A stretch of DNA of 64,000 nt from Octopus vulgaris (Eukaryota): the NCBI GenBank assembly GCA_951406725.2, contig OX597823.1, forward strand, positions 50,282,001 to 50,346,000, given 5' to 3'. Below, piece after piece: positions 1 to 64,000 of the stretch. Below the pieces are notes generated by a model. It was not told where the DNA came from. It did no database searches and was given only the letters and a program-made list of their open reading frames with translations. Within the stretch, counting starts at the first letter, position 1; every line of letters begins with the position of its first letter. A program made the translations under genes and the position numbers.

Positions 1-598
1 AGAATCTTTAGCACGCCGGACAAAATGTTTGTTGGCATTTCTTTCGGTTTTACATCCTGAGTTTAAATATCGAGGAGTTCGACTTCGTCTTTCATCCTGA
101 AAGGATGAAAGGTGGAGTACCGGGTACTGGAGTCGTTATAATTGGCTACCCCTTCCCACCCTACAAAATTTCAGGTCATGAAATTTCGAAAAAAAAAAAA
201 AAAAAAGTGTGTCAGTATGTATGTGTACACGCTTAATATTTTTCTTTTTACATCAAATTCTAATATAATCATAATTTATACACTCTGAAAAGTATCTTCA
301 CAAAATTTCATCAAAAAAATATCCATTTTTTTGAAAGTTATGCGGAAGCAAAACCAACTCCTGTAAATTTTCTGAAACTCATTTTTCCACTCACAGAAAA
401 TAACCTTTTTACAACCAATTCCGATACAATCAGAATCTACAACATCTGAAGTGTATTTTTCTCGAAGTTATGAGGAAACAACATCGGGTATGGGCGGGGG
501 CACACACGTGAAAGAATACCTAATACGTTATATCAATGTAATGAGCATGACCCCGTGCCGTCAAAAATGACGGCTAATTGTAGCATTTTATATATAAA

Positions 599-993
599 CT
601 AGCAGTATCGCCCGGCGTTGCTCGGGTTTGTAAGGGAAATAACTATATAAGCATTTTTAGAGATGTAAAGTATAATAGCCATCTCAATATGGTTAACCAC
701 AAAGGGGGGTGTTACTGTAGCTTTTTACGTTCTGAGATTTAATAATAAACTTTTAGAGAGTTACTTCCCTTATATATGCCAAAAATGCATTAAAAATGGG
801 AAACATTGATGGTAATTTTTTTTTTAAATCGTAAACTCATCGTAGACGCGCGCTAATACCCAGAAGGGCTCGATATGAATCACAACTATAAGATACCCGG
901 TTTTGGTTAAACTGCACCGCAAAATGTGGGAGTAGTTAGGAATCTAAATCGTAGGAGACAGACAGCACACAACCTTACTTTTATATATAAAGA
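599..993 (-). mobile_element. Non-autonomous Helitron
   Basis: Minus strand starts TC and ends with hairpin cccgagcaacgccggg plus CTAG, at an A|T target. Confidence 0.75.
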
Positions 994-1191
994 TATGAAT
1001 GGTAAATCAAATTAACATACTTGTCAATGTTCACATACATTCCCTTGTACACGCATACACATACACACATATACTCAGAGTTGAAACGCTGTTTGATTTT
1101 TCTTTTCAGCATTGAATGTTCACCATCCCACCAATTTGCCATCACCCCTTCTTTCCTTATTCATCTATCATCCAGTCCTTTCTCATTCATA

Positions 1192-1386
1192 TACTCTTAC
1201 TCTTTTACTTATTTCAGTCATTTGACTGTGGCTATGCTGGAGCACCGCCTTTAGTTGAGGAAATCGACCCCAGGACTTATTCTTTGTAAGCCTAGTACTT
1301 ATTCTATCGGTCTCTTTTGTCGAACCGCTAAGTTACGGTGACGTAAACACACCAGCATCGGTTGTCAAGCGATGTTGTGAGGACAA

Positions 1387-1429
<43 letters not shown>

Positions 1430-1610
1430 TACATATACATATATACGACGGACGTCTTTCTGTTTCCGTCAACCAAATCCACTCACAAGGCTTTGATCGG
1501 CCCGAGGCTATAGTAGAAGACACTTGCCCAAGGTGCCACGCAGTGGGACTGAACCCGGAACCATGTGGCTGGTAAGCAAGCTACTTACCACACGGCCACT
1601 CCTACGGCTA
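1192..1610 (-). mobile_element. tRNA-derived SINE, family A, with internal microsatellite
   Basis: Minus strand head gtggccgtgtggtaag...gggttcagtccc; near-identical to the copies at 18122 and 19070. Confidence 0.88.
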
Positions 1611-2309
1611 TATGTTGTGACGGAGAAAAACTCAAGGGTATTATTATAGTAGATAACATTTTGTATGTTCTCGCCTGGTCGTTCGTCTGATTCCCCAATT
1701 GATTAATCAAAGAACGAAGGAAATTTGAGCAACTCAATAACAACACCAACTGTTACACATTCATATCTGTGTATACGTGCATCCCCACTCTTGGCACTAT
1801 TTAGTAGTGAATAGTACAAACTGTGTGTAAAGTATATAATGTATTACTACGCTGAACGTCGTCGTCCGTGTAACAAGTAAAGATAATAAACACGTAAACA
1901 ATAACAATGGTTTTCATTTGGTTGTCTTTTCCATTAGAACCCAAACTACACATAACACCAACTATTTCAATCGTTTTAGCAATAATTAAAAGCAGAAACA
2001 AATGTAAAGACTGCGAAAAGAAAACAGACGTTCTCCGCTTGCTATCACCGTTCTTTAAATTTGTTTAAAAAAGTAACACAATGTCACAATCGATCCTTAT
2101 CATGGCTTACTTATCTTTTGTCCTTTACTTGTTTCAGTCATTGAACTACAGTAATGCTGAGGCACAGCTTTGAAGGGTTTTAGTCGAACAAATCGATGCT
2201 GGGACTTAAGAGGTCGTACTTACTCTATTGCTCTCTTTTGCCGAACAGCTAAGATATAAGGATGTAAACAAACCAGCACGGGTTTGTCTAGTGGTAGCGG
2301 GGGTGACTG

Positions 2310-2340
<31 letters not shown>

Positions 2341-3534
2341 ACCACACGACAAGCTTTCACACAGTTTCCGTCTACCAAATCCACTCATAAGGCATTAAGC
2401 TGCTGGGGCGAGAGTAGAAGACAGTAGACCAAGGTGTCACGCAGTGGGACTGAAACCGAAATCACGTGGTTGTAAAGGCAGCTTCTAAACTATTAATCTT
2501 CAACTTAAAGAAGGAAAACAACTATGACGTCACAATCAATGCTCTTAAATTCAAGTTTTGCTCGAATTTACTAAATCTCACGTAATGACAGCACACATCT
2601 GTGAACCTAACTTCCAACAGATATTTTTGGAATCATCTAAGTCACGAAATGAATGTAGATTCTAACAATCACATCTAGATCTTCGTATATCTAAGTTCTC
2701 GTACCAATTTCAGATATCTAGAATGTATTTTACTTAACGTTCGCGTGATTCGCATAATTCATTATTGATTGTCTTTAAATATTAATTTCATGTTCGATTG
2801 TTTGATTTTTATTTTTGTTTAGCGCTAAATTCATTTATACTATGGTTTTAATAGATTCCTATAATTTCGGTTAAACATGTTTAGAGTATAAAACATTATG
2901 GCTTTTTAGGAATTTTAATATTCAAGAATTTGCATTAAATTTTCTGTTGACGTGTGTGATCTCATTTTATATATTTATTAATTCACTTTTAATGAGGTAA
3001 TTCGACGGCTGTATTTTATATCAATGATCACATTGTGTATGCACTCATTAATAAGCATAATGAGAAGACTACTGTGGAAGTGATGATGGCAGTCGTGTTG
3101 ATGGTGGAGCAATTATTTATCAAATAGGTCAATGAGAAGCTTAATATATATATCAAAGGTGTAAATCAATGATGTATTTCACATCATTAGCATTTGCAAC
3201 AACTTCGAGGTATTCGGTTGCTTATTGTCCGAGCCTTAAGGACAAAAGATAGCTTTTTTTTCTTTATATTTGTGTTCAGATTGTGTTGTGTTGATTCATT
3301 TAAAACTAAATTAGAGACTTTAAAATAAATAGCTGGTTCATTAACTATCTACAATAAATATTATTTTGATCGACAAACTATAAATATTATTTTGATCGGC
3401 AGTGGTTGTGCTTTTTCTTTCCCTTTTTATTCTTGTTTCTTCCTTTTTACTTCCTTTTCGTTATTTAAGTTTGTGTATGTTTTCTAAATGTGTTAATGAA
3501 TAAAGCAATAAGTAATAAATAATACCTTGAAAGG

Positions 3535-4270
3535 GTTGCTAGGTCCATCTCATAGTCTCAGCGGACGAAATGGAAAAGGCGATACCCCGGAGGATGGCGA
3601 GCGAGATGCACTGAAACAGCCACTCTGACTCACGGGATTTGCACTTGTAGATAGCCATTTCAGCCCCCAAAGCGATGAACCACCCGCTTCAAACCCATGT
3701 TACATCTGCTCCGATAATCGGCAGTGACTTGGTCAATGAATCCTTTGTGACGATTGACAATCGACGGTAAGGTGAGCTGCTACGGATCACACTATCTGAA
3801 AGTGGGTATGCATGTGACAGGGGACCACATGTGAACTTGTATTCCTATTGAAATTCCGAACATGAACTTCACACCTCAACGAATGACGACTACGGTTACC
3901 GTGTCTGCGCTAGCCGACTCGCTTGCTCTCCCAGAGGGACATTGTGTCAAATTTGCAAGCTGTAAATTTGGGTCACAGCCAGAAGCATTATTTTTGCCTG
4001 CTGGAACATTAAGGCCGACTGTCGGATATGATCAGCATTCAGGAAGAACATGTTGCACTCGTTGGTCGGAGCCGGTTCAACCCATCCCGGGTGAATACCA
4101 TTACAAGTACAGGTAAGTAAATGAGCAGGTATGTGGTATGGGGGCCGAGACTGCCAGAAGTCTCCACTGCTATAGGCTCAAACATGTGGTATTGCTATTG
4201 AAACTGCAATATTGATATGAGCCAATTTAGGATGTTCATGGAGGGATCTACGTTGCATGTAGAGATCTGA
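3535..4270 (-). pseudogene. CRE-like non-LTR retrotransposon relic (C-terminal region)
   Basis: Minus frame ends SRESEWLFQCISLAILRGIAFSI, like the CRE/RLE terminal motif LFQRISLAVQRGNA. Confidence 0.5.
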
Positions 4271-5055
4271 GTAAATTTGTCTATAAAAATCACGAAACCC
4301 GCAAGAGCGGAAGGCAAAAGTGAAGTCGAACTCTTCGATATTTGAACTCAGGATGTAAAACCGGAGGAAATGCCATTAAACATTTTGTCTAGCGTGCTAA
4401 CGATTATGCCAGCTTACCGCCGTAATAAAACGAATAACAAAAACGGAAACGTGAAAATCATTAGTTACATTTTATATGTTTATGGATAAATCCAGCGATG
4501 TGTGCTAACATTTGCCACACAGCAAACTTGAATTATTTTCGGAAATGAAATAATAGTTTCAACAGAGAACATGGATTGTGACGTAACAGTTGTGCTATCA
4601 TATGTATAGGAGTTGACATTGATGGAAGTGACGGCAAGCCTGTCGCTGGTGTATGAATAGGCGGGAATGTGTGTAACTATATAAAAACTGACCCTTAGGT
4701 GCACTAAATTTGGTAGTGTATAGATCGGAAAGATAGGTTTGAATGTTTCGTTGTTGCTGAGTGAAACTTCATAGTTTTCGCCAAGTTCTTTCTAGGCGTG
4801 GGACACTGGTGATCACAAAAGATAAGGGCTTTCCAGTTTGGCAATCATTGAGAAGGGAGAACGGTCAAGGTGTTGAAGAAGGAGGCAGTCTCCGTCATCT
4901 GATGATTTAGAAGTAAATGGGATCGGGCTGGATCAGAAAAATTGCCCTTCTTGTAAATGAGATAGACTGTACTAAAGACGGAGAAAAATCGAGAAGTGGG
5001 GGGAGGAGGAGAGAGAGACAGAAAGTTTGGCGATTATAGAGGCTATTTGAGAGTG

Positions 5056-5446
5056 TGGAGGCGCAATGGCCCAGTGGTTAGGGCAGCGGACTCGCAGTCA
5101 TAGGATCGCGGTTTCGATTCCCAGACCGGGCGTTGTGAGTGTTTATTGAGCGAAAACACCTAAAGCTCCACGAGGCTCCGGCAGGGGATGGTGGTGATCC
5201 CTACTGTACTCTTTCACCACAACTTTCTCTCACTCTTACTTCCTGCTTCTGTTGTACCTGTATTTCAAAGGGCCAGCCTTGTCACTCTCTGTGTCACGCT
5301 GAATATCCCCGAGAACTACGTTAAGGGTACACGTGTCTGTGGAGTGCTCAGCCACTTACACGTTAATTTCACGAGCAGGCTGTTCCGTTGATTCGGATCA
5401 ACCGGAACCCTCGTCGTCGTAACCGACGGAGTGCTTCCCCTCCTTC
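5056..5446 (+). mobile_element. tRNA-derived SINE, family C (relatives ~28775-29090, 45110-45347, 49990-50300, 63757-63880)
   Basis: A box tggcccagtggtt, B box gtttcgattcc, TSD ctatttgagagtg. Confidence 0.88.
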
Positions 5447-5460
5447 CTATTTGAGAGTGG

Positions 5461-5869
5461 AATGCTGATATTGTACTTGTATTTATTTCTGAAAACTGTA
5501 ACGGAATAGCTGGAGAAAAACAGCAGTTTCAGCTTGCTCTTCAGCTTGCTATACACTCCTAAATTCTTCTAATTCATTAAAACTGACTAATAAAGCAATA
5601 GCCTTCACCTCGCAATGAGGGATGGCTTGTGTATATATCAGCTCACGATAGCATAGCCACCTGAAATAAACCACAAAAGTGTAATACATAACCCCCAAGC
5701 AATCCCTCATTGCAAGCGGAGGTCGTTGTTTTATTAAGCAATTTTAATGAATTAGACGAATTTAGGAGTGTATTGTAAGCTGAAGAGCAAGCTGACACTG
5801 CCGTTTTATCTTCATCTTCACCTTCACCGTCACAGCTTTCAGAAATGAATATCACAAGAAATGAGCATT
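5461..5869. repeat. Long imperfect inverted repeat (~170-bp arms)
   Basis: tcagcttgctcttcagctt...atacactcctaaattc...gcaatgagggat pairs with 5696-5869. Confidence 0.9.
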
Positions 5870-6480
5870 ACAAACTTTTAATTAATCCGGAATAAAATTT
5901 TACGGATTTCTTAAAATTATGTTAAGTCGATTGTGAAATCGTTTTAATGAGTGCTAAAATAATTGGTTTAAGTTTTGGCAAAGGAGCCGCAGATCTTAGA
6001 GATGAAGGTATGTCGATTACATCGACCCCAGTGTTCAACTCGTACTTATTTTATCGATCCCGAAAGGATGAAAGGCAAAGTCGACCTCAGCGGGATTTGA
6101 ACCCAGAACGTAAAGATGGACGAAATGCTTAGCAGCATTTAGTCCAGTATGCTAACGATTCTACCAGCTCTCCCCTTTAATCGATACAATAAAAATAGTT
6201 TCTAATTACGGCACAGGGCCAATAATTTTAATGCGAGAGGGTATCAATCGATTACATTGACCCCAGTACTTCATTGGTACTTATTTTATTGACACCAGAA
6301 GGATGAAGGAACCTGACCATCCAAACACTCGGAAATCATCCGTCTTTTGGGTAAAGAACCTCCTCAAACTGAGACAGATGTAATAGTAAAAATTTACCCA
6401 AATGGTGTTGTTATGAAGCATAAAATAGAATAATGTACAAAAGCTTTGAATAGAAACAGTGCACCTGAACTGAAAAAATA

Positions 6481-6866
6481 TCTCTCTATATATAAACGGC
6501 AGTTTGTCTGTCTGCGTGTCTGTGTGTCTGTTAGGTTGTACCCTCACCCTGACCACGGCTTTCAACCGATTCTGATGAAACTTGACACACACATAGCCCA
6601 ATGTCATAATTCAAAACTAACGCAGTGAAAATTTTGAAAAGTTCCCCCAGTTCTGAAAAAAATCGATAAATTCGACATGGGATCGAGAATCAGAAACACA
6701 AACCACAGACTGTCTAGGGAACGCAACTCGACCTTTTTAACTCTCAAAAAAAAAATTTGCCATAATTTTTTTTCCATTTTTTTGCTATTTTTTGGCTATA
6801 ACTCTCTAAAAATGCTTTATAGTTATTTCCCTTACAAACCCGAGCAACGCCGGGCGATACTGCTAG
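6481..6866 (+). mobile_element. Non-autonomous Helitron (same 3' end as 599-993)
   Basis: 5' TC; 3' cccgagcaacgccggg...CTAG|T. Confidence 0.78.
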
Positions 6867-6904
6867 TATATAATAAAACGAATAATGCTTTTAATATAGG
6901 TATA

Positions 6905-7253
6905 TGACGTGTGTAAATTTGTATGTGTACGAACCCACCATGTTTTTTTTTCTCTTTCATATAGAATTCCGATACTGTCGTAAACTACACATTCTGAAAG
7001 GTATGTATAGAAAATTTCATTAAAAAAATAACTAATTTTTCTGAAAGTTATGAGTAAAAAAGCTTTCCTGTGCGAATTTTCCCAAACTCATCCCCCCACC
7101 TTCAGAAAACCTTTTCACCACGTATTCCAATATAATCAAAACCTGAAGCGCATTTGTAGAAAATTTCGATAAAAGATATCAATTGTTCTGGAAGTTATTA
7201 GGCTACAAATCAAGGTGACACAAAGTCCGCACGGAGTGCGGTTTTTAAGCTAG
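6905..7253 (+). mobile_element. Helitron-like element with internal tandem subrepeats (relatives at ~210-510 and ~33735-34075)
   Basis: 3' hairpin ccgcac-gga-gtgcgg then CTAG|T; repeated aaaatttcat...gaaagttatg units. Confidence 0.6.
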
Positions 7254-9299
7254 TTAAGGATAAGTTTGAAAGTTGACTCAACGGAGAGGAGTTCCAACTA
7301 AGTGAAACCTCCAATCGATTTAAATGCACAAGTCTCCGATATCCAAGTGGCTTAAGACGTGTCAGCAGAAGAGCTCCTAAGAGTCATGACCTGGATGCTG
7401 CCCAGTTCCCTTAGAGTGTAAGAAATTCAGGGTCAAAACACTTGCCTGAGTGGGATTTCTTCTCTGAAGATCTGCTGTTCAGCTCCCTTGAGAGTTTCTT
7501 ACCACTGTCTGGATATTACTAGTTGATTGTATATGTTGCGACAGGGACCACAAGGATTCAAGCTTGCAGCAAAAAGAGAATGTGACTTTCGTATCTCCAG
7601 ATGTTTTATATTTTCTTTGTTTTGTTGTATGCCACATGGTCCTTTGTTGGTTGGGAGTGAAACTTATAACGAGCCGAACTGGGCTGTTCCGTCTTATAGC
7701 TGGATAGTTTATTGTTGATTGTTTTGCAGAGAGATTAGGAGTCTAGGTAGAGTTGCTATAATCCATATTAGACCTAATATATTTTGCGTACCACTATTCT
7801 TTTTTACTGTTGGAGAACGTTTGGTCCAGGATTTAAAATATATCAAAGAAAATAACTATGACGTAATAATCAGCGTTTCAAGTTTTGTTCCATTGCTTGA
7901 AGGAATTTATTTCCAAATTTGTTTTAGATTAAGTCATATTAGAACACATATCGATAGATCTAATTAGTAAAATCAACTTTTGCTCATGAACATATGTCAT
8001 TCAATGAAATTTTATAAGGTCTTTCCGTAAAATTTCTTCTCACTATTGGTCTAAGACAAATACCATGTAGGAAAGCTACATATATTTCATTTCTTATTTA
8101 CCGTTCAATAGCTGGCCGTTTTAACATTACCACCACTATTACCAATAATAATTCTTTCTACTACAGGTACAAGGCCTGAAAGTTTGGGGGAGGGAGCTAA
8201 CCGATTACATCAACACCACTGCTCAACTGATACTTATTCTATCCTCCAGAAGAGGATGAAAGGCAAAATCTACCTCAGCGGAATTTGAGCTCAGAACGTA
8301 AGGAACTGGAAGAATTGCTACTAAGCATTTTGTCTAGCGAATCTGCCAGCTCGCCGCCTAACCATCTCCATCACCAAGAATAATGGTTTCAAATTTGGCA
8401 CAAGGTCAGCAGTTTCGAGTGAGTGGGTAAGTCAATTACATCGACCTTTGTGCTCAACTGGTCCTTGTTTTATCGACTTTGAAAGGATGAAAAGCAAAGT
8501 CAATCGCGACGAAATTTGAACTCAAAATGTAAAGACGGATGCAATATCGCTAAGCATTTTGCCCAGCGTGTTAACGACTCTGCCAGCTCACCGCCTTTAC
8601 AGAATGAATACATATCGTAAAGTAAATTACCAAGACATGGGCGGCATATTTGTGATTAGGTTATCTTTTATCATAGCTCTATCAGGGTCGCCTTTCGCTA
8701 AACAATAGCAACAACAGAAATATAGTTAGAGACTGAATACTGTTGATATTACATGTCCAGACTAAGGCGGTGAACTGGCAGAACGGTTACCGCGCTGGAA
8801 AATGTTTAGCGGTATTTTCTTTCGGCTTTACGTTCCGAGTTCAAATGCTGTTGGAGTTGACTTTACTTTTCATCCTTTCGGAGTCGATAAAATAACTACC
8901 AGTAAATACTGGGGCCGATATAATCGACTAGCCCCTCTCTGACAATTTGATCAAGCCTTATGCCACTAGATGAAACGATATTACCTGCGTACACTGATAT
9001 TCATCCCATTTACGATGTATATCATTGTATCCACTGTGATGTTAAGCTATGAGGCGATTATATTAAATCTGTGCATCTTTCCTGATCAACATAGGTTGCA
9101 TGGACCTTTCTGTTTAGTTAAAACTGACATTACACGAACGACCGTTCAATCAATTCACACTGGAATAATGATTTCTCATAATAACATGTAAACGGAGATT
9201 TTAATTGCAATGAAAAGAGAAGTTGGGATACATGTGTAAAATTCTCGTATATTATGGTAGTAAAACATCCAAATACGATATTCTGAAAACGACATAAAA

Positions 9300-11590
9300 T
9301 ATTAACAAAATTTTGTAGCTGCAATTATTGAAATATCTAAGAAAAGAATTCTGTTAATATATTTTGCACCAAACAGAAAACATTTTCGGCAGAATTTCCG
9401 AATAACTGATCCTCATAAGTTGGAACTTGTTCGTTTAGACAGAGATTTTTCAAATCTGTTTTTGTACCACGCAACTCGAAAGGATGAGCTTTTTCTAAAA
9501 AAGAAAAGAATTTGGAAACCCATGATTTTGGAAAGTTGTCCCCCATTTCCTTGTTGCCATCACGATGGATTATTCGATATTCTTTATTTATTTATTTATT
9601 CATTTTTGCACTTCAAAACGATGGAGTAAGCGTTTTTTCCAAACAAAAAAATATTTTAGAGACCCATGATTTTGGAACGTGTCTCCCCTCTTCTCCCCAC
9701 CTAATGCCTTCACGACAACCGTCATCATTCAAAAATTTTCCTCCTCATGTAATCCGCACTCTTAGAGCAAAAAGAAATTAGCCAATAAATTTCATAACAA
9801 CCCATCAACCGTTAATAATTATTTTCTAGCAAAAGTTATAGATGTGTTTTCAGTTTTTTTCCCATTCGACACAAAACGTAAATGAATTTAAGATAGTAGT
9901 GGAAGTATGTTTACTCTGTATTTGACCTAATTTCAGAAAAACTTGTATCTAAATTGTTCTTCAGTTATTTGAATAAAGAAGTGGGTACTGTTTTCAAATG
10001 AAGAAAAATCAATTTTTCCTGCTAATGAAATAGACATTCTCACAGGAGACTTTATACAAGTGACTTGCAATGGGTGTTGTTTATCCCATGTTTTTTTTTA
10101 TGTTTCACTAGAGATTATTTTTATATTTATTATTCCTTTAGGTAGGCAGTTGAACACTTGAAGATCTCTAAATATCGTTACAATAGAAGGATCTTTTCGG
10201 TTTGAACGGCAGTTTTTTAAAATAATTTCCACGTAACTAAACACTTTTAAACTTCGTATACTGGTAGAATGTGTTTATAAAACATCTTTTTCTCTTGGCT
10301 TTATTGAGAAAATTCTATAGTTTGTAAGATATTTGTAGTTGTTTTTCTTCAATTTCTGAAATTTCAACCAATCAATGACGTCTTTTGAGGTAAAAACATT
10401 TTGTGCCGTATGAATATGTCCCTCGTTTAAGAAACAGATTGGGTTTATTTACATTTGTGAAGAAAAAAAAGATATCCTTTCCCCCAGCCCTAACCCTAAC
10501 TAACCCTAACCCTAAAACAGATTGAAATGCAATAGATCGATACTAGGGTTATAATTATGGGTGGCAATTTCATATGATACCGCTAGAAAAACTGCCGTTC
10601 AAACCGAAAAGATCCCAATAGAGTATTTTTGCTCGTGATTTCGGAAAAAAAAAGGTGTTTCAGTAACGGGAAAATTTCCCCGCCACTGAAACATTCACTC
10701 GTGTCAAATTAAAAGGAGATTAAAGTATTTATTTGGTTCAGTAGTTGGAATGAAATGGCCACACATTGACGGAGCTAAGTACAACCATACTTATAAATTC
10801 AAAACTATCACAGTTAACGAAAGTACTGAAATTTAACCGTAGTGATTTAAGCAGTTTTTATAAGTGGTGATGTAATTTCCTTGTCCGAAAGTCGAAGCAA
10901 CGTGGAGTCAAGCAAAATTAGCGATTGAGTCAGGTACGACTTAATAAAGTTTTGTTCTTCTCTTAATTCATTTACTTTTTTTTATGTGATATAGAAAAAA
11001 AACGCAATAACATGAAAACATTATTTTGTTTGAAAAATGTTTAATTTGGGTTTTTTAAAAATTGAGGAGACGGATTACGAAATTTTTGTTGGCTAATTTC
11101 TTTTTTTGCTCTAAAAATGCGGACTACGTGTGTTTCAAGATGTAGAATATTATAACATTGAGGGAGAAAAAAATTGTAATGGTGATGACTGCCGTGAAGA
11201 CAGTGGTGAGGGTGAGAGAAGAGGAGCCATGTTCCAAAATCGAAAATTTCCAAACATTTTTTGTCTTTTTCAAAGGTTTAACCCCATCATTTTGAAGTGT
11301 GTAGAGCAAAATCCAGTTTGTAAAGTACGTTTGAAAGCGCCAGAGTTGGAGATGAGGTTCCAAAATCATAGATTTCCAAATTTTTTTTTAAGAAAACGAT
11401 CTTCCCCTGTTGTTTCGAAGTGCGTGGTGCAAAAAAGAAAAAAAAATTGCAAAGTCCCTGTGAAAACGGAGAAAATCCAGCATATGTGGATCAGCTATTC
11501 CGAAACTCCGCCAAATATTTTTTTATTAAAAGAATGAAGTCTGAAATTCAAGTTTGCAATCGTGATTCAAGGTTTTCACACATCTACAAT
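9300..11590. mobile_element. Old foldback-like element with ~500-600 bp diverged inverted arms
   Basis: 9370-9900 resembles the reverse complement of 10960-11520 (e.g. gaataactgatcc / ggatcagctattc); internal catgattttggaa subrepeats. Confidence 0.55.
10189..10615. mobile_element. MITE with ~29-bp TIRs and internal (CCCTAA)n
   Basis: ggatcttttcggtttgaacggcagttttt inverted at both ends; caataga repeated on both flanks; telomeric hexamers near 10490-10513. Confidence 0.85.
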
Positions 11591-12094
11591 TTATAATGGA
11601 CTCCGATAGGAATAATATTATTTATTGTATCAGAAGTATGTTTATTTTTCACATTTTTGCGTTGAGGGGCATATTTTCACTGGAGTTTAGCACCCAATAT
11701 TGGCTCATGTTGACCACCAGTCGATATCTTCCCATGGAACCCATTCCAAATTCCCCTACTCAATACAGCAATCCTTCTAACCTCCGGAGTATCTGTCACT
11801 TGAGCCCACCGCTCATTAATAAACAACCTAAATTATGCTACTCACTATATAATTATCCCCATCACCTTAGACTTCTACTTTACAATTCTTCAAATAATAG
11901 AATATATAGAAGCATCATTCTCCATCCTAGATAGTATTTATGGATCAGCATTTGAGATGAAAAATTTGTGATCGTCATCTTTTCCACATGTTATTAGCAG
12001 CGAAAAGGAACGAAGATCCTGACCTCAGCTGTGCTGTAAACTAGCCTGTACTCTCCAGCATATCTCTCTTGATTCAAATAATATTCCTCCAATT

Positions 12095-12550
12095 CCGGGC
12101 GGCGAGCTTGACAGAATCATTATCGCGTAGAAGGCGGCGAGCTGGCAGAAACGTTAGCACGCCGAACGAAATGCTTAGCAGTATTTTGTCTGGCGCTACG
12201 TTCTGAGTTCAAATTCCGCCGAGGTCGACTTTGCCTTTCATCCTTTCGGGGTCGATTAAATAAGTAACCAGTTATGCACTGGGGTCGATATAATCGACTT
12301 AATCCGTTTGTCCCCTCTGCGTGTAGCCCCTTGTGGGCAGTAAAGAAAATAAGAATCATTATCGCGTACGACAAAATAGTTAGCAGCAATTTCTCTGACT
12401 CTTTATGTTCTGAGTTCAAATTCTACCGGGATCGACTTTACTTTTCATCCTTTCCGACTCGATGAAATATATTATCCGCCAAATACTGGGGTCGATGTAA
12501 TCTACTTTACTCTCCCCCCCAAAAAAACTGTTGCCCTTGTGCCGTAATTA
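12095..12550 (+). mobile_element. Nested pair of SINE family B copies
   Basis: ggcggcgagctggcagaa...gagttcaaattccgccgaggtcgactttgcctttcatcctttcgggg; inner copy flanked by agaatcattatcgcgta duplication. Confidence 0.85.
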
Positions 12551-13956
12551 GAGTATGTTCCTCAAATTCGTTAATGTCAATAGCTATGACATCACAATCA
12601 ACATTTGCTGAGTCACCTTTTTCATCATTAGTATAAACTGATGTAAGACATAAAGTAATTGCACTTTTTAACAATTCTGTATCTTTTACTTGTTCCAGTC
12701 ATTAATTAGACTGTGGCCATACTAGGACACCACATTGGAGAATTTTTAGTCGAACGAATCGATTCTAGTACCTTTTTTTAAGCCTGATGTCGATCTCATT
12801 TACTAAACCTATTTCTTTATTACCCACAAGGGGCTAAACACAGAGGGGACAAACAAGGACATACATAGGTATTAAGTCGATTACATCGACCCCAGTGCGT
12901 GACTGGTACTTAATTTATCGACCCCGAAAGGATGAAAGGCAATTTATCGATCCCGAAAGGATGAAAGGCAAAGTCGACCTCGGCGGAATTTGAACTCACA
13001 ACGTAACGCAGACGAAATACTGCTAAGCATTTCGCTCGGTGTGCTAACGTTTCTGCCAGCACCGCACAAAAGCCATCCGTTTGGCGCAGGAATTAATCTT
13101 TTGTCATCATATCTCGTTCACTAACGGTCTAAATTCTCCAACTCTTTTTTTTTCAGCCCACCTCCACACACACACTCACACCCACAAGAGCCACCCACCA
13201 CCTAACTCTTACATTCCTACTGTCCCTTACCCAACCCCACACGCCTACACTACACCGTTAAACAAATACCCAAATTTGAATCATGAGCCAAAAAACTAGA
13301 GATTATGATAAAGTGAAAGCTGACGTCATGACATTTATTCAGCTTCACTTTCAAAGTCTTCAAAAAGGCACGGCTGTCAGAACTGCCTTCTTTTTATCTG
13401 GTAGAAAATATCAGTCTTCGGGCCTCTATGTTGCACTGTTTTTTTTATTTTTTAAACAAATCGTGTCTTTTTCTTTTGTTGTTGTTTAGTTCTGTACTTC
13501 GTTGATTGAACAGATTTAATGTCGCAGGCGTCCCAACTGTGACCACCCAATCTTCTTTATTCCTGTGTTCTTGACTTGTTTTAGTTACTAGACTGCAGCC
13601 ATGCTAGGACAATGCCCTGAATGGGTTTTAATTGAATGAATCGAATTCAGTACTTTTTTTTGTTTTTAAAGCCTGGCTGGCTCTTATTCTATTAGTCTGT
13701 TTTGTCGAGCCACAAAGTCTCCAGGACGTAAACAAACCAACACTGGTTGTCAGGTTGTGGGGACAAGCACACACGCGCACATTATACACAAACGCGCGCG
13801 CTCACATGTGATTATACGATGAGCTTCCTTCAATTTCCGCCAACTAAATCAACACACAAGGCTTTCGTCGGCTCGAGGATACAGTACAAGTCATTTGCCC
13901 GAAGCGTTATGCAGTGGGACTGAACCTGGAAGTATGTGGTTGCGAAACAAGCTTCT

Positions 13957-14661
13957 TTTATTCATTTAATGGGCCACAAGGGCCTTACACAAAAAGGAAG
14001 CTGCGGGCTGGACACACACATAATGATATGAATGACAAATGAAATGGTGAAAAATGAAGGCAACAAGCAACGCCCGCCGATTGCTGTTTACCCGAAGACA
14101 TTGTTCTTTTTAATGTTTCCTACTCAAGGCAACAAACCTCTTACACAGTTCAAAATCACATTTATGTGGCGATAAACTTCTTACATTTTTGCAATACAAA
14201 AATCATTTATGTGCCAATAAACCTCTTACACATTCAATAAAATACAATAAAACACAATAAAAGTGAGGCACCAAGCCTCTTACTTTTATTATCATTTACA
14301 TGCTTTCCTGTCCGACCAGGGCCCTCGCTTGTTTGAAGCACCAAGACAGTTCCAGGCTGGACCATTTTGCCATGTATCTAAAGGAGTCCTCGGGAAGGAA
14401 TTCACTATTCTGCACAGATCGGTTTCCCATATGACCTCCGCAGCTACCTGCGAAGGCCACTCAGGGTCCTCCGTGCATGACAGAATCCCCTCCCACCGGC
14501 CTTTCCTTTCAAACTTCTTGACAAAGTTTCGTAATGCCCCCCCACCTCCTTATGGAAGAGGACCAAAAATTGCTCCCCCAGTGGCACTACTCCCACTGAA
14601 GGTGTTTCGGGACACGCCAGCGGTGTGTCACAAACCGTCGGCAATGTCCCGTTTTTCTTTT
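13957..14661 (-). mobile_element. 5'-truncated LINE-like insertion (possibly L1/Tx1) inside a SINE head
   Basis: 17-bp TSD ttgcgaaacaagcttct at 13940 and 14662; the SINE continues on both sides; clade is uncertain. Confidence 0.65.
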
Positions 14662-14975
14662 TTGCGAAACAAGCTTCTAACTGCACACAGCCAAGCATGC
14701 ACCTATATATATATTTCTTTCACATAGTTCTATTTAAAAATAAAAAACTTCACCATCTTCTCTACAAATGTAATCCACTAAACAATATACTGCATTCTAA
14801 TTATACACGTCAGTATGTAACTATCCATACTGTGAAAGAGAGCTATTACAATGCATCAGTGAATAAATATATAAAACAAGAATTTCGGCGATACCAATAA
14901 TATATTCTAAAGAAGATTGTATTACTAAAAGAGAAAAAACGCTCTTGCTTTTTAAATGACAAGGACTAGAAAAAT

Positions 14976-15370
14976 AGGTGTAAGCGTGGCTGTGTGGTAA
15001 GAAATTTGCTTCCCAACCACATGGTTATGGGTTCAGTCCCACCGCATGAGACCTTGGGTGAATGTCTCCTATTTTAGCCTCGGGCTGTCCAAAGCCTTGT
15101 GAGTAGATTTGGTAGACGGAAACTGAAAGAAGCCCGCCGTTTATGCATATCTATGTGCGTTTGTGTATGTGCATGTGTGTGTGTGTCTGCCCCCCCCTCC
15201 CTCCATCGCCTGAAAACCAGTGTTGGTGTGTTTACGTCCCGATAACTCAGCTGTTCGGCAAAAGTGACTGGGCTTGAAAAAACGTCCTGGGGTCTAGTTA
15301 TTCAACTAAAAGTTCTTCAAGGTGGTGTCCCAGCATTGCCACAGTCTAATGACTGAAACATATAAAAGAT
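14976..15370 (+). mobile_element. SINE family A
   Basis: Head gtggctgtgtggtaag...gggttcagtccc; tail gactgaaaca. Confidence 0.85.
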
Positions 15371-18121
15371 ACAATTGAAGGGCTGTAGCCTTTATTCTTT
15401 CCTTCAAACATTTATCAGCCAGAGTGTATAATAGCATGATCTTAACATGTTCTGAGCTCTAGCGTTTAAATGATTTTCGTAATGGCCAAGGAAAATAACT
15501 ACGACATCCCAATCAATGTTTTCAATGTCAGTTTTTATTTTCTTCCCTAAATGTTTCGAAACATAACTCTTAATTTAACCACAAACATATTTAAAATGTT
15601 ACTAAGGATTTAAAACGTGAATGGCAAGTTGAACAATTTTTTAATTAATCAATCTTACTAATCGGTATAGAAATCATTTTCGTTTTTTCATTCATTATAT
15701 TGTATTTTATTACTACGATTATGTATTATTTGAACATAAAAATATTTTATGTCATATGCCACATATCCTATTAATCGGTGAAATGATAAACTGTCGCCTT
15801 CATTTCTTTCTGAAGATTTTCGCAAAGAAGATAATCAGTTTGGTTCATGATTTCAAGAATATTTCCCTAATTCATTAAGGAACTTGACTATCACGTAACA
15901 ATCAAATTTAATTCCATTTCTTAAAATAATTTAATTCCAAGTTGCTATATGTTATGTGATGTCAGCCCACATCACAGGATCTAATCGTTAAACTAAATAT
16001 TTTTTTTAGGAGAGGAAATGTAAGGTTTTTTTTTTTATAAAAGTTACCTGAAAACAAGGATGCACTCTTCACGGCAGAATGCCAAAATCTCGTTCACACG
16101 GCAAAATGCCTAAATACATTTTCCCATCAAGCTATAAAGGATATCATAAATTTTCCCATAAATCCATGAAGGATATCATAAATATCGGCTTTCGAATTTT
16201 GGAACAAAGCCGGCAATTTTGGGGAACGGATAAGTAGATTAAATTGACCCCCCAGAGTTCAATTGGTACTTACTTCATCGACCCCGAAAAAATGAAAGGC
16301 AAAGTCGACGTCGGCAAAATTTGAACTCAGAACGTAAAGACAGGCGAAATACCTCTAAGCATTTTGTTCAGTGATTCTGCCAGCTCGTCGCCTTAAAGAA
16401 TATCATAAATATCGGTTTCAAATTTTGGAACAAGGCCAGCAATTTCGGAGCAGGAGGCAAATCGATTACATCGACTTCAGTACTCAACTGGTATTTATTT
16501 TATCGACTCCGAAAGGAAGGAAGAAAAAGTCAACCTCGGCGGAATTTGAACTCAGAAATGCCAGCTCACCGCTCTCAGATTATCACATATATCAAAAGCT
16601 ATAAAAGTCAGGCTGTAAATTTTTTTTCTACGCTTATCAGTTAAACTTATATTCGTTTGAATTTCTTAATAATCATCTGTTCTTAAAATAATTCGTCTTC
16701 CGTTTGTGGTTCTTTAACTGATGTTGGCACACATCGCTGGATATAATAATTTTAGCAAACATTTGCTAATCTAATAATTTAAGATCCAATATGTTAGATT
16801 TTAACAACTGTTTCCTTCAAATAAAAACAAGTTTTTTTTTCCGTATACCTCTTTGTCCTCGTACCAATATAAAATATCTAAATATGTTTCACTTCTCATT
16901 GGCCTATTTGAAGATTTATTGCTTCACATTTTCCACCATCAACATAAGCTATATTGCTCTGAGGTGGCGTGTAGTTAAAAAAGCTTCCTTTCTAACCATG
17001 TGGTCTTGGGTTCAGTCCTACTTTTTTAGCACCTTAGTAACTGTCTCCTACTATAACCTCAGGCCAATCAAAGACTTGCGAGTGGAACAGGTAGACAATA
17101 TTTGAATATCACATCGACCCCAGTGTTCAAATGGTACTTGTTTCATCGACCCGGAAAGGCTGAAAGGCAAAGTCGACCTCAGCGGCTTTGAGTGGATTTG
17201 AGTGACGGAAACTGAAAGAAGCCCGTCGTATATATGTATATATATGTATGTGCGTGTATATGTTTGTGTGTCTGTGTTTGTCCCCCCCCCCAACATCGCT
17301 TGACAACCGATGCAGGTGTGCTTACGTCCCCGAAATCTAGGGGTTCGGCAAAAGAGACCGATAGAATAAGTACTAGGCTTCCAGAGAATAAGTCCTGGGG
17401 TCGATTTGCTCGACTAAAGGCGGTGCTCCAGTAAAAGAATAAATAGAGTAAACGAGTATCCGACATGTGTGCGGATTTATACATCTTTATATCAGTGACG
17501 TCTTTCACAAGCATCAAAAGTTACTTCCAATTGCTGCGTGCTAAGTGCCGTTAGCACTTAATATCACTGAATCTAACAACATAGATAAACTTCTACTAAT
17601 CTAATAATGATTTAAGATCCGATATGTTAAGAGATTTTAACAAGAGTATCCTTAAACTAATAATAGTTCTTTCTATATAGATGTATGTCCTTGTACCAAC
17701 GTAAAATATCTAAATATATTCTACTTCACATTGCACTGTTTAAAGATTGGTTGCTTCAGTATCACAACTACCAACGTCATCTCCTGTTATACCGTATTCT
17801 AATTATACATGCAATTTCTATCCTTCATTACGATAAATTGGTCATTGGACGGCCTCGTAACACTCCTTCGATGAATAATTATATAACGGCAGGAATTTCA
17901 TGAATATCAAAAGATATCCTGAAGAAAATTCTGAAATATTTAAATGGTAAAATTCCAAAATGTCGTGTTAAAATAACTCAGTGTGAAGTGGAATATATTT
18001 AGCTATCTTACATTAATTAATACAACGCAGTAGGTTTAAGGAAAGAACAGGTTATTGTCTTAACGAAATGCTTGTTAAAATCTCTTGGCGTGCCGTATCT
18101 TAAATCATTATATTAGCACAT

Positions 18122-18338
18122 ACTCTTTTCTCTTTTACTTGTTTCAGTCATTTGACTGCGGCCATGCTGGAGCACCGCCTTTAATCGAGCAACTCGATCC
18201 CGGGACTTATTCTTTTGTAAGCCCAGTACTTATTCTATCGGTCTCTCTTGCCGAACCGCTAAGTAACGGGGACATAAACACACCAGCATCGGTTGTCAAG
18301 CAATGCTAGGGGGACAAACACAGACACAAACACACACA

Positions 18339-18396
<58 letters not shown>

Positions 18397-18596
18397 TACG
18401 ACGGGCTATATACATATTTCCGTCTATACGACGGGCTTCTTTCGTAGTTTCCGTCTACCGACAAATCCACTCACAAGGCTTTGGTCGGCCCGAGGCTATA
18501 GTAGAAGACACTTGCCCAAGGTGCCACGCAGTGGACTGAACCCGGAACCATGTGGTTGGTAAACAAGCTACTTACCACACAGCCACTCCTGCGCCT
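18122..18596 (-). mobile_element. SINE family A with (TA)n
   Basis: Same head and tail as 1192-1610. Confidence 0.88.
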
Positions 18597-19069
18597 TACA
18601 TGTTTATTTTATGATGTAAGTGATGTATAGAAATATCGCTTATCGTACGAAAAGCTGGAAACACATTATTCTAAACGAATGAATAAAATTTGAATGATGA
18701 GTAATAAAAAAGTGAAACTCGCTATCTTCATTTCGTGTTCATATCGATCCTTCCCTATGGTCAGAAATGTTGGATAATGATCGTCTGACTGCAGTGTCTG
18801 GGGTTACGGATGATACTAATATCTGTAAATATTTTAGGGCGGCGAGCTGGCAGAATTGTTAGCACACTTGGCAAAATGCTTAGCAGCATTTCGTCCGTAT
18901 TTAAGTTCTGGGTTCAAATTCCGCCTTGGTCGACTTCACCTTTTATCCTTTCGGGGGGGGGGGGTCATGAAATAAGTACCATGTTAAACACTGGAGTCGA
19001 TGTAAACCTCTTAACCTCTTCCCCCGAACTTGCTGACCTTGAGTCAAAATTTGAAACTGATATTTGTAT

Positions 19070-19261
19070 ACTCTTTACTCTTTTACTTGTTTCAGTCATT
19101 TGACTGTGGCCATGCTGGAGCACCGCCTTTAGTCGAGCAAATCGACCCTAGGACTTATTCTTTGGAAGCCTAGTACTTATTCTATCGGTCTCTTTTGCCG
19201 AACTGCTAAGTTCCGGAGACGTAAACACACCAGCATCGGTTGTCAAGCGAGGTTGGGGAGA

Positions 19262-19355
<94 letters not shown>

Positions 19356-19497
19356 TGCGACAGATTCGCTCAAAAGGCTTTAGTCGACCCGAGGCTATAT
19401 TAGAAGACACTTGCCCAAGGTGCCACGCAGTGGGACTGAACCCGGAACCATGTGGTTCGTAAGCAAGCTACTTACCACATAGCCACTCCTACGCCTA
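19070..19497 (-). mobile_element. SINE family A with (CA)n(TA)n
   Basis: Same family; other copies near 2122, 13575, 16960, 29400, 45540, 48400, 50430, 51738, 59630, 63525. Confidence 0.88.
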
Positions 19498-20310
19498 TGT
19501 TTGCCTTTTTTTTGTTTTGCTTTTATGTTTATCAAGAGTTAGTGAGAGGATTGCCTTTTATCGTTACAATGTTTTATGGTTTGCAGGAAGGTTAACGACC
19601 CAGGCACAGCTGGTTATAATTAGTGATCAATCTACTATATTGTTGTATCTCAGGAGGGTCATTGCACCAATAATAAACACATGCACTGGTTTTATTTCCT
19701 TTGTTTTTTATTATATTATACGTCAACAAGTTAAACATTTAACCAATTAGCAAATCGATTGTTTGGTTAATCGTTCGGTTAATTAATCAATAGGCTTCGT
19801 TGGTCATAGTTGAGAGTGCATGTCATTAGTGGAGTCGCGAAGGGCGACCAATGGACTTTGATGAACCGAGCTAGTTGAGTGATTGACCGAATGATTAACC
19901 AATCAATCGATTAACTTAAATGGTTAACTAGCTGACTAATAACAATATTAAGGATAATGATGATAATGATAACTATGATATCAATAATAATGACGATAAC
20001 AATGATGATGATGACGACGATGACAACAACAACAACAACAATAATAATCCTTTCGACTATAGGCACAAGGCCTTAAGTTTGAGGGAGGGGACTAATCGAT
20101 ATATCGACCTCAGTGTTTCACTGGTACTTAATTTATCAACTCCGAAAGGATGAAAGGCAAAGTCGACCTCGGCTAACGATTCTGCAAGACTCGCCACCTT
20201 AATAATAATAATAATAATAATAATAATGATGATTATAAATGCCCTGATGCAGTACCAGACAGTGGCTCTCATGGCTTCTGATCTTAACTGATTGGAAGTG
20301 CTATCATGTA

Positions 20311-20692
20311 TCCGCTGTGTGAAAAGTCTGGCTGCATACACGTTAGCATATGTCAGGTGCATACAATTGACAACACAGTTAATTAAGATTTATTCAGTGA
20401 GTTCTGTTCAACACATGTTTACATGTGGAATTCGCAGAATCATTATTAACTTTAGTTTTGGCCGATAAAGTTGAATTGAAAAACCCTACAACGAGGCATG
20501 AATTGCACGAAGCAGTCTTGCAGTCTTGGGAAGAGTTATCTGAGCGAAAAATTCGTGGATGTATTCAACATCAAATTCGTGTTCGGCGTCAAATAGTTGA
20601 TTGCCGTGGTGGTAACAGATTCGTGTAATAAAATTTGTGTTTATTTTTGTTTCATAATATATATTTTTTCGGATGCAGCCAGACTTTTCTGG
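20311..20692 (+). mobile_element. Tc1-like deletion derivative nested in another repeat
   Basis: Inverted repeats gaaaagtctggctgcat / atgcagccagacttttc; ORF 20425-20628 resembles a Tc1 transposase C-terminus (ELHEAVLQSWEEL...IVDCRGG). Confidence 0.7.
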
Positions 20693-21203
20693 TATAAAAG
20701 ATGGGCTACAGCAAATATTCTGCCCAATACCACAGATTTGCTAGTCAGTTGTTTGACCTTAACCAGTTGACAATGTCCCGATTTGTGTATCTCTGATCAT
20801 GAGCAGAAGTAGTGGGGTGGGGGGGGGGGCATCATGGCCGTGTGTTGAAAGGAATTCTTGGAGATTTGGATGATTCACCTTTGGAAACATGGGTGGTTCA
20901 TTCAACATCCTTAAACAATCCTTGTTCAGAGACCTTTTGAGCGGGATGGGCTACTCGACCAGAAGAAAATTCCAACTGGGCCCCACCTGCAAGGTCGTGC
21001 GATGTTTACCTTGATATGACATCACCATGTTGCGCACATATGGTTGTGATGCATGTGCCTGGTGTGCCCTTATCAGACGGGTAGTGATGGGTATACTGGG
21101 CTTTCGTATATTTTACCCCAGTGTCACTTTGATGGCATGCACTCAACAACAACAACAACAACAATAATAATAATAATAATAATAATGATAATAATACTTA
21201 TCA

Positions 21204-21572
21204 CCAAGCTAACATGGCAGTCCAAGAAAATAGGACGAATGCTGCTGTTGATTAGGTCCAAGAGACCATCGCCTCTAGCTAGCTATGTGACATGCAAACC
21301 TGTGTCCATTATAACCTTCGAACAGGGGAGGTCAACAGCTTCCCCTTGCTGGTTTGACAGCCACAGACTAGTTTCGGGGTAGTTGCCCCTTATCAATGTG
21401 GAGTAGCCGAACCCTGCTGGCGTCGCTGCTGATAATCTGTTCGAAGGTTTATTTACCTAAATTCAGTGAAAAACATCCACTGGTTTTCAAAAATAGAAAT
21501 ATTAATATTCTAAATCTTTCTAAAGGAGACTACGGCCGCCAAGCTAACAGGGCAGTCCAGGAAAATAGGACG
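21204..21572 (-). mobile_element. Retrozyme-like / Penelope pLTR-like unit with 34-bp terminal direct repeats and an internal hammerhead
   Basis: ccaagctaaca(t/g)ggcagtcca(a/g)gaaaataggacg at 21204 and 21539 (period 335 bp), with the hammerhead between. Confidence 0.55.
21361..21401 (-). ncRNA. Minimal type I hammerhead ribozyme (U3-A8 core variant)
   Basis: Minus strand reads CCACA-UUGAUAA-GGGG-CAACUA-CCCC-GAAA-CUAG-UC-UGUGG: stem I, core, stem II, GAAA, palindromic stem III, GUC cleavage site. Confidence 0.75.
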
Positions 21573-22027
21573 TTAATTTTTGCTCCTGTCACCGCTTCAT
21601 ATTCCTGTAGTGAAATAGGTGAAACAGAACCAGTGCATGCGTTTATTGTTGGCATAATGACTCTCTAGAGATACAAAAAAAAAATCTGTTTTAACGCATG
21701 AGTTCACATCAAAAATCTTGCAAACCAAATACAACCTCCCCCCCCCCCCCAATCTAAGTAGAAACTATAATGTTGTTTCCTTTTGTTGTCCATGTGTCTA
21801 CGTGTCTGTGTTTTTAGTGAATGACCATTAAATATCTATGAATTTCCTTTAGAATAATAATTTATATATGTCTTTTATTTCATCATTTATTAAAGGATTG
21901 TTATGGAGGCCATTCAGTGACTATATTTTACCGCATGAACGATCACATTGTGTACACAATTAGAATGTGATTTAATGGTAATTGTTACACTGCTGGTGAC
22001 AGTGAAGCAATCGATATTGAAATAGAC

Positions 22028-22181
22028 CAGTCATAGGCAAACTGCGGCCCGCAGGATTTTTTAATGGGTCGCCAACGAAAAATTACTTTGAATTTGCTTT
22101 CGTTCTTTTAGCTGTGCAACCCGTTTGATAATGAACCATGTCTTAGGCAGCCTGTTTCTTGAAAACAGTTGTCCATACCTG
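22028..22181. mobile_element. hAT (Charlie-type) MITE
   Basis: CAG...CTG ends, gcggcccgc subterminal motif, 8-bp TSD aaatagac/aaatagat. Confidence 0.75.
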
Positions 22182-23799
22182 AAATAGATCAATGTGAAGT
22201 GAAATATAGATATCTTATAATTTGTATGAGGACACGTGGATGGCTACACAGCAAGAACCAAATATCTTAAGGAAACTTTGTTAAAAATCTACTAATATAT
22301 CTTATCTTAATTCATTAGAAGAGCAAGAGTTTATTTCTGCCGTCAGATTCAGCGATGTAAAGTAACATCACTTAACGTATGACAGGTAAAATAGAAAGGA
22401 ATTATTGTAAGAAATGAAACAAATCTCGAACGACGGGGGTGGAATGATTTGTAATGAATTTCAACCATATAATTCGAATCCTGAATCAAAAGCTGAGGTA
22501 CGAGAAGTTTACACAAAGATGAGGTTTCACGTTTATTTCGATTTCGATTAAACCTGAATGTCCTCACATATGCACTAACTATCCTTTCTAATTTTGAAGG
22601 CTAACAGTTTTGAGGAAAAGGGAAGTCGATCATTTGGCACCTTGGTAACTGTCTTCTATAACCTTAGGCCAACCAAAGACTTGTGAGCGGATCTGGTTGA
22701 CGATATTTCAATATCACATCGACCCCAGAGCTCAACTGGTACTTTTTTATCGACCTAGAAAGGATGAAAGGCAAAGTCGACCTCGGTGGTATTTTAACAA
22801 AGAACGCGAAGCCAGAAGAAATGAAACGCATCTGGCCATTTTGTTGGCGTGGTAACGATTTCTACCAGCTCACCACCTTAACCTTTTAGCATTCAGATTA
22901 TTCTGTCGAAACTAATACTCATTTATTCACATTGTTTTGAATTAATCGGGCTTTATGTTGTGACTTTTGGTATCTTGATGATGTGATTGTTTACATTTAG
23001 AATGACGTTGTAGGATGAGTATGAAAGGTCAGACTTGGCTGGTTTGAACGTAGAACAGGAAGAATATCTTGGCCTGATATGGTCGGTTTAAATGCTAAAG
23101 TGATCACAAGCACTGAATACAGTATCATAATTTGCTTCTTAATCTGACAAGTTTCAGTCGTCGAGCTTATTTTTTGGTAGATTTTTGTTGCTTACTTTTA
23201 ATCCTTCTTTGTCGTTTTTGTATTAATTGTTGCTGAATCGATTGTAATAATTTCAGTTAGACAACTATTTAAAATGTGGTATGCTAAAAAACGTACAAAC
23301 TTGATATTTCACATTTTTGTTCAAATTCGTATCTTTTAATATTAAAGATTTTCTGCGCCAGAAATGGATTTCTCTGCAGGACCTCTTGTATGAAGGTACT
23401 CAATAGGATACATAGCTCGTACATGTGAATGCCTTTGACGTCACAATAATAAAATGCTTTCCAACAATATATTTGAGCATGAAATGAAATGAGTTTCTTC
23501 TTTTGCTTTCATTGCAATTGATAAAAAAATATTAGTTTCATAATTTGTTTCTAGAAATACTTCCGTAAAAAAAAAATGATAGTGAAAAAGCATTACTAGA
23601 TAGTAATTCAAAACAAGGGAAGGGTTGCGGAAATATGTGTGATCGCAAGGGAAGATATGTGGCCGGAGAGTCTGAGGACCTCTCTTCTACAATAACAACG
23701 ACCGCATAATGTATATAATTAAAATATAACATTTATAGTAGTTGTAGTGTTAAACCAATGCATTAATATGAAATTAATTACATTTCGATATCTTGACGA

Positions 23800-24212
23800 A
23801 TACAAGCAGCCGAATACAAGTGTTCCTCTGAAGAATCTCTGGAGTAACGTTACTCAACAAGATGCTTAACTTGAAGATTAGGGAGTCTCTCCAAAGTCGG
23901 GTCACTACTTGTTCACACCGAGAGATCACGACTCCGGCACTATGGACATGTGATTAGAATGTCGCAAGTAGGAATTGCGAAACAGATTCTTCAAGCTGAG
24001 CTGACCGGCGGGAGACCCTAGGGGTAGACCAGGAAGGAGATGGTTGGTCAATATCCATAGCCTTAGTTTGTCCCGCTTGGGATCCAGCTAGAAAAATCTA
24101 ATGATAGTCATTTCCGATAGGGCCTCAATGAGGAGGTGCCTGAGTACTCTATTCTCACGACCCTACCTAGAGTAACGAGCAGAGAAGATGGATGGATGGA
24201 TGGACGGACGGA
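23800..24212 (+). mobile_element. RTE-like LINE 3' fragment
   Basis: RLRHYGHVIRM...GRPGRRW motif and (GATG)n tail; interrupts a local repeat copy. Confidence 0.75.
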
Positions 24213-24784
24213 CGTTAGTTCGGGACCTCAGATCTATAAATAATTAGATCGCAGGATTATTTTAAAGAAACGTTCGCTAAAATCCATATGTATCTCGTGT
24301 ATTAAATTCTTAAAAAATAGTTTTGTGATTAGATTATGTGGTGCATGCTAACATCACTTAACACATGCTAAACTGGAATGAAATTATTTTAAGAACTGGG
24401 ATAAAACTCGAGTGTTAGGTTTGATAGTTAATTTCATTAAGGAATTAAAAGAAAATTGTTTAAATCACGAACCATCTTCACCATGTGATATTCTCGAAAA
24501 GAAATCGTTTCAGCTTCACTAATTCTTCTAAAACGAAATCTTATAAAACGTTTTTTCAAAAATCTTACTTGCTTGTTTTTCTTTTCTGTTTTTATTTTTG
24601 GTTTGAGCTGAGTCATTTCGTAAAACGGTTTTAACAGAAGCTATTACAATTTCGATAAAACATATCAGAATATAGTATTCTGGGTTGCCAAAATTATGGA
24701 GTATAAAATAATGCACAAGATTTTAAGACTGAAATAATATATTCCGTCCATCTATCAACTGAGAATCACACTGATTCCTCAAAT

Positions 24785-25417
24785 ATCGATTTCAAATTTT
24801 GGCACAGTCAGCAATCTGGAGGGAAGAGTTAAGTCGATTACATCGACCCCAGTGCTCAACTAGTACTTATTTTATCGATCTCGAAATGATGCAAGGCAAA
24901 GTCAACCTCGGCGGAATTTGAACTCAGAACACTAAGACGGACGAAATGCCACTAAACATTTTGCCCGGCGAGCTAACGATCCTGCCAGCTCACTGCCTTT
25001 GATTACTCTAATATTCTTTTCTACTCAAGGCACAAGGCCTGAAATTTTGATGGAGGCGGGGGGCAGTCGATTAGATCAATCCCCAGTATGCAACTGGTAC
25101 TTAATTTATCGACCCTGAAAGGATGAAAGGCAAAGTCGACCTCGGCGGAATTTGAACTCAGAGCATAAAGACAGACGGAATACCTATTTCTTTACTGCCC
25201 ACGAGGGGCTACACATAGAAGGGACAAACAAGGACAGACAAACGGATTAAGTCGATTATATTGATCCCAGTGCGTAACTGGTACTTAATTTATCGACCCC
25301 GAAAGGATGAAAGGCAAAGTCGACCTCGGCGGAATTTGAACTCAGAACGTAACGGCAGACGAAATACCGATAAGCATTTCTCCCGGCGCGCTAACGTTTC
25401 TGCCAGCTCGCCGCCTT
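24785..25417 (-). mobile_element. Cluster of three SINE family B copies
   Basis: Repeated gaaaggatgaaaggcaaagtcgacctcggcggaatttgaactcag core; other copies near 1, 4290, 5965, 8150, 8380, 8763, 12810, 16185, 18836, 20048, 22715, 30413, 31383, 36578, 43990, 47290. Confidence 0.85.
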
Positions 25418-25639
25418 GTAAAGGGTGAAATGTAACAGTTTAGACATGTAATATCTCAAATTTACAGTCGTTTCTCTACTTCTGTTTTCATTATCTTTTA
25501 TCTCCCCGTCAGTCCTCAATGAACATACCTAACATTCAAAGGCCTTCCCACCGTGACCATTCCATCAGTTTGATGATGCAATAGACACTTACAAAAACTA
25601 ATGTAAAGTTAAATATATTTTGATATTTTATATTAATTC

Positions 25640-25815
25640 AAGAACAGATAACAGACAGACTCGTGAAGTTGCCGAGTGGTAGGGAACCCAGAGTTTGGAA
25701 AAGGTCACTTGGAAGGGCTCCACGACGATGGAAAGACGATTTGGTCAAACAATTTGAGTCAAGATGGAAAAGAATGGCGCAATCAAGACAAAATTGGAAG
25801 TGCATTGTGACCAGC
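25640..25815 (+). mobile_element. RTE-like LINE 3' fragment
   Basis: RSLGRAPRRWKDDLVK...WKRMAQSRQNW. Confidence 0.6.
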
Positions 25816-28800
25816 GGTATATAACAGCATCTGGTAGCCTGGTCGATATTGTGACACTGTGAATACGAGGACAGAAAGCAGTAACTAAACAAAATGATAT
25901 AGTCTTAATGAAACACTCGGATCTTAAATCATTAAATTAACAAATGTTTATTTATGATGTTAGATCCAGCGGTGGTGGATGCTAACGGCATTTAACATAC
26001 AGCAAATGGAAATAATTATTTTAAGAAATGAAGTTGAAGAATCTTATTTTGAATCATGAATCCAACACTGGAATTTGTGATTAACGGTGAGAAAAGTGAC
26101 ACCATCACATTTTGATAGCTTCACCCAATAAATCCTCAGAAGTACATGAATGTCAAAACCTCTTTCTCTGAAATAAAACTTTAGCTTTCATACCATTAAG
26201 ATAAATCCCGTTATTTTGTGTTGTTTTATCCCAAGTCTTTCTTGATTAATTAGATCTAATATTGAAGACGTTCCAAACTTTATCAGCCTGCTAGTGACGT
26301 AACTAGGGTATGTACCGTTCGGGACAGCCCCTGAGTGTGTCTCCTACCAATACAGCCTATATAGGATTACACAGCAGACCCAAAAGTGCCGCCCCACTCC
26401 TAGGTTCCCTACAGCATCCCGCCTTTATTTATCGATACTGAATCGGTTGATGTAATTAGCTTTAATGAATGCTGTAATAATTTCATTTATATACTTATCT
26501 AAATGTGATATTTTAAAAACTGTACAAACTTAATATTTTAGAGTTTTTTCTAATAACTTTTGATATTTATGATATCTACCCATATGCATTAATTAATTGA
26601 TATTTTCTGTGAGATCCTGCTCTGTTGATGCTTTTCAGTAACAAGGACCATACAGCGTATATAATTAAAAAATTATGATTGGTAATGGTGATATTAGATC
26701 AATAAGTAAGTAGGCTAGTGTGAAATTAAATATATTTGGATATCTTGACGTAGGTTCTCGACCGCAGGTCTATAAAGAAAAGAATCTTTGTATTGTCTTA
26801 AAGAAATGTATGTTGTATCATAATTAGGTCAATCGATGTATGTCAATGTCATTTAACATACGATAAATTGGAATTAAATTATTTTAAGAACTGAAATAAA
26901 TCTTGACTGTTAGGTTTGATAATTTGATTAATGAATTAAAAGAAAATTGTTTAAATCATGAACCATCTTCACTGCAAATATTCACGAAAAGAAATATTCA
27001 CCAACTCATCTAAAAAGAAATCTTGTAAAATACTCTAAAAGAAAAAAAAAATGAGCCGAGTCAGTTACTTGTATGGTTTTAATAGTGCTATAACAATTTC
27101 ATACTGAAGGTATGAGGCATAAAATAATGCACATGGTTTTGAAATTGAAATATATTCAAAGAGGAACTATAAACTTAAAGATCGCAAAGAAAACCAGTAC
27201 TCACTTCTAGATTAAAGAAGAAAGGAAAATCGATCTTAATCCACTCTTAAAGTACACACACTTTCGGGTTCTGAATATAATAGTAAAATTTTATGCACCT
27301 TTGTCGGCAAATCCAACACTACATATTCGGTGTCTATTGTTTTACAAATAAAATATAAGCTAAACAATAAACGTCGATTGTGACATCATAATTACATCCC
27401 TTAACGAATTTGATGTATATTACTCGAATTGCGATTCAGACGCTGGACATTAAAGAGAAGCGTATAGCATATCTCCTCGGGAACCGATGAAATTCATAAC
27501 ATGTTAATGTATCTGAACATGTAATTTCATGTGTAAGAAATCGTGTTTTTCTTCATTCTGGTGCAAAACTAATATGGATATCAACATTGCTATTACATTT
27601 GTTTGTATATACTTATATATTTTTACTATTAATTAGGATGGAGGAGTACAAGCGACTGAAATGGAATTCCCCGAAAGATCTCTGGAGTAACGTTATTCAA
27701 TAGCGTGTGTAATTCGTAGGTCAGGGACTCTCTTCAGCCCGAGCCGTTACTTCTCATTCTTTTTCCGTGTTTGGCGGTAATTAATTGCAGAATGTTGAGA
27801 CAGCCGAGTGAGATGTGTCTCTATTTTTGCTACACCAGACAGCCCACGTAGACGGCTCAGACAGATTACCAAGAACCTCCGTGGCCACGAATATAACACA
27901 ATTGTTTCCAGTTATCTTGGGCAAGCCGCGTGTTGCCATATCGATAGCTAACCATAAATTTCGAGCAGTATATCTCTCCTAGTCTATAATTATGGCTGTC
28001 GTTATTTGTAAAAGACCCATGCAGTTTGACTTTATGTGCGATAATGAAATATTCTGTTAAATGTTCGCGGGTGTTGTTCGGTTAAATCTACACGCAACCT
28101 AAGAAACATTTTCATTCATCAACTCAACCAGTCACGTTCACAGATCAGCCAACAAACACCCAAGCGTCGTTTTCTAAGTGTGTGTGTGTGTGAGTGAGTG
28201 TTGCTTTACTGTCTCCTACGCGCACCAGTCGTTTAAGTAACTCTTGATTTGTCTGTTTCCTATCTGTGTAGTGTGTTAATGGTATTCAGTGTTATTTGTG
28301 ATGGTTGGCTGTCTTTAATATCCTTTATTGTTTTTCAGGAGATGCTGGATTTGCTAATTTCTTCTTCGAACTGGATTCTTGGAGAGAGATTGCTGATGTA
28401 CATTGTTCATTTATGGTTAGAGTAATTATGGATTTTTTTCTGGAAAACAGTGGAAGGAGTGACCATGATGTCACCAACATAGAGGTAGTTTTGTAGAAGT
28501 GTGAGAGGTCTGGTAGGCATTGATCAAAAAGAGCAGGTAAAAGGATAGATCCTTTCATAGTCCAATCCGGAAATTCAATTCTCATTTACTGCATTGGCGT
28601 AACGACATAAAGGAAAGTTTGTTTGCCAGAGTTTTGAATTACTACTTAAAGAGACCTTTGATATTTGGGGTATGAATTGGTAGTGGTAAATCGAGTTAAG
28701 AGTTTTTCACACTGTGTGGGAATTTTTTATTGTTGAAACGATCGTATGTTTATATGTAAGGGTTGTAGAGTAAACGCGCGTCGCTTAGTGGTTGAGGTAT

Positions 28801-29582
28801 TCAACTCACAATCGTAAGATTGTGGGTTCGATACCCGGAGGTGCGATGTGTCCTTCAGTAAGATATTTTATTTTACGTTGCTCCACTTCACTCAGCTGGC
28901 AAAAATGAGTAGTACCTGCATTTCAAAGAGCCAATCTTGTCATATTCTGTGTCACGCCGAATCTCCCTGAGAACTATGTAAAGGGTACGTTAGAGATGAC
29001 GTGCTTAGTCACTTGCACGTTCATTTCACGAGCAGGCTGTTCCATTGATCAGCTCAACTAGAACCTCCGTCGTCGAAACCGACGGAGAGCCAGTTAAGGA
29101 TTGCGAACAGCATGGTTGGTTAGTATTATAGCCTGAATTCATGTTGGGAATATAAATACAAGGGTGAATATTTCTAAGATATTTAAAAGTGACCACCAGA
29201 AGATGATACCTTTTGTGCAATGTTGTTTCATTTTTACACAAAGTTCATTTGGGACTTAGAAGTTAAATTATATCTGCTAGCTTAAAAGATAATAAAATAA
29301 TTTAGCAAAACACTTTTTAAGGATAACGTATATTAAATATTTCATCAGCAATATATTTTTAAAATATTCTTTAGAATTTGTATTGATATTTCTTTTATAT
29401 CTTTAATTTTTTAAATTTTTTACTCGTCTCAGACATTGGACTGCAGTCATGATGGGCCATCGCTTTGATGGGTTTAGTCGAAAATATCCCCACCTGGTAG
29501 GGGATATTTTCGCTTTTTGCCGAACCGCTAAGTTGCGGGAACGTAAACAAACCAACACCAGTTGTCTTACGGTGGTGGGGGA

Positions 29583-29586
<4 letters not shown>

Positions 29587-29665
<79 letters not shown>
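29587..29665. repeat. (CA)n microsatellite
   Basis: Pure dinucleotide run. Confidence 0.95.
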
Positions 29666-29667
<2 letters not shown>

Positions 29668-30893
29668 TGGGATTCTTTCAGTTTCCGTCTGCTAAATCCA
29701 CTCACAAAGCTTTGGAATTTGAACTCAGAACGTGAAGACAGGCGAAATTCCTCTAAGCATTTTGCCCGGTCTGCTAATGATTCTACCAGCTTGCCGCCTT
29801 AATAATGGAGAAAATATTAGACTGCGATTATGTTCTTTTATGGTTTAGCCTAAAAACGCAGCTGACCCAAATAAACAAATGAGCAAATACATTGAATCTA
29901 TTGATCAGAGCTTCAGCAGAAAATAGAAACTTGCCAACAGTTTCCATTCCATAAGGAGTTGTTGGTCTCTGCCAGAAATTATGTGCTTCAGCAAAGATTA
30001 ACCCCAAAACAGTTCAAACATAAAAGTGTCTGTACAAGACTTGTCCAAGTAACCCATTTCTTTAATTCTGTGGAATTGGAACAGCGTCTGCTTTAATCTT
30101 TCCTTTCACGAAGTACTGTAAATGTTGTTTAATTTCATCATATTACTATTTTAATACTATTTCTCAATTTTCACGTCTGCAAACCGTTATATTATTTTAT
30201 ACAAATAAATCAAGCGATCTAATGTTTTTTTAATATCTATTTATAACTTTGTCACACATTTATTATTCTCTTTTCCTTCATTGCACTTTCTTTACTTTTT
30301 GTAAACTGAATGTCTTAGCTTGCTCTGTGTGAATCACCGTGCTGTTTAAATTAAAGAAACTTATGTTTCTAAAGTTGGTTTTTATGTATTAATATAATAT
30401 AATTGAATAACTTAAGGCAGCGAGCTGACAGAATCGTTTGCAGTATTTCGTCCGTCTTTACGTTCTGAGTTCAAATTTCGCCACGGTCGACTTTGCCCTT
30501 CATCCTTTCGGAGTCGATAAATTAAGTACCAGTTGCGTACTTGGGTCGATCTAATCGACTGGCTCCCTCTCCAAAGTAGAAAAGAATATAACTGAATAAC
30601 TTAAGTCAGCGAACTGACAGAATATTTAGCAGCATTTCGTCCGTCTTTACGTTATTGATTAAATAGCCACTTAATATAGTGGTGTAACATTGTTGGAAAT
30701 GCCAATTTTACGTAGATTAGAAATGGGCCCCTAGACTTGTGGAGCCTTCGGGCAACTGCTAAGTGTGCCCACATCCTAAGACAGCACTTTCCACCTTTAT
30801 GTTTTCAGTATCCGAAACTGATTTGGATCGTTCTACGCATATTCATCCCTACCTTCATAAAATGTCTCCAGAATTAAGTTTGATGGCTTAACC

Positions 30894-30986
30894 CAATGGT
30901 TCCTAACCGTTTCACTACCAAGGACCCCTTTTATTAAAATGAGTTTTCTCCTTTTAATATGCTCATCCTCACACACACACACACAC

Positions 30987-31030
<44 letters not shown>

Positions 31031-31114
31031 TAAGTTTTGAATTTAGTTCACAGACCGCCAGTATTACCTTCGCGGACCACCAGGGGTCCGTGAACCACAG
31101 ATTGGGAACCACTG
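30894..31114. mobile_element. hAT (Charlie-type) MITE with (CA)n
   Basis: caatggttcctaac / attgggaaccactg ends, 8-bp TSD gcttaacc/gtttaacc. Confidence 0.75.
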
Positions 31115-31829
31115 GTTTAACCTTTCATGATTCTGTTACAATAAGTACTCATTGGGAGACCCTTTTGCTTGCCTCCCTATATATAGCGGTGTAACATTAC
31201 TGGATATACCAATTTTACATATTAAACACATTTAATGGCAGCTGGTATGTACATATTAAATGACCTTGTGGGGGACATCGTATTTCGTTATGCAATCATA
31301 ATATACTACAAAGTATATTAAACGTTTAAAAATCTATACTGTGTTCTATTGTGTTAGCAGTGCTTTAATATACTTTGTGGTATATTCTTTTCTATTCTAA
31401 GCACAAGGCCCGAAATTTTGTGGGAGGAAGCCAGACGATTAGATCGACTCCATTTAGCAAGTGGTACTTAATTTATTGACCCCGAAAGGATGAAAGACAA
31501 AGTCGACCTCGGTGGAATTTGAACCCAGAACGTGAAGTCAGACGAAATGCCGCTGAGCATTTCGCCCGGCGTGCTAACGGTTCTACCAGCTCGCTGCCTT
31601 ATACTTTGTAGTATATTATGGGTGCATAATGGATTGCGGTCTCCCTACAAGTCATTAAGGATCACAGTCTTGTCACATGCTTGATACACTGACTCGAACC
31701 GAGAATTATGTTAATAATACACTTGTCTGTAGAATACTCAGCTATTTAAACGTTAATTTAACGAGTACGGTAGTTCAGTTGAATGAACAACAAAATGCCC
31801 ACCGTCAAAACTGATGGAGAACACGTTAT

Positions 31830-32330
31830 CTTCCATCCATCTATCCATCTTCTCTGCCCACTAATTCTGGGAGGGCCATGGGTGTAGAGTCCTCAGGCAC
31901 CTCCTCCATAAGGTCCTGTCAGAACCAACCACCATTACACTTTCCGGCTGGATTTCCAAGTGTGACCAAAACAGACAATGGATATTATCCTTCCATCTCA
32001 TTCTCGGCCTACCCCTAGATCTCTTGTCGGTGGTTGGCTCGGCTTGAAGAATCCGTCTTGTGATTCTTCCCTGCGACATTGTGATTCTTACCTGCCACAG
32101 CACTAGACCTGTTACCCTTCAGTGAGAAGAAGTAGTGGCTCAATATGGAGAGACTCCCAGATCTTCGAGCTGCACATCCTGTCGAATACCATTGTTCCAG
32201 AGATCCTTGAGAACTTCATTTCGGCCGCGTGTATTCATCATAGTCTTAGTAAATACAACTCGTATCTCGTATGCTCGAATCTTCTGGTATGTCTTTTAAT
32301 TGAAACCCTCTCCATACTTTACATCAGCAA
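31830..32330 (-). mobile_element. RTE-like LINE 3' fragment (same family as 23800)
   Basis: KRSRGRPRMRWKDNI motif and (CATC)n tail. Confidence 0.78.
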
Positions 32331-32509
32331 CGGCCATTATATTCTAGTTCTGTTTTAAATTGTGATGTCATAATGTCAGCTAGCTGTTGTGATAAATTTG
32401 GTCTTTACTTTTAGACAAAAATACTCTTGGTTTGCTAATTAAGCATCAATCTGATTGATTAGATTAATTAAAACTCACTGGTCACACTATAATTCTATCT
32501 TGCCATTCA

Positions 32510-32630
32510 GTAATTAAATTACTCAGATATAGGGAAATTAAATTAAAGATTTTGATAAATTCAGATAAAATTTAATTTAGAGATTTCGATAAACTCAGAT
32601 ATATATAGAATTTAATTTACGAAATTTCGG
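32510..32630 (+). repeat. Degenerate AT-rich minisatellite (~30-35 bp unit)
   Basis: Recurring aatt(t/a)aatt...gattt.gataaa.tcagata. Confidence 0.55.
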
Positions 32631-33164
32631 TTTCAGTACGATTAAGAAATTTTGGTTAAACTAAATGAAGTTAATTGATTTCAGAAACGATTCAAAATGG
32701 TGGAACACCAAAACATATATTCTAAAATATCCGTATTAAATGTACGCTCTTTGGTATTGATCGCAATAGTATTTAGTGAATTTAACCTCTAATCTATTTA
32801 CTTATATATTTACTTACTTATTTTGTACTGAATCGATCAATGACTTTATAATTGATTTTTACTGAGAACCACTGATAGATGGATAGTTAGAGTGGCGAGT
32901 GACAAGGCTGCTAGCTTTTGGGATTGTAGGTGGATTTGGCATCATACAACATATCTACGAGGAATTAATTTGATGAATACATCACTTTCCACAGGGAAAA
33001 TCGAAATAGGTATTCCTTAATGAAATTTATACAAATACTTTCAGATGGTGTAGCTTACGGTTATATTGGAATTTAATATGAGAAAAGTTGGTGGGTATTC
33101 ACACATACATACTGACTCACATCACATAATTCTTCTTTTCGAAATTTCAGGTTTTGCAGATATA

Positions 33165-33730
33165 CGAGGGTGAATCAAAAAGTAATGCCATTTTGTTTAG
33201 GATAGGTATAATTACCAACACAGAAACATGTATCATACATCAAAATAAAGCTGATCCTCTGTGGATCACATGCCTACTTCTCAACGTAGTCACCGTTTCT
33301 CTCAATAGCAATGTTTCACCTTCGAATGAGAGCATGTATACCTACCCCGTAAAATTCTGCTGACTGTTCTTTGAGCCACTTCTTCACTACAGTTTTCATT
33401 TCTTCGTCACCGGACTATCATCGTTACTAGACTATCATCTCTTCGGCCCCATGAAAAAGGGTTTGAGAGGCAAACATTATTCCAGTGACGAGGAAGTGAA
33501 AACTGTAGTGAAGAAGTGGCTCAAAGAACAGTCAACAGAATTTTACGGGGCAGGGATACATGCTCTCATTCGAAGGTGGAACATTGCTACTGAGAGAAAC
33601 GGTGACTATGTTGAGAAGTAGAGATGTGATACACAGAGGACCAGCATAATTTTGATACATGACAAATGTTCCTGCGTTGGTAATTATACCTGTCCTAAAC
33701 AAAATGGCATTACTTTTTGACTCACCCTCG
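33165..33730. mobile_element. Mariner-derived palindromic non-autonomous element made of two 3' ends
   Basis: TIRs cgagggtga(a/g)tcaaaaagtaatgccattttg, TA TSD; both arms carry the transposase C-terminus (EVKTVVKKWLKEQS...NGDYVEK). Confidence 0.88.
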
Positions 33731-34780
33731 TATATGTGACGTATGTCAGATTGTATGTGTGTGCGCTCACTTTTTTTTATATTGAATTCCTATAGAATTG
33801 TAATCTACACTGTCTGAAAGGTATTTGTAGAAAACTTCATTAAAAAAAGTAGTCCTGTTTCTGAAAGTTATGAGAAAACAAATCCGACTCGTATGAATTC
33901 TCCGAAATTCCGCTCCTCATCACCGAAAACATTTTCGCAACAAATTCTGTGGTGATCGGAATCTACACCATATGAAAGATATTTGTTGAAAATTTCATTG
34001 AAAAATACCAATTTTTCTGAAAGTTATGAAGAAACACCATCGACGATGGGGATCAGACTTGTGTAGGCACACCTTAAAACGTTTAAAGTAAGAATTAGTT
34101 CAATTGCATCATTGGCAATACTTCTTCTGCCTCTGTCACTGTCTCTATCTATCTGCTGGCACATTTTTTTTTTATCCAACATCCTAAGGCAGTAGGCTTC
34201 AGTGGTTAGGATGTTGCACTCACGATCGCAAAACACTTCGTTTCCTGTCGTTCCGGTTCACTCATCTGTAAATGAATAACCCAATGAGAGATTGGCATCC
34301 TATTCAGAAAGAGTATTATGTTCTCGATCGCCATAGAAACTTATACGCCATGGAAACCAAGAATACGGTTCTATGAATCCTCGGACTCAAAACAGTATTG
34401 TCCAGACGTCGTTGTTGTTGTTGTCGACGGTGATGATGAATATGATGATGATGACGATAATGATGATGGTGATGGTGGTGTAAACCTGTCGGCTTCACAT
34501 TTAGGTCTATCTATGAGCGAACAGAATTATCTGACTTGTTGCAAAAGAATATTCGTTCTTCATTGGAAAACTCATTACAAGATCGCCTCACTGCAATCAT
34601 GGTAAACCTTTCGTGTGTGTGTGTGTGTGTGTGTGCGTGTGTGTGTTTCTGTCTGTGTCTGTGTGTATACACCCGTACATACATACATACATACATACAT
34701 ACATACATACATACATACATACATACATACATACAACTGTACGTACGTACAGTTCTATATTTAAGAGATGAGGAATTATG

Positions 34781-34932
34781 TACATTATTTACATATTTAC
34801 ATTTGACGGGTATTTGTCTTCATCTTGTTTGTTGTTAACACAACGTTTCGGCTGATATACATACGCTCCAGCTTTCATCAGGTGTCTTGGGGAAATTCCG
34901 AACCTGGGTTCTCATTCCTAAGGTATTTTCGA

Positions 34933-35000
<68 letters not shown>

Positions 35001-35274
35001 TCACCGCCTGGAATCGAACTCGGAATCTTGGGGTTAAGAGCACGGGCTACTAACCCCAAGATTCCGAGTTCGATTCCAGGCAGTAACTTGAATAATAATG
35101 ATAATAATAATAATATTAATAACAACAACAACATCGAAAAATACCTTAGAAATGAGAACCCAGGTTCGAAATTTCCCCAAGACACCTGATGAATGCTGGA
35201 GAGTATATCAACCGAAACGTTGTGTTAACAACAAACAAAATGAGGACAAATATCCGTCAAATGTAAATAATGTA
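34781..35274. mobile_element. Head-to-head inverted pair of tRNA-headed SINE-like elements, each with a degenerate hammerhead motif
   Basis: Two ~225-255 bp arms pair around 35037-35050; B-box gagttcgattcc; gacac-ctgatga...gaaac-gtt-gtgtt in both arms. Confidence 0.75.
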
Positions 35275-37719
35275 AGTAATATACTTACGCGCGCGCGCGC
35301 GTATACCCATCGATCAGCAACATACATATATATATAATTGAAAGTAAGAACAAAATACGAAACAAATTTGACGCATCGTAATAAACACGTTAACAGTAAT
35401 AGCGTACATGGACCGGTAATAATGTAATAATGTTTGTTGATGCTTTCCCAAAAGCTTTCCTCGCTATTATTTTACCTCCGTAAAACGGTAATGAAGATAA
35501 TTTGTTCAGTGATTTGCCATCGTTGACGATGACCCACATGGCGGCTGGAACCTTACGTAACACAGAAGTGAGTCAAACGGATTTGGCGTGTGTAAGGCCG
35601 TGATTAAACAGAAACGGTTATTACTCCTACATTAAAGTGAAAGATATTGAAACTATTGCTGACCTTAAAAGCAATGAAAAGTCGATATATTTAATATTCA
35701 GCAATGTGCAGTAGTACATAAATTTAGAGTGTCGTAAAAGAATTCTCTGTTTTAATTTTCTGAACTTTGATTCTAGGTAATAGGTGGGGGTTAGAAAAAA
35801 AAACGGTATATAGCGGTTAATAGTTTATGAATAATCAAACGCTCTCCTTTTCTAATGGCTCTTACGATTTTGTTATAAAGGCTTTTGTATCCCAATAGGG
35901 ATGGCTTAGTGCAATAAATCTCTCTTCTATAAACATTTCAGATCGTTCATTACGAATGGTTCATCAATATTCATTATTGCAACGAAATTTTCGTATGCTT
36001 TTAAATCTGTAGTTCATGTAAGAACACAGGAGTAGAGTTAACGTTTGAAGGTGATATGAAGCTGCAGTGAATTTCCTTTAATATCGCAAAGGACTCTATG
36101 AACTGGTTGAATTTACACACAATTTCTTTCTGTAAATTATACCAAGTCATGAACGAGTACGACATCTGTACAGAGCGTTATCCATTATTTCGTGTCGATA
36201 GTCTTCATATATTTCGCAAACATAGATTCTGTCGTTGTAAGTGGAATAAAATGACCAATAATCATATGAAACGGCAGGTTTGTCGTTAATCATGCTTCAA
36301 CTACTTATAATAAATTTTCTGTTCTAACAGCCTACTATAAAAACGTTGGTGTGTACACCAGTGTCGTGGAGTTATCTCAAGTCAGCTCTGGTTAAACACA
36401 TCGACAGCACGTAGGTAGCCAGTCAAATGACTAGATTTGACCTTATTGGTCTAGTGTTCAAGATATAATTCGCCGCCACCAAGCTAAAGGACCGTGCTAC
36501 ATATACCGACTTTGTTAATCGTTTGATGTATAATATTTCACACTCTCTCTCTCTCTATGGTCCTGTTTATTTCTGTATACCTATTTCTTTATTACCCACA
36601 AGGGGCTAAACACAGAGGAGATAAACAAGGACAGACAGACGGATTAAGTCGATTATATCGACCCCAGTGCGTAACTGGTACTTAATTTATCGACCCCGAA
36701 AGGATGAAAGGCAAAGTCGACCTCGGCGGAATTTGAACTCAGAACGTAACGACAGGCGAAATACCGCTGAGCTTATTTCTGTATACCAGTTGTTGGTTCG
36801 CTTCAGTTCATTCTTAAATGAACTAACATATTATCAAAGACATTCCAGTCAATTTTTAAACGTTCAATTAAAGGGTGATATACAGAATGGCGTACTCAAT
36901 AAAATCTTAATTAATTGGAATGTTCTCTTAGTTGGAGAAAGTAAAGAAAAACTCTCTGAAAAAAGGCGAGGTAATTTCAAGAAGGGTAAGATAATAATAT
37001 CTCCAACCGAGACGTTACAACCGTATCTGATTGTTCAAGAGCTTCAATTTTGTATATGTACATATATTTACTCGACTGCTGACCTTTACTAATGGTTTTT
37101 CCCATTGTTTTGATGCATCATTTTCTAGCATTTATAAAACTGTCGGTATTTTTGACGACACGGGTTTGCTAGCTAATTTCATAATTCACATGCTTAGGAA
37201 AATGAAATTAGATTATTGTTTGCCGGAAAGGAATAACTCAACTATGGATATGTTTAGGCCAAGTGAACCGCATCAGCACCACATAGTCTAATCAACCCAA
37301 AATGCCACGAGATTCTTTGCTTAAGAATGTTGAATATTATTTTCTTCCAGGGAATGCTTTTTATGTCTGTAATGATGAAAATGTTATGCAATTAGGTAGG
37401 CAATAGACCTTGGTGATGTTAATAATATATATGTCAAATAACTTGCAAACCAAAACTAAGGGAATTGAATCGTTCTTAAGCTGAATTTTCTTCATCATGA
37501 AAGCGAGTTAAATAAGAGTCTATATACATGGTTGTTTAAGCTACTAGAAATAGCAGTGAATCTTCCTCAAATTACCCCGTACCATAGTTGCTCCCAGACG
37601 CAGAAACGTAGCACACTGGTCGAACGCCAGGTGGTGTTATGTGAACCACAAAATAATTTTATTTTGGAGCATTAACAGAGTCGGTAGATCATCAGGCAGA
37701 ATGCCCCGAAGGTCTACTT

Positions 37720-38502
37720 CCACCAGTCCTGGTCTTTCCGACATCTCTCTCTGCGCAGTGAATCACTCCGCCATTAAAACCTACAGACAAATCTCTCTTA
37801 CCCAGGACTTTTCACTCCATAGTGATTTCAAGTGGATCTTCGTCATTGCGGACCTGCCCTATCCTATTCTTGGTGCTGATTTCTTACATCCCTATTCTCT
37901 CCTTGTGGGCATTAGAGAACGCTGATTCATTGATGACACCACTTCACTCGCCGTCTCCGGAAAGGATTCTTCTGTCCCTGTTGTGAGCCCTTCTTTCTTC
38001 GTGGCTGCTTCGAGTGACTCCTACCACCAGTTACTCACTTCGTTACCAGAGTTGACTGATTTGTCATTTCATCCGTCGAATCCAGCCCATTCTACGAGAC
38101 ATTTCATTACGGCTAAGGGTCTTCCAGTTTTTTCCCGACCGCGCCGTTTGTCTCTAGAGAAACTCCAGATCGCCCGGGCTGAATTGGAGCACATGTTCCA
38201 CCTGGGCCTTATTCGTCCCTCCACGAGCCTGTGGGCAACACATTTATACATGGCCAGGAAGAATGAAGCTGATTTTCGACCGGATGGAGATTTTAGACGT
38301 CTTAACACTGTTACTATCGCTGATCACTGTCCCCTACCAAATGTGCAGGATTTTTCGTCTGCTCTGCACGGCTGTAAGATTTTTTTCTAACATCGATTTG
38401 GTATGCGCATACCATAAAATCCCTGTCAACCCCGACTTTCCAAAGACAGCCATCATCACACCTTTTGGAGTGTTTGAATTCTTGTCTATACCGTTTGGTT
38501 TT
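37720..38502 (+). pseudogene. Ty3/Gypsy pol fragment (protease end to reverse transcriptase)
   Basis: PILGADFL, PRRLS, DFRRLN, PLPNVQD, IDLVCAYHKIP, KTAIITPFGVFEF; stops and frameshift. Confidence 0.9.
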
Positions 38503-39269
38503 GCCATTCTTGTGGCTTATCATTACCATATGTTCAGATCATCTTGAAATGATATAAATTGTTGGCCTGTGACTAATATTCAAATAGGGTGAAGTTTATT
38601 TGCTGATGTACTGCGGTGCAGCTCATATGAAAGTAAATTAAAAATACGAATGAAAAGCAGCACTAGTAATGTAAACATTATCGGTCGCACATACACAGTG
38701 TATGTGTCTTGTTTATACGACTTCACTCCCTCGGACAAATCATTGTGCTGAACCCTTTAATATTTATTAGCGGGACCTGTGAATATTTCACGAAATCCAT
38801 GGTAAATCTATTGGGTTATTTCTGAAAACTTTATCCAAAAAATCTGAAGGCGTAGCCTGTGTTGTGTCTGTATGGCAAGATAGTCGCTCATCTGCTACTC
38901 ATTAAAAAGTGAAAGAAATTGGAATACGATGATTGCTTAATGCACTTTATATATACACTTTATAATCTTTATGCACAATTTTATAGACTTAATGCACAGC
39001 ACCCATAAAATAAATATTCACTCTTATTTCCCCATTTCCCCCATAAACATAAAAAAAAAATTCCGTACATATGATACAACCTTTAGTTAAATTGCATATA
39101 TTTGCTACGTAAATAAGCGTGGATATTTCACAGAATTGCACTTATGCGCATGCATTAAATGATGGGTGATATAAAAAAAACTTAGTCCAATTTAAAAAAA
39201 CAAACACTTTTTACTATCCAATCACCACCGCCACCTCCATCACCTCCATCTCTACCACCCCTCTCCATT

Positions 39270-39310
<41 letters not shown>

Positions 39311-40484
39311 CTTTAACCACACCATCAGAACATCACCCCTCCGCTAAAATTATATTTTAAACTCTCCTCCTCTACCTTCAACTAACTTTTTTAACCACGT
39401 AGTAAATATTACGTTTTTTTCTACCTCGCGTCATGGACGGTTCTCTCTCCCTCTGTTTCATTATCCTTCTTTCTGTCTCAGTCTTCGCCTTATCCTTTTT
39501 TCTCTCTCCTCTCTTTTCCTTCAACCAATCAAATAAAAGCATTACAATTACATACCCTCTACCTCACGTCACGGACGCTTCTCTGTCCCTGTTTTTCTCC
39601 CCCGCCTCAGTTTTTCTCTCTCCCACTTTTTTTTCTTTAATCACATGAAAGCGTTACCGACAGGTTAACTAATGCAACAACAAACGGAATTATTATAAGA
39701 TTTATGGACAGCAATCCATAGTATTCATAGGTCATTATTGGGACCCTAGACGTGTGAGGCCCTTGGGCAACTGCCCAGTGTGCTCATGCCTTTAAGTCAG
39801 CACTGCCATCATCAAAGGCATTCAGATTATGAGTATGGGAAATTTTTTAGGCAGTAATGTACCATAGATACGTTATCCAGCAAGCTCACTTTTTTAGACT
39901 GTATGATTTAGTCTGAGAGATTTGGTTACTATTTCTTGCAGTTTGAGCTACCAGATTTCTTGCCGATTGAGCTACCTTGTTTTGATGAAAGGTATTTTAG
40001 CTGTGATCATTAATTTCTTTTTCTGTTTTCGGACAATGTATTTACGATTAAAATATACAATTTTCTAAATACTCTTTAGGGTAGATTTCGCTATTTCTAA
40101 ACTATTGTAGATGGATGTAAAGTCTAAATATTAAAGTGAAAGCGTAAAAGGCAAGCGTTAAGCTGGTGAAACAAAACGCGTCGATACGACTCTTATAATT
40201 CCGCGGGATGATATTTTACTGGTTCAAAGTAATTTGGTCACGATGTAGGAGCTATGCCTATTGGCTCCACAATGTCCTCACGCCGTAACTATCCTACCTT
40301 CCTTTCTTTTTTTTAGAATATACCTTCAGTCAGTGTGTCGTTTCAGACGGTACTGTATAATTTGAGGGATATTTAAAACATCATTGCTTCCTGAAATTCG
40401 CCAATACTACACCCGATATCTTCACCTCCATACGCATGCACACATATATATCATGACTCATACACTGTTCACTTTCTTGACATA

Positions 40485-41773
40485 CGAGGGGCGTTCAATA
40501 AGTAATGCCCCTGACCCACTTCCCATAGCAGTAGAGCAACGAAACTTGGTACAGTTATTAGTCTTTTTCTACATAGGAACCACCCAGAGTTACGCATTTC
40601 TCCCATTGTTTGATGCAGCTCTGGAGACCGTTTTTGTAGAAGACCCCAGCTTGATCCTCCAACCTGAACGTGACTTCAGAAATCAAGGCTGCATCATCTG
40701 GGAAACGCTTTCCTTTCAAAAACAACTTCATGACTGGGAAGAGGTGAAAATCGGAGGGTGCAAGGTCAGGAAAGTAGGGGATGGGGGAGGAGTTCATAGC
40801 CATACGCCTGTGCTTCTGATCTGGCGACAAGCGAGTTGTGAACCGGAGCGTTGTCCTGCAGGAGGAGGATGCCTTTGCTGATCTTGCCCCGCCTCTTGAT
40901 TTTGATAACTTCTCTTAATTTCCTCAAAAGTGAAGCATAATAGGCTCCTGCAATTGTGGTACCCTTTGCCAAGAAATCTGTCATCACTACTCCGTCCTGG
41001 TCCCAGAAGACTGTGAGCATGACCTTGCCAGCGGAGGGCTGCACCCTTGCCTTCTTTGGATGGGGTGAGTCACGGTGCTTCCATTGCATTGACTGGGCTT
41101 TGGTTTCTGGATCATCGTGATGGACCCAGGTTTCATCCTGTGTAATCAGTCTTTTGAAAAATTTTGACTCATCTTCTTGGCACATCTCCAAATTCACCCT
41201 CGAGCACTCGACGCATTCTTGCTTCTGGAAAGGCGTGAGCAACCTGGGAATCCATCTGGCAGACACCTTTTGCATATGCAAATGGTCATGAATGATAGTT
41301 TCCACAGACCCGGTACTAATCTTGACCTCATGGGCTATTTGGTGAATAATTATGCGTCGATCTTCCAAAATGGCAGCCTCAACTTGACGGACAGATGCCT
41401 TATCAATGGCAGAAAGGGCGACCAGATCTGGGAGCTGTTTCCACAGAGTTCCGACCATGTTTGAATTCACGATGTCAGCGTTTTACAAGGTCATATGATG
41501 GGGCATCATCACCATAAGTTACTTTCATGTCATCAAAAGTCTCCCGTGGTGTGCGTCCTTTCAAATAAAAAAACCGGATCACTGCTCGACACTCAACAGG
41601 CTCCATTTCACACTTGACTCGGTTCAAACACCTGTAAATCAGAAACCACAATTAATTCAGAGCTGTAATTTGCCACTTACTCTATAGAGATATAGATGAT
41701 TGCACATGCAAAATTTCAGCTAGATCAAACAACTGCAAGTGGGTCAGAGGCATTACTTATTGAACGTCCCTCG
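40485..41773 (-). mobile_element. Full-length mariner transposon
   Basis: TIRs cgaggggcgttcaataagtaatgcc / ggcattacttattgaacgtccctcg, TA TSD, 1289 bp. Confidence 0.95.
40558..41606 (-). pseudogene. Mariner DD34D transposase with stop and frameshifts
   Basis: MEPVECRAVIRF start; WIPRLLT, ITQDETWVHH, LLLQDNAPVH, PDLAPSDFHLF motifs split across frames. Confidence 0.92.
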
Positions 41774-42211
41774 TACATACATAATTGTATGTAGCATACA
41801 TGCACCTTTGATGCTTTGAAGTGAACCAGAGCACTATACGCAATAATTTCATTCTCCGTATTATTACTATCCTATTATAAATTTGAGTGATGTTTCTCTG
41901 CCCGTTATGTTTTCATGTTCGTTAACTTCTAGATTGTTGGTGCAAGGACAAGGGGCAATTTTTTTAAGGGCCACCCAATTAGGGCTACACTAACAACCCT
42001 ATTTTAACTGCATTTTAAACTAAATACATAGCATTGGCGACCAAATCGGAGCAATGACAAAGAATTTCATACCATGAACTCCCAGGCAGTATCGTAAGAG
42101 GTTCAATTTCTGAAGGGCCGCTTAAATGGATCCCCCACTGACCCCCTCCCCCTGTTTTTACTGTATTTACCTCGCTCCTACGCTTATTAATTAAACTATG
42201 ATCAGTATGTG

Positions 42212-42464
42212 TGGAGGCGCGTGGCTTAGTGGTTAGGGTGTCAGCATCATGATCTTAAGATTGTGGTTTCGATTCCTGGACCGGGCGACGCGTTGTGTCC
42301 TTGAGCAAAACACTTCATTTCACGTTGCTCCAGTCCACTCAGCTGGCAAAAATGAGTAACGCTGCGATGGACTGGCGTCCCGTCCAGTTGGGGAACACAC
42401 ACGACATTGAAACCGGGCCGGGCCCATAAGCCTGGCTAGGCTTTAAAAGGGCGCATTTATTTTT
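42212..42464 (+). mobile_element. tRNA-derived SINE just upstream of SNRNP40
   Basis: A and B boxes; 15-bp TSD tatgatcagtatgtg at 42197 and 42465. Confidence 0.88.
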
Positions 42465-42704
42465 TATGATCAGTATGTGCTTAGCACATTTGCAGAAGTT
42501 TGGGCATTCAAAATACCTTCAGGTACATTCAAATCGAGATACAGAGTTATAACAAGTACATTTCAAGTGTGGTAGTATGGATGTTTATGTTTTGTAGTTT
42601 ATGAAATTTATGGCTAGTTATTTAAATTCACTAACTTTGAAAAAGTAAAAATTGCACTTTAAATTATCTCCCTTGAACTTAACTAGAAAAGTTTTGCTAA
42701 CCTA

Positions 42705-42765
42705 TTTCTAGACATGCGCAGTAACGATATTTATTCATAAACTTCCGTTAAAGTGCCGGTTCATT
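42705..42765 (+). promoter_or_regulatory. Probable SNRNP40 promoter with NRF1-like (acatgcgcag) and ETS-like (acttccg) motifs
   Basis: Housekeeping-type motifs 70-120 bp upstream of the ATG; motif matches only. Confidence 0.45.
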
Positions 42766-42827
42766 TTCCTTCCTTTTACTTGTATTATTTGTTTATCTCT
42801 CAAATAATTATTAATTACTCTTCCAAT

Positions 42828-42932
42828 ATGGATCTTAAAAGAAAAGCTTCCGAATCGGTGATTGTTCCGTTTAAGAAACCAAGAAATGAAATCGTTCCTA
42901 TGCATAGGAAGAATCTATCTGTAGTACAATCG
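42828..42932 (+). CDS. SNRNP40: SNRNP40 exon 1 (coding part)
   Basis: ATG at 42828; MDLKRKASESVIVPFKKPRNEIVPMHRKNLSVVQS; donor gtgaga at 42933, phase 0. Confidence 0.85.
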
Positions 42933-43185
42933 GTGAGATGATGTTTGTGATTCTTGTGTCTGTTTTTGTCTGTTGTTAACCAGTTTGGTTTATTGGAATA
43001 TATTTTTGTTCAGTTATTTAAATGTGTTCGTATTTTCGTTATTTACAAAGTTAAACTTTAAATCATATAAAAAAAAAGAGACAAACGAACAAATTAGATA
43101 GTCAAAAACTAATTGATATTTAGAATATTAAGTCAATATGTATACATAATACGAACCACACGTGTCCAAACTAATATATGTATGC

Positions 43186-43241
<56 letters not shown>

Positions 43242-46200
43242 GCATGTATATATATTCTGAAATGTACAGTATTACACATATCCATCACGGATAATATACC
43301 CACTCTATTGACAGATATACAAATACATCTTTTTCTTGACGACTATTCACATATATATATTCACGAACGAAAGTAACCAGACACTTCTGTACACAACCTT
43401 GGTATTGGTTATTTTGTTATTAACTGAATTATTCGCTTGTAGTTTACTTTCCTTGCTCTGATATGGAGGTAATAAAGAACAATAGTGACCCAAATCTACT
43501 ATAATATCAATAATTATTAAGGGAAAAATATCCCAGGGGAGTCTTCTGCATACGGCACCGGCATATAGATCTCTCTAATGTAATTACACTGAATCGAAAA
43601 ACTGGTTAGCTGTTTTTTTTTTTTTTTTTCATGCAGTTAGCAGGCTAGACTTCTGTTTGGTGTTGTTTAAAAGTTAAATATAAGCAAGAATGATAGCTCT
43701 AATTACATCAGCTTGTTGCAATTTTCGGAAAATAAAGCTTTGCAGATGGGAACTAATTACTGAAAATCATCGGCCATGTGTTCGGTCTTCTTTTACTCCA
43801 ACTCACTCAGTGAAACATATTCTTTGCAAATGTGAACAGTTAAAAGTGACCCCTAGCTTATTTTTAGATTTTGAACGCTATTAGAGTAGATACTGTCTAT
43901 TAACTATACGGATTATCTCAGGTAATCGTTCCGGCTTACTATATCATATTTGTGAGATCTTGCCAGATCTACTCAAAATATAATTAAATAATGGCAGAAT
44001 CGCTAGCACGCCGGGCAAAATGCTTGGCGGCATTTCGTCTGTCGTTACGTTCTGAATTCAAATTCTGCAGAAACCAACTTTGCCTTTCTTCCTTTCGAGG
44101 GCAATAAAATAAGTACCTGTTGAACAATGGGACCAATGTAAATGAACTTACCTCCTTCCCTGAAATTCCTGTCTTTGTGCCAAAAACCCAAAAGGTGCTA
44201 TGATTCTTTTTATGATTTCAGTTAGTGCTGTATATTCTTTTGAGTTTATTATCGTAATGTGTAGAATCGTTTAGCTCCAGTGAAATTGTAAAAAAAAAAA
44301 ACGAACTATTACCTATGCCAAAAGAATAAAAGGTAAATTTAGTAATTTTTATTATTGAGTAGTTCTAGAAAAGGGTGATACTTGTAACTTTTGAAAAGCC
44401 TTCCAGACTGGTAAGTTCGAAATAGTTGATGTTCTGTGAATTTCTCTAAGTGAAATTGCAACATCAAACTTTGCATTAGAGTGCTCTATGACGGAATGAG
44501 ATGACTGGATGAGGATATGTGGTTACTTGCAATTTGGTTTGGCTGACTGGACATTGAACCAGTTTTGGCAACTGTATTTTTTGGCACTTTTTGGCTAACA
44601 CATACATCCACATGTACACTTACAGAGGGAGTGAGACATTACAGTTTATTTATAACATAATTGATTTAAACATTTCCCTCTCCTCATGTGCATAAAGGGA
44701 AATATAGTCACCCGCATAAACAGCGAGAGAGAACATGAGAAACATTAAAACATCTGATGTCAAATAAATCAGGTTGTTAAAATGGCTGCACCAAAAGGTC
44801 TTATATCTGATGTACTATATGGTACATCAAAGCATCTAATATCTGTATACATATACATGCATTTCAATTCTTGTTGAAATCACCCCCAACAACTGTGTAC
44901 TATCTTCATCTTTCCACAAACTCACTGCTTATAAACCCATTAGGGATTGAAGTAAACTAGATAAACCAGTTTGGATATTTTAGCACTTTTTTTAGGTAAC
45001 TTGATCAAACATTAAATTACTGATGTATTAAAGTGTTTCATTTCATTGCTATAGCATACTATAAGACATATCTATATATCTCTGTTAGATGTTTGGTAAC
45101 ATTCCAGGTTACCATTTCAAGCCATGCCAACTCATAAAGGCTGGTTTCCATGGTGTATGAATTCCTCACCTGGAGAGAACACCAGTCTGTCGCAGGATTA
45201 CTCATTTTTGCCAGCTGAGTGGACTGGAGCTATGTGAAATGAAGTGTTTTGCTCAAAAGCACAACATGTCACCTGGTCCAGGAATCCAAACCACAATCTA
45301 ATGATCATGAGTCCGACACTCTAACCACTAATCCATGTGCCTCCACTGCTGTAATTTGTGGATGTTATGATTAGATGTTCTTATTTAACTTAGGGCAATT
45401 GGAAATAAGATCTGATTATACACTGATAGCAAAGATTACTAACTAAAGACATAGATTTAGTTATGCCTAATCACTGCTAATGCTGAACAATATTCTTTAA
45501 AATGAATAATGGAATAAATATATGTTGAATATATTTATGCTAGCATGGCTGTGTGGCAAGAATTTTCCTTCTCAACCTTATGGTCTCTGGTTCAGTCCCT
45601 CTGTGTGGCACCTTGGGCAAATGTCTTCTACTACTGCTCCAGGCTAGTCAAAGTCTTGGGGAGTAGATTTGTTAGAGGAAACTGTGGAAGCCTATCATTT
45701 GTAGTGTGCTTGTGTGTGTTTGTATATATGTGTTGTTATTACCTCTATGCTTTAAATTCATGTAATACTTGTAAATGAATGTCATCATTATGCAGGCAAG
45801 TGGTGCCCTTCATTCCCAGTCTCCTGTGAAAACATAGACATCAGGAAATATTACCTTACTTGGTGTGTGTTGAAGTCAAGAAGGGCTTTAGCCTGTAAAA
45901 AAAAAAATCCTCCTTAACAAATTCCATCCTACCCATGCAAGCATGGAAAAGTGGACATTAAATGATGATGATATGTTACATGTTATATCTATTTTTTCAG
46001 GGAATTCCTCGAACTTCAAATCTTGAAGCTCCGATAATGCTTCTAACTGGTCATGAAGGTGATATTTTTACTGGAAAATTTTCTCCTGATGGTAGATTTT
46101 TGGCAACTTCTGGATTTGATCGAATGATTTGTAAGTTAATTTTTTTTTTAATATGTTTCTTTTCTGCCAAGCATTGGTTAGAATAGTGTTGGTTGTAGTG

Positions 46201-49200
46201 ATGGAGGCTGGAATGTACATCTTCATTGAATTTTGCACTATATTCCTGTTAAATTTTTACTTATTGCTCACTTCATCACCCTCTCTCCTATCCACAGTAC
46301 CATATGTAAAGAGGAATGGCATTTAATCTATCCATATTTCCTCACTCTTCTTTGCTTCCACCTTTACCCTTTTAACACACTTCCTCTCTTCCATCATGAT
46401 GCCTGTGTAACAAGGGACAGCATCAGACCTTTCCATATTTAGTTTGCTCTACTATCACTCTTTCCATGTGACTCTACATTGACATCTACCATTCCCACCA
46501 TTGCTTATCTCTGTTGCTAATCATTATTTGTTAGGGTGTTGCACTCATGATTGTGAAATCATGGTTTTGATACCCAGACCAGGCACTTCATCTCATGTTG
46601 TTCTGTGTTCACTTCAACATCTGTTATGTAGCACATTGTGCACTTGTACAGGCAATGTTGATCTGATGGAGGCAGTGAGCTAACGTACAGCACAAACATT
46701 TGATCACTATAAACCAATCATCTGTACAAGTTGTTCAACAAGAAATTGTAGAACCATCTTACTTGGACTTGAGAGACATGTTTCTTAACATCACCCTTTT
46801 TTTTCTTGTTATCCCATCATGTAACTTATCCTCTTTTGCTATTCACTTCTCTCCTTTCTCTACTTATAATTCTTTTCCTCTACCATACTCTATATATTTT
46901 CACCACTGTTGCCCTTTTAGCTATCGTTCTCTCTTATATATAGTTTCCCAGTTATGTTTGCCTTGGAAACATTGAGAGGACGTCTTGCAACAAACAAAGC
47001 AACCCCTCTGGTACTGGTGCCTTGATAAAATGCCTTCAGTACATTCTGTAAAGTGGTTGGTGTTCAGGAGGATATCCACTTTCTGCATCCATGCCAAAAA
47101 TGATATCTATGAATGAGATATGGTCCTCGAGCCTGTCAATTTGGACCTTATCTTTTCTAGTTTCTGAAGCATAATAAAGTTCCCTTAACCCACTAGCCTT
47201 TAAACTGGCCATATCTGGCTTAAATATTCTACCTATTTTATGTTTAGACTAGTCAGATCCTGCCTCTCACAATTAACATACAATAGATTTACAAGCTGGT
47301 AGAATCACTAGCACACTGGGTGAAATGCTTAGCGGTATTTTGAACGCTCTGAGTTTAGCGGTATTTGTCTGCGGTATTTAGCGGTATTTTGAACGCTGTG
47401 AGTTCAAACTCCTCTGGTGTCGACTTTGCTTTTCATTCTTTTGGGGTCGATTAAATAAGTACCAGTTACACACTGAGGTCGATGTAATCAACTCAATCCC
47501 TTTGTCTGTCTTTGTCCCCTCTTTGTTTAGACCCCTGTGGGTAATAAAGAAATAAATGTCATTCTAAAAATGAACATTCACATTATTGAGATCTTGAAGC
47601 TATTAGATAATGCATGATTAATTCAGAACAATCTAAATAAATAAGTATTATATTTGACAGAGTAATCTGAATGCTAAAAGGTTAAAAATACATATTTTTA
47701 ACCTCAAAATGACCATGGGATGAACTCAAAAACTTTTATACAAAAACCACTGCACGATTTCATGTTTTCATCATATTCTAATTCTTGTCCTCTTATTCTA
47801 GTTGTGATTAAATATCTATAAGGAAATTTATAATTTTCTTCATTGTAGTTTTTTGGAATGTTTATGGAGAGTGTGATAACCTTGGTGTTCTGCGTGGCCA
47901 TACTGGAGCAGTTATGGAGGTACATTTTTCTACAGATGGCAGGTGAGTAAAATTCTGTTTATTTCTCTAAGTAAATCATGGAATTACCTTGTACTTGATT
48001 TGCTATTATAAAATGTGTGACAGCCAGAGTTGGCTTCATAAAGATTCAGTTGAATTTACACATATCCATTTCTCCATTTTTTATACCCTTCCATGAAATA
48101 CCTGCTCTGTGAACTGTTCTTTGTAGAAACCTTGTCATGAGGTAATTCTTAAATAAACAAAGTATCCAACAAATGGTGAGCTTAGTAAAGTATGGGTTCT
48201 GTTGGTGGCTGTTTTTGTATATCACTTGAAAAACTCATGATTGTTTCATTGCTGTTTTAACATCCCCTTTTTCATGCTTTGCATGGGTTGAATGGAATTT
48301 GTTGAGGAAGACTTTTTAAGGCTGGATACCCTTCCTGTCACCAACCCTCACCTGTTTCCAAGTAAAGTAATATTTCACCATGGCCAGACATGTTTTCATG
48401 GATGATTGGAAACAAATGACACTGTTTGTATGGTGGTGACACATACATCTATCACGTGATGTCAAGCCAAGGAGAAAGTAACATACCTGCACACACACAT
48501 GACAAGCTTCTTTCAAATTTCTATCAACCAAATTCACTCATGAAGGATTTGGTCAGCCTGTGGCTATAGTAGAAGACATTTGCCCAAGGTACCATACAAT
48601 GGAACTGAATCTGGAACCAGCTGAACACTGGGGTTAATTTAATCCACTTAGCTCCTTTCCCTCAAAATTGCTGGACTTGTGTCAAAATTTGAAACCAGTA
48701 TTATATTAAGCTTATAAATCTGCTTTTGTTTTTGCAGCCAGCTGTTTACAGCATCAACAGATAAGAACCTTGCCATTTGGGATGTAGAAGCTGGTGCGCG
48801 TATCAAGAAACTGAAAGGGCATCAAGACTTTGTAAATTCCTGCTGCCCTGCACGCCGTGGACCACAGTTAATATGTAGTGGAGCAGATGATGGCAACTAT
48901 CAAGGTTTGTCTCTCTCTTTCTCTCTCTCAGCCAATGCAAAAATTTGTTACAATGGAGACATTACTGATCTTTAAACTTTTCATCTCTCTGTGTAAAGCC
49001 CTCTTCCTTCATAGACTTTGTAGTCTTACAAGCTAATGGTGACCAAACTAGTGCTGGTGACATGACATAAAGCACCCTGTACATGCTGTGAAGTGGTTGG
49101 CATCAGAAATGGCATCCAGCTATAGAAACCATGCCAAAGCAAACACTGAAACACAATGTGGTCATTTTACCCTGTCGAATCATCCGATCCATGCCAGTAT

Positions 49201-49410
49201 GAACACGGGTGTTAAATAATGATGATAGGCCCAGCCATGGCTCTGTGGTAAGAAGCTTGCTTTCCAACCACATGGTTCTGGGTTCAGTCCCACTGTGTGG
49301 CACCTTGGGCAAATGTTTTCTACTATAGCCGCCTTGCACATTTCAAAGCCTTCTGAGTGGACTTTGTAGACGAAATCTGAAAGAAGCCTGTTATGTTGTG
49401 TATGTGTGTA

Positions 49411-49444
<34 letters not shown>

Positions 49445-52400
49445 TATACGTGTGTGTGTGTGTGTCTTTGTGTCATCACCACATGACAACCAGTGTTGGT
49501 GTGTTTACATCCCTGTAACTTAGTTGTTCAGCAAAAGAGACCAATAGAATAAGTATCAGGCTTTAAAAATGAAAAAAATTAAAGAAGATAAATAAGGGAG
49601 TCAATTCATTTGACTGAAAATTCTTCAAAGCAGTGCCCCAGCATGACCACAGTCTAATGACTGAAACATGTAAAAGGTGAAAAAAAGATAGTACCTCACC
49701 ATCAATTGAATTTATTGCCCAGTCGCTTTCATCTAATCCAAACAAGCATTAAATACAGAAACCAATATCTGTAACTCCTAATCTATGTTGGCTTAGTTGA
49801 GCTAATTATTAGATATATCCACTTATTTGACACCACTGCTAATCTCTAGTCACCATCAGAACTGCTGGATGTAACGAAATAAACTGGATTTAGCAGAGTT
49901 GCTGGAGCATAAGACAAAATCTGTTGCAGTATTTATTCTAGTCCTCTGTGCAAGAATTGACACTCTGCATAGAGCATGGAGCATGATGGCCTGGTTCTCT
50001 GACAGTTACGATGACAAATGTTCCATTTGATTTAGTCAATAGAACAACCCGCTCATGGAATTAATGTGCAGGTGGCTGACAGCCCCACAAACACGCATAA
50101 ATTAGTTCTCAGGGTGATTCAACGTGACACAGAATGTGACAAGGCTGGCCTTTTGAATTGCAGGTACAGCTCACTTTTGCCAACTGAGTGAACTGGAGCA
50201 ACGTGAAATAAAGTTTTGTTCAAGACAAAAATGTGCTGATAAGAGTCAAACTCATGTCCAAGAGTCAAATACCTTAACCACCAAACCATGTGCCTTCACA
50301 TCATGGAATATCCAGCATTCTAGTCTGATTGGTGATGTGAATGCTTTCAGATATTTGGGTACTTAGGGTCTGTTTGAGTAGTGTTAACTGGAGATATTCA
50401 GCAAAGCATTCTGTTCTTTTGTTTCAATGTGCCTTTGAAGGGTTTAGTTGATTTAATGAACTCCAGGACTTATTTTAAATTTGGTATTTATTCTATTGGT
50501 TCTCTTTTGGTGAACCACTAAATTACAGGAATGTGAACAAATCAACATATACAAACACAAAAATGCACACACTTAAACATACATATATAAACATACATAT
50601 ACACATGTAAAAAGTACTCAATATATTCAGTTAAGTGGTTGGCATTAGGAAGGGCATCCAGCTGTAGAAACCATGCCAAAACAGACAATGGAGCCTGGAG
50701 TGGCCCCTGACTGTACCAGCTCCTGTAAAATTACCCAACCCATGCTAGTATGGAAACAGTCATTAAATGATGATGATAACATAACACAAGCACACACAGA
50801 CATAACATTCAAACATGGATTTTCTGTCTAACAGATTCACTCACAAGTTATTGATCAGTCTGGGGCTATAATAGAAGACACTTGCTCAAGGTACCATGCA
50901 GTGGAACTGAACCTGAAACCACATGACAGCAAAAAAGCCTCTTAACCATGCAGCCATGATTAATTAGAAACTTTTTTTTAACATCATCAATACTAACTAC
51001 TGAACAGATCGAGCTGTGATAATTACAATTACTGATGTTAAGTTTATTTTAATGAAATCTCTATGTTGCTTGACATGCTGGTAAATTCTGAGTAATGTGA
51101 AACAGAGGTGGGAAACTTTTTAGTGCAGGGGGCAAAAATTTACAAAGAAAAAGGTCCACAGGCGGAATGTAAGTTCTAACTCTTATATCTGTGTAGATTT
51201 TGTATATATCTATGTATAATTCGATATACATTAATAAAGATAAGTTTAACACATTAAATTAATGCGTAACATCTTCATTAACACCACCATTGAATTTAGC
51301 CCATTTATATTACTTATGAGGTATTCTATATTTTTCAGCTAGAGTGTAGTTGGGTCTGAATGGGGTGGTACAAACCTAGCAATGTGTTTTATAGTGAAAA
51401 CAAAATTTCCATTCAAATGGCAATTACCGGACGAGTTTCTGTTCTTTTACAAAGAAAAAGGTCCACAACTTATGTTACAAAAAGGCATATGAATATTGTT
51501 TAAATTTTATAACTGAAAAACTTACTATATTTTGTACATACAAGTATATCAGCCAGTGGGCAAAATAAAATGGGCTTGTGGGTGCAATCGCGCCTGCGGG
51601 CGGGGGTTTCCTCACCCCTGCTGTAAAACAAAAGAAAAAAAAAACAGGGTGGTCATGGCTGGAAAACCATTTGATCATAGGTTTCTGCTCTCTAGACTAG
51701 CCTGGTGGCTAAACTAAAATTGCTTTCTGTGTATCTTTTATTCTTTTCACTTGTTTCAGCTATCAGACGGTGACCATGCTGGAGCACTGCCTTGAAAGAG
51801 TTTAGTTGCACAAATCAACCACAGTACTTTTTTTGTTTTTAAATTTGATACTTGTTCTGTTGGTTCTCTTTTGCCAAACTGCTAAGTTACTGGGATATAA
51901 ACAAACCAGCACTGGTTATCAAGTAGTGTCATAGGGACAAACACAAACACACACATATATACACACAACAAACTTCTTTTAGTTCTGTTTACCAAATCCA
52001 CTCATAAAGCTTTGGTTGGCTCAAGGCTATAGGTGGCACTTACCTGAGGTGTCATACAGTGGGACTGAACTTGAACCATGTTGTTGGGGGAGCAGACTCC
52101 TTACTACATAGCCACACTGTTAATTATTTTATTGTAAAATATTGGGTTACTCTGTTAAGCACATTTCACAAACGCGGAGTGTTGTTGATTTGGCTCTATG
52201 GAAGGTAGCCAACTCTTCTAGGGTTTGAATTCAAAATCCAGACTTAAGAAATGAGCAAAAAAAAGTAAACACTGCAAGGATTTTAGTTTGGCACTTGGTT
52301 ACTAATTTCGACATAAAGAGTGAAGGATTCTTTCACTGGTTTCAGTCATTTGACTGCGGCCATGCTGGAGCACCACCTTAAGAGGTTTTTAGTTGAAGAA

Positions 52401-54351
52401 ATCAACCCCAGGACTTATTCTTTGTAAGCCTAGTACTTATCCTCATGGTCTCTTTTGCCAAACTGCTAGGTTACGGGGACATAAACATACCAGCATCACT
52501 TGTCAAGTGATAGTGATGGTGGTGGGGAACACAAATAAAGACACACACACATGCTAACATATACAATGGGCTTCTTTCAATTTCTGCCTACCAAATCCAC
52601 TTACAAGGTCTTGGTTGGCCCAAGGCTATAGTGAAAGACACTTGCTCAAAATGCCCCTCGGTGGGACTGAACCTTGAACTATGTGGTTGGGAAGCAAGCT
52701 TCTTACCAGACAGTAATGCCTGCACCTAGTATTTTGAAATGTTATGTTCATGAATTTGTTTTGTAAGATTCCTGATGTGAAATCGTGTATTGAAACAAAT
52801 ATTGTTATATAAAGTTGTCCCAAAAGTTCGTAGAAAGTCTTGGAAAATAATGGTCTTTATTTTGAGGAATAATTTTTGTTGTTTTTGTTAGTACTTAGCA
52901 AGTAAAAATTCAATTTTCGCAAGTGTTTACGAACTTTTGGGACAACCTAATATTTCAGGATGGTCGGTTTTTTTTTCTTGCCATATGCACTTTGTATTTG
53001 TTTTCCATTCATTTATTATTGTTCTTATTTTATCTTATGTCCATTTCACACATTAGTGACCTTTTCAGCTACTCTTTCATCCACGTGTTTCCTCCTGTTC
53101 TGTTTAGTCCATCCTGCAATACTTTGAAATGCATTTTCATTAAAGGTACAAAAATAAAATATCTGATTCCACTGTTATTCCTGTTTCAGTTGTGGGATTC
53201 TCGGAAGAGAGGAGCTGTGCAGACTTTTCAGAATGTTTATCAAGTTACTTCTGTCACATTTAGTGACACTGCTGAACAAATCATTTCTGGGGGTATTGAC
53301 AACGACATCAAAGTTTGGGATTTAAGGAAGAATGATATCTTATATCGTTTAAGAGGTCACACAGATACACCGACAGGCTTGGAGTTAAGTCCTGATGGCT
53401 CTTACTTATTATCCAATGGCATGGATGGTACTGGTAAGTAATGTCCTTTTATTTTTAACATAGATGATATGAAAATTGTGCAGTATTTTGTTGAAGCTAT
53501 GTTTTTGTTGCTGTGCAGTGTGTCTTCGTGATAATTTTTAGTTTAGGTTATTCTGTCAAATGTAATGCTTAACATAAATCCTTGAGTATAATACGCAGGG
53601 TATTTTTAGGGGGCTGTACTTCTGAAAAACCTAAACCATGCGTATAATACGCACCCCTTCTCTAATTTGAGTCAAGGAGGTCTATATAACGTCCTTGGTT
53701 TGTAAAAATGCATACGGTAACATACTTTATTATTGTATATATAACATAATGCAAATGTGTAGCTTTTTTGTGCAGAAAATAAAGAAATAACAGTAATAAC
53801 GTTTAATAAATGTTGTTTATTGCAAGTTATGGATGATTCTTTTATGACTTCATTGCTTTCAGGCTTAGCTTAAGGTATTTTTGCACCCGACATCACAAAA
53901 TGCGTCTGAATAAACATTGCTGTTCTGTCTGTGTGTCTTCTAGGATCTCGGGAATCCTCCATCTGATTGCGCTCAAATTTGATATGTAGATACTGACGGT
54001 ATCAGGGCGTTTATAAGTCTTGAAAAAATTACAAAAATCGATTCCATGTGAGAATGCGATTGATAAAGCCGTGGTAACATGCATTTGTACGTGCAAGTAC
54101 ATCAGCTGTTGTGATGTACTTACTGGTATGTTAAACTCTTCAGTTGCATATTTGTGTGAATAAAATCGTTTTTCTTTGGAATAGAAAAAAAGTCTATCTT
54201 TATTTCTTCTTTTGCTGGTGTCTCAAATTTAGGTTAAATCAGTGTTTCTCAAAGGGGAGGCCTATGGGATGGTCGGACAAGTTGTTTTGAGAAAATTTGG
54301 TTTAAATGTTTGACAACTCAGCACTGTCCATTGGACAGGGACGTTTTGCTC

Positions 54352-54387
<36 letters not shown>

Positions 54388-57300
54388 TCAACATCCACAA
54401 GTAATTACACACACACTGTAATTACTTGTGGGTGTTGACACTATTCCACTTGAGCAAAATGGCAAGTGAAGTTTATAAAGTCTTACCTGCATTATGACTG
54501 GTCACTATGCACTTTCAGTGCATTGGGGAATAAAGAATTCCTTACTTATAAAATAGGTATGGGTTGACGATGAGACGAGCATGTGACCACAAAACTTTGC
54601 CTCGGATACATTACCCCCTTCCCTGTTTCCAACCAATGTATGGAAAAATGGTCGTTAAACAAATCCTGCTTTTCCACCTCACTTGCTGGTAAGATGGCAA
54701 TGATCTTAGTTGGGGATTGAATTATCCATTACACTTTGTGTAACAGAATTAAACTTCAGTATAACTTGCATAACAAGTAAAGCAATAGCTTTCTGTATGT
54801 TTTTCTGAATTTTAAAATGTAGATCTTTTGGTTTTACATGTAAAGTGATAAAATAATTTTGTTTTATTTTTAGTGTCTCAAAGTCAGAAGGATAGAGAAC
54901 TACTTTAGTCATATGACTTAACGCTTTTGTTAGCCTATATATCATAGGCAGAGTGGTAATGTGATATGGGAGACAACTCCTTGTATTTACAACTTTTAAA
55001 TGATGTCAAACCCTGTACTGTCATTTTTAAAACAGCTGTATCTCATCTTGTCTCACCGACCCAGTAATCCATCATTATACTATATCTCATGAAATATATG
55101 AAGCATAGGTGTTTCATAAATATATTTTTCAATTTAGATCTTATTTTAGTATATAATTGGTAACCTTAGATTGAACAATAACTTTGTTTAGATGTTTGAA
55201 ATTTTGATTTTGTAGCTTATATACAATGCCAAAGTTGAAACTAAGTGGAAAAAACGAATCCATTTTACTGTTTTCGTGATCTCACTTTTAATCTCATTTG
55301 ATTTTTTTTTTTCATACTGCCTTTGTAAACCTACACAAAAATACTTTAAAAAATATGAGCTTATTCTTTTATTTTGATAAATTATAAATACATTACTTAA
55401 ATATTTGATATTTGGATTGGAATGTATTTGATTGGAGTTGAGTGATTTCTGGCTAAGTTTCATTACACTTCATTACCACTATTTTCTCTCCTCTCTTTTC
55501 CAGCTGGGATAGCCATGTATCTCCTCCACAGGAATACACCTGTTTCTGTCCTCCTATCATACTTCCATCAGACACAAAGCCACCTCCCTAAATACTCACT
55601 CCATGTTTCATTTGAGGGTTCTTAGTCTTGCTAGTTACTTGGCGACTTCATTGGTGTCAGAAGCACCTAGTACACTTTGTAATGTGGTCGGCATTAGGAA
55701 GGACATCCAGTCATAGAAACTATGCCAAAGCAGACAGAGCTGGACATTGTCCTTGCTCAACATTCCTAACAAACCATCTAACCCTTGCCAGCATGGGAAA
55801 TGGACATTAAATGGTGTTGCCTCTTAATATTCCCATCAAAAACTTCAAGGTTCATATCACATTGTTTGCTTAACTATTTCTCTAAATGAAGTACTAGTTT
55901 ACAGATTTTCCTTACAAAGCTGATTACAAAAGTGATTAAGTAATTTTTCCTCTTATTTTCATTCCTGTCCTATTCTACTTGTTTTATGTTTAAACTGGCC
56001 AAATCTGGCCTCTTACACTTACCCTACAATATCATTCTAAAAATATACAATCACATCAGGTCTACAAGATAATACATGGTTAATACAAAACTACATAAAT
56101 AAGCATTACACTTGATAGGGTAATCTGAACGCTAAAGGTTTAAATAACATTAAATCATGGGCTAAAAATTGGTATGTGCTATTTATTAATTACTTCTTAT
56201 AGTTAATTTATTTTAATTTAGGTGTTTTCAGTTTTTCTTTCCTTTTTTCCAGTGCGAATTTGGGATGTACGACCATTTGCGCCTCAGGAGCGATGTCTGA
56301 AATTGTTTCAGGGACATCAACATAGCTTTGAGAAAGTAAGATGTTTATACTTCCTTATTGATACAGTTTGTCAATTTGCATGCTTCATGGTCATTCATGA
56401 CCACTGTACATACATTTGCTATTAAAGACTATTGTATGGTTGTAGAAGCAATTAGTGCCAACTACTTCTACTCAATCAGTCTCTCAACTGAAACTTTTAC
56501 CTGGTTTGGATAACCCTGACATTAGGCAAATATGCCATACTTATACTATTTGTGGCTTCAAAATATGGAAACCTCCCTAACTCAACAAGTTAAACTGACA
56601 AGCAGGAAAGACATAGTTATCATTGCTATTAAGTACCCATAGGTGCAGGCACAGCTGTGTGTTAAGAAGTTTGCTTCCCAACCACATGGTTCCAGGTTCA
56701 ATCGCATTGCATGGCACCTTGGGCAAGTGTCTTCTTCTATAGCCTCAGGCCAACCAAAGCCTTGTGAGTGGATTTGATAGACGGAAACTGAAAGAAGTCT
56801 GTTGTATATGGGTGTGTGTGTGTTTGCATCCCCATCACTGCTTGACAGCTGGTGTTGGTGTGTTTATGTCCCTGTAAATTAGCGGTTCAGCAAAAGTGAC
56901 CAATATAATAAGTCCTGGGGTTGATTTGTTTGACTAAAACCCTTCAAGGCAGTGCTCCAGCATGGCCGCAATCAAATGATTGGAACAAATAAAAAGATAG
57001 ATAGCTATGTTTGAGCAACAGAATTTTTGGCATGGATTTAGTTGATCACATATTTTGAAACAAACGTATCCAGCACTCTGGTTTTAATATACATTTCTGT
57101 TAGCACATTTGTTTCTAATTCCTTAGTAATTCAGCCTTAAATTTTGATTGGCTAAAATTAAAAGCCTGTGTAAAATGCATTATCTTTATTAGATGTGGAA
57201 TACCCTACACTTAATGAGGATTTACATGTTTATTAGGTCAGCCATTTTTTCTATACAATTTCAAATTCAACTTTCTGTTTCAATGTGAATCATCTTCTCA

Positions 57301-60300
57301 ATTTAGTTGAGTTTTAACAAGCATTATTTTACTTTCGTTGTATTATGCCAGTCACTGCCTACTTCAGTAAATTCACTTTCTGGTTCATAGAACAAAACAT
57401 TGCCAGTTTTTTAAACTGCTTAGGAAGAAGGGGCAGTGCCCATGACATTTTACAGAATCTTCCAGACTGATGTAAAGGAAGGAGAATATCATCAATGAAC
57501 TCAGAAGGCAAAGTGCCAGTGCAATAACTTCAAATTACCTCTGAAATCAATTTTCTATTGCTCCTTCACAGGAATAGCATGAACCTGATTTCATATAGTC
57601 ACACTACTACTACTACTACAATCATCATCATCATTGCCATAACACTCCGGCAGAGTCAGATGCAAATATTTTAGTCACTGTTGTGTGTGTCACAGAAGAG
57701 TAGCTTCACTTTTCTATAACGACAGTTTATTCACAACATACTTGACTCATTGATGCAAGGGATTCTGGGACATTGGTTTTTAACAAATTTTCTCATCAGC
57801 AACAAGGATCCAGACTGTTAAGCTTATATATATAAGTCACTGGCTTTGTTTATAATTTCAGCTAACAAAACTATTTGCTGATCAGTGCTGATCTCTGCCA
57901 ACCAATAAAAACTATTTGCAGTGTACAATGAAACCTGAAGTGATGATATAGAAATCGTTGTTTCAGATTTCGCTGTACTCAGTGCAAATAATGATTTTTT
58001 AAAATCTACAATTAAATTAATTTAGGATTATCCATTCCATTTCTCAGCCATATTGCAAGTGCTAGAGTGTGAATTTGGTTCTTTATCAACTATTGTTGAA
58101 TATATGTCAGTTTTTAATATTTCTCATTCGTTGCAGAACTTACTGAGATGTTCTTGGTCATCTGATGGGCGTAAGATCTCTGCTGGCTCCGGTGATCGAT
58201 TTGTATATATTTGGGATACAGCAACACGACAGATTTTGTACAAATTACCGGGTCACACTGGCTCTGTGAATGAAGTAGACTTTCACCCTCATGAACCAAT
58301 TGGTAAATATATTTTTTATCATTTATATAATAGTCTGCTTGTTTATTTGCCTGTTATACTTTAGTTTGTTAGAGAGGTGGATTGAGTGAGATGTGGAGTT
58401 AAAGTGAGAGAGAAAGGGGGAGGAGTTTGAGTAGAGAAGAAAGGAGGAAGAAGTAGAGAAAGATATATAATAAGGCCAAATGTGTAATGTGGTTAGTTGA
58501 AGTGAAAGAAAAAGACAGCGAGAGAATAGAGGGAGAGAGAAGTGTTAATGACATGCTGTTGGGTGGGGAGGGAAAGGTGAAGAGAAAGAGAGAAATGTTA
58601 AAGACACGAAGAGGGAAATGACAAGGTTAAAACGTTTGTTGAAGAGAAAAAGAAATATAAAGTATTAGCAGAGAGAAATTTCAAAATCATATACAGGGTA
58701 GCCTAAAAGTAGGTTTACAGTTATTCAACTATCTCTTTTGCATTCATATATTAGCAGTTTAGATCTTAATTATAAAAATATGGAAACCATTATTCTATGC
58801 TAATTTAGTTAATTTTGTCAAGCTTCCTTTGCAGTTTGTAAGATAGAAATTTAAATGTAATAAAATGCTTTAAAAGACATTTAAAGTGCCTACATGATAA
58901 CTGTAAACCTACTTTTGGGCCACCCTGTATATGATTGTGACTGAAAGAGAAATAACTTTGCAAAATAAAAATGCAAATTATCCTTTCTTTTTTAAATAGC
59001 TTCTGTTAATCTTTTTCATTCTGTGGAATTTTCATGGGTCCCGCTAGTATTTCATAATAAAACTATAATTATTTAAAATACTTTTTTTAAAAATCTGAGT
59101 TTAAAAATACACTCGGGCATTAAATGATGATAATGATGTCAGATACACACATAACTTTATAAATAAAATTATGTATCTGACATAACTTTATAAATTAAGT
59201 TATGTCAGATACATAATTTTATTTATAAAGTTATGTATGTATCTGACATCATTATCATCATTTAATGCCCGTTTTCCATGCTGACATGGGTAGGACATTT
59301 GTTAGAGACTGGCAAGTCAGAAGACTTCACTAAGCTTGGCTGACTGTTTTGGTATGGTTTTTATGGCTGGATGCTCTTCCTAATGCCAACCACTCTACAG
59401 ATTGTACTGGGTACTTTTATGTGGCACCAGCACTGGTGAGGTCAACCAAATAACTGTGTGTGTATAAATGTAACTATAAAAGTATTGAACCTTCTTTCTG
59501 ATTATGAACCATTATTCTTTCTGCTACAAAAATATTATATATATATTAGTTGAACTGTTAATTTGGTTTCTTGTCAAATAATCTGCAGTCTTTAATAGTA
59601 ACTATAATAAAATCAGTAGTTTTTGTGTGTGGGTGTGGCTATGAAGTTTGCTTCCCAACCACATGGTTTTGGGTTCAAATTACTATAGCTCTGCACTAAC
59701 CGAACCCTTCTAAGTGGATTTGGTGGACAGCAACTGAAAGGAGTCCATCTAGCTCTATCTACCAGTATATCTATCATCATCATTTAAAGTCTGCTTTCCT
59801 TGCTGGCATGGGTTGAATGGTTTGACATGGCTAACAGAGAGCTATCTATATTCCAACTGTTATGCAGCACCTGTACAGGTGCGTTAACACAACACTGGCA
59901 CAGGTATTTCTTAAGTGGTACTGGCACTTGAAAGGACAAGCCTGTGTGGAAGACAGTGATTTTACTTAGCTTGACATGTCTTATCAGGTACAGCAAAATG
60001 CCACATCTCCCAGTTCCTTGTCATTTCCTCAGTGAGGTCCAGCATCTGAAGATCCTTTCTCACCACTTCATCCCATGTTTCCCTGAGTCTACCCCTTCCA
60101 CAGGTACCCTTTACAATTAGAGCTTGGCACTTCTTTACGCAGCTGTCCTCATCCACATATATATAATAAATCTAAGCAGTTTCCTCTAGATCTGTCTGTT
60201 GTTCACATGTAATATGTTACATCATGAATATAATTGGTTGTGTACCTGAATCATGTATTTTTGAAATACCGCCTCCATTCTTAGGCTTACTATGTGTATG

Positions 60301-62305
60301 TATATATTTATATATATATAACTCAGGAATAAAAATGGAGGAAAAAACAATAGCAATTCTAAGTTAATGTATTGGGTCATCCCATAAATAATGTGCTTTT
60401 TTTTATACTTTTACTTTTCAAAATTAAGAACAAAGTTCATTTTTAATCTAAAATATACTCTCTATTTTCTACAATGCTCATCCATGTATCTGGTAGACTA
60501 GCAAGGCCCTTCTTCCAAAATTCCCTTGTCTGTGATGAAAAATACTCCTCTAGTACTGTTCTGACCTCATCTGCAGAATTCATATTTTTACTGTTCAAAT
60601 AATTTTGAAGACTGGAATAAATGATAATCTGGTGAATATAGTGGGTGGGGCATCATTTACCATTCAAACTGCTCCAGCCTTTGGAATGTCATCCTCGCTG
60701 TGTGTGGCCAAACACTATCCTGATGGAATAACACCTTTCATCTTGAAACCAAAAATGGTCGTTTTTTTTTCAAGCATTGACTTAAGCCACTCAAACTGCT
60801 CACAGTAGATCTCCTTTGCTATCATTTGGTTTGGGTTTACAAGTTTAAAGTGGATTAAACCTTCATATTCCACCAACAGATAACAAGGTGAAGACCTTCT
60901 TTAGCCTGGGATGCCTGTGATTCTCTTTTTCCCATTATCTTCGGTGTTTAACATTTTTATAGAGAAACCATTTCTCATCACCAGTCACTATTTTGTTCAA
61001 AAAAGGTTCATTCATGAGATGTGACAGCAAAGAAGAACAAACATTCACTCTCTGCACACGATTAGAATTGGAAAGTTTGTGAGGAACCCATTGACCCAAT
61101 TTGCTGACTTTTCTGATGGCATGCAGGTGGCGATGAATGGTTGAATGACCAAATCCAGGCTTTTCTGCTAGTTCCTCTACAGTTACGATGGGATTTTGTT
61201 TCACCAGGGTTTGCAGGATGTCCTCGATCTGTACAGATCTTCTAGGCTGTAGTTTCTGGCTTGGAATTTCTGGAACCACCATTGACACTGGCTTATGCTT
61301 ATTATCCTATCCCCATATACAGCATTAAATATTCCTTGCACCTTCCATTGCATTGTTGCCTTTATTGAACTCATAAAGCAAAATATGTCGAATATGCACC
61401 TTTGTCACTTCTATTATAGCTTTGAAAAAATATCTGTTAAAATCGAACTGCACTCTTCAAAACTTGCACTAAGAATAAGGTAAAATTACTACCTGCTTTT
61501 ATAGCAAGTTGATGCAGGTAGTTTATCTCACCCCCTCTAACTTTTAGTTCATGCAATTGACAAAAAACCACATTATTTATGGGATGACCCAATATTATGC
61601 TGTGAAGAAGAGATACTGGCATTTTAGACAGTTATCTTTTATCAAAAATAGAAGGAAGCAAAAGTGAGGAAAAAGACATCTTCTAGAAGAAAAAATGTGT
61701 AATGCAGTGTTATTAAGAATGAAGCTAGTAATTAATGGTAAGCAGATTTATCATCACTTAAATTCTGTTTTCCATGCTGCCCTGGATTGGATGGTTTGAT
61801 AAATTCCAGCAAACTGCAATGTCAGCTTTAGCTTGATTTCTACAGCAGCATGCCCTTCCTAATGCCAACCACTTTACCATGGGTAGTGGTTGCTTTTTTT
61901 TTTTTTTCATGCCATTGGTAACTTGCAAGAAAAGAAAAGTAGAGCAGAAGGAAAAGGAAAAAGCTCCACCCCTCGATTAAGTGGGAGGGATATCAAAAGG
62001 TTGAGAGGTGTATTGCTATAGAGTAGATGCATGAGTACCCTACATTATATAGGGATGGGTGTAAGTAGCTGGAAAGAATATAGAGATGATGGTGACTAGA
62101 TGCCAGAGCATTTCAGAATAAACAGTGCTATGTGGGGAAGAAGTAGCAGATGGTCATAAATCAATTAGATTTTGAGGTTTCTGTTAAGGGATGCTGCTTT
62201 AGATGGAGTAATCACAGTTGTATTTCATAATATATTTTCATGTTTTCTTTTTCAGTTATGTCATGTTCAAGTGACAAGAAAATCTACCTTGGTGAAATAG
62301 CTTGA
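42828..62305 (+). CDS. SNRNP40: U5 snRNP 40 kDa WD40 protein (WDR57), 8 coding exons, ~345 aa after removing one extra base in exon 4
   Basis: Spliced translation MDLKRK...PRTSNLEAPIMLLTGHEGDIF...WNVYGECDN...VRIWDVRPFAPQERC...HSFEKNLLRCSWS...ILYKLPGH...SSDKKIYLGEI matches SNRNP40. All introns are GT-AG, and phases agree except at exon 4/5. Confidence 0.95.
46001..46130 (+). CDS. SNRNP40: SNRNP40 exon 2
   Basis: Acceptor ttttttcag; GIPRTSNLEAPIMLLTGHEGDIFTGKFSPDGRFLATSGFDRMI; donor gtaagt. Confidence 0.95.
47849..47942 (+). CDS. SNRNP40: SNRNP40 exon 3
   Basis: Acceptor cattgtag; FWNVYGECDNLGVLRGHTGAVMEVHFSTDG; donor gtgagt. Confidence 0.95.
48738..48904 (+). CDS. SNRNP40: SNRNP40 exon 4 (one apparent extra A at 48895-48896)
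   Basis: Acceptor tttgcag; QLFTASTDKNLAIWDVEAGARIKKLKGHQDFVNSCCPARRGPQLICSGADDG; donor aag/gtttgt; 167 nt where 166 keeps frame. Confidence 0.9.
49230..49676 (+). mobile_element. SINE family A (intronic, CpG-depleted)
   Basis: Same head and tail. Confidence 0.8.
51103..51620. mobile_element. hAT-type non-autonomous element
   Basis: cagaggtgggaaac / gtttcctcacccctg ends with gcgggc subterminal motifs. Confidence 0.6.
52328..52727 (-). mobile_element. SINE family A (intronic)
   Basis: Same head and tail. Confidence 0.82.
52812..52948. mobile_element. Short Tc1/mariner-type MITE
   Basis: Inverted repeats gttgtcccaaaagttcgta / tacgaacttttgggacaac. Confidence 0.7.
53190..53433 (+). CDS. SNRNP40: SNRNP40 exon 5
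   Basis: Acceptor ctgtttcag; LWDSRKRGAVQTFQNVYQVTSV...LRGHTDTPTGLELSPDGSYLLSNGMDGT; donor gtaagt. Confidence 0.95.
56253..56335 (+). CDS. SNRNP40: SNRNP40 exon 6
   Basis: Acceptor ttttttccag; RIWDVRPFAPQERCLKLFQGHQHSFEK; donor gtaaga. Confidence 0.95.
56640..56998 (+). mobile_element. SINE family A (intronic)
   Basis: Same head and tail. Confidence 0.82.
58137..58302 (+). CDS. SNRNP40: SNRNP40 exon 7
   Basis: Acceptor ttgcag; NLLRCSWSSDGRKISAGSGDRFVYIWDTATRQILYKLPGHTGSVNEVDFHPHEPI; donor gtaaat. Confidence 0.95.
58694..58927. mobile_element. Tc1/mariner MITE
   Basis: TIRs cagggt(a/g)gcc(t/c)aaaagtaggtttacagttat, TA TSD. Confidence 0.85.
59114..59271. repeat. Near-perfect palindrome, 75-bp arms, 8-nt loop
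   Basis: 74 of 75 positions complementary by direct reading. Confidence 0.93.
59775..60156 (-). mobile_element. RTE/RTEX-like LINE 3' end
   Basis: MDEDSCVKKC...GRGRLRETWDEVVRKDL, with a (GAT)n tail. Confidence 0.7.
60372..61592 (-). mobile_element. Decayed mariner transposon in SNRNP40 intron 7
   Basis: TIRs ttgggtcatcccataaataatgtg at both ends, TA TSD; WVPHKLS and IVTGDEKW motifs in ORF 60935-61288. Confidence 0.92.
62256..62305 (+). CDS. SNRNP40: SNRNP40 exon 8 (last coding exon)
   Basis: Acceptor tttttcag; MSCSSDKKIYLGEIA then TGA at 62303-62305. Confidence 0.93.
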
Positions 62306-62491
62306 AGATATTAAATTTTCATTCATGTGGTTTAAGAGGTTAAAAAGAAAAAGATCCTCATTTTGTCTCGACTGTTCATATGTCACTCATTTATTTCTTA
62401 TCAATGCCTTGTCCCTCTCTTGTCAGTTTGAAACATTCTCACAGACAATATTACTTATCCCTTTTATGTAACAGAAGCAGTATTAGATTAA

Positions 62492-62795
62492 AATAAATAG
62501 CCATCTATGTATCATACTTAATGTAAATACATTCTTGAAAGGCGAATTTACTGTGGTATTTGTCTGGAGGCAACATCTCTAATGAATGTGTTGTGCTGGA
62601 AAATGCAATATATGTTAGATGCAGACAAAAATCGCCCTAGCAGGAGCTAGTGAGAACATTCGATACATTTCTGCCTCATTGAGCATTGTCAATAGCATAT
62701 ATTCACAATCAGATGCTTGTTAAGACAAAAATTTTCACCACCTAATATATAGGAAAACAGTGAATAAACACTGATGTTACAAATAGCTCAATAAA
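62492..62795 (+). terminator. Candidate polyadenylation signals for SNRNP40
   Basis: AATAAA at 62492, 62763 and 62790 downstream of the stop; which one is used is unknown. Confidence 0.4.
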
Positions 62796-63697
62796 AATCT
62801 GTTATATGGAACAGGATAGTAGATTAAAATAGTAATTTATGTATCATACTTCATGTAAACATGTATTTATATTATGATACATAGATTTTTTAAACATAGT
62901 TATATAGCTTTCTGCTCTGTTATTGTATATTTGAGGTAAAATAGTGGTGGAATTGCAGTGCTTGATCAACACATCGTCATAGGTTCCTGTTTTACAACAG
63001 TCAAGGTGTTGTGTTCCTCATTAAGAAATTTGTGGCTCCTACTGCTCTGTTGAGCAGTTGGGAATAAGAAAGGCATTTATGTTTCAACATAATCCATCCA
63101 TGGGAGCAGAGTAAAATAGCTGTCATATGCAGGTTTAAATCCTTATGGTAAATGGGAATGAAACGTTTGAAAATGAGATAACTGTAACTATTCTACTAGT
63201 GATTTATACTATGTACTGGATATAAGCTTGGTAAAAATAAATTTCTAACTGATATATAACCTGTTACATATACTAAGGCAGTCATACACCAATTAGAAAT
63301 TATGATTTCATCTGCAACTTTTTTTTTCTATCCTTTATCTCTGTCATATAATTTCATTTCACCACCACCTTATTGCAAACTGAATACTGATGTGTGAGCT
63401 TCCTATGTCGAACCAACACAAAATATTTTCAAGTATTTACAATTATTTTTTTAATAAAACATTTGAAACAAAATAAAAAAAACAAACAAAACTCACCAGA
63501 TCTCTTGTTAATTTTTTTTCATCATGTACTTGTTTCAGTGATAGAGTTGCAGCCTTCAAGGGTTTCTTCAAACAAATTGACCCCAGTACTTAATATTTTA
63601 AGTCTAATACTTTATTGTGTTGATTTGCTAAGGTATGGGGATGTAAACAAACCATCACTGGTTGTCAAGTGATGGGGGAACAAACAGAAAACACACA

Positions 63698-63752
<55 letters not shown>

Positions 63753-64000
63753 GCATGTTGCTTAGTGGTTAGGAATGTTCAACTTACAATCATATGGTTG
63801 TGAGTTCAATTCCTGATGGCACGTTTTGTCCTGGAGCAAGACACTTTATTTCATATTTGTTCCAGTCCACTCAGCTGAAATGGAGAGTTGCTGAAGAGAT
63901 CACAAAGATTTCCAGGCAAAGGATATAAAAATAAGAACAATAATTAATCTGAAGTGATGAACAAATATTATAGTGCAGGTGTTTATTTGGTGCAAAAAAA

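Follow-up and report, generated by a model that had tools for sequence, protein, structure and literature searches.

What kind of mobile sequence is the hammerhead-bearing, 369-bp insert that lies within a 64-kb stretch of Octopus vulgaris DNA (the whole of which is called the window here), and from what kind of RNA was it copied? The first-pass annotation had put the locus forward as a candidate cephalopod retrozyme, namely slightly more than one monomer reverse-transcribed from a circular RNA of about 335 nt. The cephalopod host is confirmed by an 82-aa exon in the window, whose identity is 100% with an Octopus vulgaris protein and 99% with O. bimaculoides SNRNP40. On the sequence evidence, the insert is one diverged copy out of a repeat family that is present many times in the Octopus genome and carries a type I hammerhead motif. 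Its identity as a non-autonomous unit mobilised by Penelope enzymes, from either of two RNA templates, appears probable to us, while the narrower reading, that it is a likely dead copy of a 335-nt non-LTR retrozyme-type unit moved by Penelope-like enzymes with a likely circular RNA as template, is proposed only tentatively.

The insert is non-coding and consists of one 335-nt unit (GC 44.5%) and a 34-nt terminal overlap (Table 1). The direct repeat of 34 bp that had been noticed at its ends is indeed present, 21204-21237 and 21539-21572 being identical at 32/34 positions with a spacing of 335; other repeats of at least 32/34 identity at 150-500 bp spacing amount to only three pairs in the window, located at 24.9-25.3 kb among dispersed-repeat copies. 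The 2/34 difference between the two terminal copies is uninformative on age (95% interval 0.7-19.7%). Even when the unit is read around the circle, the longest ATG-started ORFs measure 8 aa in ribozyme sense and 64 aa on the opposite strand, and a Pfam search of the stop-to-stop frames across 19.4-23.7 kb returned no family in 28 of 29 frames and one DUF below the cutoff in the other, in agreement with the earlier statement that no credible ORF exists here.

Table 1. Coordinates of the insert, its internal elements and its immediate flanks in the window
Feature	Position	Strand	Remarks
Whole insertion	21204..21572	-	Ribozyme sense runs 21572 to 21204; based on repeat comparison and family coverage
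3' terminal 34-nt repeat	21204..21237	-	Likely tail of Penelope type, and likely region in which reverse transcription begins
34-nt repeat at the 5' end, extending beyond one unit	21539..21572	-	Two positions unlike the 3' copy
Type I hammerhead motif	21361..21401	-	Helix I 21401-21397/21365-21361; helix II 21389-21386/21379-21376; palindromic helix III 21372-21367
Predicted self-cleavage site after GUC	21366/21365	-	Motif-based; 162 nt to the insert 3' end, 207 nt to the 5' end
Inner rod extending helix I	21331..21433	-	21331-21339 with 21425-21433; 21347-21360 with 21402-21418; pairing better in the family than here
13-bp inverted-repeat arm, base of the ribozyme-carrying rod	21313..21325		Pair probabilities 0.76-1.0
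13-bp inverted-repeat second arm	21437..21449		21448 unlike most related contigs
(AAC)n(AAT)n microsatellite	21144..21196	+	Ends 7 nt from the insert 3' end; likely insertion target; ATT repeats on the ribozyme strand
Left neighbour, separate very high-copy repeat	20950..21135		Summed depth 0.7-8 million in three DNA runs
Right neighbour, separate repeat breaking off at the unit end	21573..21735		Loose ends at 21572: 51 in X2, 44 in X10

The hammerhead motif comprises a helix I of 5 bp, a helix II of 4 bp, a short and palindromic helix III and the core UUGAUAA...GAAA, in which the pair U3-A8 replaces C3-G8. It was the sole match of a descriptor scan in the 64-kb window, the same descriptor finding matches in 2 of 60 shuffled windows, and the Rfam search returned 0 matches at the gathering score and no hammerhead among 7 weak matches. 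Neither a second hammerhead nor a tandem array occurs within the 64 kb and, since the insert has one ribozyme, this copy would be unable to release a monomer or a circle. The motif was also compared with the minimal Penelope hammerhead (min-HHR), from which it departs by its 4-bp helix II and by having no extra base.

Folded as a circle, the monomer is structured, as the first-pass annotation had supposed, with a z of -3.3 in the ribozyme sense (0/100 shuffles as low) and of -2.5 on the opposite strand, which is also better than all 100 shuffles; both strands thus fold well, so folding gives no choice of strand. In the folded monomer, helix II is paired with near certainty, helix I with a probability of about 0.5 and helix III with a probability of 0.0, and helix III forms in silico between two copies and none within one molecule. 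In this model, the two-copy helix III fits the dimeric mode that has been described for animal hammerheads (PMC4209133; PMC7761336). The ribozyme-competent fold of 21310-21452 lies within 0.1 kcal/mol of the minimum and places the ribozyme at the tip of a rod, at the base of which the inverted repeat pairs. This 13-bp inverted repeat, which had been described as perfect and enclosing the ribozyme, is real in the window copy and was matched by 0/2000 shuffles of the monomer but by 5/191 real 335-nt tiles of the window; however, position 21448 carries another letter in 78-93% of the contig depth, so the outer part of the repeat is copy-specific and the family shares a core of 11 bp, within a stem that is far longer in the family than had been stated.

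Variation among the related contigs bears on the history of this stem. Among the nine variants listed for 21313-21449, beside which 86 further rows exist, six add a Watson-Crick pair (21335, 21357, 21360, 21415, 21418 and 21433), one of these being a sixth pair of helix I, while two break a pair (21362 and 21448) and one is neutral. By chance, 33 of the 411 possible single changes (8%) add a pair, which gives a P of about 2e-5 for sites that are not independent, and the pattern is one of restored pairing, not covariation. Because six of the nine listed variants add pairs to the ribozyme-carrying stem, the window copy looks decayed and the ancestor looks to have been well paired with a 6-bp helix I; as modelled, the decay looks to have followed insertion. 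Separately, the variant at 21362, which accounts for 23%, 37% and 88% of the depth in X1, X2 and X10, respectively, breaks a helix I pair unless 21400 compensates.

Words of the unit are present in 20 of the 24 listed sequencing runs, under six organism labels, and contig coverage was read from four of them, namely three DNA runs (organisms A, B and E) and X19, which we guess to be an RNA run, no run with words of the unit being on record as RNA. All bins across 21198-21538 stand at 192-12,811 times the unique-flank depth in 3/3 DNA runs and, although summed contig depth is not copy number, such values exclude a single-copy sequence, the finding that the first-pass annotation had named as fatal to its proposal; the unit instead belongs to a dispersed family seen under three organism labels. 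In X1, the bin over the 3' repeat (21198-21228) has about 1,700 times the unique-flank depth and the bin over the 5' repeat (21539-21569) 74 times; the depth over the latter amounts to only about 12-16% of the preceding bin, which does not point to tandem arrays in abundance. Between the window copy and the longest related pieces, about 12-19% of positions differ, none of the contigs listed spans the locus and no empty-site allele was seen among them, and exact patterns of the unit had no match in metagenome, viral or prokaryote contigs. Pieces in X19 cover 21216-21502 and 21296-21509, with a ratio of unit depth to left-repeat depth of 0.007, versus 0.055-0.16 in the DNA runs; as this run may contain DNA and short circles are easily lost, it is neutral on expression.

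The depth also changes along the unit, with a 4- to 12-fold fall across 21335-21357, immediately 3' of the predicted cut, in each of the three DNA runs; in these runs, depth 3' of the cut is 6-9 times that on its 5' side. Such a step near the cut would be expected of copies that derive from cleaved RNA, and also of 5' truncation, a subfamily sharing the 3' part only, or mapping loss on a diverged reference.

The ends of other copies are informative on where copying began. Three contigs with other flanks start at 21204, 21204 and 21207 (X2 records 26 and 27, and X10 record 9), and X10 record 9 covers 21207-21535 with 301 and 265 other letters at its sides, that is, one unit without overshoot and without the 5' copy of the repeat. 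In X10, three contigs have a break at 21535-21536, at a distance of one unit from the 3' end; two X10 contigs besides record 9 go from 21536 back to 21230 or 21298, head to tail, with 7 and 26 filler letters. The ends in common at 21204-21207 and 21535-21536 point to a fixed start of reverse transcription, not to random circular permutation, and the circularly permuted insertions that the first-pass annotation had envisaged were not seen among the informative long contigs. The tandem arrays envisaged with them were likewise not seen: the window has none and, in short-read contigs that break at tandem repeats, the 15 joints listed (93 more exist) include no exact head-to-tail joint, only the two imperfect go-back joints of X10. 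In many long pieces the match ends at 21495-21510 and unlike letters follow, and these stops are not predicted by a 335-nt unit with one fixed 5' end.

On its ribozyme strand the insert is followed at the 3' flank by an ATT-type run, and only 0.6% of the window is as near as 10 nt to a run of this type. No target duplication of at least 4 bp was found at the insert. The repeat that adjoins the 5' end has partial matches at 19640-19698 and 52751-52806, and a 20-nt motif from the sequence that usually precedes it has no match in the window with up to 3 errors allowed; the insert therefore does not interrupt that repeat cleanly.

In the wider setting, the unit lies about 21 kb upstream of the first coding exon of SNRNP40 (U5 snRNP 40 kDa protein), whose eight coding exons at 42828-62302 (+) match Octopus proteins. 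A short dispersed repeat, probably a SINE, occupies 20033-20176 and has 22 further matches in the window, including close copies at 24.8-25.3 kb. Nearby, 20321-20337 and 20673-20689 form a perfect 17-bp inverted repeat 335 nt apart, which resembles the ends of a miniature DNA transposon and whose equal spacing seems a coincidence, and 19753-19810 and 19855-19912 form an imperfect 58-nt inverted repeat (78%) around a 44-nt spacer. Mariner-type transposase remnants lie at 40766-41482 (-) (Pfam Transposase_1, E 4.7e-23) and at 60935-61306 (-), the latter with a weak HTH match only. The 122-aa frame at 11566-11934 (+), which gave no Pfam match under the code used, resembles a mitochondrial membrane-protein gene in the wrong code and is a possible nuclear mitochondrial DNA copy. 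The broken frames at 37560-38547 (+), two of which gave no Pfam match at E 0.01, we take to resemble a Gypsy-type protease/RT remnant.

How the insert came to be one unit plus 34 nt can be explained in more than one way. It might be the 5'-truncated 3' end (pseudo-LTR) of an autonomous Penelope-like element, whose 34-bp tail was doubled on resolution of an intermediate, with no independent 335-nt unit; we regard this as unlikely but as an explanation to be reckoned with. The distance from the ribozyme start to the 3' end, 183-217 nt, overlaps the upper part of the range of 87-210 nt that 13 complete Hydra-clade elements span, a range taken from complete Hydra-clade rows only and leaving out incomplete rows, Penelope-18_HMa (motif at the 5' end) and the Chlamys and PLE-X rows. 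The 6- to 9-fold depth excess 3' of the cut is as expected from 5' truncation, many pieces diverge at 21495-21510, the U3-A8 pair was first reported in a Penelope family (PMC4209133), and some Penelope ribozymes likewise combine a 4-bp helix II and a helix III that is short and palindromic. However, the 29 frames across 19.4-23.7 kb show no RT or GIY-YIG match, random truncation would not favour the three X10 breaks lying one unit from the 3' end, and the ribozyme, which is without the long helix II and extra nucleotide of minimal Penelope hammerheads, is carried by a long rod that is conserved. The hammerhead of the published octopus Hydra element is, moreover, a different one. The many copies, size, GC content and ribozyme type uphold the retrozyme candidacy first proposed; an autonomous Penelope 3' end explains the DNA about equally. 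A quite different origin, in which the 34-bp repeat arose as a long duplication of the target site, or as a local duplication on both sides of a hammerhead fragment unrelated to it, was rejected as highly improbable: although target duplications of animal retrozymes, when present, are reported to exceed 4 bp (PMC7229834), the repeat here stands at about 1,700 times the unique depth and, in long contigs with different flanks, runs on collinearly into the rest of the unit, and it is therefore family sequence.

If the unit is an independent one, its template has to be considered. As the insert is unbroken across the predicted cut, its template was an RNA longer than a linear monomer bounded by two cuts: a circle closed by religation or a head-to-tail transcript left uncut, which leave indistinguishable DNA. 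In the latter case, a 335-nt non-autonomous unit would have been copied from the linear transcript of a small tandem locus, with a weak or idle ribozyme and no circle, a possibility that we rate as rather unlikely. The insert DNA produced would be identical, helix III does not pair within the monomer, non-autonomous Penelope elements with head-to-tail insertions are described in PMC8557442, and in the one Penelope studied in vitro, as reported in PMC11167929, cleavage is dispensable for insertion and uncleaved RNA is the main substrate. Against it, exact one-unit copies would arise more easily from a circle, the family keeps the ribozyme stem paired, the 4- to 12-fold depth drop at 21335-21357 hints at cleavage, and circles were found in 3/3 animals tested according to PMC7229834. 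Penelope insertions are reported to carry a tail of 30-40 bp at either end and to be biased to microsatellites (PMC8557442), and Penelope reverse transcription, once the endonuclease has cut at ATT, to start at two internal sites, which mark the bounds of the tail (PMC11167929). Since the 34-nt overlap has the length of such a tail, the overlap alone is no proof of a circle; what stands of the first-pass account is an insert of slightly more than one monomer, here one unit plus 34 nt. The circular template is favoured only slightly over the linear tandem one, as the exact one-unit copies and the preserved ribozyme stem fit it.

Based on this analysis, we propose the following course for the circle-templated retrozyme-type unit. 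A head-to-tail master locus elsewhere would be transcribed, and two hammerheads, probably acting as a dimer via the palindromic helix III, would cut the transcript and free the 335-nt monomer, which a host ligase would close. The Penelope RT/endonuclease would then nick an ATT-rich target, and reverse transcription would begin at an internal position of the RNA that lies 162 nt 3' of the cut, and copy one round, here with 34 nt more, the length of a Penelope tail. A more speculative extension, which we consider unlikely as it stands, is that the family records three products of the retrozyme cycle in DNA, namely cut-ended short copies, which would stem from cleaved linear RNA, exact one-unit copies, and one-unit-plus-34 copies, which would stem from a circle read beyond its start; that the 34-nt overlap would in that scheme correspond to the interval between the two internal Penelope RT start sites is held with equally low confidence. 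If true, this three-product reading would be direct genomic evidence of Penelope enzymes copying retrozyme circles, and the mobilising partner could be traced through its tail. In PMC7229834 and bioRxiv 10.64898/2026.07.22.740005, as far as their accessible text goes, the mobilising enzyme of animal retrozymes and the circle as template have so far been inferred, not shown, and the tail-length overlap and common ends allow partner and template to be tested from one genome. A host function of the window copy, which is single and decayed, is unlikely.

The retrozyme class is already known in molluscs, and hammerheads have already been noted in the giant squid, with 235 Rfam hits (PMC6962438), and in an octopus Hydra element (PMC8557442). 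Full-text literature, as far as it was accessible, yielded no description of an octopus retrozyme, which may already stand in paper supplements or repeat catalogues. The present family is likely a new octopus member of the known non-LTR retrozyme and non-autonomous Penelope class, and would extend retrozymes to cephalopods. O. vulgaris itself is host to 190 Penelope-like families, which make up 6.83% of the genome and 31 of which were recently active (PMC13282606).

Compared with Penelope elements (PMC8557442; PMC11167929), the octopus unit is alike, in the features reported there, in the length of its 34-nt extension, in a hammerhead in sense near the 3' end and in fixed 3' ends, as well as in the ATT-type run at the 3' flank and the absence of a duplication of at least 4 bp, with the orientation assumed from the ribozyme. 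It is unlike them in having no RT-endonuclease ORF at the locus and in an extension at both ends of only 301 nt, and it has no match to the published octopus Hydra-1 hammerhead in the part of PMC8557442 that is available. Six short exact motifs of the unit do not occur in the accessible portion of its supplement, where line breaks or divergence could mask matches, and no parent Penelope was seen in the sequences covered. The Cercyon hammerheads of Schistosoma are reported to have U3-A8, to be mostly single motifs and to be expected to act as dimers through a palindromic helix III (PMC4209133); the octopus motif shares with them the compensated U3-A8 core pair and the palindromic helix III. It differs from the Schistosoma minimal motifs, whose helix II is described as having 7-8 bp and being preceded by an unpaired base (PMC4209133), in its 4-bp helix II with no such base and in the 6-bp helix I of the octopus family. 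A plant LTR retrozyme was considered as well and does not describe the locus, which has a type I motif, a 34-bp repeat and no duplication; plant LTR retrozymes are described with a type III hammerhead, LTRs of 300-400 bp and a 4-bp target duplication (PMC5680766).

Solo retrozyme monomers derived from Penelope pLTRs, as surveyed in bioRxiv 10.64898/2026.07.22.740005, are alike in length and dispersal. In the available text of that survey, which covers vertebrates, three insects and a coral and includes no mollusc, vertebrate retrozymes are reported to derive from pLTRs on the ground of pLTR homology, dispersed monomers are seen as offspring unable to transpose, and in vitro cleavage is given for only 1/9 Xenopus retrozyme dimers. 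An active retrozyme is defined there by two consecutive hammerhead units, whereas the octopus locus has one.

There is a close likeness, too, with the metazoan non-LTR retrozymes, which are described as 150-450 bp long with a GC content below 50% (PMC7229834). The octopus unit has a type I motif in sequence and fold, 335 nt, a GC content of 44.5%, no protein and many copies, and so agrees with them in hammerhead type, GC content, lack of an ORF and copy number, and also in folding upon itself in a way that still allows the ribozyme to form; its length compares with 350-390 for mussel and 220-245 for coral retrozymes in the same source. It differs from them in being a single unit plus 34 nt with one ribozyme, a U3-A8 core and no target-site duplication. 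By analogy with the coral, mussel and axolotl non-LTR retrozymes as presented in PMC7229834, the octopus unit likely works, or worked in its intact relatives, in the same way.
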